A DNA stretch of 64,000 nucleotides, taken from NCBI GenBank assembly GCA_963738925.1, contig CAVTYE010000001.1, forward strand, positions 192,609 through 256,608, in the 5' to 3' direction. This DNA comes from an uncultured Chloroflexia bacterium (GTDB taxonomy: Bacteria > Chloroflexota > Dehalococcoidia > SM23-28-2 > RBG-16-64-32). Position 1 is the first letter of the stretch. Each line of letters opens with the position of its first letter. The translations under genes were made by a program, and so were the position numbers. Below are positions 1-64,000 of this stretch, piece by piece. A model generated the notes under the pieces. That model was not told where the DNA came from. It ran no database searches and saw nothing but the letters and a program-made list of their open reading frames with translations.

Positions 1-1370
1 TCTGGGTTATCGGATGCCTGGAGCTGCCGCTTGTAGGCCGCCTCAACTCCCCCCTCAATGGGCAGCGAGCCCCACTCGCCGGACGGCCAGGCATAGCGCG
101 TGCTCGCGCGAGTGTGATTGGAGTGACCAGCGCCGGCAACTCCAAACGCTTTCCGCACGATGATCGAGCACCACGGTGTCGTCGCCTGGTAGACTGCGGC
201 GAGCGCTCGGACGCCCTTTCGGATGGTGCCTTGCCGCTCGGCCTCGATTCCTACGAGAAAGCCGGGATTGTCGACAAAATTCACCACGGGAAGGTGGAAC
301 GTGTCGCATAGGTCGACGAATCGCGTCATCTTCTCAGCAGCTGCGGAGTCGATCGACCCGGCCATGAACGCTGGATCGTTCGCCATCACGCCAGCGGGGA
401 TACCGGCCAGGCGGGCAAGTCCCGTGATAAGCGATGGGCCGAAATGCTTTCCCATCTCAAAGAAAGAATCGGCGTCGAGTGTGAGACTGAGGATTCGCCG
501 CATGTCGTAGATCTTGCGCCGCTCTCGCGGAACGATAGATATGAGTTCCGGCGCGCGTCGCCCGGGGTCGTCTTTCGGCTCAGCCACGGGGGGAATCTCC
601 CAAACCGAAGACGGTAGATACGAAAGAAAGCGCCGGATATGCTCGAAGGCCTCTTCTTCGCTCTCCACCTCGTTGTCGACGGCGCCGCTACCGTTCGCAT
701 GAATGTGCGAGCCTCCGAGCTCCTCCTTCTCCACTTCGCGGGAGAAGGCGCGCCGCACCACCGGCGGCCCAGCGACGAACAGCTGACTCGATCCGCGCAC
801 CATCACCGAAAAGTGAGATGCGGCTACGCGAGCCGCGCCAAGGCCGGCGACGGGACCCAGCGCGGCCGCGACCACGGGCACCTGGGAGAGAAGGCTAACG
901 GAGACGTCCCAATCAGGAATCGCCGGGACATAGGAGCGCCTTAGCGCCGCATTGGTACGGACGCTTCCGCCGCCTCCGGTCCCATCGACGAGGCGAACTA
1001 TCGGCAAATGCAGCTCACGGGCTGTTATTTCACTCCAACCCATCTTGTTGCCGACTGCGCCATCCGCCGCACCGCCGCGAACTGTGAAGTCGTCGCAGCC
1101 GATGATTACCGCCCGGCCGTCGATCAATCCTTGGCCCGTGATGAAGTTGGAGGGCGTGAAGTCTTTGATCTGTCCTCCCTCGTCGTACTCGACCTTACCG
1201 GCGAGCGAACCCACCTCTCGAAACGAGCCCGCGTCCAGCAGCTGTTCTATGCGCTGGCGGACAGGCGTCCGGCCCTCAGCGATGTGGCGCGCTACTCGCT
1301 CGGCGCCGCCCATCTGCTGGGCCAACTCGCGCCGGTGCCTGATCTCCTCCAGTTCGGGTTCCCAGGTCAT
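1..1370 (-). CDS. acyl-CoA carboxylase carboxyltransferase (beta) subunit; 3' end runs off the left edge
   Basis: Own minus-strand translation from the ATG at complement 1368-1370: MTWEPELEEIRHRRELAQQMGGAERVARHIAEGRTPVRQRIEQLLDAGSF...LIDGRAVIIGCDDFTVRGGAADG...LPIVRLVDGTGGGGS...FVAGPPVV...ANDPAFMAGSIDS. This is the propionyl/methylcrotonyl-CoA carboxyltransferase pattern. It is absent from the ORF track because the frame is open to position 1. Confidence 0.85.
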   Translation of the reverse strand, partial: MTWEPELEEIRHRRELAQQMGGAERVARHIAEGRTPVRQRIEQLLDAGSFREVGSLAGKVEYDEGGQIKDFTPSNFITGQGLIDGRAVIIGCDDFTVRGGAADGAVGNKMGWSEITARELHLPIVRLVDGTGGGGSVRTNAALRRSYVPAIPDWDVSVSLLSQVPVVAAALGPVAGLGAARVAASHFSVMVRGSSQLFVAGPPVVRRAFSREVEKEELGGSHIHANGSGAVDNEVESEEEAFEHIRRFLSYLPSSVWEIPPVAEPKDDPGRRAPELISIVPRERRKIYDMRRILSLTLDADSFFEMGKHFGPSLITGLARLAGIPAGVMANDPAFMAGSIDSAAAEKMTRFVDLCDTFHLPVVNFVDNPGFLVGIEAERQGTIRKGVRALAAVYQATTPWCSIIVRKAFGVAGAGHSNHTRASTRYAWPSGEWGSLPIEGGVEAAYKRQLQASDNP

Positions 1371-1486
1371 GTGCGCCGATTATAGCCCTACGCGTCCTGC
1401 GTAGAGAACAACTCCCAGCGCGTCGCCCAGAAGGCGGGTGCCCAGGGCGTTCTTTCGGCGCCGAGGGGCGACACCATCGGCCTACT

Positions 1487-1495
1487 TGCTATAAT
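1487..1495 (+). promoter_or_regulatory. extended -10 promoter element (TGCTATAAT) 9 nt upstream of the amine oxidase ATG; implies a leaderless or near-leaderless mRNA
   Basis: TGCTATAAT at 1487-1495 matches TGnTATAAT exactly. The ATG is at 1505 and there is no Shine-Dalgarno sequence in between. Confidence 0.5.
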
Positions 1496-1504
1496 CCGCC
1501 CGTC

Positions 1505-2869
1505 ATGACCGAGAAAAGGCACAGCGTCGCCATCGTCGGCGCTGGAATCGCCGGGCTCGTCGCTGCTCGCGAACTCGTCCGCGCCGGAGTCGACGTCGCC
1601 GTGCTGGAAGCGCGAGACCGGGTCGGCGGCCGCACCTTGAACCAGCCGGTGCCCGGAGGCTCGGTGGTGGAAGGCGGCGGCGAGTTCGCCGGCCCGACCC
1701 AGACCGCGGTGCTGGAGCTGGCGGAGGAGCTGGGCATCGAGACGTTTCCTACCTACACGGACGGCCAGGTCGTCTTCGTTCGCGGCGGGACGCGCACCGT
1801 CGGCCCGGACCCCGGCGTCGAGCGAGGGCTCAGGCCCGGCAGCCCCGGCGCGCGGCTGGAAGAGATGGCCCGTCAGCTGCCGCTGGAGACGCCGTGGGAC
1901 GCTCCGCTCGCAGCCGAGTGGGACCGCATCACCGTCGAAGACTGGCTTCGAGAGGCCGCTCCGGACGGGCGCGGCAGAAGGATCGTCGACATGGCGGCGG
2001 CGGCAACGCTCGGCGCCACGCCGGGGGACCTTTCGCTGCTCTGGTTCCTCTTCTACATCCGCTCTGCGCCCGGCGGCCTGCCTGACCTGCTGATGACTCG
2101 CGATGGGGCCCAGGACAGGCGCTTCGTCGGCGGCTCGCAGCTGATCTCCCTGCGCATGGCCGAAGAGCTGCGCGATCGCGTGACTCTCGCCTCGCCGGTG
2201 CAGCGGATCAGCGGCTGGAGCACCGGACCGGCCAGCATCGAGTACGACGGCGGCGCAATCGAAGCGGAGCGGGTGATCATCGCCATGATGCCGTCCGACG
2301 TCACGCGGATCGCCTTCGACCCGCCCTTGCCGGAACGGCGCGCCCAGCTCAACCAGGGCTGGACGCCGGCCGAGCAGAGCTTCAAGGCGCAGCTCGTCTA
2401 CGAGACGCCGTTCTGGCGGGAGGAAGGACTCTCCGGCCAGGTGATCAGCGACGAGGAGCCGCAAATCACCTTCGACAACACGCCGCCCGTAGGTGCGCCC
2501 GGCGTCATCCTGTCGTTTGTCGACCCGCGCTCGATGCCGGGCGGCGCTGACACGCGCCGGGACTGGCTGGCCGAACGCATGGCCGCCTACTTCGGAGAGA
2601 GGTCGAAGACGCCGATCGCCTACGTGGAATGCGACTGGCACGAGGACGGCTGGACTTCAGGCTGCGTCTCACCGCTCGTGCCCGGAGTTCTGCACCCGTA
2701 TGGCGCGGCGCTGACGGAGCCCTGCGGCGTCGTTCACTGGGCCGGCACGGAGACTTCGGCGGTCTGGAACGGCTACATGGACGGGGCAGTCCGCTCCGGC
2801 CGCCGCGTCGCCCGGGAAGTGGCCGCATCGCTGCGCGGAGAGCGCGTCCCGGCCGGAATCCTCGCCTGA
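1505..2869 (+). CDS. FAD-dependent amine oxidase (monoamine/putrescine oxidase-like)
   Basis: 454-aa ORF. N-terminal dinucleotide fold VAIVGAGIAGLVAARELVRAGVDVAVLEARDRVGGR, and C-terminal flavin amine oxidase pattern VHWAGTETS..WNGYMDGAVRSG. Confidence 0.85.
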   Translation: MTEKRHSVAIVGAGIAGLVAARELVRAGVDVAVLEARDRVGGRTLNQPVPGGSVVEGGGEFAGPTQTAVLELAEELGIETFPTYTDGQVVFVRGGTRTVGPDPGVERGLRPGSPGARLEEMARQLPLETPWDAPLAAEWDRITVEDWLREAAPDGRGRRIVDMAAAATLGATPGDLSLLWFLFYIRSAPGGLPDLLMTRDGAQDRRFVGGSQLISLRMAEELRDRVTLASPVQRISGWSTGPASIEYDGGAIEAERVIIAMMPSDVTRIAFDPPLPERRAQLNQGWTPAEQSFKAQLVYETPFWREEGLSGQVISDEEPQITFDNTPPVGAPGVILSFVDPRSMPGGADTRRDWLAERMAAYFGERSKTPIAYVECDWHEDGWTSGCVSPLVPGVLHPYGAALTEPCGVVHWAGTETSAVWNGYMDGAVRSGRRVAREVAASLRGERVPAGILA

Positions 2870-3061
2870 GCCGCCGCGCCGACCCCGAGGCAGCCTTTGA
2901 AACCAGGTTCGACGTGGAGAATATACACGTGTCCTGAACCGGGCAAACCTACCAGAGCGCGGCCGGGCGCGGTGTACAATTCTCCTGTGCCCGAATGGAC
3001 GCGGATTGTCCGCGCGAAAGAGCGCCCGGGCCAACCTCTGAAACGAAGCTGAACCCTGGCG

Positions 3062-4981
3062 ATGAAGAGACGGCGGTACCTGCTCCTGGCGGTCGCTCCC
3101 CTGGCCGCTGTCCTGGCCCTGCTGGCGCTTTCCACCGGAACCGGGACCGCACAGCCCATCCCCACCAGCGCTAACATCATCCCCGGCCGCTACATCGTCA
3201 TCCTCAAGAACGGCGTCGATTCAGAGGCCGCGGCCACCGATGCCAGCCAGGAGGACGGCGTCCAGGTCGATGTCGTCTACGGGCGCGCCGTCCACGGGTA
3301 CGCCGGACAGATGACCGACGCCCAGGCGCAGGCCCTCGCCCGCGATCCAGACGTCGCTCTGGTGGAGCCGGACAAGCGCGTCTCCGCCGAGCTCCACACG
3401 AACCAGTTCCAGACGCTGCCGACCGGCATCGACCGGATCGACGCTGACCAGAACGCGACGGCGCACATCACCAACGCGCCGGGCGCGACGCCCCTGAACA
3501 TCGACGTCGCGGTCATCGACTCCGGCGTCGATACGCAGCACCCGGACCTGAACGTCGCCGGCGGACGCGGGTTCACCGGCTCCTTCTGCTCCAACCACGC
3601 CTACGAAGACAACAACGGACACGGAACCCACGTCTCCGGGACGATCGCGGCCAAGGACGACGACCGCGGCGTCGTCGGCGTGGCGCCCGGAGCGCGGATC
3701 TGGGCCGTCAAAGTGCTGGACCAGAACGGCGAGGGCACGGATTCCTGCGTCATCGCCGGGATCGACTGGGTAACGGACCGCCGCGCGGAGTACAACGACG
3801 GCGCAGGCGACGGCGATCCCGGGATAAACATCAGGGTCGCCAACATGAGCCTGGGCGGCGACGACAGCCCGGCCATCTGCACCGCGATCAACAGCTCGGT
3901 GGCGGCCGGGGTCATCTACGCCGTGGCCGCCGGCAACAGCGGCACCGACGCCTCCAATTTCAGCCCGGCGAACTGCTCCTCGGCGATCGCGGTCTCGGCC
4001 TTCGCCGACTTCGACGGCAAGCCGGGAGGCCTGGCCGACCAGTCGCCCGGCATCCAGTTCGCTTCGTGCACTCAGAGCAAGGACGACTACTGGGCCTGTT
4101 TCAGCAGCTTCGGCACCGTCGTCGATATCGCTGCGCCGGGCGTGAACATCATCTCCACGTACATCGCCAGCCCCGGCTGCGGCTCGCTTCCCTACTGCTA
4201 CGCCATCTCCAGCGGCACCAGCATGGCCACGCCGCACGTCACCGGCGCGCTGGCGCTGTTCGAACTGGCCACGGGATACAACGGCCTGGCGGACGCGGCC
4301 AGCGTCATGGGCGCTTTCACCGCCGCCGGCTACACGCGCCCCCAAAGCGCCAGCTGTGGCTTTGCGGGAGACCCCGACAGCACCCACGAACCGATGCTCT
4401 ACGTCGGCACCGGCTGTCTCCCGGATGCCGACGGAGACGGAGTGCCCGACTCCACCGACAACTGCCCGAACGCGCCAAACCCAAACCAGGCGAACGTCGT
4501 GCACCCGATGACGCCGGCCGGCGACGCCTGCGAAGACCCCGACGGCGACTCCGTGATGGACGCCGTGGACAACTGCCCGAACGTCGCCAACCCCGGCCAG
4601 GCCAACCAGGACGGAGACGCCTTCGGTGACGCCTGCGACAACTGCCCGACGGTGGCGACGCCGTGGACCGTCCCGACCGGCGACACCGACTGCGACGGCT
4701 TCTCATCGGCGGTCGAGACGTACATGGGGACACTGCCCGCAACTGCCTGTGCGTCCACAATCGCGCCTGATGACGAGGGCCCGCCGGACGCCTGGCCCGC
4801 CGACTTCAACGACGACCGGGCCGTCAACCTGACGGACATGTACAAGATCGTGCCGTTCCTGAACCTCACCATCAACTCTCCGGGCGCCTCCAAGCGGTAC
4901 GACTTCAGCGGCGACGGCAACATCAACCTGACCGACATGTTCCGCGTCGTTCCCTTCCTCAACCTGCCCTGCGCTTCCTGA
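3062..4981 (+). CDS. secreted subtilisin-like serine protease (S8) with I9 propeptide, thrombospondin type-3 repeats and a C-terminal dockerin-like pair
   Basis: Signal peptide MKRRRYLLLAVAPLAAVLALLAL; I9-like RYIVILKNG...VEPD. Catalytic triad contexts VAVIDSGVD, HGTHVSGTIAA and SGTSMATPHVTGALAL. TSP3-type DADGDGVPDSTDNCPN, DPDGDSVMDAVDNCPN and NQDGDAFGDACDNCP. Two dockerin-like repeats DFNDDRAVNLTDMYKIVPFLN and DFSGDGNINLTDMFRVVPFLN. Confidence 0.9.
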   Translation: MKRRRYLLLAVAPLAAVLALLALSTGTGTAQPIPTSANIIPGRYIVILKNGVDSEAAATDASQEDGVQVDVVYGRAVHGYAGQMTDAQAQALARDPDVALVEPDKRVSAELHTNQFQTLPTGIDRIDADQNATAHITNAPGATPLNIDVAVIDSGVDTQHPDLNVAGGRGFTGSFCSNHAYEDNNGHGTHVSGTIAAKDDDRGVVGVAPGARIWAVKVLDQNGEGTDSCVIAGIDWVTDRRAEYNDGAGDGDPGINIRVANMSLGGDDSPAICTAINSSVAAGVIYAVAAGNSGTDASNFSPANCSSAIAVSAFADFDGKPGGLADQSPGIQFASCTQSKDDYWACFSSFGTVVDIAAPGVNIISTYIASPGCGSLPYCYAISSGTSMATPHVTGALALFELATGYNGLADAASVMGAFTAAGYTRPQSASCGFAGDPDSTHEPMLYVGTGCLPDADGDGVPDSTDNCPNAPNPNQANVVHPMTPAGDACEDPDGDSVMDAVDNCPNVANPGQANQDGDAFGDACDNCPTVATPWTVPTGDTDCDGFSSAVETYMGTLPATACASTIAPDDEGPPDAWPADFNDDRAVNLTDMYKIVPFLNLTINSPGASKRYDFSGDGNINLTDMFRVVPFLNLPCAS

Positions 4982-4991
4982 ACCGATATCA

Positions 4992-5915
4992 CTACGGCAT
5001 CGCGCCGTTAAGCCAGTCGAAGTAGCTCTGGATCCCTTCCAGGTAGGCCCGGGCGATCACGTCCGGCCCTTCCGGCCGGGCGACGAACGCCAGGTCGTCC
5101 GGGTTTGTCAGGAAGAGCGCCTCGACGATCGCGCCGGGCATCAAGCTGGGCTGGAAGTTGTCGTTCGTGCCAAGCATCCAGGAGTGTGGGTTGTTTGGGT
5201 TGCCGTTCACCATCGAGTCGTTCTTCTCGCCTCGGTCGTTGACGTCGTAGCCGGCCGTGCGGATGTCGTGCACCAGCCACTGCTGGATCATCCAACCCAG
5301 GTTGCAGCTCTCGTCAGCGAAGGGCCGGTCAGGATCGCAGTAGGCCTCCGTGCCGGCCTCATCGCTGGTAGCCCAGCCGTTGAAGTGGATCGAGACCAGC
5401 GCATCGGCCCGCGCGGCGTTAGCCAGGTCCACACGCGCCTGTGCCTCCCGCATCACGCTGCCCGCGTAGTCGCCCGGATCGAAGTCCGTGATCGTCGAGT
5501 CGCTGGACCGCAGCATCAGGACGTTGTAGCCGGCGTCCGTGAGCAGCGTATCCAGCTTCTGCGCGACCGCTAGCGTGAGGTCCTTCTCGATCCAGGAGCG
5601 GCCCGCGCTGTCGACGCCGACGGCACCGGTGTAGTTCGGGCCTCCGTGGCCGGCCTCCAGCGCGATCGTGTAGGGCGGCGGGTGATGGATATTGACCGGC
5701 GGCGGCGATATCGTCGGCGTCGGCCGGGGCGTCGGGACAGGTGTCGGCGCGAGCGTCGCTGCCGGGGTCAGGGTCGGCACCGAAGTGGTCAGAGCCGTTG
5801 TCGCTGGAGACCAGGGGCTCGGTGACGGAGTCGCGGCGTGTCCGGCGCCGCAGCCGATCAGCAACAGGCAAGAAGCGACGGCGGTGAGGGCGAGAGCGAG
5901 ACGAGGGTACCGCAC
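4992..5915 (-). CDS. N-acetylmuramoyl-L-alanine amidase (Amidase_3) lipoprotein
   Basis: ORF 4992..6104 trimmed to the GTG at complement 5913-5915, giving VRYPRLALALTAVASCLLLIGCGAG (lipobox). The longer version overlaps the upstream GNAT gene. A Pro/Thr linker is followed by ALEAGHGGPNYTGAVG...VSIHFNG...EALFLTNPDD. Confidence 0.8.
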   Translation of the reverse strand: MRYPRLALALTAVASCLLLIGCGAGHAATPSPSPWSPATTALTTSVPTLTPAATLAPTPVPTPRPTPTISPPPVNIHHPPPYTIALEAGHGGPNYTGAVGVDSAGRSWIEKDLTLAVAQKLDTLLTDAGYNVLMLRSSDSTITDFDPGDYAGSVMREAQARVDLANAARADALVSIHFNGWATSDEAGTEAYCDPDRPFADESCNLGWMIQQWLVHDIRTAGYDVNDRGEKNDSMVNGNPNNPHSWMLGTNDNFQPSLMPGAIVEALFLTNPDDLAFVARPEGPDVIARAYLEGIQSYFDWLNGAMP

Positions 5916-5934
5916 GACAAGAGCATAACAAGTG

Positions 5935-6435
5935 TCAACCGGGGCGGCTGACGTCGATCCGCCAGTGGTTGCAGCGGAGCGGCCGCCCGGAGAAGACGAT
6001 GTCATACTCGCCGACCAGCTCAAAGCCGAGCTTGCGGCAGATCGCGTTGGAGGGGCCGTTGTCGGCGCCCGGGAATGCGTGCACCGCGGAGATCCCGGGG
6101 TCACGGCGCGCCAGGGCCAGCACCTCGCGTCCGGCGGCCGTTGCCAGGCCCCTGCCGTGAAACTCGGGAAGGAGAGACCATCCCATCTCGTGGATCTTCT
6201 CCCCGCCGTGTTCCGTCTCCCAGATCCCGATAGACCCGGCGGCCCGCTCGCCTTCGTCCGGGATGACAGTGAAGTAGAGCGCTCCCGGCGCCGCGGCCGT
6301 GGCCACGCGGACGCGGTGGGCGTTGATTACGTCCTCCCGGGGCCGCGCGCCACCGAGGTACTTCATCGTCTCAGCGTCCGTTTCGATCGCCAGCGAGAGG
6401 TCGAAGTCTTCCTCGCCGTAGGGCCGCAGCCGCAT
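5935..6435 (-). CDS. GNAT family N-acetyltransferase (RimJ/RimL-like)
   Basis: 166-aa ORF with the acetyl-CoA binding pattern LLPEFHGRGLATAAGREVLALA and ...NGPSNAICRKLGFELVGE. Confidence 0.85.
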   Translation of the reverse strand: MRLRPYGEEDFDLSLAIETDAETMKYLGGARPREDVINAHRVRVATAAAPGALYFTVIPDEGERAAGSIGIWETEHGGEKIHEMGWSLLPEFHGRGLATAAGREVLALARRDPGISAVHAFPGADNGPSNAICRKLGFELVGEYDIVFSGRPLRCNHWRIDVSRPG

Positions 6436-6443
6436 CAGCGCCC

Positions 6444-7556
6444 TCAGCGGTCGGCGGGGACGCCGGTTCGCGGCGCGACCAGCACGTCATCGCCTTCGAT
6501 GCGGACGTCGTACGTCCTGGCGGGGCGGTTGGCCGGGCCCTGCAACGGTTCGCCGGTCGCCAGGTCAAAGCGCGAGGCGTGCAGCGGGCAGATCACAGTC
6601 GCGCCGTCGAGCTTGCCGTCGACCAGCGGACCGTTAGCGTGGGGGCAGCGGTTGCCGATCGCGTAGAAGCGGCCGCTGGCGTGGAAGAGCGCCACCTGCT
6701 CGCCGGCGACGTAGACGAGCTTCGAGCCGCCCTCCGGGATCTCGCCGACGCCGGCCACGCGCGCCCAGCCATCGACGATGGCTGCCGCCGGCGCGGCGAC
6801 GACATCGCCCGGCGCGCCGATGGCGTCGAGCGTGTCGCGCAGGGACATTGAGATGCAGGTGAACGTCGGCGTGTCGCGCAGGGTGTAGAGGCTGCTCTTC
6901 GCCTCCCGCAGCTCCATCACCAGGTCAAGAAAGTCGCCGGGCTCATCGGTCTCGAAGGAGACGACGAACTCCTGGTCGTCCAGCCCGAACGAGTAGGTCG
7001 TGTTCAGCTTCACGGAGGGGTACTTGCGCCCGATCCGGATGTGGTCGTTCATCATCGCCTGGCGGTCCTCCAGCGAGAGCTGGTACCACTCACGCGTCTT
7101 GACGAAGGGGTAGACGAAGAAGTACTTCGAGTCGGCCGGGTGCAGGTGCAGCCGCGAGGAGCCTTCCTCCGGGCTGACGTAGACGGAGCGCCGGGTCATC
7201 GCCAGGAAGGAGTACGGCATCGCCAGGTGGGCGCCCATCGGCGTTCGCATCAGCGCCGTGTGCAGCCCCTGGATGTCCTCCAGCCGCTCGCCGATCTGCC
7301 AGAGGAGGAAGTCGGCGTCGCCGCGCGTCCCGGCCACGGAGTAGCTCCGCACCTGGAGCCTGTCTGCGAAGGAATCGACCGCAGCCGCGAACGCCTCCTT
7401 GCCCTCCCCCCGTTTCTCCGGCCGCAGCTGCCGCCAGGCCGGGTCCACGCGGTAGAAGGAGAACTTGACGATCTGGCGGCGGGTTGGGGCCTCGCCGTTG
7501 GAGGCGTTGCCGGAGCGGTCAGGACTGTGTCCCTGACCCGCAGGGTGCTGGCTCAC
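6444..7556 (-). CDS. chdC: coproheme decarboxylase / chlorite dismutase-family protein (HemQ/ChdC) fused to a C-terminal NirD-type Rieske [2Fe-2S] domain
   Basis: N-terminal about 250 aa: FSFYRVDPAWRQL...KYFFVYPFVKTREWYQLSLEDRQAMMNDHIRIGRKYP...TYSFGLDDQEFVVSFETD. C-terminal about 110 aa: FYAIGNRCPHANGPLVDGKLDGATVICPLHASRFDLATGEPLQGPA, which supplies the CxH...CxxH Rieske ligands. Confidence 0.8.
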   Translation of the reverse strand: MSQHPAGQGHSPDRSGNASNGEAPTRRQIVKFSFYRVDPAWRQLRPEKRGEGKEAFAAAVDSFADRLQVRSYSVAGTRGDADFLLWQIGERLEDIQGLHTALMRTPMGAHLAMPYSFLAMTRRSVYVSPEEGSSRLHLHPADSKYFFVYPFVKTREWYQLSLEDRQAMMNDHIRIGRKYPSVKLNTTYSFGLDDQEFVVSFETDEPGDFLDLVMELREAKSSLYTLRDTPTFTCISMSLRDTLDAIGAPGDVVAAPAAAIVDGWARVAGVGEIPEGGSKLVYVAGEQVALFHASGRFYAIGNRCPHANGPLVDGKLDGATVICPLHASRFDLATGEPLQGPANRPARTYDVRIEGDDVLVAPRTGVPADR

Positions 7557-8596
7557 GACTTCTTGGCCTCGCTCGGGACCATCCGCTCCACGCCGAAGTT
7601 GTCCGGGTACATCGCCGCGATCCTGGCGAACTCATCCGCCGTTAGCGGCGCGACGTCGGCGCCGGCGGCGAACTCTTCCAGCTGCTCCTCGTCGTAGATG
7701 TTGGGCAGGACCGAGACGACGTTCGGCGACTCCAGGCAGTACTGGATCGCCGCCTGGCCGATCGTGCGGCCGGTGCCTTCGCTCAGGAAGTCGAGCTTGC
7801 CCAGCTTCTGCAGGCCCTCGATCAGCCACTCGCGGGGGCGGTGCGCGCGGTGGTCCGGCAGCTCGAACTTCGTCTCCAGCGTGTACTTGCCCTCCAGCAG
7901 CCCGGAGGAGTGCGGGACGCGAATGATGACGCCCACGCCGTCGCGCTCCGCGGCCTCGATCAGGCGGCGGCCGGGGTCCTGCTCGAAGATGTTGTAGATC
8001 ACCTGCAGCGTCGATATCTCGCGGTTGCGGGTCAGCGCCAGCCCTTCGGCCTCCCAGCCGTTGGCCGGGCCGAGGGCCGCTGCGTAGTGGCGGATCTTGC
8101 CTTCGCGCTTGAGGTCTTCCAGCGTGGCGAAGAGCTCGTCGCTCTGGACGGTCGGCATGCGCGGATTGTGGATCTGGTAGATGTCGATGTGGTCAGTGCC
8201 CAGCCGCTTCAGGCTCTGCTCGCAGGCGAACCGCACGAACTTCGGCGAGAAGTCCTGTGGGCGCTCGCGCTGGCCCTGGCGGTCAGCGTTGTTGTACCAG
8301 TCGTAGCCAAACTTGGTGCCGATGACGATCTGGTCGCGTACGTCTCCCAGCGCCTCGGCCAGAAGCGTCTCGCCCTTGCCGTCGCCGTAGGTGTCGGCGG
8401 TGTCGAAGAAGGTGACGCCGCGGTCGTAGGCCTTGCGCAGGAGGTCGATGCCGGTGGCGTCGCCGTCGACGCCCCACCAGCTGGTGGTGACTGTCCAGAG
8501 GCCAAAGCCGACGACGGACAGGCTGAGATCGGTGTTGGGGACGGTTCGGTATTGCATTGAGCGGCTCCTATCCAGGAACCAATTATAGGCGCGCAA
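7553..8596 (-). CDS. aldo/keto reductase
   Basis: 347-aa ORF with FFDTADTYGDGKGE, IGTKFG, IDIYQIHNP and LQVIYNIF. Its stop overlaps the start of the downstream HemQ gene (7553-7556). Confidence 0.9.
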   Translation of the reverse strand: MRAYNWFLDRSRSMQYRTVPNTDLSLSVVGFGLWTVTTSWWGVDGDATGIDLLRKAYDRGVTFFDTADTYGDGKGETLLAEALGDVRDQIVIGTKFGYDWYNNADRQGQRERPQDFSPKFVRFACEQSLKRLGTDHIDIYQIHNPRMPTVQSDELFATLEDLKREGKIRHYAAALGPANGWEAEGLALTRNREISTLQVIYNIFEQDPGRRLIEAAERDGVGVIIRVPHSSGLLEGKYTLETKFELPDHRAHRPREWLIEGLQKLGKLDFLSEGTGRTIGQAAIQYCLESPNVVSVLPNIYDEEQLEEFAAGADVAPLTADEFARIAAMYPDNFGVERMVPSEAKKS

Positions 8597-8641
8597 GTCT
8601 GTTGTGGTTCAAGGGAGATTTGCGCGGTTTACCGGCGTTTG

Positions 8642-8823
8642 CTGTCAACGAATGCAGACCGAATTACCAAATCACCACGTTAGCACCAGATTCGATTGTT
8701 CGTTCCGCCGAAGGCCATTCGGTGACAACGCACATTCCTGTCAACGAATCCAGACCGAATTACCGAATCACCACGTTAGCGCCAGATTCGGTCATTCGTT
8801 CCGCCGAAGGCCATTCGCTGACA
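8642..8823. repeat. two tandem copies of an about 86-nt unit at exact 96-bp period, in an intergenic region
   Basis: Copy 1 is 8642-8727 and copy 2 is 8738-8823: CTGTCAACGAAT(G/C)CAGACCGAATTACC(A/G)AATCACCACGTTAGC(A/G)CCAGATTCG(A/G)T(T/C)(G/A)TTCGTTCCGCCGAAGGCCATTCG(G/C)TGACA, with about 7 differences. Each unit holds CGAAT...ATTCG inverted segments, for example ACCGAAT/ATTCGGT. Confidence 0.85.
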
Positions 8824-8826
8824 GCC

Positions 8827-9588
8827 TTACTTCACGAACAGGACAATCGCCGCAATCGTCCCGTAGACGATCACGAACCGCCGCAGCCACTCCGGCCGGA
8901 GCTTGCGGGCCAGTCCGACGCCCAGGTAGCCGCCGGCCACGGCAAACGCGGCCATCAGCGCGGCCGCGCTCCATTGCACCGGCCCGAAGGCGATGAAGTA
9001 GGCCACCGCAACGCCGTTCACGATCGCCGCCAGGATGCCCTTCAGGGAGTTGGAGTTGTGCAGGTTGTCGGGCATTAGGATGGAGAGGAACGCCAGGATG
9101 ATGATCCCGAAACCAGCGCCAAAGTAGCCGCCGTAGATCGCCGCGACGAAGACGACGACCTGCAACAGCAGCGGCACGTGATCGACGCCGGTGGAAGCGA
9201 CGTTGCGGCGCTGCATGAACCCGCCGAGCCGCTCCTGGAACACCATGATGGCGACGGCCCCGAGGATCAGGAAGGGCACGATCGCATCAAAGGTGTCCGA
9301 GGACGTGGCCAGCAACAGCGCCGAACCCAGGAGCGCGCCGGCGATGGCCGGAACCAGCAGCGCGACGATCCGTTTAGGCTGGCGCCCGAGCTCATCGCGA
9401 TAGGCCACCGATCCGCCGACCATCCCCGGCCAGATCGCCACGGAGTTGGTGACGTTGGCGGCCTTGGAGTCGTAGCCGGCGGCCAGGAGCGCGGGAAAGC
9501 TGATCAGGGAGCCGCCGCCGGCCACGGCGTTGATCGCCCCGGTCACGAAGGCGGCAGTAGCCAACCCGACGATTTCAAGGATGCTCAT
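8827..9588 (-). CDS. sulfite exporter TauE/SafE family membrane protein
   Basis: 253-aa polytopic membrane ORF with Gly-rich helices (AVAGGGSLISFPALL, YGGYFGAGFGIIILA) typical of DUF81/TauE. Confidence 0.8.
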   Translation of the reverse strand: MSILEIVGLATAAFVTGAINAVAGGGSLISFPALLAAGYDSKAANVTNSVAIWPGMVGGSVAYRDELGRQPKRIVALLVPAIAGALLGSALLLATSSDTFDAIVPFLILGAVAIMVFQERLGGFMQRRNVASTGVDHVPLLLQVVVFVAAIYGGYFGAGFGIIILAFLSILMPDNLHNSNSLKGILAAIVNGVAVAYFIAFGPVQWSAAALMAAFAVAGGYLGVGLARKLRPEWLRRFVIVYGTIAAIVLFVK

Positions 9589-9640
9589 TAGCCACAGGTT
9601 TTCACAGATGCCGGTCTGTGGCTACAAGGGACGCCCGGCC

Positions 9641-10033
9641 TCAACGGCGGCGGCGCGCGATCGGTCCCAGCAGCTTGGCCACGAGACGGGAGACGACGCC
9701 CGGCTTCTTGTCGCCTTCCGCCCAGATCCGCTCGGCGCGGGTGACCTGCCAGGCCTCGCCCTGCTTGTGCCAGCGGCTGCGGACGACGAACGAATCGTCG
9801 CGGGCGAAGTAGCGGATGTCGACCATGTAGTCGCCGCCGGTCTCGCTGGCCGCGTCGACCTCGAAGCGGTTGACGCGGGGCGGGACTCCGGGAAACGATG
9901 CGCGCAGGGTGTCGATCGCCTCCGGAGTCAGGTACTTGGCGTAGCCCTGGATGTTCATCGCGAGCCGCGCCTGCGACTGGTCGGTGACGGCGGCCAGCAG
10001 GTCGGCGGGCAGCGCGGAGGCGGCGTCGCTCAT
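9641..10033 (-). CDS. hypothetical protein
   Basis: 130-aa ORF with coding-like composition. No recognisable motif. Confidence 0.5.
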   Translation of the reverse strand: MSDAASALPADLLAAVTDQSQARLAMNIQGYAKYLTPEAIDTLRASFPGVPPRVNRFEVDAASETGGDYMVDIRYFARDDSFVVRSRWHKQGEAWQVTRAERIWAEGDKKPGVVSRLVAKLLGPIARRRR

Positions 10034-10096
10034 CGGAGATCAGATCGCGTTCTTGGCATCGTTGTTCCAGTCTACAGGAAGGGCTTCTGAACCGGG

Positions 10097-10102
10097 TATG
10101 AT
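10097..10102 (+). promoter_or_regulatory. -10-like box TATGAT 6 nt upstream of the nagA ATG (candidate leaderless promoter)
   Basis: TATGAT at 10097-10102, ATG at 10109, no SD. Confidence 0.35.
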
Positions 10103-10108
10103 AGGGCG

Positions 10109-11260
10109 ATGGCCGGGATAGCGCTACTGCGGGGGGCGCGCGTTCTCCTGCCCGGCGGCGCCATCGAGGCCGCGGACGTGCTGCTGCAAGACGGCCGGAT
10201 CTCCGCCGTTGGCCCCTCCATGACTGCGCCTCCGAACGCTGAGGTCATCGACCTGGGCGGCCTGACCCTGGCGCCGGGCTTCATCGATGTGCACGTCCAC
10301 GGCGGCGGCGGCGTCTCGCTCCTCAACGCGGACACGGCCGAGGTCGAGCGCTACTCCGAATGGGCAGCCTCTCGCGGCGTGACCGGCTTCCTGGCGACGA
10401 TCTGCGGCGCCAACCTGGAGCACGGCCTGGCCTGCGCCAAAGCCGCGAGCTCGGCGAAGACCGAGGGAGCGCGCTTGCTCGGCATCAACTTCGAAGGGCC
10501 GTTCGTCAGCCCCGACCGACGCGGCGCGCTGCCGAAGGACTGGCTCCGCAGCCCGGACGCCGGCGTTCTCGACCGACTTCTGGACAGCGGCGACGTGCGC
10601 GTGATGACGATCGCGCCCGAGCTGGACGGGGCCGATGCGGTGATCCGGCGGGCGCTGGATCGCGGCGTCAGGGTATCCGTCGGCCACAGCGACGCCACTT
10701 ACGACGTCGCCCTTCGCGCGTTCCAGGCCGGGGCCTCGCACGTCACGCACGCCTTCAACGCGATGCGGCCGCTACACCACCGGGAGCCCGGCCCGATCGG
10801 TGCTGCCGTCGCGGCGGCCGGCGTGACGGTGGAGGTCATCGCCGATGGCGTTCACCTGCATCCCGCCACCGTCCGCCTACTGATCGAAGCGCTTGGCCCC
10901 GACCGCGTCTGTTTGATCACGGACGCTGTGACCCCGGCCGGGCTGGACTCCGGCAGCTTCCGCATCGGCCGCGAAGAGGCGTCGCTCCGGGACGGCTCAA
11001 TCCGCCTGCCGGACGGGACGATCGCCGGCAGCGCGGCGACGATGGACACCGTCGTCCGGAACGTCGTCGAGTGGGGCTGCAGCGATCTCTCAGGCGCCCT
11101 GCGAATGGCCACGGAGGTGCCGGCGCGGGTCGCCGGCGTCGGTGGCCGGTCAGGCGCCATCGCCCCCGGTTTCGACGCTGACCTGATCGCCTTGACGCAG
11201 GATTTGCGGGTCGCGCGTACCTGGGTGGCCGGCCGCGTCGTTTACTCATTGGCCGCGTGA
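10109..11260 (+). CDS. nagA: N-acetylglucosamine-6-phosphate deacetylase
   Basis: 383-aa ORF with PGFIDVHVHGGGG, NFEGPF, GHSDATY, THAFNAM and ADGVH, the amidohydrolase NagA signatures. Confidence 0.9.
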   Translation: MAGIALLRGARVLLPGGAIEAADVLLQDGRISAVGPSMTAPPNAEVIDLGGLTLAPGFIDVHVHGGGGVSLLNADTAEVERYSEWAASRGVTGFLATICGANLEHGLACAKAASSAKTEGARLLGINFEGPFVSPDRRGALPKDWLRSPDAGVLDRLLDSGDVRVMTIAPELDGADAVIRRALDRGVRVSVGHSDATYDVALRAFQAGASHVTHAFNAMRPLHHREPGPIGAAVAAAGVTVEVIADGVHLHPATVRLLIEALGPDRVCLITDAVTPAGLDSGSFRIGREEASLRDGSIRLPDGTIAGSAATMDTVVRNVVEWGCSDLSGALRMATEVPARVAGVGGRSGAIAPGFDADLIALTQDLRVARTWVAGRVVYSLAA

Positions 11261-11308
11261 TGCGTTCTCTAAGGAAGCAACCTATCGCATATTCAGATAA
11301 GGCGGAGA

Positions 11309-11314
11309 TATAAT
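11309..11314 (+). promoter_or_regulatory. -10 box TATAAT 8 nt upstream of the RDD-gene ATG (candidate leaderless promoter)
   Basis: TATAAT at 11309-11314; ATG at 11323. Confidence 0.4.
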
Positions 11315-11322
11315 TGGCGACG

Positions 11323-11823
11323 ATGGCTACAATCGAACAAGCGCCGGTGTTCGAGAATCCAAGCCCGGAAGAGTACCTGGAGCTGCCTTATGCCGGCAGC
11401 GGACTGCGCATTGTCGCCGCGATTCTTGACCTGATCGTGCTCGGCTCTGTCTTTCTGCTTTTCGTCGCGGCCTCCGGCTTCTACCTCCTGACCCAGACGG
11501 ACTGGGGCAACGAGTCCACCTACACGAACTCTGAAGGCTACACGGCGATGGCGATCCTCTGCTCGTCGGCCTTCGTGGTCCCTATCTACTTCTTCTGCTG
11601 CTGGTGGTGGCGCGGCCAGAGCGTGGGCCAGATGGCCGTCCGCATCATGGTGACCGACCGCGATGGCTACCACCTGTCTGTCTCCCAGGCCTTGCGGCGC
11701 ACCTTCCTCTGGCCGCTCAGCGCCCTGCCGCTCGGCATCGGCTTCCTGACGATGTTCTTCGACCGCGAAGGGCGTACGTTGCACGACATGCTGTCCGGCA
11801 CCGTCGTCCTCGAAGTTCCCTGA
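11323..11823 (+). CDS. RDD family membrane protein
   Basis: The ORF track starts at TTG 11314; ATG 11323 is preferred. AGSGLRIVAAILDLIVLG...WWWRGQSVGQMAVRIMVTDRDG...REGRTLHDMLSGTVV is the RDD domain pattern. Confidence 0.8.
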   Translation: MATIEQAPVFENPSPEEYLELPYAGSGLRIVAAILDLIVLGSVFLLFVAASGFYLLTQTDWGNESTYTNSEGYTAMAILCSSAFVVPIYFFCCWWWRGQSVGQMAVRIMVTDRDGYHLSVSQALRRTFLWPLSALPLGIGFLTMFFDREGRTLHDMLSGTVVLEVP

Positions 11824-11910
11824 AGCCCTTCTCACAAAACTTTCACGTTTGGCTAATACTCTGGGCGCATGCTTACGCCCTGCAGACACGACCCTCCGGT
11901 AACGCTTTCG

Positions 11911-11916
11911 TATAAT
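11911..11916 (+). promoter_or_regulatory. -10 box TATAAT ahead of the first gene of the copper operon
   Basis: TATAAT at 11911-11916; GTG start at 11928. The -35 is weak. Confidence 0.3.
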
Positions 11917-11927
11917 CGGTAACGATC

Positions 11928-12431
11928 GTGCCTTCAACACGCCGGCGCCGTGGGCGCAACCGTAAACAAGGGATCATGGACAGCGCCTGGGGAGCAGTCC
12001 TGGGCCTGATCTTCGTGGCCTTCATCGCCGCCTCCTTCCTGCTTGGCCACATCACCGGCGCCAACGCGGGCGGCTGCGATAAGCCGCTGGCGGCGCTACC
12101 GGGCGGGACGACGATCTCCGCCGATGCCTTCATCGCCGAGGACGCCTCGCTCGCCCAAGTGATCGACTACTTGCAGAAGGGCGATTCCACCAGCGCCGAC
12201 AACACGTTCTACGGCCCCGTACACTCCTTTATGCACAACGCTGACCCGCCGATCCGCCAGGTTAGCGAGAGCCTGGCCCGGACGCTCTGCACCTCCGTCG
12301 TCCAGCTGGAGACGGACCTCCTGGCGGGGTCAGACGTCACCACTTACAAGCTCGCCGATGACACGGCGAAGGTCCGCGACGCCCTGCGCGATGGAGCCGT
12401 CGCGCTCGGCTACAGGAGGCCCGGCAGCTGA
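11928..12431 (+). CDS. membrane-anchored extracytoplasmic protein with an unrecognised Cys/H-x3-H helical domain (copy 1 of 4)
   Basis: Arg-rich N-tail (STRRRRGRNRKQG), one TM (WGAVLGLIFVAFIAASFLL), then CDKPL...FYGPVHSFMHNADPPIRQVSESLARTLCTSVVQLETD...DGAVALGYRRPGS. It is a clear paralogue of 18896..19450 and of both halves of 15587..16552. Confidence 0.7.
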   Translation: MPSTRRRRGRNRKQGIMDSAWGAVLGLIFVAFIAASFLLGHITGANAGGCDKPLAALPGGTTISADAFIAEDASLAQVIDYLQKGDSTSADNTFYGPVHSFMHNADPPIRQVSESLARTLCTSVVQLETDLLAGSDVTTYKLADDTAKVRDALRDGAVALGYRRPGS

Positions 12432-12811
12432 TGGCCACTCTCAGCCGTTACCTCAATCCGGCGCCGTCCCGGCGGGAGCGCCTGATTGCCTTTGGAGCCT
12501 GGTTTGTGCTGCTGGCCGCTCTCCTGCCGAACGTGACCTACATGGGCCACTGGCCGATCGGCGGTCTCGACGTTCACCTGGACTCCGGCGACGCCGCGGC
12601 CACGCTGGCCGAGCACGAGCAGCACTGCCACGTTGGGCCGGCCCACTGCGGCGGCGGCGAGAGCATGGTGGGCACACCCTTCGCCGGCGATGAGAGCGGC
12701 GCCCTCTCGCTCCCCGGCTCCGAGATCAAGTTCGATGCAGTCTACGATCAGCGCCCGCGGGACGGCTTCGCCGCGCGCATCCTCCAGCCGCCACAGGCCG
12801 CGTACCTCTAG
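12431..12811 (+). CDS. small membrane-anchored His/Cys-rich protein (putative metal-binding)
   Basis: 126 aa. The start overlaps the upstream stop (TGATG at 12429-12433). One TM (LIAFGAWFVLLAALLP), then HWPIGGLDVHLDS...EHEQHCHVGPAHCGGG. Confidence 0.6.
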   Translation: MATLSRYLNPAPSRRERLIAFGAWFVLLAALLPNVTYMGHWPIGGLDVHLDSGDAAATLAEHEQHCHVGPAHCGGGESMVGTPFAGDESGALSLPGSEIKFDAVYDQRPRDGFAARILQPPQAAYL

Positions 12812-12919
12812 CGTCCGCACGGAATTCAATCGCGCCCGCGCGATTCGGACGAATATCCAACATGCCTGCCTCGTGCTGTTTCCGCTCGGCCCGTGACCAG
12901 AGCGCCGCACGAGCGCACA

Positions 12920-13876
12920 ATGATAGGAAAGAGGAAACGTTTGACACTCAGAATTGCCGGATTCAGCGGCGGCGTAATCGTCGCCATCCTGGCGGCCCTG
13001 GCTGCCGTCACCATTGTTTCCGCCCACGCCAAGGTGACGGAAGTAGCATGGGACAACCCGACTAATCCAACGAAAGTCACGGCGACGGCGGTTGAAGAGA
13101 TCGCCGACACCGCCGGGACGTACTCGCTCAAGGTCTACAACTCCGACAACGTCGAGGTCGACAAGGGCGACACCACCATCGATCCTACGGACGCGACGAT
13201 GATGAGCGTCTCCGTCAACGCCAACCTGCCGAACGGCGTCTACCGGGTGGACTGGGCGACTGTCTCCGCCGGCGACGGAGACGCCGCCAACGATTCGCTT
13301 CAACTCGGGCTTGGCGTGGCGCTGACAACACCAAGCCCGACGCCGGCCCACAAGGCTTCGGTCACGGCGACGTTGACCGCGCTCAACAGCTCGGGCGTCA
13401 GCGGGACCGCCGTGCTAACTCCCACCGATGACGGCGGCACCGAGGTTGTGGTGAACCTCACCGGCCTGGCCCCCAACACGACCCACATCGAGCACGTGCA
13501 CGTGGGGGCCACGTGCGCCAGCCAGGCATCCCAGCTTGGCGATCACCTCGTAGACCTGGACGACATCACCGCTGACGCCTCCGGCAACGGAACGTCGGAC
13601 ACCGATGCGGATGTGGCTTTCGTAACGATCGCTGACGGGACCAACAAGATCGCCGTTCACGCCGGCCCGGACGCCTCGACGGACGCGAACAAAGTCCCCA
13701 TCGCCTGCGGGGCCATCCCCTCAGCCCTGACCGCAGCGACCGTCCCGTCCACCGGCGGCGCACCCGCGGCAGAGTCCTCGAGCTGGCTCCTCCTCGTGGT
13801 GTCCGGCTTCGCGATCTCAGCCACCGGATTCGCCGGCCTGGTGCTCTCCCGGCGGCGGGCGACTGAAGGCGACTGA
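12920..13876 (+). CDS. CopC-domain / Cu,Zn-superoxide-dismutase-like fusion protein with an LPXTG-like C-terminal sorting signal
   Basis: Start set to ATG 12920 (MIGKRKRLTL...). The signal peptide ends at SAHA-KV, with a CopC-like N-terminal His. CopC pattern LPNGVYRVDWATVSAGDGD. SodC-like GTAVLTPTDDGGTEVVVNLTGLAPNTTHIEHVHVGATC...IAVHAGPD...PIACGAIP. The tail is VPSTGG plus a hydrophobic stretch plus RRRATEGD. Confidence 0.8.
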   Translation: MIGKRKRLTLRIAGFSGGVIVAILAALAAVTIVSAHAKVTEVAWDNPTNPTKVTATAVEEIADTAGTYSLKVYNSDNVEVDKGDTTIDPTDATMMSVSVNANLPNGVYRVDWATVSAGDGDAANDSLQLGLGVALTTPSPTPAHKASVTATLTALNSSGVSGTAVLTPTDDGGTEVVVNLTGLAPNTTHIEHVHVGATCASQASQLGDHLVDLDDITADASGNGTSDTDADVAFVTIADGTNKIAVHAGPDASTDANKVPIACGAIPSALTAATVPSTGGAPAAESSSWLLLVVSGFAISATGFAGLVLSRRRATEGD

Positions 13877-13902
13877 TCCGGAACGAAGGAAGGAAGACGC
13901 AG

Positions 13903-14514
13903 ATGCTATCAAGAACGCAGGCGGCCGCAGCGACACTCATCGTGTCGCTGGCGGCCGCGTTGGGCATGCTGGTGCTGCTCCCGGCGGTTGGGGTCTCCGC
14001 CCACGCCGCCTACGACCACTCCACGCCGGAGGCCGATTCCGTGGTCGCAGCGGCGCCGGCCCAGGTCGATGTCTACTTCAAGCAGGAGATGGCGCGCGGC
14101 AACGGACTGCCAACACTGACCGTGGCCGCCGACAGCGGCGACATCGTCTCCGGGGACAGCGTGCTGGACGACAACGACCGTACTCACATGTCCGTCCCGC
14201 TGGACGCTGACCTCCCGGACGGGCGCTACACGGTGGTCTGGCACAACGTCTCGGCAGACGATGGCGACGAGGCCACCGGCGTGTTCTTCTTCTATGTCGG
14301 CAGCGGGCCGGAGCCATCTGTGACCGCGCCGCCCGGTTCAGCTACCACCGGGGCAACTGGCACACCCATCGCTACGGCAACCGTCAAACCGGCCGAGAAC
14401 GAAGACGGCGACAGCGGAGACATCCCCGTCTGGGGCCTGATCGCCGGCATCGTCGGCGGGCTGGTCGTCGGCGGCGGCGGTGGCCTCGCTTTTGGGAGAC
14501 GAGGCGGGAGTTGA
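13903..14514 (+). CDS. copC: CopC-domain copper resistance protein with a C-terminal membrane anchor
   Basis: SD AAGGAAGGAAG precedes the ATG. The signal peptide ends at VSAHA-AY. STPEADSVV...PDGRYTVVWHNVSADDGDEATGVFFFYVG is the CopC pattern, and there is a Gly-rich C-terminal TM. Confidence 0.85.
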   Translation: MLSRTQAAAATLIVSLAAALGMLVLLPAVGVSAHAAYDHSTPEADSVVAAAPAQVDVYFKQEMARGNGLPTLTVAADSGDIVSGDSVLDDNDRTHMSVPLDADLPDGRYTVVWHNVSADDGDEATGVFFFYVGSGPEPSVTAPPGSATTGATGTPIATATVKPAENEDGDSGDIPVWGLIAGIVGGLVVGGGGGLAFGRRGGS

Positions 14515-15587
14515 ACCGACGCTTGCTCGGGACTGTGGCCGCGTCAACGGTCGCCCTGGCGATCGTGCTGCTGGTCATCTCCTGTGCAAGCAAGACCGAC
14601 AACAATAAGCCCGGGACCGCGACGCCGACCGCGGTCCCGGGCTCGTCCACGCCGGCGCCCCGTGACGCCTACCTCATGTACCACGACGATCACAACGACA
14701 TCATCGTCCGCGACCTCGCCTCCGGAGCCACGTACACGCACGTTCCCGTTGACATCACGTCCGAAGTGATCGTGCAGACGCGCTGCTCGGATGACGGGAC
14801 CCGCATCGCCTACCTGGACCAGGTCTTCGCCGACGCCGCGCACCGCCGGATCATCATTCGCGGCGCCAACGCCCCGGCGGACCCGGTCACGGTCCCCGCG
14901 CAGACCCAGTGGATCGCCTGGTCGCCGGACGGCACCAGGTTGGCCGTGGTGCTCTGGGACAGCAAGGACAAGAAGGCCACCCTGGGCATCCTGGACGTCA
15001 ACAGCGGCGACCTCTCCACGATCATGGAGGGGGACCAGTACATCGGAAACATCGCCTGGTCACCGGCGGGCGACCGCATCGCCTTCTACCTGGAGAACAC
15101 CGCCAACACCAGCAGCGACATCTACACAATTGACGCGACCGGCCAGAACCTGGTCCAGCTGACCCACGGCAACGACGAAGTCACCTGGCTCGACCCATCC
15201 TGGTCCCCCGACGGCTCGACCATCCTGTCGGCCGGTGTGGAGAGCAATACGATCCAGCTCTACAACATCGACCCGAACAGCGGCGACTCCAGGCCGCTGA
15301 CATCGACCACTGATATCTACAAGCGAAACCCCTACTACTCCCCGGACGGCAGCATCATCGCCTACACCGGCTCCGTCGTCTTGCAGGGCGTTGCCGTTTC
15401 GGCGGACGCTCTGCACCAGTTCGCGATCTTCACGATCAACCCGGACGGCAGCGACGACAAGGCCCTCACCGCCGACCCGCGTGGCACAACGCCCGGGCCC
15501 AACGACCCGTACCTCAACGCATACATGCTCGGCTGGTGCGCCGCCGGGCCCTGGCTGGACGACCTGTGGACGGAGACAACGCCCTAG
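14511..15587 (+). CDS. TolB-like (PD40/WD40-like) beta-propeller lipoprotein
   Basis: The TTG start overlaps the upstream stop (TTGA). Lipobox LLVISC. Repeated W/YSPDG units are present: IAWSPDGTRLA, IAWSPAGDRIA, PSWSPDGSTIL and PYYSPDGSIIA. Confidence 0.8.
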   Translation: MNRRLLGTVAASTVALAIVLLVISCASKTDNNKPGTATPTAVPGSSTPAPRDAYLMYHDDHNDIIVRDLASGATYTHVPVDITSEVIVQTRCSDDGTRIAYLDQVFADAAHRRIIIRGANAPADPVTVPAQTQWIAWSPDGTRLAVVLWDSKDKKATLGILDVNSGDLSTIMEGDQYIGNIAWSPAGDRIAFYLENTANTSSDIYTIDATGQNLVQLTHGNDEVTWLDPSWSPDGSTILSAGVESNTIQLYNIDPNSGDSRPLTSTTDIYKRNPYYSPDGSIIAYTGSVVLQGVAVSADALHQFAIFTINPDGSDDKALTADPRGTTPGPNDPYLNAYMLGWCAAGPWLDDLWTETTP

Positions 15588-16552
15588 TGCTTCTGCACGT
15601 CGGTGCGACGACGCCGGCAGGCGTAGCGGCGGTGATCACCGTCATCTTTCTCCTCATCTTCGCGATGAGCTTCGCCTTCGGGCCCATCCCGGAAGGCAGC
15701 GGCCGGCTGGACAAGTCCTGGGTCCGGGCCTGGCTGCGCGCCTCGCTCCCCCGCTTCGCCATCGCCGGTGCCTTCGCCGGTGCCGTGCTGATCGGCGCTC
15801 TCGTCTGGGGCAGCGCCGGCTCCAGCTCCGCCTCGGGCTGCAACAACCCGCTGCCCCCGCTCACAGGCACATCCATCACCGACGCCCGGATCGTGCTCGC
15901 CATCCAGACCCTCAACGACATGGCCACCGCCGCCGACCAGGGCGACCGTGACCGCATCCGCACGCTCTTCTTCACCGAGGACGCGCACAACCTCTCCCAC
16001 GACATCGACCGGCCGCTGCGCCAGCTGGACGACAGCCTGGCGCGGCAGCTCTGCCAGAACGTGATCGCCCTGGAGAACCAGATCGCCGGGCCTGTCGACC
16101 CCGCCGCCGTCGCCATAGACGTCCGCGCCATCGCTGACAACTTCCAGCAGGCGCGCGGCATCCTCAGCGCCGGTTCTATCGTCACGCCCTCGGTCGCCGG
16201 CACCCTCGATCCCTGCTCGCAGCCTTTGCAGGCGATCACGACGGACCGGCTCACCCCGGAGCGGATTCAGTCCGCGATCGACGAGATGCGGCGGGCCGGC
16301 CAGCTGGCCGCGGCCGGGGACGAGGCCGGGGCGGAGGCCGCATTCGTCGCCGACCCGCACAACCTTACGCACGACATCGACGGCCCGCTGCGCGGCGTCG
16401 ATATGGGCCTGGCGCTCGACCTCTGCCACAGCATCGTCTCCATCGAACTGCACCTGGGTGACAAGTACGACGCCCAGGTGATGCAGACCGAGGCCGCCAG
16501 GAGCGCCGACTACCTGCAGCAGGCCGGCCAGGCGCTGGGGATCCTCTCGTGA
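15587..16552 (+). CDS. membrane-anchored protein with two tandem copies of the unrecognised Cys/H-x3-H domain (copies 2 and 3)
   Basis: GTG 15587 overlaps the upstream TAG (TAGTG); an alternative upstream start lies at 15536. After the TM segments: CNNPL...FFTEDAHNLSHDIDRPLRQLDDSLARQLCQNVIALENQ, then CSQPL...FVADPHNLTHDIDGPLRGVDMGLALDLCHSIVSIELH. Confidence 0.7.
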   Translation: MLLHVGATTPAGVAAVITVIFLLIFAMSFAFGPIPEGSGRLDKSWVRAWLRASLPRFAIAGAFAGAVLIGALVWGSAGSSSASGCNNPLPPLTGTSITDARIVLAIQTLNDMATAADQGDRDRIRTLFFTEDAHNLSHDIDRPLRQLDDSLARQLCQNVIALENQIAGPVDPAAVAIDVRAIADNFQQARGILSAGSIVTPSVAGTLDPCSQPLQAITTDRLTPERIQSAIDEMRRAGQLAAAGDEAGAEAAFVADPHNLTHDIDGPLRGVDMGLALDLCHSIVSIELHLGDKYDAQVMQTEAARSADYLQQAGQALGILS

Positions 16553-18933
16553 ACGTCAGGTCACGGCCGTGGTTCATTATTCTGCCGCTGATCGTGCTGG
16601 CGGGCTCCCTGGGGCTGCTGCTGGCGCCCGGCGGCGCGGAGGCGCACGCGCTGCTGATCCGCTCCGATCCGGCCCAGAACGCGCAACTCAAGGCGTCACC
16701 GGAGGACGTCACGGCGTTCTTCAGCGAGTCTCTGGACACAAACCTCTCTTCGCTCCAGGTCGTCGACGGCGGCGGCGCCAGCGTTGACGACGGCAACACA
16801 TCGTTCGGCCCGGACCCGGCCGAGATGTCGATCGGGATCAAGGGCACGCTGGACCCCGGCTTCTACACCGTGATCTGGGAGACGCTCTCCTCCGTGGACG
16901 GGCACCTCTTCAAGGGCTTCTACCCCTTCACCGTGCTCAACGCCGACGGCTCCCAGCCCAGCGGCCAGGCCTACCAGGGCGTCTCCACCGGCGGCACGAC
17001 CGCCAAGCCGGACACCGTTGGCGTGCGCTGGGGGCGGCTGCTCGGGATCGCCGCGCTGCTCGGCACGCTCGCCTTCTTCTCCATCGTCGTCACACCGTCG
17101 CTCGGCGAAGTGGAGGAGCCGTGGCGCGGCAACTGGCGCAAGGCGGCGCGCAAGCGGCTGTTCCAGGTGTCGCTGGCGGCCGCGGCGGCGCTAGTGGTCG
17201 TCGCGGCCGGGGAGCTGTACCTCCAGGCGCGCCAGGTCGGCGGCCTGGGCGATCTGGGCACGATCCTCAAGAACGACTGGGGCCAGCGCTGGATCCAGCG
17301 ACAGGTCGCTCTCGGCGCAATCGTCGCGGCGCTCGGCGTCGCCTACTACCTCTGGCAGCGCGGGCGCGACCGTCTCGGCGACGTCGCGGTCTGGGTGGCC
17401 CTGGCCGGGAGCTTCGTCTACGTCGCTCTGATCGCGCTGGTCAGCCACGGCGACTCGATCCCGGGGTCCTTCTGGGCAGTCGGCGCAGACTTCCTCCACA
17501 TCGCCGCTGCGTCGGTCTGGATCGGGATGCTGCTCCAGCTCGCGCTCTTCCTCTTCTGGCTGCGCCACAACATCCCGCGCGAGGCCAAGGCCGACCTGCA
17601 GGCCAGCCACCTCCAGCGCTTCTCGACGATCGCCGCCACCAGCGTCGTTGTCCTGCTGGCCACAGGCACGGCCAACGCGGCCAGCCAGATCCCGGACTGG
17701 AGCTCCCTCTACGACACGGCCTACGGGCGAGCGCTCCTGGTCAAGCTCGGGATCATGTGCGTGCTGCTGCTCGCCGCCGCCGCCAACGCCTTCTATCTGC
17801 GCCCGCGTATCGTCGACGAGGCCGACGAAGGCAAGCCCGCAGACGAGCTGCGCCGCCGGATGACGCTTGCCGTGCGGATCGAGCTGGCACTGGGGATCGC
17901 GGTCCTCTGCGCCGCGGCCGTTCTCGTCCTCTACCCGACGTCCCGCCAGGAACGCGACGCCGAGGCCTTCCAGCAGGCCAGCACCTCCGCCGTCGTCGGC
18001 TACGAGATCACGCAGCCGACGAACAGCAACGACCTGCTGGTGGACTTCACGGTGTCCCCCAACACGGCGGGCTTCAACTCCTTCCGGGTCTTCCTCTTCG
18101 CGATCGGCAGCGACGCCATCCCGGCGGACAGCTCGCAACCGGGCGGCGTCCTCAAGGTGCGAATGAAGATCTACAACCGCAGCGCGGACTTCGGGCAGCA
18201 GATCGTGGAGATGGATCCGGTGGGCGGGAGCCTGCCGTCATACAAGGCCGCCGGGGCGTTCCTGCAGCAGGCGGGGCAGTGGGAGATCGACGTCACCGTC
18301 CAGCGCCGCGGCCTCGACGACGAGACGGTTACGATCTCCGTCCCGGTCCAGGCGGTCGGGGCCGGCCAGGGCCAGTTCGAATACCCGCTCACCCTGGGCT
18401 CGTGGCTTTCGGTGGCCGCCGCGGCGATTCTTGTGCTGGCGCTCATCGTCGCCGCCTGGGTGACGGAATGGCCGGGACGAATGCCGCGCATCTCGCCGCG
18501 TTTTCTCCGCGTCGGCACGGCCACCTTCACCGTGCTGGGCGTCGGCCTTCTGGCCATCAGCCTGATCCCCGGCAGCAAGACCGTGAGCGGCAACCCGATC
18601 GATTCATCGCCGCAATCGATCGCGGCCGGGCAGCAGCTGTACCAGCAGAACTGCTCGCGCTGCCACGGCATCAACGGCGACGGCCACGGCACCGACGCCG
18701 CCAACCTGACCACCCAGCCCGCGGACTTCCGCGTGCACATCCCCTATCACACAGACGACCTCTTGTTTAGATTCATATCGAACGGGATTGGCACAATCAT
18801 GCCAGCCTGGGGTACGGTTCTTACGGAGGACGACCGCTGGAACATTCTCAACTACTTGCACTACGCTTTCGGACAGGATGGACAACCGATTTCTGATGGT
18901 TCACCAACTGCAACTCCAATCCCCACTCCCTAA
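16549..18933 (+). CDS. CopC-CopD fusion (YcnJ-like) with an Ig-like extracytoplasmic domain and a C-terminal class I cytochrome c
   Basis: GTG overlaps the upstream stop (GTGA). The N-terminus AHALLIRSDPAQNAQL...GFYTVIWETLSSVDGH is CopC. About 8 TM helices follow (CopD). FTVSPNTAGFNSFRVFLF...WEIDVTVQRRG is tentatively a YtkA/FixH-like domain. After a further TM region, LYQQNCSRCHGINGDGHG...IMPAWG supplies CXXCH and a Met ligand. Confidence 0.85.
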   Translation: MNVRSRPWFIILPLIVLAGSLGLLLAPGGAEAHALLIRSDPAQNAQLKASPEDVTAFFSESLDTNLSSLQVVDGGGASVDDGNTSFGPDPAEMSIGIKGTLDPGFYTVIWETLSSVDGHLFKGFYPFTVLNADGSQPSGQAYQGVSTGGTTAKPDTVGVRWGRLLGIAALLGTLAFFSIVVTPSLGEVEEPWRGNWRKAARKRLFQVSLAAAAALVVVAAGELYLQARQVGGLGDLGTILKNDWGQRWIQRQVALGAIVAALGVAYYLWQRGRDRLGDVAVWVALAGSFVYVALIALVSHGDSIPGSFWAVGADFLHIAAASVWIGMLLQLALFLFWLRHNIPREAKADLQASHLQRFSTIAATSVVVLLATGTANAASQIPDWSSLYDTAYGRALLVKLGIMCVLLLAAAANAFYLRPRIVDEADEGKPADELRRRMTLAVRIELALGIAVLCAAAVLVLYPTSRQERDAEAFQQASTSAVVGYEITQPTNSNDLLVDFTVSPNTAGFNSFRVFLFAIGSDAIPADSSQPGGVLKVRMKIYNRSADFGQQIVEMDPVGGSLPSYKAAGAFLQQAGQWEIDVTVQRRGLDDETVTISVPVQAVGAGQGQFEYPLTLGSWLSVAAAAILVLALIVAAWVTEWPGRMPRISPRFLRVGTATFTVLGVGLLAISLIPGSKTVSGNPIDSSPQSIAAGQQLYQQNCSRCHGINGDGHGTDAANLTTQPADFRVHIPYHTDDLLFRFISNGIGTIMPAWGTVLTEDDRWNILNYLHYAFGQDGQPISDGSPTATPIPTP

Positions 18934-19450
18934 CGTCTTCTTCTCGCAGCGCCGGCGCAGCGGCCGCCAACGGGCTGCCCAGCGGGGCGGCGCCAGCCTG
19001 CCGGACTGGGTCTGGGGCGCCGGCCTGGGCGTCATCGTCCTGATCTTCGTCGGCGGGTTCTTCTTCTTCAGCAGCGTCACCGGCTCCAGCGCCACCTGCG
19101 ACAAGGCTCTCGGATCGCTGGGACAGAGCAACCTGGACGCGACCGGGTTCGCCGAAGAAGATGCGGCGCTGGGTCACGTAATCGATTTCCTCAACCAGGG
19201 CGACATCAACGCCGCCACCAATTCGTTCTACGGCGACACTCACAACTTCATGCACAACGCCGACCCGGCGATCCGCGCCGTGGACGAAGGCCTGGCCAAG
19301 AACCTCTGCAACGCCGTCATCCAGCTCGAGACGGATATCGAACCGTCCGCCGGCAAGACCACGGCCGTGATGGCCGCCGACGCGAACCTCGTCCGCAAGT
19401 ACCTGGGCGATGGCGCGGTGGCGCTGGGCTATCCGCGGCCGGGATCGTAG
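18896..19450 (+). CDS. membrane-anchored protein with the unrecognised Cys/H-x3-H domain (copy 4)
   Basis: The ORF track starts at 18788, inside the upstream gene; I trimmed it to ATG 18896, but the start is uncertain. Arg-rich tail SQRRRSGRQRAAQRGG, then a TM, then CDKAL...FYGDTHNFMHNADPAIRAVDEGLAKNLCNAVIQLETD...DGAVALGYPRPGS. Confidence 0.7.
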   Translation: MVHQLQLQSPLPNVFFSQRRRSGRQRAAQRGGASLPDWVWGAGLGVIVLIFVGGFFFFSSVTGSSATCDKALGSLGQSNLDATGFAEEDAALGHVIDFLNQGDINAATNSFYGDTHNFMHNADPAIRAVDEGLAKNLCNAVIQLETDIEPSAGKTTAVMAADANLVRKYLGDGAVALGYPRPGS

Positions 19451-19460
19451 GAGGGCTGCC

Positions 19461-20249
19461 ATGGGACAACTGGACGGACGTGTCGCGATCGTCACCGGGG
19501 CCAGCCGGGGCATCGGCAAGGAGATCGCGCTGCTCTTCGCCCGCGAAGGCGCCAGCGTCGTCGTCGCCGCGCGCACCGAACACGAAGGCGAGCACCAGCT
19601 CCCCGGCGGCATCTCCGAGACCGTAGCCGAGGCGCGAGCCGCCGGCGGCGAGGCCACGGCCGTGCGCGCGGACATCTCGCAGCCGGCCGATATTGAGCGC
19701 CTGGTCGCCGCTGCTCACGAGGCGTACGGCCCGGTCGACGTTCTGGTCAACAACGCCGCGCTAACCTACTACATCCCGATCGCCGAGCTCCCGCTCAAGC
19801 GCTGGCAGCGGATGCTGGACGTCGATATCACTGCGCCGTTCCTCCTGGCCCAGGCCGTGATCCCGGACATGATCGCGAAGGGCCACGGCAACATCGTCAA
19901 CATATCCTCGCTGGCGGCGCGGCACCCGGAGGGCCCTCCCTACGCCATGGCCCCGCGCGGCGGCACGACCTACGGCGTCGTCAAGGCTGGGATCGAGCGC
20001 TTCAGTTCAGGCCTGGCCCACGAGCTCTTCGACAAGCACATCGCCGTCAATTCGCTGGCCCCTACCGGCGTCGTCGCCTCGCCGGGTGTGATGTTCCACC
20101 GCCTGATCGAGAGCGAGGACGACCCCCGCGCCGAGCCGGTGGAGTACATGGCCCGGGCCGCCCTGATCCTGGCGACTTGCTCCGCCGATGAGATCACCGG
20201 CCGCATCACCTACAGCCAGTCGCTCCTGAAGAAACACGGCCAGCTCTAG
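19461..20249 (+). CDS. SDR family oxidoreductase
   Basis: Start set to ATG 19461, preceded by GTAGGAGGG. MGQLDGRVAIVTGASRGIGKEIA (TGxxxGxG), NNAA, and YGVVKAG (YxxxK). Confidence 0.85.
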   Translation: MGQLDGRVAIVTGASRGIGKEIALLFAREGASVVVAARTEHEGEHQLPGGISETVAEARAAGGEATAVRADISQPADIERLVAAAHEAYGPVDVLVNNAALTYYIPIAELPLKRWQRMLDVDITAPFLLAQAVIPDMIAKGHGNIVNISSLAARHPEGPPYAMAPRGGTTYGVVKAGIERFSSGLAHELFDKHIAVNSLAPTGVVASPGVMFHRLIESEDDPRAEPVEYMARAALILATCSADEITGRITYSQSLLKKHGQL

Positions 20250-20364
20250 GTCCGGGCGCCGCCGGTAGCCGCCCCGTAACGCCCGCGAGACGTTTACCGG
20301 CTATCAACCGAGCGCTTTACTTGACGGGGTAACTCGTCAACTTCCGTGTCGTCTTGCCTAGTGC

Positions 20365-21132
20365 ATGCACGAACGAACGGCGCTAATTCCCCGAAATCCA
20401 GCCTTAACCGTGGCCATCATCGCGGCCGCTGTTTTGGCTGCGCTGGCGATAGTGCTAACCCTGCCCGCGTCACCGGCTGCCGCCGACCCACAGCTGGACT
20501 CCGAAGAGCAGGCCTTCGTGACGCTGATCAACGACTACCGCGCCCAAAGCGGCCTCGGCCCGCTGTCCATCGATTGGGAGCTGCAGGCTTCCGCCGACTT
20601 CATGAGCAAGGACATGGGCGAGAAGGCGTACTTCAGCCACAACGAGCCCAGCGGCCGCAACCCCTGGGACCGCATGTGCGCCTTCGGGTACTGCTACAAC
20701 ACCTACAAGGGCGAGAACATCGCGGCCGGGTACACCACGGCCCAGCAGGTCTTCACAGCCTGGCAGAACTCTCCCGGCCACAACTCCAACATGCTCGGCG
20801 CCAGCTACCACGCCATGGGAATCGCCCGCGTCTACACGTCCGGCAGCCCCTACGGCTGGTACTGGACCAACGACTTCGGCGGCGTCAACAGCAACGCCGA
20901 TCCGCCGGGCGGCCACACCGCCACCCCAACGGCGACACCCAACGGATCTGCCACCCCGGTCCAGACCGCCTCGCCGACACCGGTACGCACGGCCACACCA
21001 ACGCCAACGCCGCCGGTGACCTCGCAGCCCACACCCATCGTGCACCAGACCGCTTCTCCGTCACCGACGCCAACGCCCAACGCGAAGCCGCTGGGCAGCA
21101 CTCCCCGCGCGACGCGAACCCCGGTCCGTTAA
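20365..21132 (+). CDS. secreted CAP/SCP (PR-1-like, YkwD-type) domain protein with a Pro/Thr-rich tail
   Basis: Signal/TM ALTVAIIAAAVLAALAIVL. LINDYRAQSGLGPL...YFSHNEP...GENIAAGY...AWQNSPGHNSNML..YHAMGIA. The C-terminal tail is a TPTATP/SPTPTP low-complexity stretch. Confidence 0.85.
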   Translation: MHERTALIPRNPALTVAIIAAAVLAALAIVLTLPASPAAADPQLDSEEQAFVTLINDYRAQSGLGPLSIDWELQASADFMSKDMGEKAYFSHNEPSGRNPWDRMCAFGYCYNTYKGENIAAGYTTAQQVFTAWQNSPGHNSNMLGASYHAMGIARVYTSGSPYGWYWTNDFGGVNSNADPPGGHTATPTATPNGSATPVQTASPTPVRTATPTPTPPVTSQPTPIVHQTASPSPTPTPNAKPLGSTPRATRTPVR

Positions 21133-21152
21133 CCACAGCCATCCCAAATAGC

Positions 21153-21192
21153 GAGAGGGCCGATCCTCACGGACCGGCCCTCTTTGTTGTTT
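21153..21192. terminator. hairpin terminator between convergent genes (CAP protein and thiolase)
   Basis: GAGAGGGCCGATCC-tcac-GGACCGGCCCTCT (one mismatch), followed by TTGTTGTTT on the + strand. Confidence 0.6.
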
Positions 21193-21199
21193 CGGCTGT

Positions 21200-22357
21200 T
21201 TAGTCGAGACGCTCGATGATCGTCGCTGTGCCAAGACCGCCGCCGCAGCACATCAGCTGCATGCCGTAGCGGCCGCCGGTGCGCTCCAGCTCGTGCAGCA
21301 TCGTCGTCATGAGGCGCGCACCGGTGGCCCCCAGCGGATGTCCCAGGGCGATGGCGCCGCCGTTGACGTTGACCTTCGACATGTCGGGGTTGACCTCGCG
21401 CTTCCAGGCCAGGATCACGGAGGCAAACGCCTCGTTGATCTCGATCAGGTCGATGTCCTTCAGCTCCAGGCCGGCGTGCTTCAGCACCTTCGGCGTGGCG
21501 GTGATCGGGCCGGTCAGCATCAGCACCGGGTCGGAGCCGACGACAGCCTGGCCCACGATGCGGGCGCGCGCCTTGAGGCCCAGCTCGTCCGCCTTCTCCC
21601 GCGACATCATCAGGATCGCTGACGCGCCGTCGGTGATCTGGGACGAGTTGCCCGCGTGGTGGATGCCGTTTGGCCGGAAGGACGGCTGAAGGCTCGCCAG
21701 CTTCTCCAGCGAAGTGTCGCGGATGCCCTCGTCGGTCTTGACGGTGTGCGGCAGGCCCTCCAGCTTGACGTCGATCTGCAGCATCTCCCGGTCGAAGCGG
21801 CCTTCGTCGCGAGCCTTCTTCGCCTTCTCGTAGCTGCCGAGCGCCCACTCGTCGGCCTCCTTGCGGCCGATCCCCCACTTGACGGCGATCTCTTCGGCGG
21901 AGATGCCCTGCGGGGTCAGCGCGTACTTCTCCATCAGGTCCGGCGTGAACGGAGCACCCGGGCCCTGCATGATGTTCACGCCCAGCGGCACCCGCGACAT
22001 CGACTCGACGCCGCCGCCGATCGTTATGTCGCAGACGCCGGAGCTGATCAGGTTGGCGGCGAAGTGCACGGCCTGCTGCCCGCTGCCGCACTGCCTGTCG
22101 ACGCTGGTAGCCGGGACGGTGTACGGAAAGTCGGCCGTCAGCAGCACGTTGCGGGCGACGTTCGCGCCCTGCTCGCCGACCTGGTCCACGCAGCCGAAGA
22201 CGACGTCCTCAACCATCCCGGACTCGATGCCGGCGCGCTTGACGACTTCGTTGAGCACCTTGGCGCCGAGGGTGTTGGGGTGCAGACCGGAGAGCACCCC
22301 GTTGCGCCGGCCCATCGGCGTGCGCACCGCCTCGACGATTACTACTTCTCGCGTCAT
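21200..22357 (-). CDS. acetyl-CoA C-acetyltransferase (thiolase)
   Basis: 385 aa with VDRQCGSGQQAV (active-site Cys), NEAFA, GGAIALGHPLGATGARL and CCGGGLGTA. Confidence 0.95.
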   Translation of the reverse strand: MTREVVIVEAVRTPMGRRNGVLSGLHPNTLGAKVLNEVVKRAGIESGMVEDVVFGCVDQVGEQGANVARNVLLTADFPYTVPATSVDRQCGSGQQAVHFAANLISSGVCDITIGGGVESMSRVPLGVNIMQGPGAPFTPDLMEKYALTPQGISAEEIAVKWGIGRKEADEWALGSYEKAKKARDEGRFDREMLQIDVKLEGLPHTVKTDEGIRDTSLEKLASLQPSFRPNGIHHAGNSSQITDGASAILMMSREKADELGLKARARIVGQAVVGSDPVLMLTGPITATPKVLKHAGLELKDIDLIEINEAFASVILAWKREVNPDMSKVNVNGGAIALGHPLGATGARLMTTMLHELERTGGRYGMQLMCCGGGLGTATIIERLD

Positions 22358-22415
22358 ATTCGTTTCCTCCTTCGTGATTCACTCGTATTCTAGCAGACGC
22401 TTAGCAGTCTTTTCG

Positions 22416-23234
22416 CTACTTTTTCGGCCCCGGCGAGCCCGTAAAGTCGATGAAGGCCAGCGGCACCCCGCAGGCGCCGGTGTGGTGGACGCTGACGATG
22501 CGGCCGCCCTGGAGCGCCGGGTGCGGCTCGCCGATCGGGTAGCCCCCGGCGCGAAGGTCCTCCGCCAGCGCGTCGATGCCGGTCACCTCAAAGGCCAGGC
22601 CGGCGACGCGGCCGCTGTGGGGGTCGCCGCCCGTCTTCGGCCCGATCACCTCGATCACCACGTCGCCGGGGCGCATGAACGCGAAGGCCTGCTCGCCGCG
22701 CTCCATCGTGCGCTTGGTCGGCACCCCGAACCAGGACTCGAACCGCTCGCTGACCGCCGTCACCGATGGCACACGCAGCACAACGTGGTCGATGCGCGTG
22801 ATGTGCCCGGAGGAGGCGTTGTCCCCGGCCAGGGCCGCCTCTGGCTCCACGAGTTCGAGCTGCGCGCCGTCGAACGCCGAGACGTGCAGGTAGCTCAGGC
22901 GGCCCGTGAACCCCTGGCGAGGCTCGCGGTCCTCCAGCGGCACGCCAAGGTCGCGCAGTCTCGCCACGTCGGCCTCGATCTCCGTGCTCCAGAGCGCGAC
23001 GTGGTGCAGCCCCTGTCCGCGCTCCGCGATGAACTTTGCGAACGGGGACGTCTCCGCCGTCGGCTGGATGATCTCCAGGTAGCTTCGGCCGGCGGCCAGC
23101 ATCGCGACGCGCACGCCGCGGGAGGACATGTCACCCTCTTTCAGGCAGGGCAGCCCCAGCGCGTCGCGGTAGAGGGCCAGCGCACCATCCAGGTCGCTGA
23201 CGGCGATGCCCACGTGGTGTACATCGGTGATCAC
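22416..23234 (-). CDS. two-domain VOC (glyoxalase/methylmalonyl-CoA epimerase-like) family protein
   Basis: 272 aa. Two glyoxalase-fold halves beginning VHHVGIAVSDLDGALALYRDALGL and IDHVVLRVPSV; GQGLHHVAL is present. Confidence 0.8.
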   Translation of the reverse strand: MITDVHHVGIAVSDLDGALALYRDALGLPCLKEGDMSSRGVRVAMLAAGRSYLEIIQPTAETSPFAKFIAERGQGLHHVALWSTEIEADVARLRDLGVPLEDREPRQGFTGRLSYLHVSAFDGAQLELVEPEAALAGDNASSGHITRIDHVVLRVPSVTAVSERFESWFGVPTKRTMERGEQAFAFMRPGDVVIEVIGPKTGGDPHSGRVAGLAFEVTGIDALAEDLRAGGYPIGEPHPALQGGRIVSVHHTGACGVPLAFIDFTGSPGPKK

Positions 23235-23282
23235 GCTCGGATTCTAAACGATGCCCGTTGACACTGGCCTGAGTCGCGACCG

Positions 23283-23540
23283 ATGCTAGCGGTGATGGCT
23301 GGCAAGATGCCCTCGGCGGAACACGGCGAGTACGATCGCGCCCTGGAAGGCGTGGACTTCCCGGCTTCGAAGTTCGCGATCCTGGAGCGCGCCCGCGACC
23401 GCGGCGGCATGGACCACGAAGTGATCGCGATGCTGGAGCGGCTGCCGAAAGACGAATACGAGTCGCTGGCGGAGCTCACAGCCGCCGTGCGCGCGCTCTA
23501 TATCGAAGACGGCGTCGACCCCTCAGCGCTGCCGCTCTAA
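23283..23540 (+). CDS. DUF2795 domain protein
   Basis: LEGVDFPASKFAILERARDRGGMDHEVIAMLERLPKDEYESLAELTAAV matches the DUF2795 pattern. The start could be one of the downstream Met/Val codons. Confidence 0.7.
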   Translation: MLAVMAGKMPSAEHGEYDRALEGVDFPASKFAILERARDRGGMDHEVIAMLERLPKDEYESLAELTAAVRALYIEDGVDPSALPL

Positions 23541-23552
23541 ACGCCGGACAAC

Positions 23553-23588
23553 GAAAAAGGCCGGGCAAATGCCCGGCCTTTTCTTCTT
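23553..23588. terminator. bidirectional rho-independent terminator
   Basis: AAAAAGGCCGGGC-aaat-GCCCGGCCTTTTTCTTCTT: a perfect 8-bp GC stem with an A-tract before it and a T-tract after it. Confidence 0.8.
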
Positions 23589-23600
23589 GTTGCCGATGGG

Positions 23601-23744
23601 TCACCAGCGCCGGTAGCCGTAGCCCCCGCCGAGGGTCAGGATCAGCAAAAGCACCAGCAGGATGAAGAAGAGCGGTGATACCGCAATTCCCAGCCCGCCA
23701 AACAGGACGATGAAGAGCAGTGCCAGAAGTAGCAGTGCAATCAT
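23601..23744 (-). CDS. small hydrophobic protein (47 aa), absent from the ORF track
   Basis: Own translation: MIALLLLALLFIVLFGGLGIAVSPLFFILLVLLLILTLGGGYGYRRW. A strong SD precedes it (GAGGAGGTGAGTTGAA-ATG), and the terminator at 23553-23588 follows it. Confidence 0.55.
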   Translation of the reverse strand: MIALLLLALLFIVLFGGLGIAVSPLFFILLVLLLILTLGGGYGYRRW

Positions 23745-23760
23745 TTCAACTCACCTCCTC

Positions 23761-24042
23761 CTATTGGCCTTGTCCGCCGTTGTCGCCGACGTTCACATCG
23801 TTGCCTGAGATGTTCACGCCGGGGTTCGTGTCAGAGTTGCTGTCCGGCTGACTCTGTTGCTCCGGTTGGTTGCCGCTGTTGCCGGTGGTGTTCGTGACGG
23901 TATTCGAGTGCCACGGCGCCCAGATGATCAGCGAGACGGCAAGTGTCGCGAAGACGATGACGGCCAGCATCGCGATCATCCACGCGGCCGCCCCTGCGGC
24001 CTCGGCGGCTGCGTGGTCTTCGGTGTGGTGTACGTGTGCCAT
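23761..24042 (-). CDS. small single-pass membrane protein (93 aa) with a His-rich N-terminus and an Asn/Gln/Gly-rich tail
   Basis: ORF 23761..24201 trimmed to ATG 24042, preceded by GGAGGCAATCAA. MAHVHHTEDHAAAEAAGAAAWMIAMLAVIVFATLAVSLIIWAPW...NTTGNSGNQPEQQSQPDSNSD. Confidence 0.55.
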   Translation of the reverse strand: MAHVHHTEDHAAAEAAGAAAWMIAMLAVIVFATLAVSLIIWAPWHSNTVTNTTGNSGNQPEQQSQPDSNSDTNPGVNISGNDVNVGDNGGQGQ

Positions 24043-24155
24043 TTGATTGCCTCCAATCTTTCCTGTGCTCAACAATAGCCACCGGAAGCACGCCAGCGCA
24101 TAACCACTCGCGACTGCGTGCATAACGCGGGCATCGCAATAGCGGCGGTGTGTTG

Positions 24156-24185
24156 TTGACCCATAAACAAAAGGCTGATTATGAT
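24156..24185 (+). promoter_or_regulatory. candidate sigma-70-type promoter (TTGACC-18 nt-TATGAT) giving a leaderless EtfD-like transcript
   Basis: TTGACC at 24156-24161 and TATGAT at 24180-24185; ATG at 24195. Confidence 0.4.
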
Positions 24186-24194
24186 TGCACGCGC

Positions 24195-26345
24195 ATGACA
24201 CCAGCCAACGAATTTCCCGGCAACATCATCTTCTACGTCATCTTCGTCGGGTTCATGGCGTTCTTCGTGTGGTCGGCCGTCACCCGCTTCCGCTGGTTTT
24301 TCCAGGCCAAGCCCCTCAACCGGCTGGACCATCTCTTCTGGCGCGTCGAAGGGCTAATCCCCTGGCTGCTCGGCAACGGCCGCGTGGCCCGCCGCAAGTA
24401 CTGGTACTCCGGCACCCTCCACACCATGATCTGGTGGGGCTTCATCGTCCTCCAGATCCGCACCCTGAACTTCCTGCTCAACGGCGTCGACCACAGCGTC
24501 TCGTTCGAGGCCAACCTCGGCATCATCTACGACTTGCTGCGCCCGGTGATGGACATGTTCAACGTGCTGGTCCTTGTCGGCTGCGCCATGGCCGCCGTCC
24601 AGCGCTTCTTCTGGCGGCCGCCGCGGATGACGCTGAACATGGACGGCTGGATCATCCTCTTCTTCATCGGCTACCTGATGTTCACGGATGTCTTCCTCAA
24701 CAGCTTCGAGTTCTACCTCCATCCCGGCGAGTTCGATCACAAGAGCTGGGCCTTCCTGACCTACGGCTTCTACAAGCTCTGGGGAGAGCTGGGCCTTTCG
24801 CAGAGCACGGCGGAAGCGTTCAACACCTTCTTCTGGTACAACCACCTGGTCGACTTCCTGGCCTTCCTCTGCTACCTGCCCTACTCCAAGCACTCCCACG
24901 TGCTGACCATCGTCCCGCAGATCGCGGCGCGCCGGTACCAGCCAACCGGCGTCCTCTCACCGATCCCGGAGATCGAGAGCGCGGAGACGTTCGGTGTCGG
25001 TGAGCTGCGCAACTTTAACTGGAAGCAGCTCCTGGACTCCTACACCTGCACGGAGTGCGGGCGCTGTACGGCAGCCTGCCCCGCCAACCTGACCGGCAAG
25101 ATGCTCTCCCCCAAACAGGTCATCGTCGATATCCGCCACCTGATGGAGGAGCAAGAGCCGCCACCGCCGTGGAAACGCGAGAGCCAGAAGTTCCACCCAA
25201 CGGCCGGCAGCGACGAGACGCTGGTGGCCGCACACGGCCCCGACGGCGCGAGCAACGGCCACAGCATCACGCCGCTGATCGAAGGCGTCGGCTTCGAGCC
25301 GATCTGGGACTGCGTGACCTGCGGCGCCTGCATGGAGGAGTGCCCCGTCTTCATCGAGCACGTGCCGACGATCATGGACATGCGCCGCTACCTGGTGATG
25401 GAACAGACGCGGATGCCGGAGACCGCGCAGTCCACCCTTGAGCAGATCGAACAGCGCGGCCACCCCTGGCGCGGCACCCAGCTGACCCGCACCACCTGGA
25501 TCGAAGAGATGGCCGCTGAGGGCGTCACCGTCCCCATCTTCGACGGCACCCAGGAGTACCTGTACTGGGTCGGCTGCACCGGCGCCCTGCAGGAGCGCAA
25601 CGTCAAAGTCACGAAATCTCTGGTGCGTCTCTTCATCCAGGCCGGGGTCAGCTTCGGCGTCCTGGCGATGGAGGAAGGCTGCTCCGGCGATCCGGCCCGG
25701 CGCCTGGGCAACGAGTACCTCTACCAGCTCCAGGCCCAGCAGAACATCGAGGTGTTCAAGGCCAAGGACGTGCAGAAGGTGATCGCCAACTGCCCCCACT
25801 GCTACAACACCATCAAACACGAGTACCCGCAGTTCGACGGCAAGTTCGAGACGACGCACCACTCCGTCTTCCTGGCCGAGCTGATCGCCCAGGGCAAGCT
25901 CGGTCGCATGGACTACGACCCGGCCTCGATTCCCGGCGCGCCGGCCTACGAATGGACCCGCCCCGCCGGCAAGTCCGTCACTTACCACGACCCCTGCTAC
26001 ATCTCCCGCCACAACAACATCATCGACGAGCCGCGCTCCGTCCTGGCCGAGATGGGCGTCACCCAGGTGGAGATGCCGCGCTGCAAGCGCGGGACCTTCT
26101 GCTGCGGAGCCGGCGGCTCCCACATGTGGGTGGAGGAGAGCCGCGGCGAGCGCATCAACGTCGTCCGCAGCGCGGAGGCGGTGGCCACCGGCGCTGACAT
26201 GATCGCCGTCTCCTGCCCCTTCTGCATGCAGATGTTCGAGTCGGGCCTGGGCGCCGTCCCGGAGGCCGAGGAGCGCAACGTCCAGGTGTTCGACCTGGCG
26301 GAGCTCCTGGAGATGAGCGTCACCTACAGCAAGCCGCTGGCGTAA
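24195..26345 (+). CDS. membrane-anchored Fe-S oxidoreductase (HdrD/GlpC-like; EtfD-type) with a polytopic N-terminal domain, two 4Fe-4S motifs and two CCG domains
   Basis: About 6 N-terminal TM helices. CTECGRCTAACP and CVTCGACMEECP. CCG-type motifs CPHCYNTI, YHDPCY, CCGAGGSHMW and CPFCMQMF. Confidence 0.85.
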   Translation: MTPANEFPGNIIFYVIFVGFMAFFVWSAVTRFRWFFQAKPLNRLDHLFWRVEGLIPWLLGNGRVARRKYWYSGTLHTMIWWGFIVLQIRTLNFLLNGVDHSVSFEANLGIIYDLLRPVMDMFNVLVLVGCAMAAVQRFFWRPPRMTLNMDGWIILFFIGYLMFTDVFLNSFEFYLHPGEFDHKSWAFLTYGFYKLWGELGLSQSTAEAFNTFFWYNHLVDFLAFLCYLPYSKHSHVLTIVPQIAARRYQPTGVLSPIPEIESAETFGVGELRNFNWKQLLDSYTCTECGRCTAACPANLTGKMLSPKQVIVDIRHLMEEQEPPPPWKRESQKFHPTAGSDETLVAAHGPDGASNGHSITPLIEGVGFEPIWDCVTCGACMEECPVFIEHVPTIMDMRRYLVMEQTRMPETAQSTLEQIEQRGHPWRGTQLTRTTWIEEMAAEGVTVPIFDGTQEYLYWVGCTGALQERNVKVTKSLVRLFIQAGVSFGVLAMEEGCSGDPARRLGNEYLYQLQAQQNIEVFKAKDVQKVIANCPHCYNTIKHEYPQFDGKFETTHHSVFLAELIAQGKLGRMDYDPASIPGAPAYEWTRPAGKSVTYHDPCYISRHNNIIDEPRSVLAEMGVTQVEMPRCKRGTFCCGAGGSHMWVEESRGERINVVRSAEAVATGADMIAVSCPFCMQMFESGLGAVPEAEERNVQVFDLAELLEMSVTYSKPLA

Positions 26346-26389
26346 ACCTCCCTCTTCCCTCTTCCACGCCCGCCCCGTACCCTAGGCCC

Positions 26390-27643
26390 ATGAAGGCCGA
26401 GATCGTCTCCGTAGGCACCGAGATACTGCTCGGCGAAATCGTCGACACCAACGCGTCCTGGCTGGCCGCGCGGCTGCCGGCGCTCGGCGTCGACCTCTAC
26501 TTCAAGTCCGTGGTCGGAGACAACGTCGACCGCATCGTCGACACCCTGGAACGCGCGCTGGAGCGCTCCGATCTCGTGATCATGACCGGCGGCCTCGGCC
26601 CCACCGACGACGACCTCACGCGCGAGTCGATCGCGGCCGCCCTGGGCGAAGAGCTGTACATCGACGAAGACATGTCGCGGGCGCTGGAGGCGTTCTTCAA
26701 GTCGCGCGGCCTGAACTATCCGGAGCGCAACCGCAAGCAGGCCGGCCTGATCCCTTCGGCCTCCGCCATCCTCAACCCGCGCGGCACCGCACCCGGCTGG
26801 TGGGTTGAGAAGATCCACCCGGAGAAGGGCGACCGCTACATCGTGGCGATGCCGGGCGTGCCCCACGAGATGTACCGGATGTGGGAGAACGAGGTCGAGC
26901 CGCGCCTGATCGAACTCGCCGGCGAGGGCGTGCTGGTCACCCGCGTCCTCAAGACCGTGGGCATGGGCGAGAGCACGCTGGACGAGCTGATCGCGCCGCT
27001 TTCCAAGGACAACACGAATCCCAGCATCGGCGTCTACGCCAAGCAGGACGGCGTCTACGTCCGCATCGCCGCCAAGGCCCCGAGCCGCGAGGCCGCCCGT
27101 GAGCTGATCGCCCCGGTCGAGGAGGAGGCCCGCAAAGTCCTGGGCGCGATCGTCTGGGGCGTCGACGACGAGTCGCTGGAAGGCGCGATCGGGGCGATGC
27201 TCAGGGAGCGCGGCCTCAAGCTGGCGACGATGGAGTCGTGCACCGGCGGCCTTCTCGCCTCGACGATCACGGACGTGGAGGGCTCCTCCGACTATTTCCT
27301 CGGCGGCTACGTCTCCTACGCCACGGAGATGAAGGTCGGCCTCGGCGTCAGCGAAGAGCTGATCGAACAGCACGGCGTAATCAGCAGCGAAGTCGCCTGC
27401 GACATGGCCCACCGCGCCCGCGAGTCCCTGGGCGCCGACTTCGGCATCGGCGTCACCGGCATCGTCGGCAACGAGCCAGTCGAAGGCAAGCCGCCCGGCA
27501 CCGTCCACATCGCCGTCTTCGACGGCAACCGCTGCGAGCCGCTCTCTTACACGATCAACCTCGGCCGCGCCGCCAACAAGCGCCGGGCCGTCACCTCCGC
27601 CCTCTTCCTGCTGCGCCGGACACTGCTGGCCCGCGCCGGCTGA
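26390..27643 (+). CDS. cinA: competence/damage-inducible protein CinA (MoCF-type domain plus nicotinamide-nucleotide amidase PncC domain)
   Basis: MKAEIVSVGTEILLGEIVDTNASWLA...VIMTGGLGPTDDDLTRE; C-terminal ESCTGGLLAS...GVTGIVGNEP. Confidence 0.9.
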   Translation: MKAEIVSVGTEILLGEIVDTNASWLAARLPALGVDLYFKSVVGDNVDRIVDTLERALERSDLVIMTGGLGPTDDDLTRESIAAALGEELYIDEDMSRALEAFFKSRGLNYPERNRKQAGLIPSASAILNPRGTAPGWWVEKIHPEKGDRYIVAMPGVPHEMYRMWENEVEPRLIELAGEGVLVTRVLKTVGMGESTLDELIAPLSKDNTNPSIGVYAKQDGVYVRIAAKAPSREAARELIAPVEEEARKVLGAIVWGVDDESLEGAIGAMLRERGLKLATMESCTGGLLASTITDVEGSSDYFLGGYVSYATEMKVGLGVSEELIEQHGVISSEVACDMAHRARESLGADFGIGVTGIVGNEPVEGKPPGTVHIAVFDGNRCEPLSYTINLGRAANKRRAVTSALFLLRRTLLARAG

Positions 27644-27667
27644 TCGCTCGCGCGCCGTATCCGGCGG

Positions 27668-30600
27668 TTACGCCGTCAGCTGGCGGTACAGCGTGGTAAT
27701 CCGCGACGGCAGCGACTCGATGTCAGGCACCACTTCGTAACCGATGTCGGCGCACATCGTCTTCAGGTAGTCGTGGCCGTAGCGGTCCACGGTCAGACAG
27801 AACGGCACCATCCCCTTGCGCTTGGCCTCCATCAGCGCCATGTGCGTGTCGTGGATCGCGTACTCCTTCTCCGTGCGGTCGCGGCCGTAGCCGTGGTCCT
27901 GCGGCCGCCCGTCGGAGACAAGAAAGAGGATCCGCACCTTGGAGTCGTGCGCCTCCAGCTTGGCGGTGGCGTGGCGGATCGCCGGGCCCATCCGGGTGGA
28001 GCGGACCGGCGCAATCTTGTCGATCCGCCTCTTCACCACCTCCCCGAACTGCTCCTCGAGGTCTTTGACGACGTAGAACTCGACGTTCTCGCGGCCGTAG
28101 CCTGAGAACCCGTAGATGCCGTAGCTGTCGCCGATCGTCTCCAGCGCCTTGATCAGGAGGACGATGCTCTCTTTCTCCAGGTCGATAATGCGCTTCGGCG
28201 GCGTCAGCAGCTCCTGGGCGCGGCGGGCCATCCACCAGGAGAAGTAGCGGCGCGGGTCGTCGTCGAACTCGTCTTGCTGGTACTTGCGCTCATGCTTGGC
28301 GATCTCTTCGTCGGTCGATGCGCTCATGTCCAGCAGGAAGGCGACGCTGACGTCGCGCTCGATCTTGTTGCGGCGCCAGTAGACCTTGTCCGTCGGCGTG
28401 ACGCCGGCCCGCCTCTCGACGGCGTAGTCCGTGACAGCGTCGAAGTCGATCTCTTCGCCGTCCTGCAGCCGCTTGATCTTGCGGAACGTCTCCGGCCGCA
28501 GCAGCTCGAACTGGCGGCGGGTCTGGCCCACCAGCGAGGCGTAGCGTGACAGCGTCTGCTCGTAGTAGTTGGCCGCGCCCTCACCGACGTTGTACTCGAC
28601 GATACGGCACCAGCGCGGCCGGTAGTCGCCGGCGCGGAAGTCCCACTCGTCGTAGAAGAAGTACTTGGGCTCGTTGGCCAGCTCGTGGTCGTCGTCCTCG
28701 GTGCTGAGTCCGGTCACGGGCTGACCGTCCTTGAGCGGCATCGGCTGCGGCTTCTGAGCTTTGTCCTGCTGCTGTTGCTGGTTCAGCTCCTTGATCAGGT
28801 TAGTCAGGAACAGCTCGGAGGACTGAGTGAGGTCGGCCTCGGCCATGTCGGAGATCGTGATCTCCACGCTCTTTTCCAGCATCTGCTTGAGCTGCTCCGG
28901 CGAAAGCGGGGAGGCGTTCTCCTTGTCCTGGCGCTGGTTGCGCAGCTTCATCAGCAGCTGCACGGTCTCCGGTTTGAACTCGCCGCGGAAGTCGACGGGC
29001 TGGGGGCTTTCGTAGGGGACCGGCTCGCCCTGTGGCATATCGATGTTCATGTCGTTGCCCGCGGCGTCGGAGGTCATCGGCGAGAGGTCCATGTCCTCGC
29101 TGTACTCCTGCCACTCCTCCATCTGGTCTTCGGGGAAGAGGTTCGGGATCTTTTCAGCGATCTGGTAGAGCCGCAGCGTCGCCTCCGCGGCGTCTTCCAC
29201 CGTGGCCTCGCCGCCGGGGGCAGTCTGCAGCGTGCCGACGACGCCGACAGCCTCGTGCATGATCGGCATCAGCTGCTCCGGCCAGAGGACGTGCTCCAGA
29301 CCGCCGAGGCTGGCTCGCACCATGTTCTCCACAAAGGCCTGGCGCAGCGGCATCTGCTCCACTTCCGGTCGGCGGCCCAGCTCGCGCTCCTGGCGCTGGC
29401 CGTAAGGCAGGCGGATGCCGCCGTACTCCCTGCCGATCAGCACATCGATCCGAGCGTCCTCAACTATCGCGAAGAGGTCGGACGCCAGGCGCCGGTCCGG
29501 GAAGAGATCGAAGAAGCGCTCCATGTCCGTGAGCGGCTCGCGGGTGACCGGGAGCGCCTCGCCGGGCTCAGACACGTGGCCGTCGGAGTCCAGCGGCGGT
29601 TGCACACCCTCAACCGGGATCCGCTGCTCCTCGAGGGCGTGACGGAGCGGCGGAAAGACGACGCCTTCGCGGTCGAACTGGAAGTCAAAGGTGCCGAACT
29701 CCAGGTGCCCGGCCTGGTGGGTGCAGTAGACCTTGTAGACGCGGAAGTTGGCGTCCTTGTCCGGGAACTCTTCGATGTGCGGCGGCAGGAAGATCGCGCT
29801 GCCCTCTGTGGAAGGCGCTTCCGTCTCCACCCAGCCGATCCCTTTTTCGGCCAGCGCCTCAGCGGGATGAACGGCCACGTCGGCGCCGGTCAGCGCCTTC
29901 CCGTACATGCGGAGGATGTCGGCGACCTTGCTTAGCTCCACCCGCGACGACAGCGACTCCAGCACCTCTTCGCCACGGCTGGACTCCATGCGGAAGTAGG
30001 CCTCACCGCCTTCTGTGCTCTGGTCGAGGAGGCTGCTGCCTACGCCGTGCCAGTCGGCGATCGTGTCGATCGGGATGCGGTCGAGAACGCCGGAGGCCGT
30101 CTTCAGGAACTCCATCGCAGCAAGCGGGGAGCGCACAACGAGGTCTTCGGCCAGCGAGAGCAGCAGGCCGTGCGACTCCTGGTCGACTGTGGCCAGAGCA
30201 CGCGCAGCCTCCGCGAAGAATGTGAACGCCTGCCTGCCCTCGCGCCGGGCCAGCTCCCGCGAAAGCTCCAGGAAGCGGCCGCGCTGCATCTGCTGGATGT
30301 TGGCCAGCAGCCCCGGTCCCTTCTCCAGGTAGGAGCGCGCGTCCGCCCAGCCGGTGGAGGCCAGCGCCTCGGCGAAAGTCAGGAAGGCGGCGCGGTCTTC
30401 GCCGGTCAGCGGCTCCAGCGAGGTGGCGGCGATGCTCAAGCAATGTGAGGCGAGGTCATATGAGCGGTCGCAGAGGGCATCGACGAAACGGACGAGGATG
30501 CGCGCCTCCTCGACGCTGAGCTTGGCGAAGAGCTGGGGGCTGCCGTCGAAGAACTGGACGGCCAGCGAAGCCGACCGCCACGTGCCCTTGTAGAGCAGCC

Positions 30601-30982
30601 GGCCCAGCGCCATCCAGTCGGAGAGGCGGGCCAGGGTGATCGAAGGCAACGTGCCCGGCGAGGCGCGAAAGTAAGAGGCGGCCAGCGCCGAAGACAGCTC
30701 GGCGAGCTCACGCCCGTGCTCCGCCCAGCGCTGAAACCCGATACTCCCCAGCATCGGCAAGAGCTGCGGAGTTACCCGGTAGTACTCTCCGGCGGCCTCC
30801 CAGGAGCGCCAGGACTGCTTGGCCAGCTCCAGCCCGCCCTCGGCCCAGGCCTTGAGCTCGTCATCGGTGAGCTGGTCGCCGATGGCGTCGGCGGCCTTGC
30901 GGAACTCCGCGACCAGGCTCGTCGAAAAGGGCGTGAGCTGCTTGTCGTAGTAGGCGTAGGTCTTCTGGCGCTCGTCGGTCAT
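27668..30982 (-). CDS. large CbbO/NorD-like protein with a C-terminal von Willebrand factor A domain
   Basis: 1104 aa. The long helical N-terminal region has CbbO/NorD-like features (LRMYGKALTG..., TEGSAIFLPPHI). The C-terminal VWA domain has the MIDAS motif VAFLLDMSASTDE...LFLVSDGRPQD. Confidence 0.8.
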   Translation of the reverse strand: MTDERQKTYAYYDKQLTPFSTSLVAEFRKAADAIGDQLTDDELKAWAEGGLELAKQSWRSWEAAGEYYRVTPQLLPMLGSIGFQRWAEHGRELAELSSALAASYFRASPGTLPSITLARLSDWMALGRLLYKGTWRSASLAVQFFDGSPQLFAKLSVEEARILVRFVDALCDRSYDLASHCLSIAATSLEPLTGEDRAAFLTFAEALASTGWADARSYLEKGPGLLANIQQMQRGRFLELSRELARREGRQAFTFFAEAARALATVDQESHGLLLSLAEDLVVRSPLAAMEFLKTASGVLDRIPIDTIADWHGVGSSLLDQSTEGGEAYFRMESSRGEEVLESLSSRVELSKVADILRMYGKALTGADVAVHPAEALAEKGIGWVETEAPSTEGSAIFLPPHIEEFPDKDANFRVYKVYCTHQAGHLEFGTFDFQFDREGVVFPPLRHALEEQRIPVEGVQPPLDSDGHVSEPGEALPVTREPLTDMERFFDLFPDRRLASDLFAIVEDARIDVLIGREYGGIRLPYGQRQERELGRRPEVEQMPLRQAFVENMVRASLGGLEHVLWPEQLMPIMHEAVGVVGTLQTAPGGEATVEDAAEATLRLYQIAEKIPNLFPEDQMEEWQEYSEDMDLSPMTSDAAGNDMNIDMPQGEPVPYESPQPVDFRGEFKPETVQLLMKLRNQRQDKENASPLSPEQLKQMLEKSVEITISDMAEADLTQSSELFLTNLIKELNQQQQQDKAQKPQPMPLKDGQPVTGLSTEDDDHELANEPKYFFYDEWDFRAGDYRPRWCRIVEYNVGEGAANYYEQTLSRYASLVGQTRRQFELLRPETFRKIKRLQDGEEIDFDAVTDYAVERRAGVTPTDKVYWRRNKIERDVSVAFLLDMSASTDEEIAKHERKYQQDEFDDDPRRYFSWWMARRAQELLTPPKRIIDLEKESIVLLIKALETIGDSYGIYGFSGYGRENVEFYVVKDLEEQFGEVVKRRIDKIAPVRSTRMGPAIRHATAKLEAHDSKVRILFLVSDGRPQDHGYGRDRTEKEYAIHDTHMALMEAKRKGMVPFCLTVDRYGHDYLKTMCADIGYEVVPDIESLPSRITTLYRQLTA

Positions 30983-31039
30983 GACGCTCTCAATATTACG
31001 TTATGACGCGCAGGTAGCGCTGCGTTGGGCCGCGCAGCG

Positions 31040-31993
31040 TCAGCCCAGCGGGAACTTCTCGCCGACCAGCTCCTCGCTGCGGGACCAGAGGGCCTCTGCG
31101 CTGGCGGGATCGGTCGCCCAGGGGCGCACGCCGCTGGCCGCCTCAGGGTCGTCCGCCGGAGCAGCCACGCCGCAGTCCTCACAGTAGCGCCCGCCGATCT
31201 CGCTGGCGTCAGCGACGACGCCGGCCCAGACGGTGGTTGCCGCGCCCTGCTCGACAGTCTTGAAGACGTAGGAGCCGGGGGCGTTGTTCACTCGGTCCAT
31301 CAGTTGCTGCATCGTCTCAGGCGTCATGTGCCGGCCCAGCTCCGTCCGGATCCCGCCGGGGTGCACGGGGACGGCGCGGACGCCGCGGTCGCGCAACCTG
31401 GCATCCAGCGCCAGGGCAAAGAGCGCGTTCGCCGTCTTAGCGCGGCCGTAGGCGACCCACGGATCGTACGGAGTGCGCTCAAAGCCGGGATCGTCGAGGT
31501 CTACGTCGGCGAAACGGTGCCCAGAGGACGACAGCACGACGATGCGGCTGGGCGCCGCGGCCACGACCAGCGGCACGAGCTTGTTGACGAAGACGAAGTG
31601 GCCCAGGTGGTTGGTGCCGAACTGCGTCTCGAAGCCGTCCGCGGTTACGCCCTGGGGACAGGCCATGATCCCGGCGTTGGCTATCAGCAGGTCGATCGGT
31701 TTGCCCTCCGCCAGGAGCGCGTCCGCACAGGCCCGCACACTGGCCAGCGAAGCGAGATCGAGCTCGCGGAACTCCATTTTGGCGTTCGGGCCGGTGGCTC
31801 GTATCGCCTCGGCGGCGCGCTCTGCCTTGGGGATGTCGCGCACGGCCATGACGACTTCGGCGCCGTGGGCCGCAAGCGCCCGCGCCGTCTCCGCGCCCAG
31901 CCCGGCCGAGGCGCCGGTGATGAGGACGCGCTTTCCAGACAGATCGATGCCGTCGAGCAGTTCGTTGGTGGTGGTTTCGAAGCCGTAGGCCAT
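31040..31993 (-). CDS. SDR family oxidoreductase (retinol dehydrogenase-like)
   Basis: Start set to ATG 31993 (MAYGFETT...), 7 nt after the CbbQ stop. KRVLITGASAGLGAETARALAAHGAEVVMAVRD, NAG, and YGRAKTAN (YxxxK). Confidence 0.85.
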   Translation of the reverse strand: MAYGFETTTNELLDGIDLSGKRVLITGASAGLGAETARALAAHGAEVVMAVRDIPKAERAAEAIRATGPNAKMEFRELDLASLASVRACADALLAEGKPIDLLIANAGIMACPQGVTADGFETQFGTNHLGHFVFVNKLVPLVVAAAPSRIVVLSSSGHRFADVDLDDPGFERTPYDPWVAYGRAKTANALFALALDARLRDRGVRAVPVHPGGIRTELGRHMTPETMQQLMDRVNNAPGSYVFKTVEQGAATTVWAGVVADASEIGGRYCEDCGVAAPADDPEAASGVRPWATDPASAEALWSRSEELVGEKFPLG

Positions 31994-32000
31994 CAGCGGG

Positions 32001-32888
32001 CTATTCGAAGATCGAGGAGACGACCTCTTCGATGCTGCGCTGAACATCGCGGTCGTCGGTGAGGGCCCAGATCACGGCCACCTGGCAGGCGCGCCGCGCT
32101 GTGATGCCCTGGTGAATCAGCTTGCCGGCGTAGATCAGCAGCCGGGTGCTGACGCCTTCGGCCAGGCCGTGCTCCTTGAGGTGGCGCACCTTCTCGCCCA
32201 GCTTGGCCAGGTCCATCGCCACCGCGTCGTTGACGCCGGACTCGTGCGCGACGATCTTCGCCTCCAGGTCCCGCGGCGGGTAGCCGAACTCAACGGACAT
32301 GAAGCGCTGGCGCGTGCTGTGCTTGAGGTCCTTGAGCGCGCTCTGGTAACCGGGGTTGTAGGAGATGACGAGCAGGAAGCCGTCCTTGGCCTCGATGATC
32401 TGGCCGAGCTTCTCGATCGGCAGCAGGCGCCGGTGGTCGGTCAGAGGATGGATCAGGACGGTCGTGTCCTTGCGCGCCTCGACGATCTCGTCCAGGTAGC
32501 AGATCGCGCCGGCCTTCACAGCGCGGGTCAGCGGCCCGTCGATCCAGCGCGTCGAGTCACCCTCCAGCAGGTACCGGCCGACGAGGTCGGAAGCCGTCAG
32601 GTCTTCGTGGCAGGCGACGGTGATAAGCTGGCGGCCGGTCTCCTCGGCGTGGGAGCCGTTGCCGTCGGCGTCGCGGACGATGCTGACCGGGCGGCCCAGC
32701 TTGTACGCCATGTACTCCACGAAGCGCGTCTTGCCGCAGCCGGTCGGCCCCTTGAGCAGGACCGGGATCTTCTCGGCGTAGGCAGACTCGAACAGCTCGA
32801 TCTCGTCCTTGACCGGCTCGTAGAACGGCTCGGCCGAAACGACGTACTCTTCGATGGCGTATTGCTTGAAGGTTGGTTCGGTAGTCAT
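32001..32888 (-). CDS. MoxR-class AAA+ ATPase, CbbQ/NirQ/NorQ family
   Basis: 295 aa. Walker [19 protein letters not shown] and Walker [12 protein letters not shown]; [10 protein letters not shown]. The C-terminal CbbQ-type region is [13 protein letters not shown]. Confidence 0.9.
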
Positions 32889-32930
32889 CTTCGTAGCTCT
32901 AGCATACCTGCAACGGTGCGTGCTTGACGA

Positions 32931-33530
32931 TCAGCCCAGGCGGGTCTGCAGCTCCTGCCACAGCTTCAGAGCCTGCTCGCGCGTGCTCTCCATGTCGCCG
33001 CTGGTATCGATCACCTTGTTGGCGCGCTTGATGCGGGCCTCGTTCGTCATCTGGGCGCGGATTCGCTCCATCACCTGCTCCGGGGCCAGGCCGCTGCGCT
33101 CCGAGACGCGGGCAGCGACGATCTCCGGCGGCGTCACGGTGACCCAGATCTCGTTGGTCAGGTCGTCCCAGCTCGCCTCCAGCAGCAGCGCCGCTTCCAG
33201 GATCACGATCTTGTCGCCCTTCCGGTTGTGCTCCACCAGCTTCTCGCGCATCATCCCCTTCATCCGCGGGTGGGTGATGGAGTTGAGCTTGGCCAGCTCC
33301 CTGGGATCGCTGAAAACGATTGCGCCCAGCTTCTTGCGGTCGATGGTGCCGTCGGCGGCGATGACCTGGGGCCACTCCTTGGAGATCTCGTGGTAGCCGG
33401 GCCGGCCGGGCAGGTAGACTTCGTGGCCGACGAGGTCGGCGCTGAGGACCGGCGCGCCCTGCTCCTGGAGCACCTGGGCGACGGTGGACTTGCCTGTGCC
33501 GATACCGCCGGTGAGACCGATGACGAACAA
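32931..33530 (-). CDS. coaE: dephospho-CoA kinase
   Basis: MFVIGLTGGIGTGKSTVAQVL (P-loop) and HPRM...LEAALLLE. Confidence 0.9.
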   Translation of the reverse strand: MFVIGLTGGIGTGKSTVAQVLQEQGAPVLSADLVGHEVYLPGRPGYHEISKEWPQVIAADGTIDRKKLGAIVFSDPRELAKLNSITHPRMKGMMREKLVEHNRKGDKIVILEAALLLEASWDDLTNEIWVTVTPPEIVAARVSERSGLAPEQVMERIRAQMTNEARIKRANKVIDTSGDMESTREQALKLWQELQTRLG

Positions 33531-33632
33531 ATGGGCCGCCTTAGCTGTGGGGGTGGGACGAAAACGTCCGCCGTGGCGGACAACCTGATTTTTGCAGACT
33601 ATAACGCGCGGGTCAAGAAAACGGTCCGCGGG

Positions 33633-34085
33633 TCAGTCAGCAAGCCAGATCATGAAGTCCATCGACTGGATCATCCCCTGCGATTTGTAGAAGCGATGCG
33701 CGTCCAGGCGGCCGCCTCCTGAACCCAGCTCCAGGTGCGTCGCGCCATGCTCCCGCGCCCAGGCAAACGAGGCCTGGATGAGCTGCCCGCCGATGCCCTG
33801 CCCGCGCCGCTCCGCGCTCACGACCAGGTCCTGCAGCCAGCACCGCGGCCCGTAGCGGATCGATTCGATGTCCCTGTAGACCGATGACAGGCCGACCACC
33901 TGATCGCCGTCCAGGGCCAGCAGGACGTCCGCATCGGCCCGCGACGTAGCCCAGCGAAAGCCGGTTGAGCCGCGCTCGCGGGTGTAGTCCGGCGGCGGCG
34001 CGCCGGGCTCTTCAAACAGCTGGGGCAGAAGGTCCAGCACCGCGGCCTCGTCGCCGAGAGTCGCCGGCCGGATCGTGATCGGCAT
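33633..34085 (-). CDS. GNAT family N-acetyltransferase
   Basis: 150 aa; [27 protein letters not shown]...FYKSQGM. Confidence 0.8.
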
Positions 34086-34091
34086 CCGCGA

Positions 34092-35066
34092 TCAGGCCGC
34101 TTTGACCTTCTTCACTTCTTCGATGAAGGCCGGGAAGAACTCTTTCCAGTCCGTGACCACCGCCCAGCGGGAAGCCTTGAAGATCGGCGCGTCGGCGTCC
34201 TTGTTGATCGAGGCGATGTTCTTGACCGAGGAGATGCCGGCCATGTGCTGGCTGGCCCCCGAGATGCCGACGGCGATGTAGAGGTCCGGAGTCACGACTT
34301 TGCCGGTCAGGCCGACCTGCCAGGCCACGGGACACCAGCCCAGGTCGGCGACGGCACGGCTCGCGCCGACCGCTCCACCCAGCAGTCCGGCCAGGTCCTC
34401 CAGCGGCTTGAAGCCCTCCGGCCCGCCCAGGCCGCGGCCGCCGCTAACGACGACCTTGGCGTCTTCCAGGCGGATGCCCTCGGCCTTCTCCTTGCGCCGG
34501 TCGGTGATCTTCGTGCGCAGCGATCCGGCGTCCACGCCGGCCGGCTGCTTCACCACCTCGGCGCTGGACGCGCCCGCCGCGGCCGGCTCCAGCGCCTTGA
34601 CGCGGACGGTTGCCATCTGGGGCATCATGTTGATCGCGTAGCGGGCGCGCGCCGCGCCGCCGTAGCAGGGCCGCTCGGCGATCAGCTTGTCGCCGCTCAT
34701 CTCCAGGCCCGTGCAGTCCATGGCGACGGCGGTGCCCAGGCGCTGGGCCAATCGCGGGGCCAGGTCGCGGCCGACCATCGTCTGGCCGAAGAGGATGATC
34801 GCCGGGTCGACCTCCCTGGCGATGCGCTCGGCGGCCGGCAGCCAGGCGTCGCCCAGGTACGGGGAAAGCACGGCGTCGTCGACGACGATCACTTTCTGCG
34901 CGCCGAACGATCCGGCCTCCGCGGCCAGCCCTTCAACGCCCGCGCCCAGCAGCGCCACTGTGATCGCTCCGCCCAGCCTGGCAGCGACGCCACAGAGCTC
35001 GGCCGTGACCGGGTGCAGCTTTCCGTCTTCGGTCGCCTCCGCGAAGATCAGTACTCCGTTAGCCAT
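34092..35066 (-). CDS. etfA: electron transfer flavoprotein alpha subunit
   Basis: 324 aa with [19 protein letters not shown]...[27 protein letters not shown]. Confidence 0.9.
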
Positions 35067-35108
35067 TTGTGTTCTCCTTCGTCAATCAGTTGTGGGGTGA
35101 GGCCAGAG

Positions 35109-35900
35109 CTAGATCAGCTTCGCCTCGTGCAGGCGCTGGGCCAGCTTCTGGGCCTTCTCCTGCGGCGTGTCGCCCTCGATCACCTCGGTCTCCACCTTCG
35201 TCTCGGGGACGAAGAGCGCTTCCAGGGTGACGCGCGCGGCCGGGGCGCTGATGCCGAGATCGGCCAGTGTCCAGGGCTTCACTTCTTTCTTGGCGGCCTG
35301 CATGATCTGGCGCAGCTGCGGGTAACGCGGCTCGCCCAGCTCGTTGGAGACGGTGACGACGGCCGGAGCGGTCGCTTCCACAGTCTCGAACCCGTCCAGG
35401 AGCACGCGCTCCACGGTGACCTTGCCGCCATCCAACTTCACTTCCTTGGCGATCGTGACGACGGGAACGTTGAGGATCTCGGCGATCGTGGAGCCGACGA
35501 CGCCCATGTCCCAGTCGACGGCCTGGCGCCCGGCGATGACGAGGTCGAATGCGCCGAGCTTCTGGATCGCCGCGGCCAGCACCTCGGCGGTCACCCAGTG
35601 GTCGCCGTCGTTGATAGCCGGATCATTGATGTGCACGCCTTCGTCGGCGCCCATCGCTAGGCAGTGCTTGATGCTGTCGCGGAAGGAGTCGGGGCCCAGA
35701 CTCATGACGGTGATCGTCGTGTCGGGGCTCTTGTCCTTGATCCGCAGCGCCGCCTCGACGCCGATCGTGTCGAACTGGCTGCGCGTGGGCTGAATCCCGG
35801 GCGCCGGGATGACCTTTTTCGCGCTCTCGTCCACCTTGAACTGGGACGCGGGAGTCTCTGGGTCTGGCACCTGTTTGACCAGACAGACGATGTGGGGCAT
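35109..35900 (-). CDS. etfB: electron transfer flavoprotein beta subunit
   Basis: MPHIVCLVKQVPD...DLVIAGRQAVDWDMGVVG; an AGGAGG SD precedes the ATG. Confidence 0.9.
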   Translation of the reverse strand: MPHIVCLVKQVPDPETPASQFKVDESAKKVIPAPGIQPTRSQFDTIGVEAALRIKDKSPDTTITVMSLGPDSFRDSIKHCLAMGADEGVHINDPAINDGDHWVTAEVLAAAIQKLGAFDLVIAGRQAVDWDMGVVGSTIAEILNVPVVTIAKEVKLDGGKVTVERVLLDGFETVEATAPAVVTVSNELGEPRYPQLRQIMQAAKKEVKPWTLADLGISAPAARVTLEALFVPETKVETEVIEGDTPQEKAQKLAQRLHEAKLI

Positions 35901-35967
35901 ATGGGCCTCCTGCTGGTGGTTGTCTTAGCTGAGCGATAAGGGGGGCGTGCTCAAGCGTCTATTCGTA

Positions 35968-35983
35968 TGTGAAATTAATCACC
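35968..35983. promoter_or_regulatory. candidate Rex/CRP-type operator TGTGAaattaaTCACc upstream of etfBA
   Basis: One mismatch to TGTGA-N6-TCACA. It lies about 70 nt upstream of the etfB ATG, just downstream of a TATACT -10-like box on the minus strand. Confidence 0.35.
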
Positions 35984-36004
35984 GCGCCGTAGTATAGCAT
36001 CCGC

Positions 36005-37832
36005 TTAACTGGCGGCAACCGCGGCCGCTTCAGTGACGCCCAGCAGCGCGGCGACGGCATCGATCGCGGCGTCTTCGTCCCATGTCTCGCGCGGCAGCAG
36101 CGTGACCGGAACGCCGCCGCCCTCCATCTGAGCGATCTCCCGCTCCGCCTCCGACCCCACGATCAGCCCCGTCGCGCGGGAGGCCACCTCTCCCAGCATG
36201 AAGATAGCCTCGCGGCGCTGCGTCTCGGCATCGCGCAGCAGCAGGCCGCTCTCCGGCGATGGGTAGCGCCTGGCCCAGTGCAGCAGCTCTTCCGGCGTCT
36301 CGGCCTTGTCGCCGTAGTAGCCGCGGTACATCGGCAGCAACCGGATGTCCCGCAGCCAGACCAGGCCGCGCTGGATGCGGACCGGCTCAAGCAGATAGGC
36401 GCACACTTCGCCGCCGAGCACGTACAGCACGGCGTCGTAGCCGGAAAGCTTGACCAGCGAGCGGAACTGGACGGGGTTCACGTAGCGCACGCGGTCGCTG
36501 TCCGTCGTGCCCTGCGTGCTCTCGACGACGACGTCGACGATAGCGCCAAAGCGACCGGCCAGCCGCTCAGCGATGCGGGTGACGAACGGCGATCCCGGAA
36601 CCCCGACCGGCCCGCAGACGGCGATCGACGGCGCGCGGCTGCGCTCTCGTGGCCGGGCGCGTTCCTGGGAGGCCAGCCACTCGTAGGCGTCCACTGTCGC
36701 CCGGGCGGTGCGGCTCCAGCTGAAGTCGCCCGCGCGGCGCAGGCTGTACTCCCGCAGCTCGCGCGCGAAACCAGGTTCGCTGAGCGCGTCGTTCATGCGA
36801 GCCGCGATCTCTTCCGCCTTGTCAGGGTCGAAGCGCGCCTCCGCCATCTCGACGATTTCAGACAGAGAAGAGCGGTCGGAGACGGCAACCGGCGCGCCAC
36901 AGGCCATAGCCTCCAGCACAGGCAGCCCGAAGCCTTCGTAAAACGAGGGGAAGACGGACAGCTCGCAGGCCTGGAAGAGGTCTCGCAGCGCCTCGTCCGT
37001 CACGAACCCGGGGAAGACGACCCTGCCGCCGATCCCGGACGATTTCGCCAGCGCCTGCAACTCCTCCTTGCGGGCGCCCGGTGTGCCGCCGGCGATGACC
37101 AGCTGGTGCGACCCGCGCACCGCCGCCGGCAACAGCGCGAAGGCGCGGATCAGCCCGTCGACGTTCTTGCGCGGGTCGGCGGCCCCGGATGCGTAAATGA
37201 CAAACGGGGACGTAATCTCCGGGTGCCGGGCTTTGATCTCGGCCAGGGACTCCTCGCGCGGGCTGGCTGGACGACTGGAAGACGGCGCTGGCCGCCTCGT
37301 ACGTTACCTTGATCCGCTCCGGGTCGATCCCCAGCAGGCGTACGGCGTCGTCCCGTGCCGACCCGGAGACGGCGACGACGAGATCGGCCTGCTGCACCAG
37401 CTTGAGTCGCGCCTGGTACCAGCCGTTCACCTCGGTCAGGTGAAGGTACGTTTCTGGATAGAGGATAGGAATCAGGTCGTGCAGGGTCACGGCCAGCCGC
37501 GCGCCGATCCGGGCCAGCGCCGGCGGGAAGAGGTACGAGGCCGGCTGCGGCGAGAACGGCGACATCACGTGGAAGATGCGGCACGCGTCCTCCGCGGCCA
37601 GCGGGCGGACGTCGTACGGCCACTGGCGGATCAACCCCAGCCCGGCGAAGTCCTCGACGCCGGCCGGCATCAGCAGCGACTCATCGAACTCCAACCCGGC
37701 CACGATCTCGCGGTGGTCCCGCACCAGCTGCAACGCCAGCTCGCGGACGTAGCGGCCCAGCCCGAACCAGCGGTACGGGTCCTGCCCCTGCAGGGCGTGC
37801 AGCCCCAGGTGGACGCGTAGCGGCGCGGTCAT
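36005..37832 (-). pseudogene. GT4-family glycosyltransferase with an extra C-terminal Rossmann-like half-domain; reading frame broken by a 1-nt indel near 37255-37280
   Basis: The upstream frame (36858..37832) reads sensibly to ...VTYEAASAVFQSSSQPA and then turns Arg-rich. The second frame continues REESLAEIKARHPEITSPFVIYASGAADPRKNVDGLIRAFALLPAAVRGSHQLVIAGG...FPSFYEGFGLPVLEAMACGAPV (ORF 36005..37132). Total length is 1828 nt, which is 3n+1. Confidence 0.75.
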
Positions 37833-37844
37833 CCGGCCACGGCC

Positions 37845-38720
37845 TTACTTGGCCCCGGCTTCGCCCCGCGTCAGGATCGCCATCTTGTACCCCGGCTCCG
37901 TGGCCATGATCCGCACCTGCCAGCCCCGGCTCTGCGCGTACGGAATCGCCGCCGTCCCCTTGCCCAGCTCATGCGGGCCGATCTGCTGCACATCGTCTAT
38001 CGCGACGACGCAGCCCGGCGTCATCCTGGCTTCGGCGGCCTGGAACTGGGTCAGCGTTTGTTCCGGCTCGTTGCCACCGTCCAGGTAGAGCAGGCAGATC
38101 GTATCGTTCAGCGCCGCTATCGCCTCTTCGCCCGGCGCCTGCACGAAGTTGGCACTGAGATCAACGGCGGCGAGCATCTTGCGCGCGGTCTCAAGATTGT
38201 CCTTCTCAGTATCGACTGAAACGAACGGCCGCCTGGCGTCGCGGCACCAGCGGGCGAAGTAGAGCGTGCTCGCGCCCTCCGTCGGCGATTCAAACGGGAT
38301 AGCGCATGCAGCCGATCTCGACGACGGCCGCGTCCGCGGGGGCGCTATGGCGTCCGCCTGCTGGAAGAGCTCCTCCAGCTCCTTGGTCTTGCGGTTCATC
38401 GGGCCCATCACTCCGCTGGCGTTGAGGTGTGTCCGCAGCAGCGAGACCTGCTCTTCCAGCGAGGCGACCCTGGCGTCCACGTGCGTGACCAGGTCCTGGA
38501 CCCCGGCCTCAAGCGTGGTCAGGCGCCGTAGCGTCAGGTCCAGCAGCTCGTGGGTGGGCGCCAGGAAGCCGTGGACGGACTGGTGGTGGAGCATGTCGAT
38601 GCGGTCAACGACGGCCTTGTTCTGGGCGTCGGTGCCGAGGATGCGGCGGAGAAGCCGCACCGGCGCGGCGACGAGCGAGCGAACCGGGTTGGCGCGCGGA
38701 TGGTCTTGCTGATCTGCCAT
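37845..38720 (-). CDS. class I SAM-dependent methyltransferase (Methyltransf_24-like) with a coiled-coil N-terminal extension
   Basis: Start set to ATG 38720 (MADQQDH...), 8 nt after the upstream stop. LYLDGGNEPEQTL...PGCVVAIDDV. Confidence 0.75.
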   Translation of the reverse strand: MADQQDHPRANPVRSLVAAPVRLLRRILGTDAQNKAVVDRIDMLHHQSVHGFLAPTHELLDLTLRRLTTLEAGVQDLVTHVDARVASLEEQVSLLRTHLNASGVMGPMNRKTKELEELFQQADAIAPPRTRPSSRSAACAIPFESPTEGASTLYFARWCRDARRPFVSVDTEKDNLETARKMLAAVDLSANFVQAPGEEAIAALNDTICLLYLDGGNEPEQTLTQFQAAEARMTPGCVVAIDDVQQIGPHELGKGTAAIPYAQSRGWQVRIMATEPGYKMAILTRGEAGAK

Positions 38721-38727
38721 GTTCAGT

Positions 38728-39696
38728 TCAAGCGGGCTTCTGGAGCGCCAGGTGGCAAGACGTCCAGAGGTACTCGCCGGTCTCCAGAACGATCTGGGGG
38801 AACGTGATCCACTGGGCCGGGCGCCCGGCGTTGTATTCAACGTAGAAGTCGTCCATCTCCTTCTGCGTCACAATCGTCTGCAGGGTCAGCGGCGAGACGG
38901 CGAAGCTGGGCTCGTCCACCGGCTGCAGCCCGGACGGCTCGATGATCAGGCGGCGGAACTCGTCGGCGCTGAACATCAGGACGCCGGGCAAACCCTTGCC
39001 TTCGCCCCGGACGCGGTACTCCGTGGAGAGCGTGAGGACGCCGCCGGGCTTGAGGACGCGGCCGATCTCGCGCGCCGCCATCGAGACGTCTTCCCAGTCG
39101 CCGAAGTGCTCGATAGAGCTGGATGAGTAGACAGCGTCGAAGCTGTTGTCTTCGTAGAGGAGCTTGCGGCCGTCCATGTGCTGGGCCACCAGGCGCTTCG
39201 GATTGCAGGGAATCAGCGAAAGCGATGCCGGGTCGACCAGCATCGCCGGCGGGGCATCGCCAGTCCAGCCGCTCTGCGAGTCCGCGTAGAGGTCGGTGGC
39301 GAACACGCGGCGGACAAAGTTCGTCAGGTAGAACGTCGTCGTCTCCACACCCGCGCCGACGCCGAGGATCTCCGCCTCCGGGCCCATCTTGCCGCAACGC
39401 TGCAGCGTCAACACCGCCATCGAGACTTCCCAGAGCTTGCGCTGCTCCTGCCCGACCGGCCAGGCGGGACCCAGCGCCTGTGTGAGGTGGGAGAAGACGG
39501 GGCGCATCACGTCCAGCAGCGTCAGGTTGCGGAAGTCCTCAACCTCGCAGACTTTGTTCAGGCGCAGCGGGGCGCGGTGCTCCGCGGGCAGGGGGAGAGC
39601 GGGAGCAGATGGCTGTGCGGGGAGTTCGGCGACTGTTCCCTTGCGGCCGAAGGGGAGCTTCACAACCGGCCTTCGCAGGGGGAAAGTGATCGGCAC
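38728..39696 (-). CDS. class I SAM-dependent methyltransferase (Methyltransf_11-like)
   Basis: EILGVGAGVETTTFYL, FDAVYSSSSIEHF and LKPGGVLTLSTEY. GTG start. Confidence 0.8.
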   Translation of the reverse strand: MPITFPLRRPVVKLPFGRKGTVAELPAQPSAPALPLPAEHRAPLRLNKVCEVEDFRNLTLLDVMRPVFSHLTQALGPAWPVGQEQRKLWEVSMAVLTLQRCGKMGPEAEILGVGAGVETTTFYLTNFVRRVFATDLYADSQSGWTGDAPPAMLVDPASLSLIPCNPKRLVAQHMDGRKLLYEDNSFDAVYSSSSIEHFGDWEDVSMAAREIGRVLKPGGVLTLSTEYRVRGEGKGLPGVLMFSADEFRRLIIEPSGLQPVDEPSFAVSPLTLQTIVTQKEMDDFYVEYNAGRPAQWITFPQIVLETGEYLWTSCHLALQKPA

Positions 39697-39730
39697 ATAT
39701 CTGTATTGGAGCGATTATACCCGACTGATG

Positions 39731-40702
39731 CTACGGCTCGCCGCGCCGAAGGAAGAGCATCGCGTCCGGGTGCACCAGGACCTCGGCGCGCGAGGCCGAC
39801 CGGATCGAACCATCGTACTCCACCAGCCGCAGCTTGAACCCGGCCTCGAGGATCGAATTGATCGACGCCTCCGGGTCGCAATTGGATAACCGGATGCGTT
39901 CGGCGTTGAACTCGCAGAGAAGGGTGATGGCCGGGTTGTCCGCCAGCGTCTTGCGCATCCCCTGCAGGACCACGGCCTCGCTGCCTTCGGTGTCGATCTT
40001 GACGAAATCGACCGCCTTGACCCGGGCGTCGGCCACGAAGTCGTCGAAGGCGATCGTCTCCACCTGCACCTCGTTCACCTCGTCCCGGATGTCGGTCGTG
40101 GCGCCGCCGCCGTGCCAGAGCGAGTTGCCGCCGAAGTGGACAGAGAAGCGGTAGAAAGTTGCGGTGCCCCGGCCGCTGGAGAGCGCCATTCGGTGGGCCT
40201 GGCAGATCGGCCGATAGCCGTTCATCTCCACGTTCTGGAAGAGCACCTCGTACGTCTCCGGGTCCGGTTCAAAGGCGAAGACGCGGCCCTCCCGGCCGAC
40301 CGAGTCACAGGCGATCAACGTGAAGTATCCGACGTTGGCCCCGGCATCGACGACGGTCATCCCGGGCCGCAGGCTATCGCGCATGACCTTTGTCACCCAG
40401 GACTCCCACTGCCCTTCGAAGGCGATGTGCGGGAAGAGGCTGCGGTCCCGTGAGTCCAGCACGATCTTGTGCCCGGAAGACATCCGCGTCAGCACCTTGT
40501 GGTTGCCCAGGTAGACCATCTGCCGCGGCTGCGCACCCTGGCGCAGCTGCTCGGCCAGCGCCTCCTGGCGGCGCAGGATCTCCTGCTGGTTGCGGATGAT
40601 GTCCCGGAAGTAGAGTCCGCTGGCCCGCTTGGCCAGGAAGTTCAGGCCGCGCTGCACCTGCGACGGAGACTTCGGGACATCGGAGCCGGGTTCATTTCCC
40701 AT
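39731..40702 (-). CDS. FkbM family methyltransferase
   Basis: VVDAGANVGYFTL...VFAFEPDPETYEVLFQNVEMNG...VDFVKIDTEGSEAVVLQGM. Confidence 0.85.
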   Translation of the reverse strand: MGNEPGSDVPKSPSQVQRGLNFLAKRASGLYFRDIIRNQQEILRRQEALAEQLRQGAQPRQMVYLGNHKVLTRMSSGHKIVLDSRDRSLFPHIAFEGQWESWVTKVMRDSLRPGMTVVDAGANVGYFTLIACDSVGREGRVFAFEPDPETYEVLFQNVEMNGYRPICQAHRMALSSGRGTATFYRFSVHFGGNSLWHGGGATTDIRDEVNEVQVETIAFDDFVADARVKAVDFVKIDTEGSEAVVLQGMRKTLADNPAITLLCEFNAERIRLSNCDPEASINSILEAGFKLRLVEYDGSIRSASRAEVLVHPDAMLFLRRGEP

Positions 40703-40770
40703 GGCGCCCGCTCATTCGCATGTTGCTGTGAGTATAGTCACCGCCCCACGGCCCGGCAACGCGCGCAAAC

Positions 40771-41520
40771 CTACGCCGAATACGGCCTCAGCGCCAGGAC
40801 GCCGCCTTCACCGCGCTCCAATAGTGGCGCCATCGACGAGGTGTCCAGCCCGCCGCAGTACGCAACGTCATCACCCAGGCCGGCGTCCACCAGCTCCTGC
40901 GCGTGGTAGGCCGACCGCACCGCCTCGCCGATCCGGGGCCGTGACACCACGAAGGCGTCTCGGGTGAATCGCGCGGCGTCTCCGGCGACCAGCGAAGCGT
41001 CCGCGGCCAGCGCAGCCTCGGCGATAGCGCCGGCCCCCAGCGCGTCCTCCAGCACGAACACCGACCCGCCGTACGCCGCCGAGCAGACGACGGTGATATC
41101 CAGCCCGCGCTCTCCAGCGATGCGCAGCGCCGCCCGGGCGACCGCGGTGCGGTTCAAGAGGCAGCCGACCAGCACAGCCGGCGCCTCGGCCGCCAGCGCC
41201 GCAAGCACGCGTGTCCCGTTTGACGTGGCCAGGACGGCGGACTTGCCCGCCAGCTCCAGGCGCGAGAACTCCACCGGCGAGTTGCCGTAGTCGAACCCCT
41301 GCGGCGGCAGTCCGTCCTCCTCGCCGCAGAGCAAGTAGCCGGGCAGCTTCTCGTGCAGCTTCCGCGCCTCAGTTGTGTCCTTCGCCGCGACAACAGCCTC
41401 GCAGCCGCGCTCCAGCAGCGTGACGATGCTGGACGATGCCCGCAGCACGTCCACAACGACGCAGACAGACGTTTTCGCCGCAAACCGCTGCCCCGGCAAA
41501 ATCGCCACGTCTATCCGCAT
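40771..41520 (-). CDS. comB: 2-phosphosulfolactate phosphatase family protein (ComB-like)
   Basis: 249 aa with VVDVLRASSSIVT...GEEDGLPPQGFDYGNSP...TSNGT, the ComB family pattern. Confidence 0.8.
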   Translation of the reverse strand: MRIDVAILPGQRFAAKTSVCVVVDVLRASSSIVTLLERGCEAVVAAKDTTEARKLHEKLPGYLLCGEEDGLPPQGFDYGNSPVEFSRLELAGKSAVLATSNGTRVLAALAAEAPAVLVGCLLNRTAVARAALRIAGERGLDITVVCSAAYGGSVFVLEDALGAGAIAEAALAADASLVAGDAARFTRDAFVVSRPRIGEAVRSAYHAQELVDAGLGDDVAYCGGLDTSSMAPLLERGEGGVLALRPYSA

Positions 41521-41530
41521 GCGCCCCTAC

Positions 41531-41558
41531 TCTTCACTATTCACCCTTCACCATTCAC
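41531..41558. repeat. four tandem heptads NNTTCAC (7-nt period) immediately upstream of the comB start
   Basis: tcTTCAC taTTCAC ccTTCAC caTTCAC at 41531-41558. On the coding (minus) strand this is GTGAA every 7 nt, ending 11 nt before the ATG. Confidence 0.6.
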
Positions 41559-41700
41559 TAATCAGTATCGCCCGCCCCTTCCCTCCGCAGCCTTCCTCTT
41601 ATATCATGCCGAAGAAGGCGGATTGGACACGTTAGATAACCCCGGCAAACGTCCCGAGCCCACTGCTCATCGGGCTTCCGGAGCAGGAGCGTTAACGTCC

Positions 41701-42510
41701 ATGTTCGTCGAAAAGCTGCGGGCCGCCCAACAGATCAACAACAGCTACCTCTGCATCGGCATCGATCCCGACATCGAGCTGATGGCCCACCCGCACCTGC
41801 CTTCTTTCTTCACGGACATCATCGAAGAGACGAAAGACCTCGTCTGCGCCTACAAGCCCAACCTCGCCTTCTTCGAGGCGCTGGGGATGAGCGGGATGCA
41901 GACGATGCTGGAGTCCCTGCGCGCGATCCCCAAGCACATCCCGATCATCGCCGACGCCAAGCGGGGCGACATCGGCAACACCGCGCGCTTCTACGCCAGG
42001 GCGCTCTTCGATGTCTACAAGTTCGATGCCTGCACCGTGAACGCCTACGGCGGCCGCGACGCCGTGGAGCCGTTCGCGGCCTACGCCGACCGCGGCGTCC
42101 TGGTCTGGTGCCGCAGCTCCAACCCCGGCGCCGCCGACGTGCAAGACCTGGAGCTGGCCGGCGGCAAACCGCTCTTCGAGGCCGTCGCCGAGCGCGCGCG
42201 GGACTGGAACGTAAACGGCAACGTCGGCCTGGTGGCGGGGGCTACCTGGCCCGAACAGATCGAGCGTGTGCGTGAGATCTGCCCGGACCAGGTGATCCTC
42301 GTGCCGGGCGTGGGGGCCCAGCAGGGAGCACTGGAAGCGGCCGTCCACGCGGCGATGGACGCCGAGGGCGGCGGCTTCCTGATCAACGCTTCCCGCGGCG
42401 TCACCTACGCTTCCCGCGGCGATGACTACGCGGCAGCCGCCCGCAAGGAAGCGCAACGCCTGCGCAATCGCATCAACGTGATGCGCGAGGCAGCACTGGC
42501 ACGAGGGTAG
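41701..42510 (+). CDS. pyrF: orotidine-5'-phosphate decarboxylase (type 2)
   Basis: Start set to ATG 41701 (MFVEKLRAAQQINNSYLCIGIDPD). IIADAKRGDIGNT and VPGVGAQ. Confidence 0.9.
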   Translation: MFVEKLRAAQQINNSYLCIGIDPDIELMAHPHLPSFFTDIIEETKDLVCAYKPNLAFFEALGMSGMQTMLESLRAIPKHIPIIADAKRGDIGNTARFYARALFDVYKFDACTVNAYGGRDAVEPFAAYADRGVLVWCRSSNPGAADVQDLELAGGKPLFEAVAERARDWNVNGNVGLVAGATWPEQIERVREICPDQVILVPGVGAQQGALEAAVHAAMDAEGGGFLINASRGVTYASRGDDYAAAARKEAQRLRNRINVMREAALARG

Positions 42511-42513
42511 CCA

Positions 42514-42726
42514 TTGGTAATAGAGGTCTTCCTGGGCGATGTCGTGCGCCTGCGGAAGCCACACGCCTGTGGGGGGTACGATTGGCAAGTCGTCCGGCTG
42601 GGGGCAGATATCGGCATCCGCTGCCTGGGCTGCCAGAGACGCGTGCTCCTGGAACGCAGCGTCTTCGAAAAGCGCGTGAAGACGTTCCTTTCCCGCGGGA
42701 CTCCGGAGGCCAGCCCTGAGGCCTGA
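42514..42726 (+). CDS. DUF951 family small protein
   Basis: 70 aa, TTG start. [35 protein letters not shown] matches the DUF951 pattern. Confidence 0.7.
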
Positions 42727-42727
42727 C

Positions 42728-44074
42728 ATGATCTTCGACCAGCCCGACGTGCGGGAGGTCGTGCGGTCACGAGCCCTGCTGAGCGAAGGGCGGTTCTTCA
42801 GCCTCTGGCTGAGCCAGGGCCTGGCCCAGACGGCGCAGAACGCCCTGCTCTTCAGCCTGCTCGTGATCGTGCTGGGCATCACCAACTCCTCCGTCCACAC
42901 CAGCCTCCTGATCCTCAGCTTCATCCTGCCCTCGATCCCGCTGGGATTCGCCGTCGGCGTCATCCTGGACCGCGTGGACAAAGGCCCGGTCCTCGTCGGC
43001 ACCAACCTTCTACGCGCCGGGGCCTGCGTGCTCCTCTTCTTCTTCCACGCCAACGAGTGGGGCATCTACGCGATCAGCATGGGCATCGCCACGGCCAGCC
43101 TCTTCTTCAACCCGGCCGTCGTGGCGCTGGTGCCGTCCGTAGTCCGGCGCGACCGGCTGGTCCAGGCCAACAGCCTCTACAACTTCACGCTGACCGGCGC
43201 CCAGCTCCTGGGCATCGTCTTCCTGGCGCCGATAGTCCTCAAGAGCACCGGCGCCGACGGCATGTTCATCCTGGGCACAGCGATGTTCCTGCTGGCCGCA
43301 GTCGCCGCCGCCAACGTCTCCGTCACACATGAACGACCGGAGACCCGCCCTTCCCAGAAGGCAACGGTCGGCAGCATCCCGCTGGAGTTCCGCGAGAGCT
43401 GGCGCGCTCTAACCAGCGACCGCCGCTCCGTGATGGCCCTTTCGCAGCTGATCATCAGCAGCACGCTGGTCCTTCTCTTCGCGATCCTGATCCCCCGCTA
43501 CATGAAGGACGTGATCGACGTGCCGCCGGACAACGCCGCGCTGGTCTTCGCGCCGACGGGCGTCGGGGCGCTGGTGGGGCTGCGCTTCCTGCCCTGGTTC
43601 GCGCGCAAGAACAAGAACCGTGTCGTCGTCATCGGCCTGGCCGGGATCGCCGTCTGCCTCGTCCTCCTGGCCCTGGTCAAGCCGATCGCCGACGTCTGGG
43701 AGAGCGCGCCGAGCGCGCTGGACCCCAGCCACTTCCTCCGCGTATCGCTGTTGCAGGCGCTGGTGATGTGCTTCGCCGGGCCGATGGGCTTCTTCTACGC
43801 GCTGCTCAACGCCCCGGCCCAGACCGTGCTCCACGAACGCGCGCCGCCGGAGATGCGGGGCCGCATCTTCGCCACCCAGGTGGTCTCCGCCAACTTCATC
43901 TCACTGGTGCCGTTGCTCCTGATCGGGGCGATCACCGACATCCTCAACGTGACCGTCGTTTTGCTGCTTGTGGCCGCGATTGTCGGCGGTATGGCGGCCC
44001 TCAGCCGCTGGATGGAGGTGGAGGATGCGCCCGATACGGTGGAGGAGCGCATGGCGCAAGGCGTCGGCACTTAA
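42728..44074 (+). CDS. MFS transporter
   Basis: 448 aa, about 12 TM, with a LDRVDKGPVL loop motif after TM2. Confidence 0.85.
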   Translation: MIFDQPDVREVVRSRALLSEGRFFSLWLSQGLAQTAQNALLFSLLVIVLGITNSSVHTSLLILSFILPSIPLGFAVGVILDRVDKGPVLVGTNLLRAGACVLLFFFHANEWGIYAISMGIATASLFFNPAVVALVPSVVRRDRLVQANSLYNFTLTGAQLLGIVFLAPIVLKSTGADGMFILGTAMFLLAAVAAANVSVTHERPETRPSQKATVGSIPLEFRESWRALTSDRRSVMALSQLIISSTLVLLFAILIPRYMKDVIDVPPDNAALVFAPTGVGALVGLRFLPWFARKNKNRVVVIGLAGIAVCLVLLALVKPIADVWESAPSALDPSHFLRVSLLQALVMCFAGPMGFFYALLNAPAQTVLHERAPPEMRGRIFATQVVSANFISLVPLLLIGAITDILNVTVVLLLVAAIVGGMAALSRWMEVEDAPDTVEERMAQGVGT

Positions 44075-44127
44075 TTGACGCGCGTGAAATGCGGGCCGTA
44101 GACTCGAAGTGCTAGGAGGTGGGCGGC

Positions 44128-44670
44128 TTGGTCGAAATGACCATTGAGAGCATACGAGTCAGCCTCATGAACTACCAGCGGGTAGTCATCCTGCGAGAGA
44201 AAGACTCTGACCGATACCTGCCCATCTGGATCGGCCCCGCTGAGGCCGACGCGATAGCTGTTCGCCTGCAGGACGTACAGGTGGCGCGCCCGCTAACCCA
44301 CGACCTCCTGCGAGACGCCATCGGCCAGCTCGGCGCTACCGTGGAGTACGTAGTCGTCAACGACCTCTCAAACGACACATTCTTCGCCCGCATCATGCTG
44401 CAGGTCGACGGCCGCTCGATCGAGATCGATTCCCGGCCCAGCGACGCCATCGCCCTGGCCGTCCGCGCCCAGGTCCCGATCTTCGCCGACGAGTCAGTGC
44501 TGGAGAAGGCCGGTGTCAAGCTGGACGAAGAGGGCCAGCTGGACGCGGTGACCGGCGGCACCCAGCCGATGGAGACGACCGGCGAGGTCTCCGACGAAGA
44601 GCTGGAGAAGCTCAGCCCCTTCCGTGACCTGATCGAGGGGCTGGACCTGGAAGACTTCGGCAAGAAGTAG
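44128..44670 (+). CDS. bifunctional nuclease (BFN/DUF151) family protein
   Basis: VVILREKDSDRYLPIWIGPAEADAIA...RPLTHDLL...IDSRPSDAIALAVR. The AGGAGG SD at 44114-44119 favours TTG 44128; the ORF track starts at 44119. Confidence 0.85.
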   Translation: MVEMTIESIRVSLMNYQRVVILREKDSDRYLPIWIGPAEADAIAVRLQDVQVARPLTHDLLRDAIGQLGATVEYVVVNDLSNDTFFARIMLQVDGRSIEIDSRPSDAIALAVRAQVPIFADESVLEKAGVKLDEEGQLDAVTGGTQPMETTGEVSDEELEKLSPFRDLIEGLDLEDFGKK

Positions 44671-44732
44671 CCGCCCGGGTCCGCTCCGCAGCCGAACCAA
44701 ATCTCCCTCGCGCTTTTCCTCCGGTGTCTGAT

Positions 44733-44748
44733 TGTGCTAAATTTCACA
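44733..44748. promoter_or_regulatory. candidate Rex/CRP-type operator TGTGCtaaattTCACA upstream of the atp operon
   Basis: One mismatch to TGTGA-N6-TCACA. With flanks it reads TTGTGCTaaatTTCACAT, compared with the Rex consensus TTGTGAA-N4-TTCACAA. Confidence 0.4.
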
Positions 44749-44827
44749 TATCGACTCGGATTAAGGCTTTGTGATATTGTGCGCAAGGCAAGAAATTCAG
44801 GCCGACCTGGAAGGTGGCACCGGCGTG

Positions 44828-45052
44828 ATGCAGCGACTCCCGCCAGCTATGAGACTGATGGGGATTGGCTGGTATTTCGTCTTCGTGATCGTCGGTGGGC
44901 TCGCGGGCGGACTCCTGCTGGACAGCTGGCTGGGCACTAAGCCTGCCTTCACCCTCGTCGGGCTGTTCGGGGGGCTGGTCCTGGCCTTCTGGGGCGGCTA
45001 TTTCATGCTCATGGAAGCGATCGGCAAAGGCAGAGGACACAAAGACAACTAG
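44828..45052 (+). CDS. atpI: AtpZ/AtpI-like small membrane protein (ATP synthase protein I)
   Basis: MQRLPPAMRLMGIGWYFVFVIVGGLAGGLLLDSWLGTKPAFTLVGLFGGLVLAFWG, placed directly ahead of atpB. Confidence 0.7.
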   Translation: MQRLPPAMRLMGIGWYFVFVIVGGLAGGLLLDSWLGTKPAFTLVGLFGGLVLAFWGGYFMLMEAIGKGRGHKDN

Positions 45053-45055
45053 CTT

Positions 45056-46096
45056 ATGAAGACGCGCCTAATCGTACTCGGGATGCTCGCCCTCTTCGTC
45101 GTGGGCTTCGTCTTTCTCCGGGGGCCGATCCCGCACATCTCCATCGCCCCGGAGCCGCTGACCAAGGTCGGCGGGGTCAAGATCACCAACACGATGCTCA
45201 CCTCCTGGATCATCGTCGTCTTGATCGCGTTCGGCATCCTCTTCATCACCACGCGCAAGTGGACAATCGTGCCCGGCGGCGTCCAGAACTTCGTTGAGGC
45301 CGTAGTCGAGGCGTTCTACAACCTGGTCACCGGTATCGCCGGCGAGGAGAAGGGGCGCCGCTTCTTTCCGGTGGTCGCCACGATCTTCTTCTTCGTTCTC
45401 GTCTCCAACTGGCTGTCCTTGACGCCGGTCTTCAACGTCATCGGCTTTCAGTCCGAGCCCGAGGAGACGGGCTTCGTGATGAACAAGACGGACATCGGCC
45501 CGTTCCACTTCGCCACGGTGCCGTTCTCCAGCCTGAGCACGCTCAGCGCCGATTCGATCAGCGAAAGCGACTCCAACGCCGCGGAGCACCACGATAAGGC
45601 CATCGCCGACGGCAAGTTCGTTGGCGAGCTAATCCCGCTCCTCCGCGGCATCAACACGGACCTCAACACGCCGCTGGCGATCGCCATCTGGTCGGCGATC
45701 TTCGTCGAGTTCTGGGGCATCAGCGCCCTTGGCTTCTTCAAGTACGGCAAGAAGTTCATCAACTTCGGCGGGCCCATCGACTTCTTCGTCGGGATCCTGG
45801 AGCTGATCTCGGAGCTCGTTCGGCTGGTCAGTTTCACCTTCCGTCTTTTCGGTAACATGTTCGCCGGCGAGGTGGTGATCCTGATGTTCACTTTCCTCAC
45901 GCCGCTGATCCTGACGCTGCCGTTCTACGGCCTGGAGCTGTTCGTCGGCGTCATCCAGGCGTTCATCTTCGCCTCGCTCACCCTGGTCTTCGCCGTCATG
46001 GCCACGCAAAGCCATGACGCCCACGACGAGCACGCCCCGGAGCACCCGGAAGACATCGGCGAGGCCATTCACGAAGCAATCGCGGAACCAATCTAA
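45056..46096 (+). CDS. atpB: F0F1 ATP synthase subunit a, with an about 70-aa loop insertion and an acidic/His-rich C-terminal tail
   Basis: 346 aa; LVSFTFRLFGNMFAGEVV (essential Arg) and QAFIFASLTLVF. Confidence 0.9.
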   Translation: MKTRLIVLGMLALFVVGFVFLRGPIPHISIAPEPLTKVGGVKITNTMLTSWIIVVLIAFGILFITTRKWTIVPGGVQNFVEAVVEAFYNLVTGIAGEEKGRRFFPVVATIFFFVLVSNWLSLTPVFNVIGFQSEPEETGFVMNKTDIGPFHFATVPFSSLSTLSADSISESDSNAAEHHDKAIADGKFVGELIPLLRGINTDLNTPLAIAIWSAIFVEFWGISALGFFKYGKKFINFGGPIDFFVGILELISELVRLVSFTFRLFGNMFAGEVVILMFTFLTPLILTLPFYGLELFVGVIQAFIFASLTLVFAVMATQSHDAHDEHAPEHPEDIGEAIHEAIAEPI

Positions 46097-46136
46097 TGAA
46101 GCGCATATCAAGCCATACACCCACAAGGAGGTTCTA

Positions 46137-46454
46137 GTGGACATCATTCTTTCCGTGACGTTGCCAATCTTCCATGCGATTGGGCACTTCATCGCACAGG
46201 CGGAGGGCAATACAGGGTTCACGATCAGCGACAAGGGCATGAAGTCCATCGGCGCCGGCATCGCCATGGGTCTCGGCGCCTTTGGACCGGCGCTCGCCAT
46301 CGGCAACCTGGCCGGCCGGGCCATGGACGCCCTGGGCCGCAACCCGGAGGCGCAGCCGGTCATCCAGACGAACATGATTCTTGGACTGGCGTTCGCCGAG
46401 GCCATCGGCATTTACGCGCTGGTCGTGGCGATCATGATCGGTTTCGTGTTCTAG
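46137..46454 (+). CDS. atpE: F0F1 ATP synthase subunit c, with an N-terminal extension
   Basis: GTG 46137 lies 5 nt after AAGGAGG. The core is IGAGIAMGLGAFGPALAIGNLAGRAMDALGRNPEA...LGLAFAEAIGIYALVVAIMI. If translation starts at Met 46239, the protein is a canonical 71 aa. Confidence 0.85.
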   Translation: MDIILSVTLPIFHAIGHFIAQAEGNTGFTISDKGMKSIGAGIAMGLGAFGPALAIGNLAGRAMDALGRNPEAQPVIQTNMILGLAFAEAIGIYALVVAIMIGFVF

Positions 46455-46490
46455 GGAGCCGGAGAGGCTTTAACCAGACAGAAGGTAGCT

Positions 46491-47033
46491 ATGTTACCCG
46501 TATTGCTAGAGGCTTCGGGAATCAGCCAGCTGGGCATCAACCTGCCCGGACTGGTGGCCCAGCTCATCAACTTCGGCATTCTGCTGGTCCTCTTCACCTG
46601 GCTCTTCCGCAAGTTCGTCTTCCCGATGATGGACGAACGCAAGAAGCGCATCGAAGAAGGACTGCGGGCCTCCGAGGACGCCAAGAAAGCGCTGGCCGAA
46701 ACCGAGCAGGGCGTCAGCGCAGAGATGGCCAAGGCCCGCCAGGAGGCGCAGGCCCTGATCGCGCAGGCCCAGCAGACATCGGCCCGGATGGCCGAAGAGG
46801 GGCGCCAGCAAGCGCGCGTGGAAGCCGAGCAGATCCTGGAACGGGCCCGCGGCGAGATCCAGCTGGAGCGCGACAACGCGATCTCCGAGCTGCGCCGCGA
46901 GTTCGCAGACCTGACGATCACGGCCGCCGAGAAGGTGATCCGCCGCAACCTGGACCGCACCGCCCAGCACGACCTGATCGAGCAGGTGCTGGCAGAAGCG
47001 CCGCGCCCCGGCGATGGAGCATCGAACAACTAG
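46491..47033 (+). CDS. atpF: F0F1 ATP synthase subunit b
   Basis: An N-terminal TM, then a long charged helix (RKKRIEEGLRASEDAKKALAETEQ...). Confidence 0.9.
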   Translation: MLPVLLEASGISQLGINLPGLVAQLINFGILLVLFTWLFRKFVFPMMDERKKRIEEGLRASEDAKKALAETEQGVSAEMAKARQEAQALIAQAQQTSARMAEEGRQQARVEAEQILERARGEIQLERDNAISELRREFADLTITAAEKVIRRNLDRTAQHDLIEQVLAEAPRPGDGASNN

Positions 47034-47050
47034 ATGAGCGGTACTGAAGA

Positions 47051-47590
47051 ATGATCCCCGAACCAGCAGCCAGGCGCTACGCAGAGGCCGCCTACCTGAT
47101 CGCCCAGGAGGCGAAGACGGAAGACGCCTGGCGCGCCGGCCTGCAGAGCATCGCCGCGCTGTTCGGCAACCCGGACGCAGAGCGCGTCTTCGCCAGCAGC
47201 CGCCGCTCCGCGGATGACAAGCGCCAGCTCGTGGAGAAGGCGCTGGCCGGGCTCGACCCGGAGATCCTCAATTTGGCCCGCCTGCTCCTCCGGCGAAGCC
47301 GCACGATGCTTGGCCCGCAGATTTCGCAGGCCTACCAGGAGATGCTCGACAAGGCCAGGGGCATCTCGCACGCCACCGTGACCAGCGCCGTCCCGCTGAA
47401 CCCGGGCGAGCTCGCCGCTGTGCAGAAGAAGCTGGAAGAGCTTACCGGCGGCACCGTCGTCACCGAGACGGAAGTAGACGAAAACATCCTCGGCGGGCTG
47501 ATCGTGCGCATCGGCGACCGGCTGATCGACGGCAGCACACACAGCCGCCTGGTGGCGCTGAAGCAGCGGCTGGCAGGGGCCCGGAGCTGA
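47051..47590 (+). CDS. atpH: F0F1 ATP synthase subunit delta
   Basis: 179 aa; ARRYAEAAYLIA...ILGGLIVRIGDRLIDGS, the OSCP pattern. Confidence 0.9.
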   Translation: MIPEPAARRYAEAAYLIAQEAKTEDAWRAGLQSIAALFGNPDAERVFASSRRSADDKRQLVEKALAGLDPEILNLARLLLRRSRTMLGPQISQAYQEMLDKARGISHATVTSAVPLNPGELAAVQKKLEELTGGTVVTETEVDENILGGLIVRIGDRLIDGSTHSRLVALKQRLAGARS

Positions 47591-48088
47591 TGATGGCGAC
47601 GAAGGTATCGAAAGACGAGGCGATGCGCGACCTGGAGCGAAGCTGGGCCGAGCTGCGGTCGATCATCGAGTCCGTGCCGGACGACGAGCTCGCCCAGCCC
47701 GGTGTCGTCGAAGAGTGGTCAGTCAAGGACATCGTCGGCCACATCGCCTTCTGGGCCGGCCGCGGCGCCGCGACCCTCGGCGGCATCCAACTCCGGAACG
47801 CTGGACAAGCTCGTCTTTGGCACCGGCGACAACTGGGTGGACGAATGGAACACCCGCGAATTCGCCGCGCGCAAGGACAAGCCCTACGCCGAGCTGCGCG
47901 GAGAATGGATCGCGGCCCACGAGGCAGCGCGCGCAGCGCTGGAAGCCGCAACCGACGACACGCTGAACGCGGCGTACGGGCAAGGCACCATCGCCGCCTA
48001 CTACACCGGCGACACCACAGAGCACTACCAGGAGCACGCCGAACAGATACGGGACTGGCTCCACGAGATGGAAACGACCGAGAAGTGA
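47590..48088 (+). pseudogene. DinB-family (DinB_2/ClbS-like four-helix bundle) gene inserted between atpH and atpA; frame broken by a 1-nt indel near 47775-47800
   Basis: ATGA overlap with the atpH stop. Frame 1: MMATKVSKDEAMRDLERSWAELRSIIESVPDDELAQPGVVEEWSVKDIVGHIAFWAGRGAATLGGI, then Arg-rich nonsense. Frame 2 (ORF 47702..48088) continues SGTLDKLVFGTGDNWVDEWNTREFAARKDKPYAELRGEWIAAHEAARAALE...TTEHYQEHAEQIRDWL. Length is 499 nt, which is 3n+1. Confidence 0.7.
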
Positions 48089-48189
48089 CGGAAAGGTTGG
48101 TGGAGGTTAGAGACTAGAGATTGGAAGGCGACATCGCCCGTTCCAACCTCCAGCTTCCAACTTCTACCTCCCCAAAGGAGACCAGCGAT

Positions 48190-49726
48190 ATGGCAGTAAG
48201 ACCAGACGAAATCGCATCGATCATCAAGCAACAGATCGAGCAGTTCGGCGGGGCCGTTACGGCGGTCGACGTCGGCAGCGTCGTTGAGTCGGGCGACGGC
48301 ATCGCCCGGATCTATGGGCTGAGCAACTGCAAGTACTCGGAGCTCCTGGAGTTCCGCACCCGGGACGAGGCCGGCGGCGAGAAGACCGTCATCGGCCTGG
48401 CGCTGAACCTGGAAGAGGACACAGTCGGCGCCATCATCATGGGCGACTACACCGAGATCAAAGAGGGCGACGAGGTCCGCTCCACCGGCCGCATCATCGA
48501 GGTGCCGGTCGGCGATGGGCTGATCGGCCGCGTCGTCGACCCGCTGGGCCAGCCGCTGGACGGCAAAGGCCCCGTCGCCTCCACTTCGACCCGCCCGGTC
48601 GAAAAGATCGCTCCCGGCGTCGCGGAGAGACAGGCCGTCAACCAGTCGCTGCACACCGGCGTCAAGGCGATCGACGCCATGGTGCCGATCGGCCGGGGCC
48701 AGCGCGAGCTGATCATCGGCGACCGCTTCACGGGAAAGACGGCGATCTGCCTGGACGCGATCATCGCCCAGAAGGGTCAGGACGTGATCTGCATCTACGT
48801 TGGCATAGGCCAGCAGGCGTCCAAGATAGCCCAGGTCATCGGCATCCTGGAAGAGAACGGGGCCATGGACCACACGATCGTCGTCGCCGCCAACGCCGCC
48901 GACCCGGCCGCGCTACAGTACATCGCCCCGTACGCCGGCTGCGCCATCGGCGAAGAGTTCATGTCCCAGGGCAAGGACTGCCTGGTCATCTACGACGACC
49001 TCTCCAAGCACGCCTGGGCCTACCGCCAGATCTCGCTGCTTGCTCCGGCGCCCGCCGGGCCGCGAAGCCTACCCCGGCGACGTCTTCTACCTGCACAGCC
49101 GCCTCCTGGAGCGGGCAGCCCGCCTTTCGCCGGAGTACGGCGGCGGCTCGCTAACAGCGCTCCCGATCATCGAGACGCAGGCCGGCGACGTCTCGGCCTA
49201 CGTGCCGACGAACGTCATTTCGATCACCGACGGCCAGATCTACCTGGAGTCCGATCTCTTCGCCTCCGGCATCCGCCCCGCCATCAACGCTGGTCTTTCG
49301 GTCTCGCGCGTGGGCGGCGCGGCGCAGACGAAGGCGATGCGCAAAGTCGCCGGCGGCATGCGCCTGGGCCTGGCCCAGTACCGCGAGCTGCAGGCCTTCG
49401 CCCAGTTCGGCACCGCCGAGCTGGACAACGCCACCCGCCGCCAGATCGAGCTTGGCCAGCGCCTGGTGGAGATCCTCAAGCAGCCACAGTACAACCCGCT
49501 ACAGCTCGGCCCCGAGGTCGCGATCATCTACGCCGTCGTCAACGGCTACCTCAACGACGTCGAGCCGGCCAAGGTCAAAGACTTTGAGGAGGCCTTCCGC
49601 CGCTACATGGAGTCGGCCCAGCCGGACCTGCTGAAGACGATCCAGGACAGCAAAGTGATCGACGACGACACCGAGGCCAGGCTCAAGTCCGCCATCGAAC
49701 AGTTCAAGCAGACGGGGTCCTTCTAG
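48190..49726 (+). pseudogene. atpA: F0F1 ATP synthase subunit alpha, interrupted by a single extra base near 49042
   Basis: Start at ATG 48190 after AAGGAG. The first frame includes Walker [11 protein letters not shown] and ends ...AYRQISLL at 49041. After skipping G49042, the second frame continues [26 protein letters not shown]... (ORF 49040..49726). Length is 1537 nt, which is 3n+1. Confidence 0.9.
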
Positions 49727-49735
49727 GAACAGCCA

Positions 49736-50623
49736 ATGGCAGCCGGACAGCTTCGCATCATCCGCAGGCGCATCCGCTCTATCCAGAGCGCGGCCAAGAT
49801 CACGCGCGCCATGGAGCTCGTCGCCGCGTCCAAGATGCGGCGGGCCCAGCTCAACGCCCTGGCCGCGCGGCCTTACGCCGAGCGGCTGCGCTGGGTGCTG
49901 GCCGACCTGGCCGAAACGCTGCACACGATCGACCCGGCGGAGCGCAACCCACTCTTCCAGGAGCGCGCCGAGGTCAAGAACGTCGAGCTGATCTTCGTCA
50001 CGCCCAACCGCGGCCTCTGCGGCAGCCTCGTCTCCAACCTCAGCCGCCGCGCCCACCAGTTCGTGCTGGAGCATCCCGGCCAGGGCGTGCGGACCATCGC
50101 CATCGGCCGCAAGGGCCGGGACTTCATGCGCAGGGCCGGCCAGGAGGTCGTCGCCGAGTTCCTGGAGCTGGGCGACTACCCCGCCTACCTGGACGTGCGG
50201 CCGATCGCCCAGATCGCCATGGACGACTTCCTCAGCGGCGCCGCCGACGAGGTGCACATCATCTTCGCCGAGTTCGTCAACACCGTGACCCAGCGGCCGA
50301 CCAGCTTCAAACTGCTGCCCATCGAAGCGCCGACAGAGGCCGAGAAGAAGGAGACCGGCGGCGTGGACTACATCTACGAGCCCGGCCGCGAAGCCGTCCT
50401 CGCCGAGCTCTTGCCGCGCTACATCGAACGGCAGGTCTACGGCGCGATCCTGGAAGCGGCCGCCAGCGAGCAGTCCGCGCGCATGGTCGCGATGCGCAAC
50501 GCCACCGACAACGCCAACGAGCTGATGCGCGACCTCACGCTCGTCTACAACAAGGCCCGCCAGGAATCGATCACAAGCGAGCTTCTGGACATCGTCGGCG
50601 GCGTCGAGGCGATGAGTGGTTAG
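49736..50623 (+). CDS. atpG: F0F1 ATP synthase subunit gamma
   Basis: LRIIRRRIRSIQSAAKITRAMELVAASKMRRAQ...NKARQESITSELLDIVGG. Confidence 0.9.
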   Translation: MAAGQLRIIRRRIRSIQSAAKITRAMELVAASKMRRAQLNALAARPYAERLRWVLADLAETLHTIDPAERNPLFQERAEVKNVELIFVTPNRGLCGSLVSNLSRRAHQFVLEHPGQGVRTIAIGRKGRDFMRRAGQEVVAEFLELGDYPAYLDVRPIAQIAMDDFLSGAADEVHIIFAEFVNTVTQRPTSFKLLPIEAPTEAEKKETGGVDYIYEPGREAVLAELLPRYIERQVYGAILEAAASEQSARMVAMRNATDNANELMRDLTLVYNKARQESITSELLDIVGGVEAMSG

Positions 50624-52162
<1,539 letters not shown>

Positions 52163-52191
52163 GCGCGCTAGAATGAGCTGCAGGACACGTC

Positions 52192-52638
52192 ATGCCACTT
52201 AGCGTTCACATCGTCACGGCGGAGAAGGAAGTCTACGCCGACGAGGCCGTCGACGAGGTCGTCGCCCCCGGCAGCGAGGGCGAGTTCACGGTGCTGCCCC
52301 AGCACGCGCCGCTGCTGACGATGATCAAGCCCGGCATCATGCGAGTCATCAAGGGCGGCCAGGAAGAGGACCTCGCCATCACCGGCGGCTTCCTGGAAGT
52401 CCGCGACGACCGCGTCACGATCCTGGCCGACGCCGTCGAGCGCGCCGAGGAGATCGACATAGCACGGGCGGAGGAAGCCCGCAAGCGCGCCGAACGCTCG
52501 CTGGCGGACCGCACCAGCCGTGAGCACGACATTGAGGCACAGGCGGCTCTCCAGCGCGCTCTCCTGCGGATCAAGGCTGTGGAACGCGGCCGCCACCGTC
52601 GTGAGGGCGGACGGCCCCAGCGCCCGCCGGGGTCCTGA
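52192..52638 (+). CDS. atpC: F0F1 ATP synthase subunit epsilon
   Basis: LSVHIVTAEKEVYADEAVDEVVAPGSEGEFTVLPQHAPLLT...ID.ARAEEARKRAE. Confidence 0.9.
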   Translation: MPLSVHIVTAEKEVYADEAVDEVVAPGSEGEFTVLPQHAPLLTMIKPGIMRVIKGGQEEDLAITGGFLEVRDDRVTILADAVERAEEIDIARAEEARKRAERSLADRTSREHDIEAQAALQRALLRIKAVERGRHRREGGRPQRPPGS

Positions 52639-52669
52639 CCACGCGCACCCGCCGGACGGGTCGGTTGGC

Positions 52670-53941
52670 ATGACCCTCCACGCCAAAGGCCAGACGCTCG
52701 TCATCCAGGGCGGCAAGCCGCTGCGCGGCGACGTCGAAGTCGGCGGCTCCAAGAACGCCGCCCTCGGCGCCATGGCGGCCTGCCTGATGGTCGGCGACGA
52801 CTGCTTCCTGGAGAACGTCCCCCGGATCGACGATATCGAGCAGATGGCGCTGGTCCTGCGCAGTCTCGGCGCCACGGTGGAGTGGGCAGAGCCCCACACG
52901 CTGTGCATCAGCGGGGCAAACGTCAACAAGACCTGCCCGGACCGCGAGCTCGTCGGCTCGCTGCGCGGAAGCTTCCTCGTCATGGGAGCCTTGCTCGGCC
53001 GTTTCGGCGAGGCGTCCTGCCCGCCACCCGGCGGCGACGTCATCGGCCAGCGCCCGATCGAAGTCCATCTCGAGGGCTTCCGCAGGCTCGGCGCGGAGAC
53101 CGGCATCGACGCCGACACCTTCCACGCGAGGGCCAAAGAGCTGCGCGGATCGTCCTTCTTCGCCGATTACCCGAGCGTCCTCGGCACCCAGAACACGATG
53201 ATGGCGGCGGCCCTGGCCAAGGGCATCACGACAATCGTCAACGCCGCTGCGGAGCCAGAGGTCGAAAGCCTGGCCGGGATGCTGAACCAGATGGGCGCAC
53301 GGATCAGCGGCGCCGGCACGCACACCGTGACCATCAACGGCGTCGAGAAGCTGAAGCCGGTGCGCTACCGCATCATCCCGGACCGCCTGGAAGCCGGCAC
53401 CTTCGCCATCGCCGGCGCGATCACCAACGGCGAGGTCGAGGTTCGCGGCGTCGATCTCAGGCACCTCACTTCGGTCATCTACAAGATGCGCCAGGCCGGC
53501 ATCGAGATCGAGGAAGGCAACGACAGCTTCCGCGCCCGGCGGCCCGGCGGCCTCAACTCAATGACGTTGCAGGCGCTGCCCTACCCGGGCTTCCCAACCG
53601 ACCTGCAGGCGCCGATGGCCGTGCTGCTGACGCAGGCGCGCGGGATTAGCTACGTCCACGAGCGCGTTTTCGACAACCGGCTGCTCTACATCGGGGAGCT
53701 GCGCAAGATGGGAGCCGAAATAGTGACTACCGGGACCACCGTTGCTATCATTAGCGGGCCCACGCCCCTGACGGGCTCTTCTCTTCGAGCTATGGACGTG
53801 CGGGCGGGCGCGGCATTCATCCTGGCCGGGCTCGCCGCCGCCGGTCGTACCGAGGTCAGCGACGTCTATCACGTTGACCGCGGCTACGAACGGATCGATG
53901 AGAAACTGCGAGCCCTGGGAGCCGATATCGAAAGGGTCTGA
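52670..53941 (+). CDS. murA: UDP-N-acetylglucosamine 1-carboxyvinyltransferase
   Basis: Start set to ATG 52670. [23 protein letters not shown]...[14 protein letters not shown]...[13 protein letters not shown]. Confidence 0.9.
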
Positions 53942-54969
53942 TGTTCGGTAAGAGAATAGGCGTTGACCTCGGCACGGCCAACGTCCTGGTTTACGTGAAG
54001 GGCCGCGGCATCGTGATCAACGAGCCGGCCGTGGTGGCCGTCGCTCAGCGCGACAACAGCATCGTCGCCGTCGGCCGCGACGCCCGCGACATGCTGGGCC
54101 GCACGCCGGGCGCCATCCAGGTCATCCGTCCCATGCGTGAAGGCGTCATCGCTGACTATGTGACCACCGAAGCGATGCTGCGCCACTTCATCGGCAAAGT
54201 CGTCGGGCGCTTCTCGTTCGTGCGGCCGGAGGTGATGATCTGCGTCCCGGCAGGTGTCACCGGCGTCGAGCAGCGCGCCGTCCAGGACGCCGCCGAGGCC
54301 GCCGGCGCCAGGCGTCCCGCCCACCTGATCCCGGAGCCCCTGGCCGCCGCCATCGGAGCGCGCATCCCGGTCCACGTGCCGCACGGGCACATGATCGTCG
54401 ACATCGGCGGCGGACGCACTGAGGCGGCCGTCATCTCCATGTACGGAATCGTCGTCAGCGAATCGGTCCGCGTCGCCGGCGACCGGCTGGACGACGCGAT
54501 CGCCGGTTATGTGAAGCGCCGCCACAACCTCGTGATCGGCGATCGCACCGCCGAAGAGCTGAAGATCGCCATCGGGTCCGCCGTGCCGCTGGACGAGGAG
54601 ATGAGCTACCAGGTCCGCGGCCGCGACCAGATCACCGGCCTGCCGCGCACGATCACCGTCTCCGGCAGCGACGTCACCAACGCCATCCAGGACGCCCTCG
54701 GCGCTATCATCGGCGCCATCCGCTCCGTGCTTGAGCGCACGCCGCCGGAGCTGGCCTCGGACGTCGTCGACCGGGGGATTGTGCTTTCCGGGGGCACCGC
54801 CATGCTGCGCAACCTGGACCGGCTGATCACCGAGGAGATCGGCATCCCCTGCTACGTCGCCGACAGCCCGATGGAGTGCGTGGCCCTGGGCGCCGGGCTG
54901 GCGCTGGACCACCTGGAGCTGATCAAGCGCTCAATGCCGGCCGAAGGCGAGTGGCTGGTCTCGCTCTAG
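53941..54969 (+). CDS. mreB: rod shape-determining protein MreB
   Basis: [28 protein letters not shown]...[11 protein letters not shown]...[15 protein letters not shown]. The start overlaps the murA stop (TGATG). Confidence 0.95.
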
Positions 54970-54975
54970 GCGCCC

Positions 54976-55176
54976 CTAGGCCTTGTTCAGCAGCTCCGCC
55001 AGCGTCTCCCACTTGAAGCTCTTTGCCTTCCTGGCGCGGCCTCGCGCCCAGTCCAGGCTCCCCTTGGAGATGCGGAGCTCACCCAGCTTGTCTGCGCCGC
55101 TCCAGATGGCGATCGTGGTGTCGACGTTCCTGAGGGGTTTCGTGGGCAGGCTGATTTCGATGTGATGAACGGCCAA
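54976..55176 (-). CDS. small hypothetical protein (66 aa) downstream of rex
   Basis: TTG start 7 nt after GGAGGT. MAVHHIEISLPTKPLRNVDTTIAIWSGADKLGELRISKGSLDWARGRARKAKSFKWETLAELLNKA has coding-like composition. I could not name a family. Confidence 0.55.
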   Translation of the reverse strand: MAVHHIEISLPTKPLRNVDTTIAIWSGADKLGELRISKGSLDWARGRARKAKSFKWETLAELLNKA

Positions 55177-55212
55177 TCTGGCACCTCCGTCTTCGGTTGG
55201 GCCGCGCCCGGG

Positions 55213-55845
55213 CTACTTCGCTGAGCCGGAGCGCGCTTTCAGGTAGTACGTCATCCCCTGCAGCGACAGCACCGGGTCGATGCGCTTGATCTGCACGCCT
55301 CGCGGCACGTGCGCGGCTATCGGCGCGTAGTTCAGGATCGCGTGGACGCCGCACTTGACCAGCCGGTCGATCACGTCCTGCGCCATCTCCGCCGGCACCG
55401 CCACCACGCCGATGTCGACCGAGCCCTCGGTGAGGAACTTCTCGATGTCCGCGGTGTCATGCACGGTCATCCCGGCGAACTCCTTGCCAATCATCGAGGG
55501 GTCGGAGTCGAACGCCTCGACGATGCGGAACCCCTGCGGCCCGAAGCCTTCGTAGCCCAGGATCGCGCGGCCCAGCCGGCCGATGCCCACCAGCGCCATC
55601 CGCCACTGCCGGTTCAGGCCGAGGATCCGGCGCAGCTCGTCCAGCAGCTTGCGTACGTTGTAGCCGCGGCCCTGCTTGCCGAAGCGCCCGAAGTAGCTCA
55701 GGTCCTTGCGGATCTGCGCCGGCGTCACGTTCAACTGGTGGCCCAGCTCCTGCGAGCTCACGACTTCGCGACCCTGCGACTCCAGCGAGGCGAGCGCGCG
55801 GGCGTAGAGCGGCAGACGGTCGATGACTACAGGCGGAATTTCCAT
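55213..55845 (-). CDS. rex: redox-sensing transcriptional repressor Rex
   Basis: LPLYARALASLESQGREVVSSQELG..L.VTPAQIRKDLSYFGRFGKQGRGYNV...VGIGRLGRAIL (NADH Rossmann fold). Confidence 0.9.
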   Translation of the reverse strand: MEIPPVVIDRLPLYARALASLESQGREVVSSQELGHQLNVTPAQIRKDLSYFGRFGKQGRGYNVRKLLDELRRILGLNRQWRMALVGIGRLGRAILGYEGFGPQGFRIVEAFDSDPSMIGKEFAGMTVHDTADIEKFLTEGSVDIGVVAVPAEMAQDVIDRLVKCGVHAILNYAPIAAHVPRGVQIKRIDPVLSLQGMTYYLKARSGSAK

Positions 55846-55935
55846 CTAGTTAACGATTAAATCTATAAATCACATCGGGTCTGATAGATAACACTACAAA
55901 CAAATAAACCACCCCCTGAGGCCCCGGTCAAGACT

Positions 55936-55953
55936 TTGTGAGCGCCGTTACAA
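55936..55953. promoter_or_regulatory. candidate Rex operator TTGTGAgcgccgTTACAA in the rex / AAA-ATPase divergent intergenic region
   Basis: Matches TTGTGA-N6-TCACAA with one mismatch in the right half-site. It sits in an AT-rich 215-nt divergent promoter region next to the rex gene. Confidence 0.45.
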
Positions 55954-56060
55954 TCGCTAGCCGGGACAGATACAGGTAACGAGTGGAGAAGCTACGGCGT
56001 CTACTTTCCCAGAGGCCCGAGCCAGAGCGGGTCCATATTCTGTTCGCAACGAGGTACAAG

Positions 56061-57622
56061 ATGGAACGCGACCGAGACACTTCCGAAGGCCTTTTCGGCA
56101 CATTTGACGGCCCAAACGACCCCGGTTCCGAAGACACAGAATACACGCCCTCGTCTCCCACCGAAGTACCTTCGTTCTTCAGTCGCGAGGCGCCGGCGCC
56201 ATCCACCGCTCCGCCCGTCGATCCCGGCCAGCCAACGGACTCCATGTCAGCGTTCATCACCAAGACGATGGCCGCCGTCACCGACCAGGACGAGCCGCTG
56301 AACGACGACAACCTGCTGCCGCCGGCGCCGCGAACTTCTCCGAAGTCGGTCTCTCCAAGGCCTTCCTGACCGACCTCACGCTGAAGATCCTGCACTACTC
56401 CGGCACACCCTCCATGTCCCAGCTGACCCGGCGTCTCGGCCTATCCAACGAAATCGTGGCCCAGCTGCTCAGCGCCCTCACCGAGGAACGCCTGGTGGAG
56501 ATCCTGAGCCAGTCCGACCTCTTCACCGGCAACTACCGCTACCGCCTGTCTGAGCGCGGCCAGACCCGCGTCAACGAGGCGCTGGAGCGCAGCCGCTACG
56601 CGGGCCCCGCACCCGTCACCGCCGAGCAGTACAACGCCGTCATCAAGCGCCTCCTGGACCACCAGCAGGACACCAGCACCCGCGCCCGGATCAAGGGGAT
56701 CCTCCACGACCTGGTTCTCGATTCGGCGGTCAGCGACTCGCTGGCACGCGCGCTGTTCTCCGGCAAGTCGGCGATCATCTACGGCCCTTCCGGGAACGGC
56801 AAGACCGTGCTCCTGGAACGCTACGCCGAGGATATGGGCGGATTCTCCGTCGTCCCCTACGCCATCTACGCCTACGGACAGGTGATCCGAGTCTACGACC
56901 AGTCGATCCACGAGGCGGTGGAGACGTTTGACGACGAGAACATCCAGAAGGACGAGTCCAAGCGCGACCGGCGCTGGGTCATCGTCAAGCGGCCGGCCAT
57001 CGTCCTGGGCGCGGAGATGGACCGCGAGGCCCTGGACCTGGGCTATGACCCGGCGGCGCGCTTCTACCAGGCGCCCCCGCACATCAAGGCTCAGAACGGC
57101 GCACTGATCATCGACGACTTCGGCCGTCAGCAGATCCCGACGCGCGACCTGCTGACCCGCTGGCTTATTCCGATGGAGCGCGGCTGGGACAGCCTGACCC
57201 TGGTCACCGGAGAGAAGCTGGTGGTGCCGTTCAAGGTACAGCTGCTCTTCTCCACCAACATGCGAGTCAGGGACCTGGCCGACGACGCCCTTCTGCGCCG
57301 GATCCTCTACAAGGTTAGCCTGCCCAACCCGAACCGCGAGAACTTCGCCGAGATCCTGAGGCAGGCCTGCCGCCAGCGCAAAGTGCGCGTGGAAGACGGC
57401 GTCCTCGAATACGTCGTCGACAAGATGTACAAGCGCGGATCGGTGCAGGCGCGCGGCTCCTACGCCCGCGACCTCCTGGACATCCTCATCGAGAGCGCGT
57501 CTTACGATGGTCACGAGCCGGTCCTGGACCGCGAGTCGTTCGACCGCGTCTACGAGCTCTTCGTCATGCACGAACAGACCGGCGAGGAGCAAGAAGTCGA
57601 GTTCGAGGAGCACACGATCTAG
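56061..57622 (+). pseudogene. AAA+ ATPase with a disordered acidic/Pro-rich N-terminus and a winged-helix-like segment; frame broken by a 1-nt indel near 56320-56335
   Basis: Frame 1 (from ATG 56061 after GAGG): MERDRDTSEGLFGTFDGPNDPGSEDTEY...DDNLLPPAP. Frame 2 is open upstream of the track's ATG 56414 and reads ANFSEVGLSKAFLTDLTLKILHYSGTPSMSQLTRRLGLSNEIVAQLL, with no start codon of its own. Walker A IIYGPSGNGKT, Walker B ALIIDDFGRQ, and LLFSTNMR...ALLRRILYKV. Length is 1562 nt, which is 3n+2. Confidence 0.7.
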
Positions 57623-57642
57623 GCTGGTCCGGCCGCCGCGCC

Positions 57643-58509
57643 TTATAGCCCCCCGGCAAACTCCGCGATAAGCTCCGCCAGCTCCTCCGGGTGCTGCAGC
57701 GGCACATCGTGAATGCTGTCCATCATCGGCCGCACCTGGATATCCGGGCGTGCCGCGCGGAGCGCCGCCAGCCCCTGCTCCCGATAGTCCTGCCAGCGTC
57801 GCTCGGTCTCGCTGCCGCCTTCCCGCATGGCCGGGATGATCAGCACCGGCGCCGCGACCTTCGGAAACAGCTCGCTCGGCTTCTGATCGTAGATCGCCCG
57901 CGCGATCTTCATGTGGTTTGGGATGCTCAGCGGGCGATAGATCTTGCCGTCGCGCACCTCGAAGTTGGCCAGGACCATCTCCTCTATCTGCGGCGTCAAG
58001 ATGTCCTTGAGCTGCGGCCAGGCCTTCATGAAGCTGAGGAAGCGCTCCACCGGCGTCCCGTCGATGTCCGGCGGGCGCATGTCCTCCGCGGCCTTCTCCC
58101 AGGTCGAGTCGTTGGAGCGCTCGATGAACCCGCCGTCGACGAGCACGATGCCGCGCACCGAGTCCGGGTAGTCCGCCGCGAGCTGCAGTGCGACGTTGGC
58201 GCCCCACGAATGCCCAACGACGACCGGCCGCTCCAGGTCAAGCGCGTCTATCAGCGCGGCGACGTCCGCAGTCGTGTCATCGAAGCCGTAGCCGTCTTCC
58301 GGCCGGTCGCTCAGGCCGTGGCTGCGCTGGTTGGCGGCAACGACATGGAACGGTGGCGCCAGGCGCGGCGCGGTCAGGTCCCAGATCCTCGCCGAGGAGC
58401 TGAGCCCGTGCAGCAGGAGGACAGGGTCGCCGTCTCCAGGCCAGTCGCGGACGTGCAGGCGCAGGCCGCGCCCCGGCAGCTCAACCTTGAGGTCGGCGGG
58501 AGTGGTCAG
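57643..58509 (-). CDS. alpha/beta hydrolase; no canonical start codon found for the N-terminal half
   Basis: The frame is open from the in-frame TGA at 58527-58525. Own translation: (L)TTPADLKVELPGRGLRLHVRDWPGDGDPVLLLHGLSSSARIWD...VVVGHSWGANVAL (nucleophile elbow)...VRGIVLVDGG. The ORF track lists only the GTG-initiated C-terminal half (57643..58158). The only candidate start at the N-terminus is CTG 58509. Confidence 0.65.
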   Translation of the reverse strand: MTTPADLKVELPGRGLRLHVRDWPGDGDPVLLLHGLSSSARIWDLTAPRLAPPFHVVAANQRSHGLSDRPEDGYGFDDTTADVAALIDALDLERPVVVGHSWGANVALQLAADYPDSVRGIVLVDGGFIERSNDSTWEKAAEDMRPPDIDGTPVERFLSFMKAWPQLKDILTPQIEEMVLANFEVRDGKIYRPLSIPNHMKIARAIYDQKPSELFPKVAAPVLIIPAMREGGSETERRWQDYREQGLAALRAARPDIQVRPMMDSIHDVPLQHPEELAELIAEFAGGL

Positions 58510-58513
58510 CGCC

Positions 58514-59543
58514 TTACGCCTTCTTCAGCTCCTGGACGATGAAGGCCAGCCGCTCGTGGTCCTCCGGCGTGCGGATGCCGAAGCCGAAGTCGAGCGTGGT
58601 CACGACACCGCCGAAGCGCTGCTTGATCTTCGGCACGAGCTGATCGTACGTCCCGATGATCGCGAACTCCTCCAGCATCTCGTCGGTGATCGCCTTTGCC
58701 ATCTCCGGCCACTTGCCTTCCATGGAGAGGCGGAACAGCTGTCTGCCCGGCGTCCTGCCAGCCGTGGACCTCCAGCACCGGGTGGTAGGCCCGCGTGGAG
58801 GCGTAGAAGGACAGCTGCTGGCGGACCGGGGCCTTGGCGCGCTCCACCTCCTCCTCGTTCTTGCCGGTGATGATGAAGCTGCCGCCGACGATGTCGATGT
58901 CCGAGAGCTTGCGGCCCGCCTTCCTGGCGCCTGCCTCGATCTCCGGCAGGATCACTTCTTTGGTGTACTTGGTCGTGTTGAAGCCGTGCATGCGGATGCC
59001 GTCGCAGACCTCACCAACGAGGCGGCAGTTGTAGCGGTTGACGGCGGAGATGTAGATCGGGACGTGGCCGTCGGCGTTGGGGCCGGGGTTGAAGAACGGC
59101 GCGATCAGGTTGAACTGGTAGTGCGGGCCGGTGTGAAACGTCGGCCTGGAGCCGGCTTCCTGGAACGTCTTGAAGATCGCCTTCATGGTCAGGATGTAGT
59201 CCTTGAAGCGCGGCCCCGGCGGCGAAGGCCAGGGCGTGGAGTAGCGGCGCTCGTTGTGGCCCTTGACCTGCGTGCCCAGGCCCAGGATGAAGCGCCCGCC
59301 GGAGAACCGCTGCAGGTCCCAGGCCAGCTGCGCCGTCACCATCGGGCTGCGCGGAAAGGCGATCGCCACCGCCGTGCCGAACTTCATCTTCTGAGTGTGC
59401 TCCGCGACGACTGTGAGCGGCAGGAACGGGTCGTGCCCGGCCTCCGGCGTGACCACGGAGTCGTAGCCGATCTCTTCCAGGCGACGGGCCTGCTCGGCGT
59501 ACGCAACAAGGTTCTGGGCGAGGATAGTCGTCTCGACTTGCAT
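58514..59543 (-). pseudogene. LLM-class (luciferase-like, probably F420-dependent) oxidoreductase; frame broken by a 1-nt indel near 58742-58745
   Basis: From ATG 59543: MQVETTILAQNL...GRFILGLGTQVKGHNERRY...VLEVHGWQDAG, then nonsense. The second frame continues QLFRLSMEGKWPEMAKAITDEMLEEFAIIGTYDQLVPKIKQRFGG (ORF 58514..58723). Length is 1030 nt, which is 3n+1. Confidence 0.8.
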
Positions 59544-59706
59544 GGCGTTCCTTTCCGGTTCCTGCGTGCGCACCGAAGTCTATTTGTTGATATCCGGGGT
59601 GTAAAGACGCGCCCGCCCGCCGCGATGCGGAATAATGCCGGCAGTGAGACCTCTCCGCGCCAACGGGAGCAGCCGCCGGATGCCAGCGCGCAAGGGGCGT
59701 TAACCA

Positions 59707-60777
59707 GTGCGCCTGGAGGTCTCCTATCGGGCGATTATAGTCATCGCCCTGCTGGCCCTGGCGATCATCCTCTTCGCCCGCCTCTGGCCGATCATCGTCA
59801 TCGTCCTCACCTCGTTCATCTTCATGACGGCGCTGCTGCCGTACGTGGAGTGGCTTACCGCGCACAAGATCCCACGCATCGCCTCGGTGCTGGTCGTGAT
59901 GCTGACGATCCTGGCTATCCTGGCCGGCATCGCCGGGCTGGTCGGCACCGCGTCCGTCAACGAGTTCCAGAACGTGCGCGACAACCTGCCGGAGAACGCC
60001 AAGGACGCCGAGGACCTGCTGGACAAGTTCGGCATTCACGTTGAGCTGCAAGAGCGCGCCCGCAACATCAACTGGAACCGCATCATCTCCGGCGACGCCG
60101 CCATCAACTACGGCCAGCGCGCCGTCACGATCGTCTTCGGGCTGATCACGGTCTACGTGCTGACGGCGTACCTTCTAGCCGACACGCCGCGGATGAACCG
60201 CTTTCTCTACCAGTTCGTGCCGCCGGGCCGCGAGCCGGAGGTCGAACGCTGGCTGCAGTCTCTGCGCACGGTTGTCGGCGGCTACATTCGCGGCCAGGTG
60301 ATCACCAGCGCCGTGATCTCAGTGTTCACCTTCGTCGTGTTGACCGCCGTCGGCGTGCCGAACGCGGCAGCCTTCGCCGTGCTCGCCGGCTTCGTCGATA
60401 TCATCCCGATCGTCGGCGCGGTCATCGCAGTCGTCATGCCGACGCTGGCCGCTTTCCAGGAATCGACCACGCAGGCGATAATTGTCCTAGTCCTGCTCCT
60501 CCTCTACCAGCAGTTCGAGGACCGCCTGCTGACCCCGCGCGTCTACGGCCAGACGCTGAACCTGCCGCCGGTCATCGTGCTGGTGGCGGTGCTGATCGGC
60601 GGCCAGCTGTTCGGCATCCCGGGCGTCCTGCTGGCGCTTCCGGCGGCCGCGGTGGCCAGGGTTGCGCTGGACTACTACCTGGAGCAGCGGCGCAGGTTCA
60701 CTTTCGAGACGGCGCGCGTTGCCACGGACGAGATCGGCGCGCCGGACAGGCGAGGCGAGGACCAGGCGAAAGGATGA
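59707..60777 (+). CDS. AI-2E family transporter (PerM/UPF0118)
   Basis: 356 aa, about 8 TM, with FVDIIPIVGAVIAVVMPTLAA...GGQLFGIPGVLLALPAAAV. Confidence 0.85.
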   Translation: MRLEVSYRAIIVIALLALAIILFARLWPIIVIVLTSFIFMTALLPYVEWLTAHKIPRIASVLVVMLTILAILAGIAGLVGTASVNEFQNVRDNLPENAKDAEDLLDKFGIHVELQERARNINWNRIISGDAAINYGQRAVTIVFGLITVYVLTAYLLADTPRMNRFLYQFVPPGREPEVERWLQSLRTVVGGYIRGQVITSAVISVFTFVVLTAVGVPNAAAFAVLAGFVDIIPIVGAVIAVVMPTLAAFQESTTQAIIVLVLLLLYQQFEDRLLTPRVYGQTLNLPPVIVLVAVLIGGQLFGIPGVLLALPAAAVARVALDYYLEQRRRFTFETARVATDEIGAPDRRGEDQAKG

Positions 60778-61001
60778 CCATGCCATCAGAGCGCGGCGTA
60801 GGCAAATGCGAGAACAACCACACCGGTTCCTTCGGCTATCCGACGCGGCCGGTCAAGCCGTACCCGTTTTGCTCCAAGTGCGGGCGGCCGATGGTCTGGG
60901 CCTGCGCCAAGTGCGAATCGGCGTTGCCGGACGACGCCACCGAGCTGCTGGAGGCCCGCTTCTGCCGCCACTGCGGCACGCCGTACTTCCAGGCCGCCTA
61001 A
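60774..61001 (+). CDS. double zinc-ribbon small protein
   Basis: 75 aa. ATGA overlap with the transporter stop. Cys pairs CENNH, CSKCG, CAKCE and CRHCG. Confidence 0.65.
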   Translation: MTMPSERGVGKCENNHTGSFGYPTRPVKPYPFCSKCGRPMVWACAKCESALPDDATELLEARFCRHCGTPYFQAA

Positions 61002-61333
61002 GCGGTCTTGCCGCGACGGCCGCCGAAGACGAGCCCGGCGCCGGTGGCCAGCAGGATCGTCGGCAGCGAGAGGATGATCGGCCAGCCGATGTCGCCGAGC
61101 ACGAATAATCCGAGAAAAGCGAGGGCCAGGCAGAGCGCCGTCTCAAACCGCAGCACGGCTTCGCGACGCCGGGGGCCCGGCAGCACGGAGTAGACGACAG
61201 CCGGCACAAACGTCAGCGTCAGCACCCCGAAGAGCACGGCAAGCCACCTGGAACTGTCCTTTGGATCGACCGTGGCGATGACCGTCAGCAGGCCAAAGGT
61301 GCCGGTGGCCCAGAGCCCGCCGGCGAGGCCCAT
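60998..61333 (-). CDS. small polytopic membrane protein
   Basis: ORF 60998..61558 trimmed to ATG 61333, because the longer form overlaps the acyl-CoA ligase 3' end and is Arg-rich. MGLAGGLWATGTFGLLTVIATV...; 3-4 TM helices. Confidence 0.6.
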   Translation of the reverse strand: MGLAGGLWATGTFGLLTVIATVDPKDSSRWLAVLFGVLTLTFVPAVVYSVLPGPRRREAVLRFETALCLALAFLGLFVLGDIGWPIILSLPTILLATGAGLVFGGRRGKTA

Positions 61334-61469
61334 ATACGAGATCCGCGCCCCGTCTGGTTCCGCCGGCGCCGAGCCGGCCTCGGCGACCGCCGGTGACTCC
61401 ACCGCGTCCGGGGCGACGGACGCCCTCCTCGCCCGGCGCGAGGTGCGTTCCCGGCGGGCGGCCTTTCGC

Positions 61470-63038
61470 CTAGGCGCCGCTCTTCGCCTCTCCGAACTGC
61501 TTGCGCAGGTCGGTCTTGAGCACCTTGCCCAGGTAGTTGCGCGGCAGCTCGTCGACAAACGTGTAGTACTTCGGGGCCTTGTAGCTGGCCAGCCGCTCCT
61601 TCACGAAGCCCGTCAGCTCTTCCTCCGTGACCTTGGCCTTCGGCTTCTTGACGACGACCGCCTTCACCTCTTCACCCCACTCCACGTCCGGCACGCCGAT
61701 CACGGCGGCGTCTTCCACCGCCGGATGCTGCTGGAGCACCGCCTCGATTTCACCCGGCGCGATGTTCTCGCCGCCGCGAATGATCAGGTCTTTTGTGCGG
61801 CCCGTGATGTAGAGATAGCCCTCGTCGTCCATCCAGCCGACGTCGCCGGTATGCAGCCAGCCGCCGTGGATCGCCGCCGAGGTGTCTTCGTCGCGGTTGA
61901 GGTAACCCGCCATGACGCGCGCACCCTGGGCCACGATCTCGCCTTCCTGGCCGGCCGGGACGAGCTTGCCTTCCGGGTCCATGATGCCGACCGTCACGTC
62001 GTCCATCGGTTTGCCTACAGAGCGCAACCGCTGCAGCTTCTTCTCGCGATCGGGTCCGTCCTTCGGGATCTTGTGCTCATCGGGGCCGAGGAACGTCAGC
62101 GAGGACGTGCTCTCCGTCTGGCCGTAGGCGTTCATCAGGCCGCAGGAGAACTTCTCCACGGCCTTTGTCACCACCTCGTAGGGCATCGGCGCGGCGCCGT
62201 AGGCCACCAGCTTGAGCGAGCTGAGATCGGTCTTGTCGAAGTCGGGATGCTCCATGATCCGCTTCAGCATCGTCGGCACGACGAAGCTGTGGGTGACCTT
62301 GTGCTCGGCCACGGCCTTCAGCCAGGCTCCCGGCTCGAACTGGGGCAGGATCACCATCTTGCGGCCGCCCCAGACCGCGGAGAGCATCGTCGTCGCCCCG
62401 GCCACGTGGTAGAACGGCACCGAGACCAGCAGCACATCGACGGACTCGGCGCCCGGGTCGGCCGGCTCCACGGTGTTCGTCACGTAGACGGACATGCCCA
62501 GGTTCGTGAGCATGACGCCCTTCGGCAGCGCCGTTGTGCCGCTGGTGTAGATGATGATCGTCGGGTCGTTGTCCTGGATGTCGGTGAAGATCTCTTCCGG
62601 CTCGTTCTGCTTGATCAGGTCGTCGTAGAACGCCTTGCCCTCACCGGTGGCGTCGATGCCGACGAGGTGCTGCACGGTCTCCAGGTCGGGGCGGATGCCG
62701 GCCGCCAGCTCAAAGTAGCGCTCGCTGACGAAGAGCACGGCGGCGGCGGAGTTGTTGCACATGTAGGTCAGCTCTTCGCGCTTGGCCCGGTAGTTCAGCG
62801 GCACGAAGACGCCGCCCAGCTTGGCCGTGGCGTAGTAGATCTCGACGTACTCCATCGAGTTGAGCGCCATCACCGCTACCTTGTCGCCGTGACCGACGCC
62901 GAGGCCCTGCAGCGCGTTGGCCAGCCGGTTGACGCGCTCCTGCATCTCCATGAAGTTGCGGGTCTTCTCTTCGCAGGCCATGGCCGTCCGCTCCGGAACG
63001 ATGGACGAGGCGATCATCAAGAATTCGGCTGTATTCAT
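61470..63038 (-). CDS. AMP-dependent acyl-CoA synthetase / long-chain fatty acid-CoA ligase
   Basis: 522 aa with IIYTSGTTALPKGVM (AMP-binding motif), GYLYITGRTKDLIIRGGENI and YKAPK. Confidence 0.9.
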   Translation of the reverse strand: MNTAEFLMIASSIVPERTAMACEEKTRNFMEMQERVNRLANALQGLGVGHGDKVAVMALNSMEYVEIYYATAKLGGVFVPLNYRAKREELTYMCNNSAAAVLFVSERYFELAAGIRPDLETVQHLVGIDATGEGKAFYDDLIKQNEPEEIFTDIQDNDPTIIIYTSGTTALPKGVMLTNLGMSVYVTNTVEPADPGAESVDVLLVSVPFYHVAGATTMLSAVWGGRKMVILPQFEPGAWLKAVAEHKVTHSFVVPTMLKRIMEHPDFDKTDLSSLKLVAYGAAPMPYEVVTKAVEKFSCGLMNAYGQTESTSSLTFLGPDEHKIPKDGPDREKKLQRLRSVGKPMDDVTVGIMDPEGKLVPAGQEGEIVAQGARVMAGYLNRDEDTSAAIHGGWLHTGDVGWMDDEGYLYITGRTKDLIIRGGENIAPGEIEAVLQQHPAVEDAAVIGVPDVEWGEEVKAVVVKKPKAKVTEEELTGFVKERLASYKAPKYYTFVDELPRNYLGKVLKTDLRKQFGEAKSGA

Positions 63039-63063
63039 CTGCTTCCCCTTCAGCGCGAGGCGG

Positions 63064-63669
63064 TTATCTATCGAGCCAGGCGAACGCCGTCAGCGGCGGG
63101 TCCCCTCCCATCGTTTGCCCGGCGACTGCGTAGCCGTACGACGCCAGCTCGGCTGCCACGTCGAGCGGCGGCGTCCCCCGTGAACGGCTGCCGTAGCTGC
63201 CGACGATGAGCCGCCCACCCGGCTCGACGAGGTGATTGAGCAGCTGTTCGACGTATTCGCGTAGCATCTCCGGCGGCACACAGTCCGACAGTGTGTAAAC
63301 GTACCTGAAACGACGCCCCGGACGCCAGTCCCAGCCGTTGGCGACGTGGAAATTCGCGGCGAAGCCGGGCAGCCGCCGCTGTGCCTCCGCAATCAGCCGC
63401 GGCCCGAGGTCGATCCCATGCGGGGCCAGGTGCACCCCCCGTTCGGCCGCCCAGGCGACCAAACACTCGGCCAGGTAGCCGTTGGCGCAGCCGATGTCCA
63501 GCAGGTCGCCGTCTCCGGCCACCGCCTCCAAAATCGCGCCGCGCTCTGCCCGCCATCGCTCGGAACCGCCGCCGAAGCCGGACTGGCGGATCGGATCGTC
63601 GTGCGCCAGGTAGGCCGGCTCCAGCGAGGCGACCCGGGCAAGGAAGTCCCGTGGCAGGTCAGGAGACAT
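63064..63669 (-). CDS. class I SAM-dependent methyltransferase
   Basis: LLDIGCANGYLAECL (motif I) and LVEPGGRLIVGSY. Confidence 0.8.
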   Translation of the reverse strand: MSPDLPRDFLARVASLEPAYLAHDDPIRQSGFGGGSERWRAERGAILEAVAGDGDLLDIGCANGYLAECLVAWAAERGVHLAPHGIDLGPRLIAEAQRRLPGFAANFHVANGWDWRPGRRFRYVYTLSDCVPPEMLREYVEQLLNHLVEPGGRLIVGSYGSRSRGTPPLDVAAELASYGYAVAGQTMGGDPPLTAFAWLDR

Positions 63670-63678
63670 GGGCCGGTG

Positions 63679-64000
63679 CTACTGCGGCGGGACGATCGGG
63701 ACGGCGGAGTCGTCGCGCAAAGCGCCGTGGCCGCCGTCTTTGGACATGTCGACGATCACGTGGCCGTCGGCGTTCGTGGTCACATTGATGCGGTTGAGGC
63801 CGATCTGGCAGGGGCCGAAGAAGCAGCCGCCGGAGAGGTCGTACGTGGCGTCGCTGCAGGCATCGCGGAACCAGCCGGTCTTGCCCAGCACCGTGAGGTC
63901 GCTCTTCCAGGGCACGGTGCAGCCGCTGATCGGATCGCGGTCGTAAAGGGCGATGATCTCACCGCTGGGTTGCTTGACCACCCAGAAACGCTCGGTCTCG
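63679..64000 (-). CDS. C-terminal part of a Rieske-fold-like protein lacking the canonical Fe-S ligands; 5' end off the right edge
   Basis: The frame is open to position 64000: ...ETERFWVVKQPSGEIIALYDRDPISGCTVPWKSDLTVLGKTGWFRDACSDATYDLSGGCFFGPCQIGLNRINVTTNADGHVIVD. The spacing mirrors CxHxGC...CPCHGSxYD..G....GP...L, but reads DPISGC and DACSDA. Confidence 0.55.
   Translation of the reverse strand, partial: ETERFWVVKQPSGEIIALYDRDPISGCTVPWKSDLTVLGKTGWFRDACSDATYDLSGGCFFGPCQIGLNRINVTTNADGHVIVDMSKDGGHGALRDDSAVPIVPPQ

Follow-up and report, generated by a model that had tools for sequence, protein, structure and literature searches.

YcnI of Bacillus subtilis is a membrane-anchored Cu(II) chaperone that exchanges Cu(II) with the CopC domain of YcnJ, and the site of copper reduction in the YcnI/YcnJ system has been called an open question (PMC12362106, PMC13344008). 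YebY, a CopCD-linked accessory encoded in the yobA-yebZ-yebY operon of E. coli, has a conserved disulfide, shows a low copper affinity and is found in and outside copper operons (PMC8689200). YcnI with YcnJ may serve as a functional parallel for the domain proteins and CopCD transporter described here, and YebY as a possible second parallel for the domain proteins.

Eight partly overlapping, co-directional open reading frames were found at 11928-19450 of the window, the whole stretch of 64,000 nucleotides of Chloroflexota DNA that was analysed (Table 1). All lay where the earlier note had placed them, and its four gene overlaps were verified in the sequence. Three of the products had a CopC domain, which in one of them was fused to CopD and cytochrome c; a TolB-like beta-propeller and a small His/Cys membrane protein were also encoded. 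Four copies of a domain of about 115 aa were spread over the three membrane-anchored proteins g1, g6 and g8. The best explanation of the locus is a cluster for extracytoplasmic copper handling in Chloroflexota (Dehalococcoidia-type), vertically conserved and centred on the fusion protein. The 150-bp gap between an RDD gene and g1 contained an 8-bp direct repeat, CGGTAACG, at 11897-11904 and 11917-11924, with TATAAT at 11911-11916 between the copies. The consensus promoter scan did not pick up this element, which by its sequence is a possible promoter or operator.

Table 1. Features of the copper-handling cluster, in coordinates of the window.
Feature	Position	Strand	Description and basis
Candidate promoter or operator	11897..11924	+	Direct repeats flanking TATAAT, by eye
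g1	11928..12431	+	Signal-anchored, single domain; 151 aa (start ATG 11976) or 167 aa (start GTG 11928)
Domain copy 1 (g1)	12063..12428	+	Cys; H-x3-H-x2-D-x3-R on helix 2; LC...E on helix 3
Overlap g1/g2	12429-12433	+	TGATG; read from sequence
g2	12431..12811	+	ORF; small single-TM protein with GHW and H-x2-HCH-x-G-x-x-HCGG motifs
g3	12893..13876	+	CopC domain, sub-threshold Cu/Zn-SOD-like part, C-terminal PSTGG-TM-RRR anchor
g4	13903..14514	+	CopC protein with signal peptide and C-terminal TM anchor
Overlap g4/g5	14511-14514	+	TTG start 14511 inside stop 14512-14514; read from sequence
g5	14511..15587	+	TolB/PD40-like beta-propeller lipoprotein
Overlap g5/g6	15585-15587	+	GTG 15587 has one base in common with TAG 15585-15587; read from sequence
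g6	15587..16552	+	Two-helix membrane hairpin, then two tandem domain copies
Domain copy 2 (g6a)	15827..16192	+	BLASTP against g1, E 1e-11; alignment
Domain copy 3 (g6b)	16205..16549	+	BLASTP against g1, E 2e-7; alignment
Overlap g6/g7	16549-16552	+	GTG 16549 overlaps TGA 16550-16552; read from sequence
g7	16549..18933	+	CopC-CopD-cytochrome c fusion; cluster organised around g7
g8	18878..19450	+	Signal-anchored single-domain protein, 190 aa; conserved partner downstream of g7
Domain copy 4 (g8)	19085..19447	+	Comparison with g1; alignment

Of the four genes previously named as copper-handling, g3, g4 and g7 were confirmed by Pfam CopC matches, and g2 was recognised by no library. The match of g3 was barely over the cut-off (2.7e-5), and its Sod_Cu part remained sub-threshold (4e-4; 21.3 bits, cut-off 28.9). 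In the PDB, the YcnJ CopC domain (9c14, 1.8e-6) was the nearest solved structure to the g3 CopC domain, with superoxide dismutases following at E 0.011-0.07. The CopC assignment of g4 was based on E-values of 1.3e-15 in Pfam and 3.2e-15 in NCBIfam; it carries DGD where canonical CopC has DGH. The fusion protein g7 matched CopC (2e-15), CopD (1.7e-22) and Cytochrome_CBB3 (1.1e-14) in Pfam and contains a CSRCH haem motif. After predicted signal cleavage, all three CopC domains, including that of g4, start with His, as in Cu(II) histidine-brace CopCs. Neither Pfam, NCBIfam nor the PDB yielded a match for g2. Its homologues were located by tblastn at the equivalent cassette position in most loci, and most of the longer cassettes related to this one retained the gene; motif and synteny suggest a copper role. 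The eighth gene, g5, had been left without a name and was assigned as a TolB/PD40-like beta-propeller (Pfam PD40 2.8e-12; NCBIfam TolB propeller 8.6e-23, under the equivalog cut-off). In most loci a g5 homologue immediately preceded the homologue of g6.

The similarity of the domain in g1, g6 and g8 was far beyond chance (E 5e-45 for g1 against g8, with 51% identity, and 1e-11 and 2e-7 for the g6 copies), confirming an earlier assignment. The three proteins had no Pfam or NCBIfam match, and the domain gave nothing significant in the PDB in sequence and profile searches or by Foldseek against the PDB, in line with the earlier note, which could not place it in a named family. When 1.84 billion proteins were searched with a profile, only 171 cluster representatives were retrieved. 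For domain copy 1, AF2 confidently predicted a bundle of four helices (residues 18-36, 40-65, 67-89 and 92-112; pLDDT 95.7, pTM 0.89), for which Foldseek returned generic bundles only, with PsbQ/CyanoQ as the best (E 0.31, TM 0.60). A positively charged N-terminal tail and a TM helix precede the domain. The domain represents a genuine family, narrow in its distribution, of four-helix bundles that are tethered to the membrane and face the cell exterior.

The database gene calls start at ATG 11976 for g1 (P0001), with an AAGGG motif upstream, and at ATG 18878 for g8 (P0015). GTG 11928 may instead be the start of g1, because the relatives P0011 and P0133 carry Arg-rich tails. For g6, GTG 15587 is the most likely start, since its homologues begin with MLLH; nearly all of the 59 homologues were about 320 aa long. 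An Arg-rich tail followed by one TM helix had been ascribed to all three proteins. This does not hold for g6, which is predicted to have two TM helices with an Arg-rich loop between them. Its AF2 model (pLDDT 85.8) comprised TM helices at 10-28 and 43-76 plus two four-helix bundles, and many hairpin residues were invariant in the homologue alignment. The proposed bracketing of the cluster by g1 and g8 was not conserved: g1 is a lineage-specific paralogue of g8, an extra copy found elsewhere only in loci L011 and L034. The arrangement conserved across loci was that of g6 and g8 on either side of the CopCD-cytochrome c gene, and g8 homologues came straight after this gene in most loci.

Conservation was counted over 212 full-length domain copies. 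Glu was kept in all 212, His2 in 210, His1 and both Cys in 208 each, Asp in 201 and Arg in 200. The spacing of the motif is H-x3-H-x2-D (HSFMHNAD, HNLSHDID) and not H-x3-H-x-D as given previously. His, Asp and Glu were near-invariant in these copies. Some distant members lacked the Cys: where the helix-3 Cys was absent, the first Cys was absent too, except in P0185 and P0203, in which a Cys occupies the Arg position. As the Cys covary as a pair, a structural disulfide is likelier than the metal ligands or redox-active pair suggested before, and it would most likely join the N-terminal segment to helix 3. The covariation fits an outward-facing disulfide, as do the charged tail and TM helix. By helical periodicity, His, His, Asp and Arg of helix 2 were 100-160 degrees off the hydrophobic face and Glu at 45 degrees on helix 3. 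By this estimate, the His-x3-His-x2-Asp-x3-Arg stripe lies on an exposed flank of helix 2 and the invariant Glu on helix 3. This would suit a site that is accessible between helices more than one buried in the core.

There is about an even chance that the domain proteins are membrane-tethered, extracytoplasmic, Cu(II)-binding accessories or chaperones of the CopCD importer. The exposed position of the conserved residues, outside the core, would also be expected of a structural or regulatory subunit without metal, in which the His/Asp/Arg/Glu stripe docks onto the propeller or onto one of the g7 domains (CopC, CopD or cytochrome c) and the protein assembles or gates the transporter. The Asp-x3-Arg pair might be a mere salt bridge, the g6 hairpin shows much stronger conservation than mere anchoring would require, which suggests contacts within the membrane, and the differently anchored g6 and g8 are encoded on either side of the transporter gene, as subunits often are. 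In addition, the low affinity of YebY means that a CopCD-linked accessory can bind copper weakly, which counts against a copper-binding reading. However, two His one turn apart and a carboxylate on the neighbouring helix are near-absolute in very divergent members, some without a CopCD neighbour. Such conservation would be expected of a ligand site more than of a surface for one particular partner, and a subunit role is considered rather unlikely.

Linkage to the CopC-CopD-cytochrome c gene was tight. It was located at most 190 bp from a domain gene in 12/12 GTDB genome loci and 32/43 metagenome loci, and in four further loci the domain gene was part of a CopC/g2/propeller cassette. The Cys-containing clade thus overwhelmingly adjoins these genes, as the earlier note's co-occurrence check called for. 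The g7 orthologues beside domain genes shared 39-79% identity. Six metagenome loci had no copper genes in the DNA present, and cassettes of the type L003/L047 kept CopC, propeller, g6 and g8 and had no CopD gene.

Inherited synteny could account for this adjacency if the domain were an extracytoplasmic four-helix bundle of general use, with, for example, another metal or a small ligand as its target. Many loci are not independent, because related Chloroflexota even have the flanking RDD and adh_short genes in common, and several mid-range members had no copper neighbours (L023, L025/26, L037, L056, L063). The distant Cys-free relatives examined were found in non-copper contexts, an OMPdecase-DUF951-X-BFN_dom and a PrsA/UvrD neighbourhood; these contexts are themselves conserved. 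Most of the relatives retain H-x3-H-x2-D and Glu, so the motif alone is not diagnostic of copper. Nevertheless, the pairing with CopCD-cytochrome c persisted where other genes of the cassette had been gained or lost, and down to an orthologue identity of about 29-40%. It was also maintained in locus L068, where the genes for a His-rich TM protein, CopC, CopCD-cytochrome c and the domain form a module that includes an 8-nt overlap and is flanked by fatty-acid metabolism genes unrelated to the other loci. Co-translation is indicated by overlaps of 1-8 nt between genes, and the domain copies, one to four per cassette, still adjoined copCD. A general-purpose bundle is accordingly improbable.

Proximity to a transporter with a c-type cytochrome, and the fact that four-helix bundles often house redox cofactors, would fit a module for redox chemistry or electron transfer, in which a metal or haem centre passes electrons to or from the fused cytochrome c and the domain is its partner in cupric reduction or oxidation; this would accommodate the suggested redox-active Cys pair. 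It is very improbable, since two His on one helix, one turn apart, cannot both be axial ligands of one haem iron, a binuclear site would need more ligands, and the Cys, separated by 71 residues, can be missing in distant members. The domain also has no CxxC or CxxCH motif, and none of its matches to the cytochrome b562, hemerythrin and ferritin-like families was significant. It is hardly credible that the domain belongs, in very diverged form, to one of the known helical families: PsbQ/CyanoQ (top in Foldseek; one PsbQ chain at E 0.04 by phmmer), EfeO/EfeM imelysin-like proteins (M75; E. coli EfeO top in Foldseek for the two-domain g6 model, E 0.31; two distant members at E 0.04-0.07 against NCBIfam EfeO) and Pfam DUF7547 (sub-threshold in 21/56 g6 homologues, best 24.4 bits, cut-off 27) all failed to reach significance. 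The PsbQ match vanished with the family profile. With hhalign, the profiles of the domain family gave probabilities of 5.6-9.8% in inconsistent regions against an alignment of 11 EfeO/EfeM sequences, and about 1% against E. coli EfeO alone. TAL_effector matched as many members as DUF7547, indicating compositional noise; DUF7547 is uncharacterised and was not mentioned in the literature searched.

For the Cu(II)-binding accessory, the following route is proposed. The His/His/carboxylate site would bind a metal, most plausibly Cu(II); His and carboxylate ligands fit Zn, Fe, Ni and Mn as well as Cu(II), and the domain contains neither Met-rich nor CxxC motifs, the usual marks of Cu(I) sites. As membrane-anchored accessory chaperones, the domain proteins would take up copper and then exchange it with the transporter's CopC domains. 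The fused cytochrome c of g7 may give the electron by which Cu(II) is reduced for passage through CopD, and the direction of transport would be uptake. Of the earlier note's reading as an accessory of CopC/CopD, the absence from known families, the conserved residues and the copCD linkage were upheld; the role of the Cys pair and the bracketing of the cluster by g1 and g8 were not. From its sequence and gene context, the domain probably represents a new family of copper-handling helpers.

Eight ORFs, all reading in the same direction, were recognised at window positions 11928-19450 and are referred to as g1 to g8. The four start/stop overlaps listed in the earlier note were all present in the sequence. 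The naming of the cluster genes in that note was incomplete, as it had left g5, the propeller gene, unnamed.

Genes of the copper cluster, with window positions and assignment by Pfam and NCBIfam
Gene	Position	Strand	Assignment
g1	11928 or 11976 to 12431	+	ORF, no Pfam/NCBIfam match
g2	12431-12811	+	ORF, no Pfam/NCBIfam match
g3	12893-13876	+	CopC, weak yet above threshold, and a sub-threshold Cu/Zn-SOD-like segment
g4	13903-14514	+	CopC (Pfam, NCBIfam)
g5	14511-15587	+	TolB/PD40-like beta-propeller
g6	15587-16552	+	two domain copies; no Pfam/NCBIfam match
g7	16549-18933	+	CopC-CopD-cytochrome c fusion with CSRCH haem motif
g8	18878-19450	+	one domain copy; no Pfam/NCBIfam match

The proteins g1, g6 and g8 had in common a domain of about 115 amino acids, which was present in four copies, two of them in g6. 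This repetition was real. g1 and g8 shared 51% identity (E 5e-45), and g1 matched the two halves of g6 with E 1e-11 and 2e-7. Across 131 domain copies from 78 homologues, the first Cys was conserved in 99% and the Asp and the Arg in 98% each, and both His, the second Cys and one Glu were essentially invariant. All profile-search hits were re-aligned, and the 212 full-length copies obtained held the Glu in 212 cases, the second His in 210, the first His and both Cys in 208, the Asp in 201 and the Arg in 200. The spacing H-x3-H-x-D, as first read, was one residue off, and the actual motif was H-x3-H-x2-D-x3-R.

AlphaFold2, run with a 42-sequence alignment, predicted an up-down four-helix bundle with a mean pLDDT of 95.7 and a pTM of 0.89. 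The predicted helices comprised residues 18-36, 40-65, 67-89 and 92-112, and the extended N-terminal segment before them held the first Cys. In the model, helix 2 carried the His/His/Asp/Arg stripe, and helix 3 carried both the invariant Glu and the second Cys. According to hydrophobic moment and alignment, the stripe on helix 2 was 100-160 degrees off the hydrophobic face, on an exposed flank. On helix 3, the same calculation gave an angle to the core face of 45 degrees for the Glu and of 65 degrees for the second Cys. With the site geometry derived from helical periodicity, the two His and the Glu may come together at one inter-helix site. Distant relatives without the helix-3 Cys were also without the first Cys. 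Two relatives, P0185 and P0203, kept the first Cys and had a Cys in place of the Arg. From the covariation of the Cys pair and the outward-facing topology of the domain, we infer a structural disulfide rather than metal ligation by the Cys residues. Operationally, the family was defined as four-helix bundles of about 115 amino acids that follow a signal anchor or lipobox; helix 2 carries H-x3-H-x2-D(-x3-R) and helix 3 an invariant Glu. The clade linked to CopC and CopD had the Cys pair in addition. All four window copies showed every feature of the definition.

The domain lies outside named families, as the earlier note had suspected. Pfam and NCBIfam scans of g1, g6, g8 and 10 distant members, as well as scans of all 69 and 56 family members in two larger alignments, returned nothing above threshold. 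Single-sequence and profile searches of the PDB sequences gave nothing significant, and Foldseek gave no PDB match at E ≤ 0.001 for either the single-domain or the two-domain g6 model. DUF7547 (PF24414), itself an uncharacterised family, reached 24.4 bits at best (relative protein P0037; gathering score 27). It matched 21 of 56 g6 homologues below threshold (E up to 1) and none of the window's own proteins. It was not accepted as the family because TAL_effector matched equally often, indicating compositional noise. The closest solved folds in Foldseek were PsbQ/CyanoQ of photosystem II, which are likewise up-down four-helix bundles of about 110 residues (single domain, E 0.31, TM 0.60). However, identity was 9-13%, the motif was not common to both and the biological context was different. 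One PsbQ chain was matched by phmmer with a single sequence (E 0.04), and none with the family profiles.

The two-domain g6 model had E. coli EfeO as its top Foldseek match (E 0.31). This lead was pursued because two distant members had faint NCBIfam matches to EfeO. EfeO/EfeM of the EfeUOB iron uptake system resemble the domain in being periplasmic helical bundles that partner a membrane metal permease, and one low-confidence hhalign alignment placed the conserved HxxE glutamate of E. coli EfeO on the invariant Glu. The His positions differed, however, and homology to these imelysin-like (Peptidase_M75) proteins was unsupported, with profile-profile probabilities of 1-10%. An alignment of 11 EfeO/EfeM sequences, made up of E. 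coli efeO and ten homologues from plasmids, gave 5.6-9.8%, E. coli EfeO on its own gave 0.9-1.2%, the aligned regions were inconsistent, and the lead was rejected. DUF1775 (YcnI) was absent for g1, g6 and g8 at E up to 0.1 and was not among the 25 best families shown when the 69 and the 56 members were scanned at E up to 1. DUF2511 (YebY, pfam10709) had no Pfam match to the window proteins and was absent from the 25 best families listed for the same two scans. The HD-domain, hemerythrin-like, DinB-like and cytochrome b562-like families were rejected, as their ligand sets and spacings did not fit and no profile matched. Full-text literature searches found no paper on the domain, DUF7547 or the cassette.

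In a word-index search of 5.8 billion proteins, g1/g8 matched 19 clusters and g6 matched 59. A few of these were named, as Chloroflexota or Dehalococcoidia MAG proteins, and the others were unnamed metagenome proteins. A word-index homologue search with the 69-member alignment gained little, as words from membrane helices dominated. When 1.84 billion cluster representatives were searched exhaustively with a profile, 171 matched at E ≤ 1e-3 and 106 reached E ≤ 1e-10; almost all were single-domain proteins of 90-230 amino acids with a signal anchor or lipobox in front. To date, the family is small and known mostly from uncultured Chloroflexota.

The CopC domain (PF04234, cut-off 23.3 bits) was found in g4, g7 and g3 with 58.6, 58.0 and 25.5 bits, respectively. 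CopD (PF05425) covered residues 354-459 of g7 with 80.2 bits (gathering cut-off 32.1), and the NCBIfam CopD model scored 96 bits, under its equivalog cut-off of 195. A c-type cytochrome (PF13442 / PF00034; 54.9 and 45.3 bits) followed at residues 690-770, and the g7 sequence contained CSRCH, a CxxCH haem-attachment motif. The ligand motif of CopC is D-x-H, here DGH. It was present in the CopC part of g7 only, and both standalone CopCs, g3 and g4, had DGD. The DGD proteins hint at Cu(II) sites of lower affinity or different coordination that may feed the fused CopC domain. DGD was also seen in the standalone CopC of the related locus L068. The sequence A-H-A stood at the predicted site of signal cleavage in g3, g4 and g7; His is the first residue of the mature protein in the Cu(II) histidine brace of CopC (PMC12362106).

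The g3 CopC domain had the CopC domain of B. subtilis YcnJ as its closest PDB match. The C-terminal half of g3 scored 21.3 bits against Cu/Zn SOD (PF00080), below the cut-off of 28.9, and PDB SOD chains matched g3 with E 0.011-0.07; the region is SOD-like at best. This segment (HIEHVHVG, window 13390-13876) was fused behind the CopC domain, and the PSTGG-hydrophobic-RRR tail after it was like a sorting or anchor signal (NCBIfam GVDTG_CTERM E 0.054 only). In related loci, g3 had no full-length match, only its CopC part was matched, and other genes occupied its position. The small single-TM protein g2 carried the conserved motifs LLPN-x-x-Y-x-GHW and HCH-x-G-x-x-x-CGG and had no match in Pfam, NCBIfam or the PDB. 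Proteins of this type were present in most longer related cassettes, for example at 7401-7766 of locus L001, and a Cys-free variant (GHGHVGP...GHVHDF) was encoded at the equivalent position of L068 (3584-4021). g2 may be a second undescribed copper-site protein.

Genomic linkage was assessed by two scans, each with a single narrow peptide pattern, so that only closer relatives were sampled. Among 185,579 GTDB species genomes, 12 loci were found, each in a Chloroflexota or Dehalococcoidia MAG, and the metagenome scan, with a pattern from a 14-sequence alignment, returned 43 loci. The genome loci shared a conserved cassette in the order RDD - [g1] - g2 - x - CopC - propeller - g6 - CopC/CopD/cytochrome c - g8 - short-chain dehydrogenase, with g1 in some of them only. 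A CopC-CopD-cytochrome c gene was located within 190 bp of a domain gene in 12/12 genome loci and 32/43 metagenome loci. Four further metagenome loci lay in a CopC/g2/propeller cassette, most of them ending at a contig edge, and six had no copper gene in the DNA available. The linked loci are not independent, since many have flanking genes in common. L068, on a 217-kb contig, is an important exception. Its domain protein was 28% identical, and there was an 8-nt overlap between the domain gene and the end of a CopC-CopD-cytochrome c gene. Genes for a CopC and a His-rich TM protein came before, and the flanks were unrelated fatty-acid metabolism genes.

The number of domain copies per cassette ranged from one to four. 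The g1-type copy was found in this window and in loci L011/L034 only. The proposal that g1 and g8 bracket the cluster was not upheld: g1 is a lineage-specific duplicate, and the conserved flanks of the transporter gene are g6 and g8. In loci L003 (8282-11446) and L047 (5355-8357), CopC, the propeller, a two-domain protein and a g8-type protein occurred without the CopC-CopD-cytochrome c gene. L001, one of the sister Dehalococcoidia cassettes, encoded a 272-aa multi-pass membrane protein at the g1 position (6554-7372) and a 177-aa His-rich helical lipoprotein, ending HDAWHELQH, at the g3 position (7833-8366). The lipoprotein was rejected as a relative of the domain (hhalign 6%, TM region only).

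The short-chain dehydrogenase ORF (window 19410-20249), as listed, had 41 nt in common with the end of g8 and followed g8 in almost every related Chloroflexota locus with 68-87% identity, suggesting that the transcription unit may reach past the eight genes. The RDD-family gene upstream (11314-11823) showed equal synteny. Just 5' of g1, at window 11897-11924, two copies of the 8-bp direct repeat CGGTAACG, 20 bp apart, surrounded a perfect TATAAT, a possible promoter-operator arrangement. In that case, a GTG start at 11928 would be near-leaderless, and g1 would more likely start at the ATG at 11976, which has an AAGGG motif. The promoter and terminator scan returned nothing informative. CopA, CopB or CopRS genes were not noticed among the flanking genes examined. 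In this sequence of 66% GC, three large ORFs at 27668-30982 (-), 61272-63209 (+) and 58656-60044 (+), which would encode 1104, 645 and 462 aa, had no Pfam match at E ≤ 1e-5.

Distant, Cys-free members of the family were found in other contexts. Two separate relatives were in the OMPdecase-DUF951-X-BFN_dom context, and another was in a PrsA/UvrD neighbourhood of a low-GC organism. The former gene order, OMP decarboxylase, DUF951, domain protein and BFN-domain nuclease, was separately conserved, with Cys-free members in loci L004 (3353-3703) and L007 (2213-2689), and also L005, L006, L008 and L009, and no copper genes nearby. Most Cys-free relatives kept H-x3-H-x2-D and the Glu. The motif in non-copper contexts, together with the CopD-less cassette of L003 and L047, indicates that the conserved site predates the copper association and is not specific to it.

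The system is best described as a CopC/CopD copper cluster in which an undescribed family of accessory domains accompanies an unusual transporter fused to cytochrome c. As in copCD / pcoCD operons, CopC and CopD were above the Pfam thresholds and the genes were co-directional and overlapping. In contrast to these operons, the transporter was a three-part CopC-CopD-cytochrome c fusion, two extra standalone CopCs had DGD for DGH, and a TolB-like propeller, a small His/Cys TM protein and the undescribed domain were additional. Conceptually, the domain family is close to YcnI and YebY. YcnI binds Cu(II) via His and carboxylate ligands and depends on being anchored in the membrane, and Cu(II) is exchanged between it and the YcnJ CopC domain (PMC12362106; PMC13344008). 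It has an N-terminal monohistidine brace (PMC12362106). Like YcnI, which is encoded next to YcnJ (CopC-CopD-YtkA) in B. subtilis ycnKJI, the domain proteins are membrane-anchored, extracytoplasmic and encoded adjoining a CopC-CopD fusion gene. Unlike YcnI (DUF1775), to which the Pfam families listed showed no sequence relationship, the domain is a predicted all-helical bundle with an internal H-x3-H motif. Furthermore, g7 ends in cytochrome c with no YtkA domain recognised, and the window cluster had no adjacent YcnK-type regulator. YebY of E. coli yobA-yebZ-yebY is small and extracytoplasmic, with two strictly conserved Cys in a disulfide, and its family occurs inside copper operons and in unrelated contexts (PMC8689200). 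The domain proteins are likewise small, extracytoplasmic and encoded with CopC and CopD homologues, have a conserved Cys pair that probably forms a disulfide, and occur within and outside copper clusters. The folds are unrelated, however, since YebY is like MlbQ and the domain is a four-helix bundle, and the conserved His/His/Asp/Glu set of the domain is not found in YebY.

The interpretation in the earlier note was largely borne out by the computational tests it had proposed. By analogy with YcnI/YcnJ, the domain proteins would be membrane-tethered, extracytoplasmic accessories. Their exposed His/His/carboxylate site would bind metal, most likely Cu(II), for exchange with CopC in g7, g4 and g3, and the fused cytochrome c would then donate the electron that reduces the copper ahead of its passage through CopD. 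Metal binding, copper specificity, uptake direction and a reductase role are parts that we infer, and the mechanism as a whole appears evenly poised between right and wrong. The main rival is that the domain is a non-metal docking or gating subunit. The g6 protein probably starts at GTG 15587, because its homologues start with MLLH, and the AlphaFold2 model showed two membrane helices followed by two bundles, instead of the Arg-rich tail and single TM helix described at first. Over 56 homologues with 39-81% identity, its two-helix N-terminal membrane hairpin (window 15587-15830) had invariant L3, F21, S28-F29-A30, P35, W49, S53 and R56, among others. Such conservation goes beyond the need of a simple anchor and points to intramembrane contacts, possibly with CopD. 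It fits a docking or gating subunit at least as well as metal binding, and this rival is nevertheless considered rather unlikely overall.

The metal-binding reading can be taken further, albeit tentatively and with more doubt than belief. The domain would then represent a hitherto unrecognised class of extracytoplasmic copper-binding module, a disulfide-stapled four-helix bundle with a surface 2-His/carboxylate Cu(II) site, and its membrane-tethered copies in g6, g8 and g1, several CopC domains and the built-in cytochrome c reductase would together form a reductive copper importer of Chloroflexota. For CopC/CopD systems, copper acquisition, accessory feeders and the place of Cu(II) reduction on entry are open, and the 2025 study of YcnI/YcnJ left the site of copper reduction explicitly open (PMC12362106). 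A reductive importer, if the reading is true, would be a natural system with the reduction of CopC-bound Cu(II) before CopD built into the transporter. Two testable handles are offered by the cluster. One is a small domain, confidently folded in prediction and easy to express, with an obvious candidate ligand set and found almost only beside CopC-CopD-cytochrome c genes, and the other is a transporter with its own c-type cytochrome. The reach of the finding is limited by the small size of the family and its occurrence, so far, mostly in uncultured Chloroflexota. Extracytoplasmic copper chaperones form a short list of CopC, PCuAC, YcnI, Sco and CusF. If the domain binds copper, it would add a new fold to this list, and some 170 clusters that now carry the label hypothetical protein would gain a Pfam-type family definition; if it binds none, it would still be a conserved, subunit-like partner worth naming.
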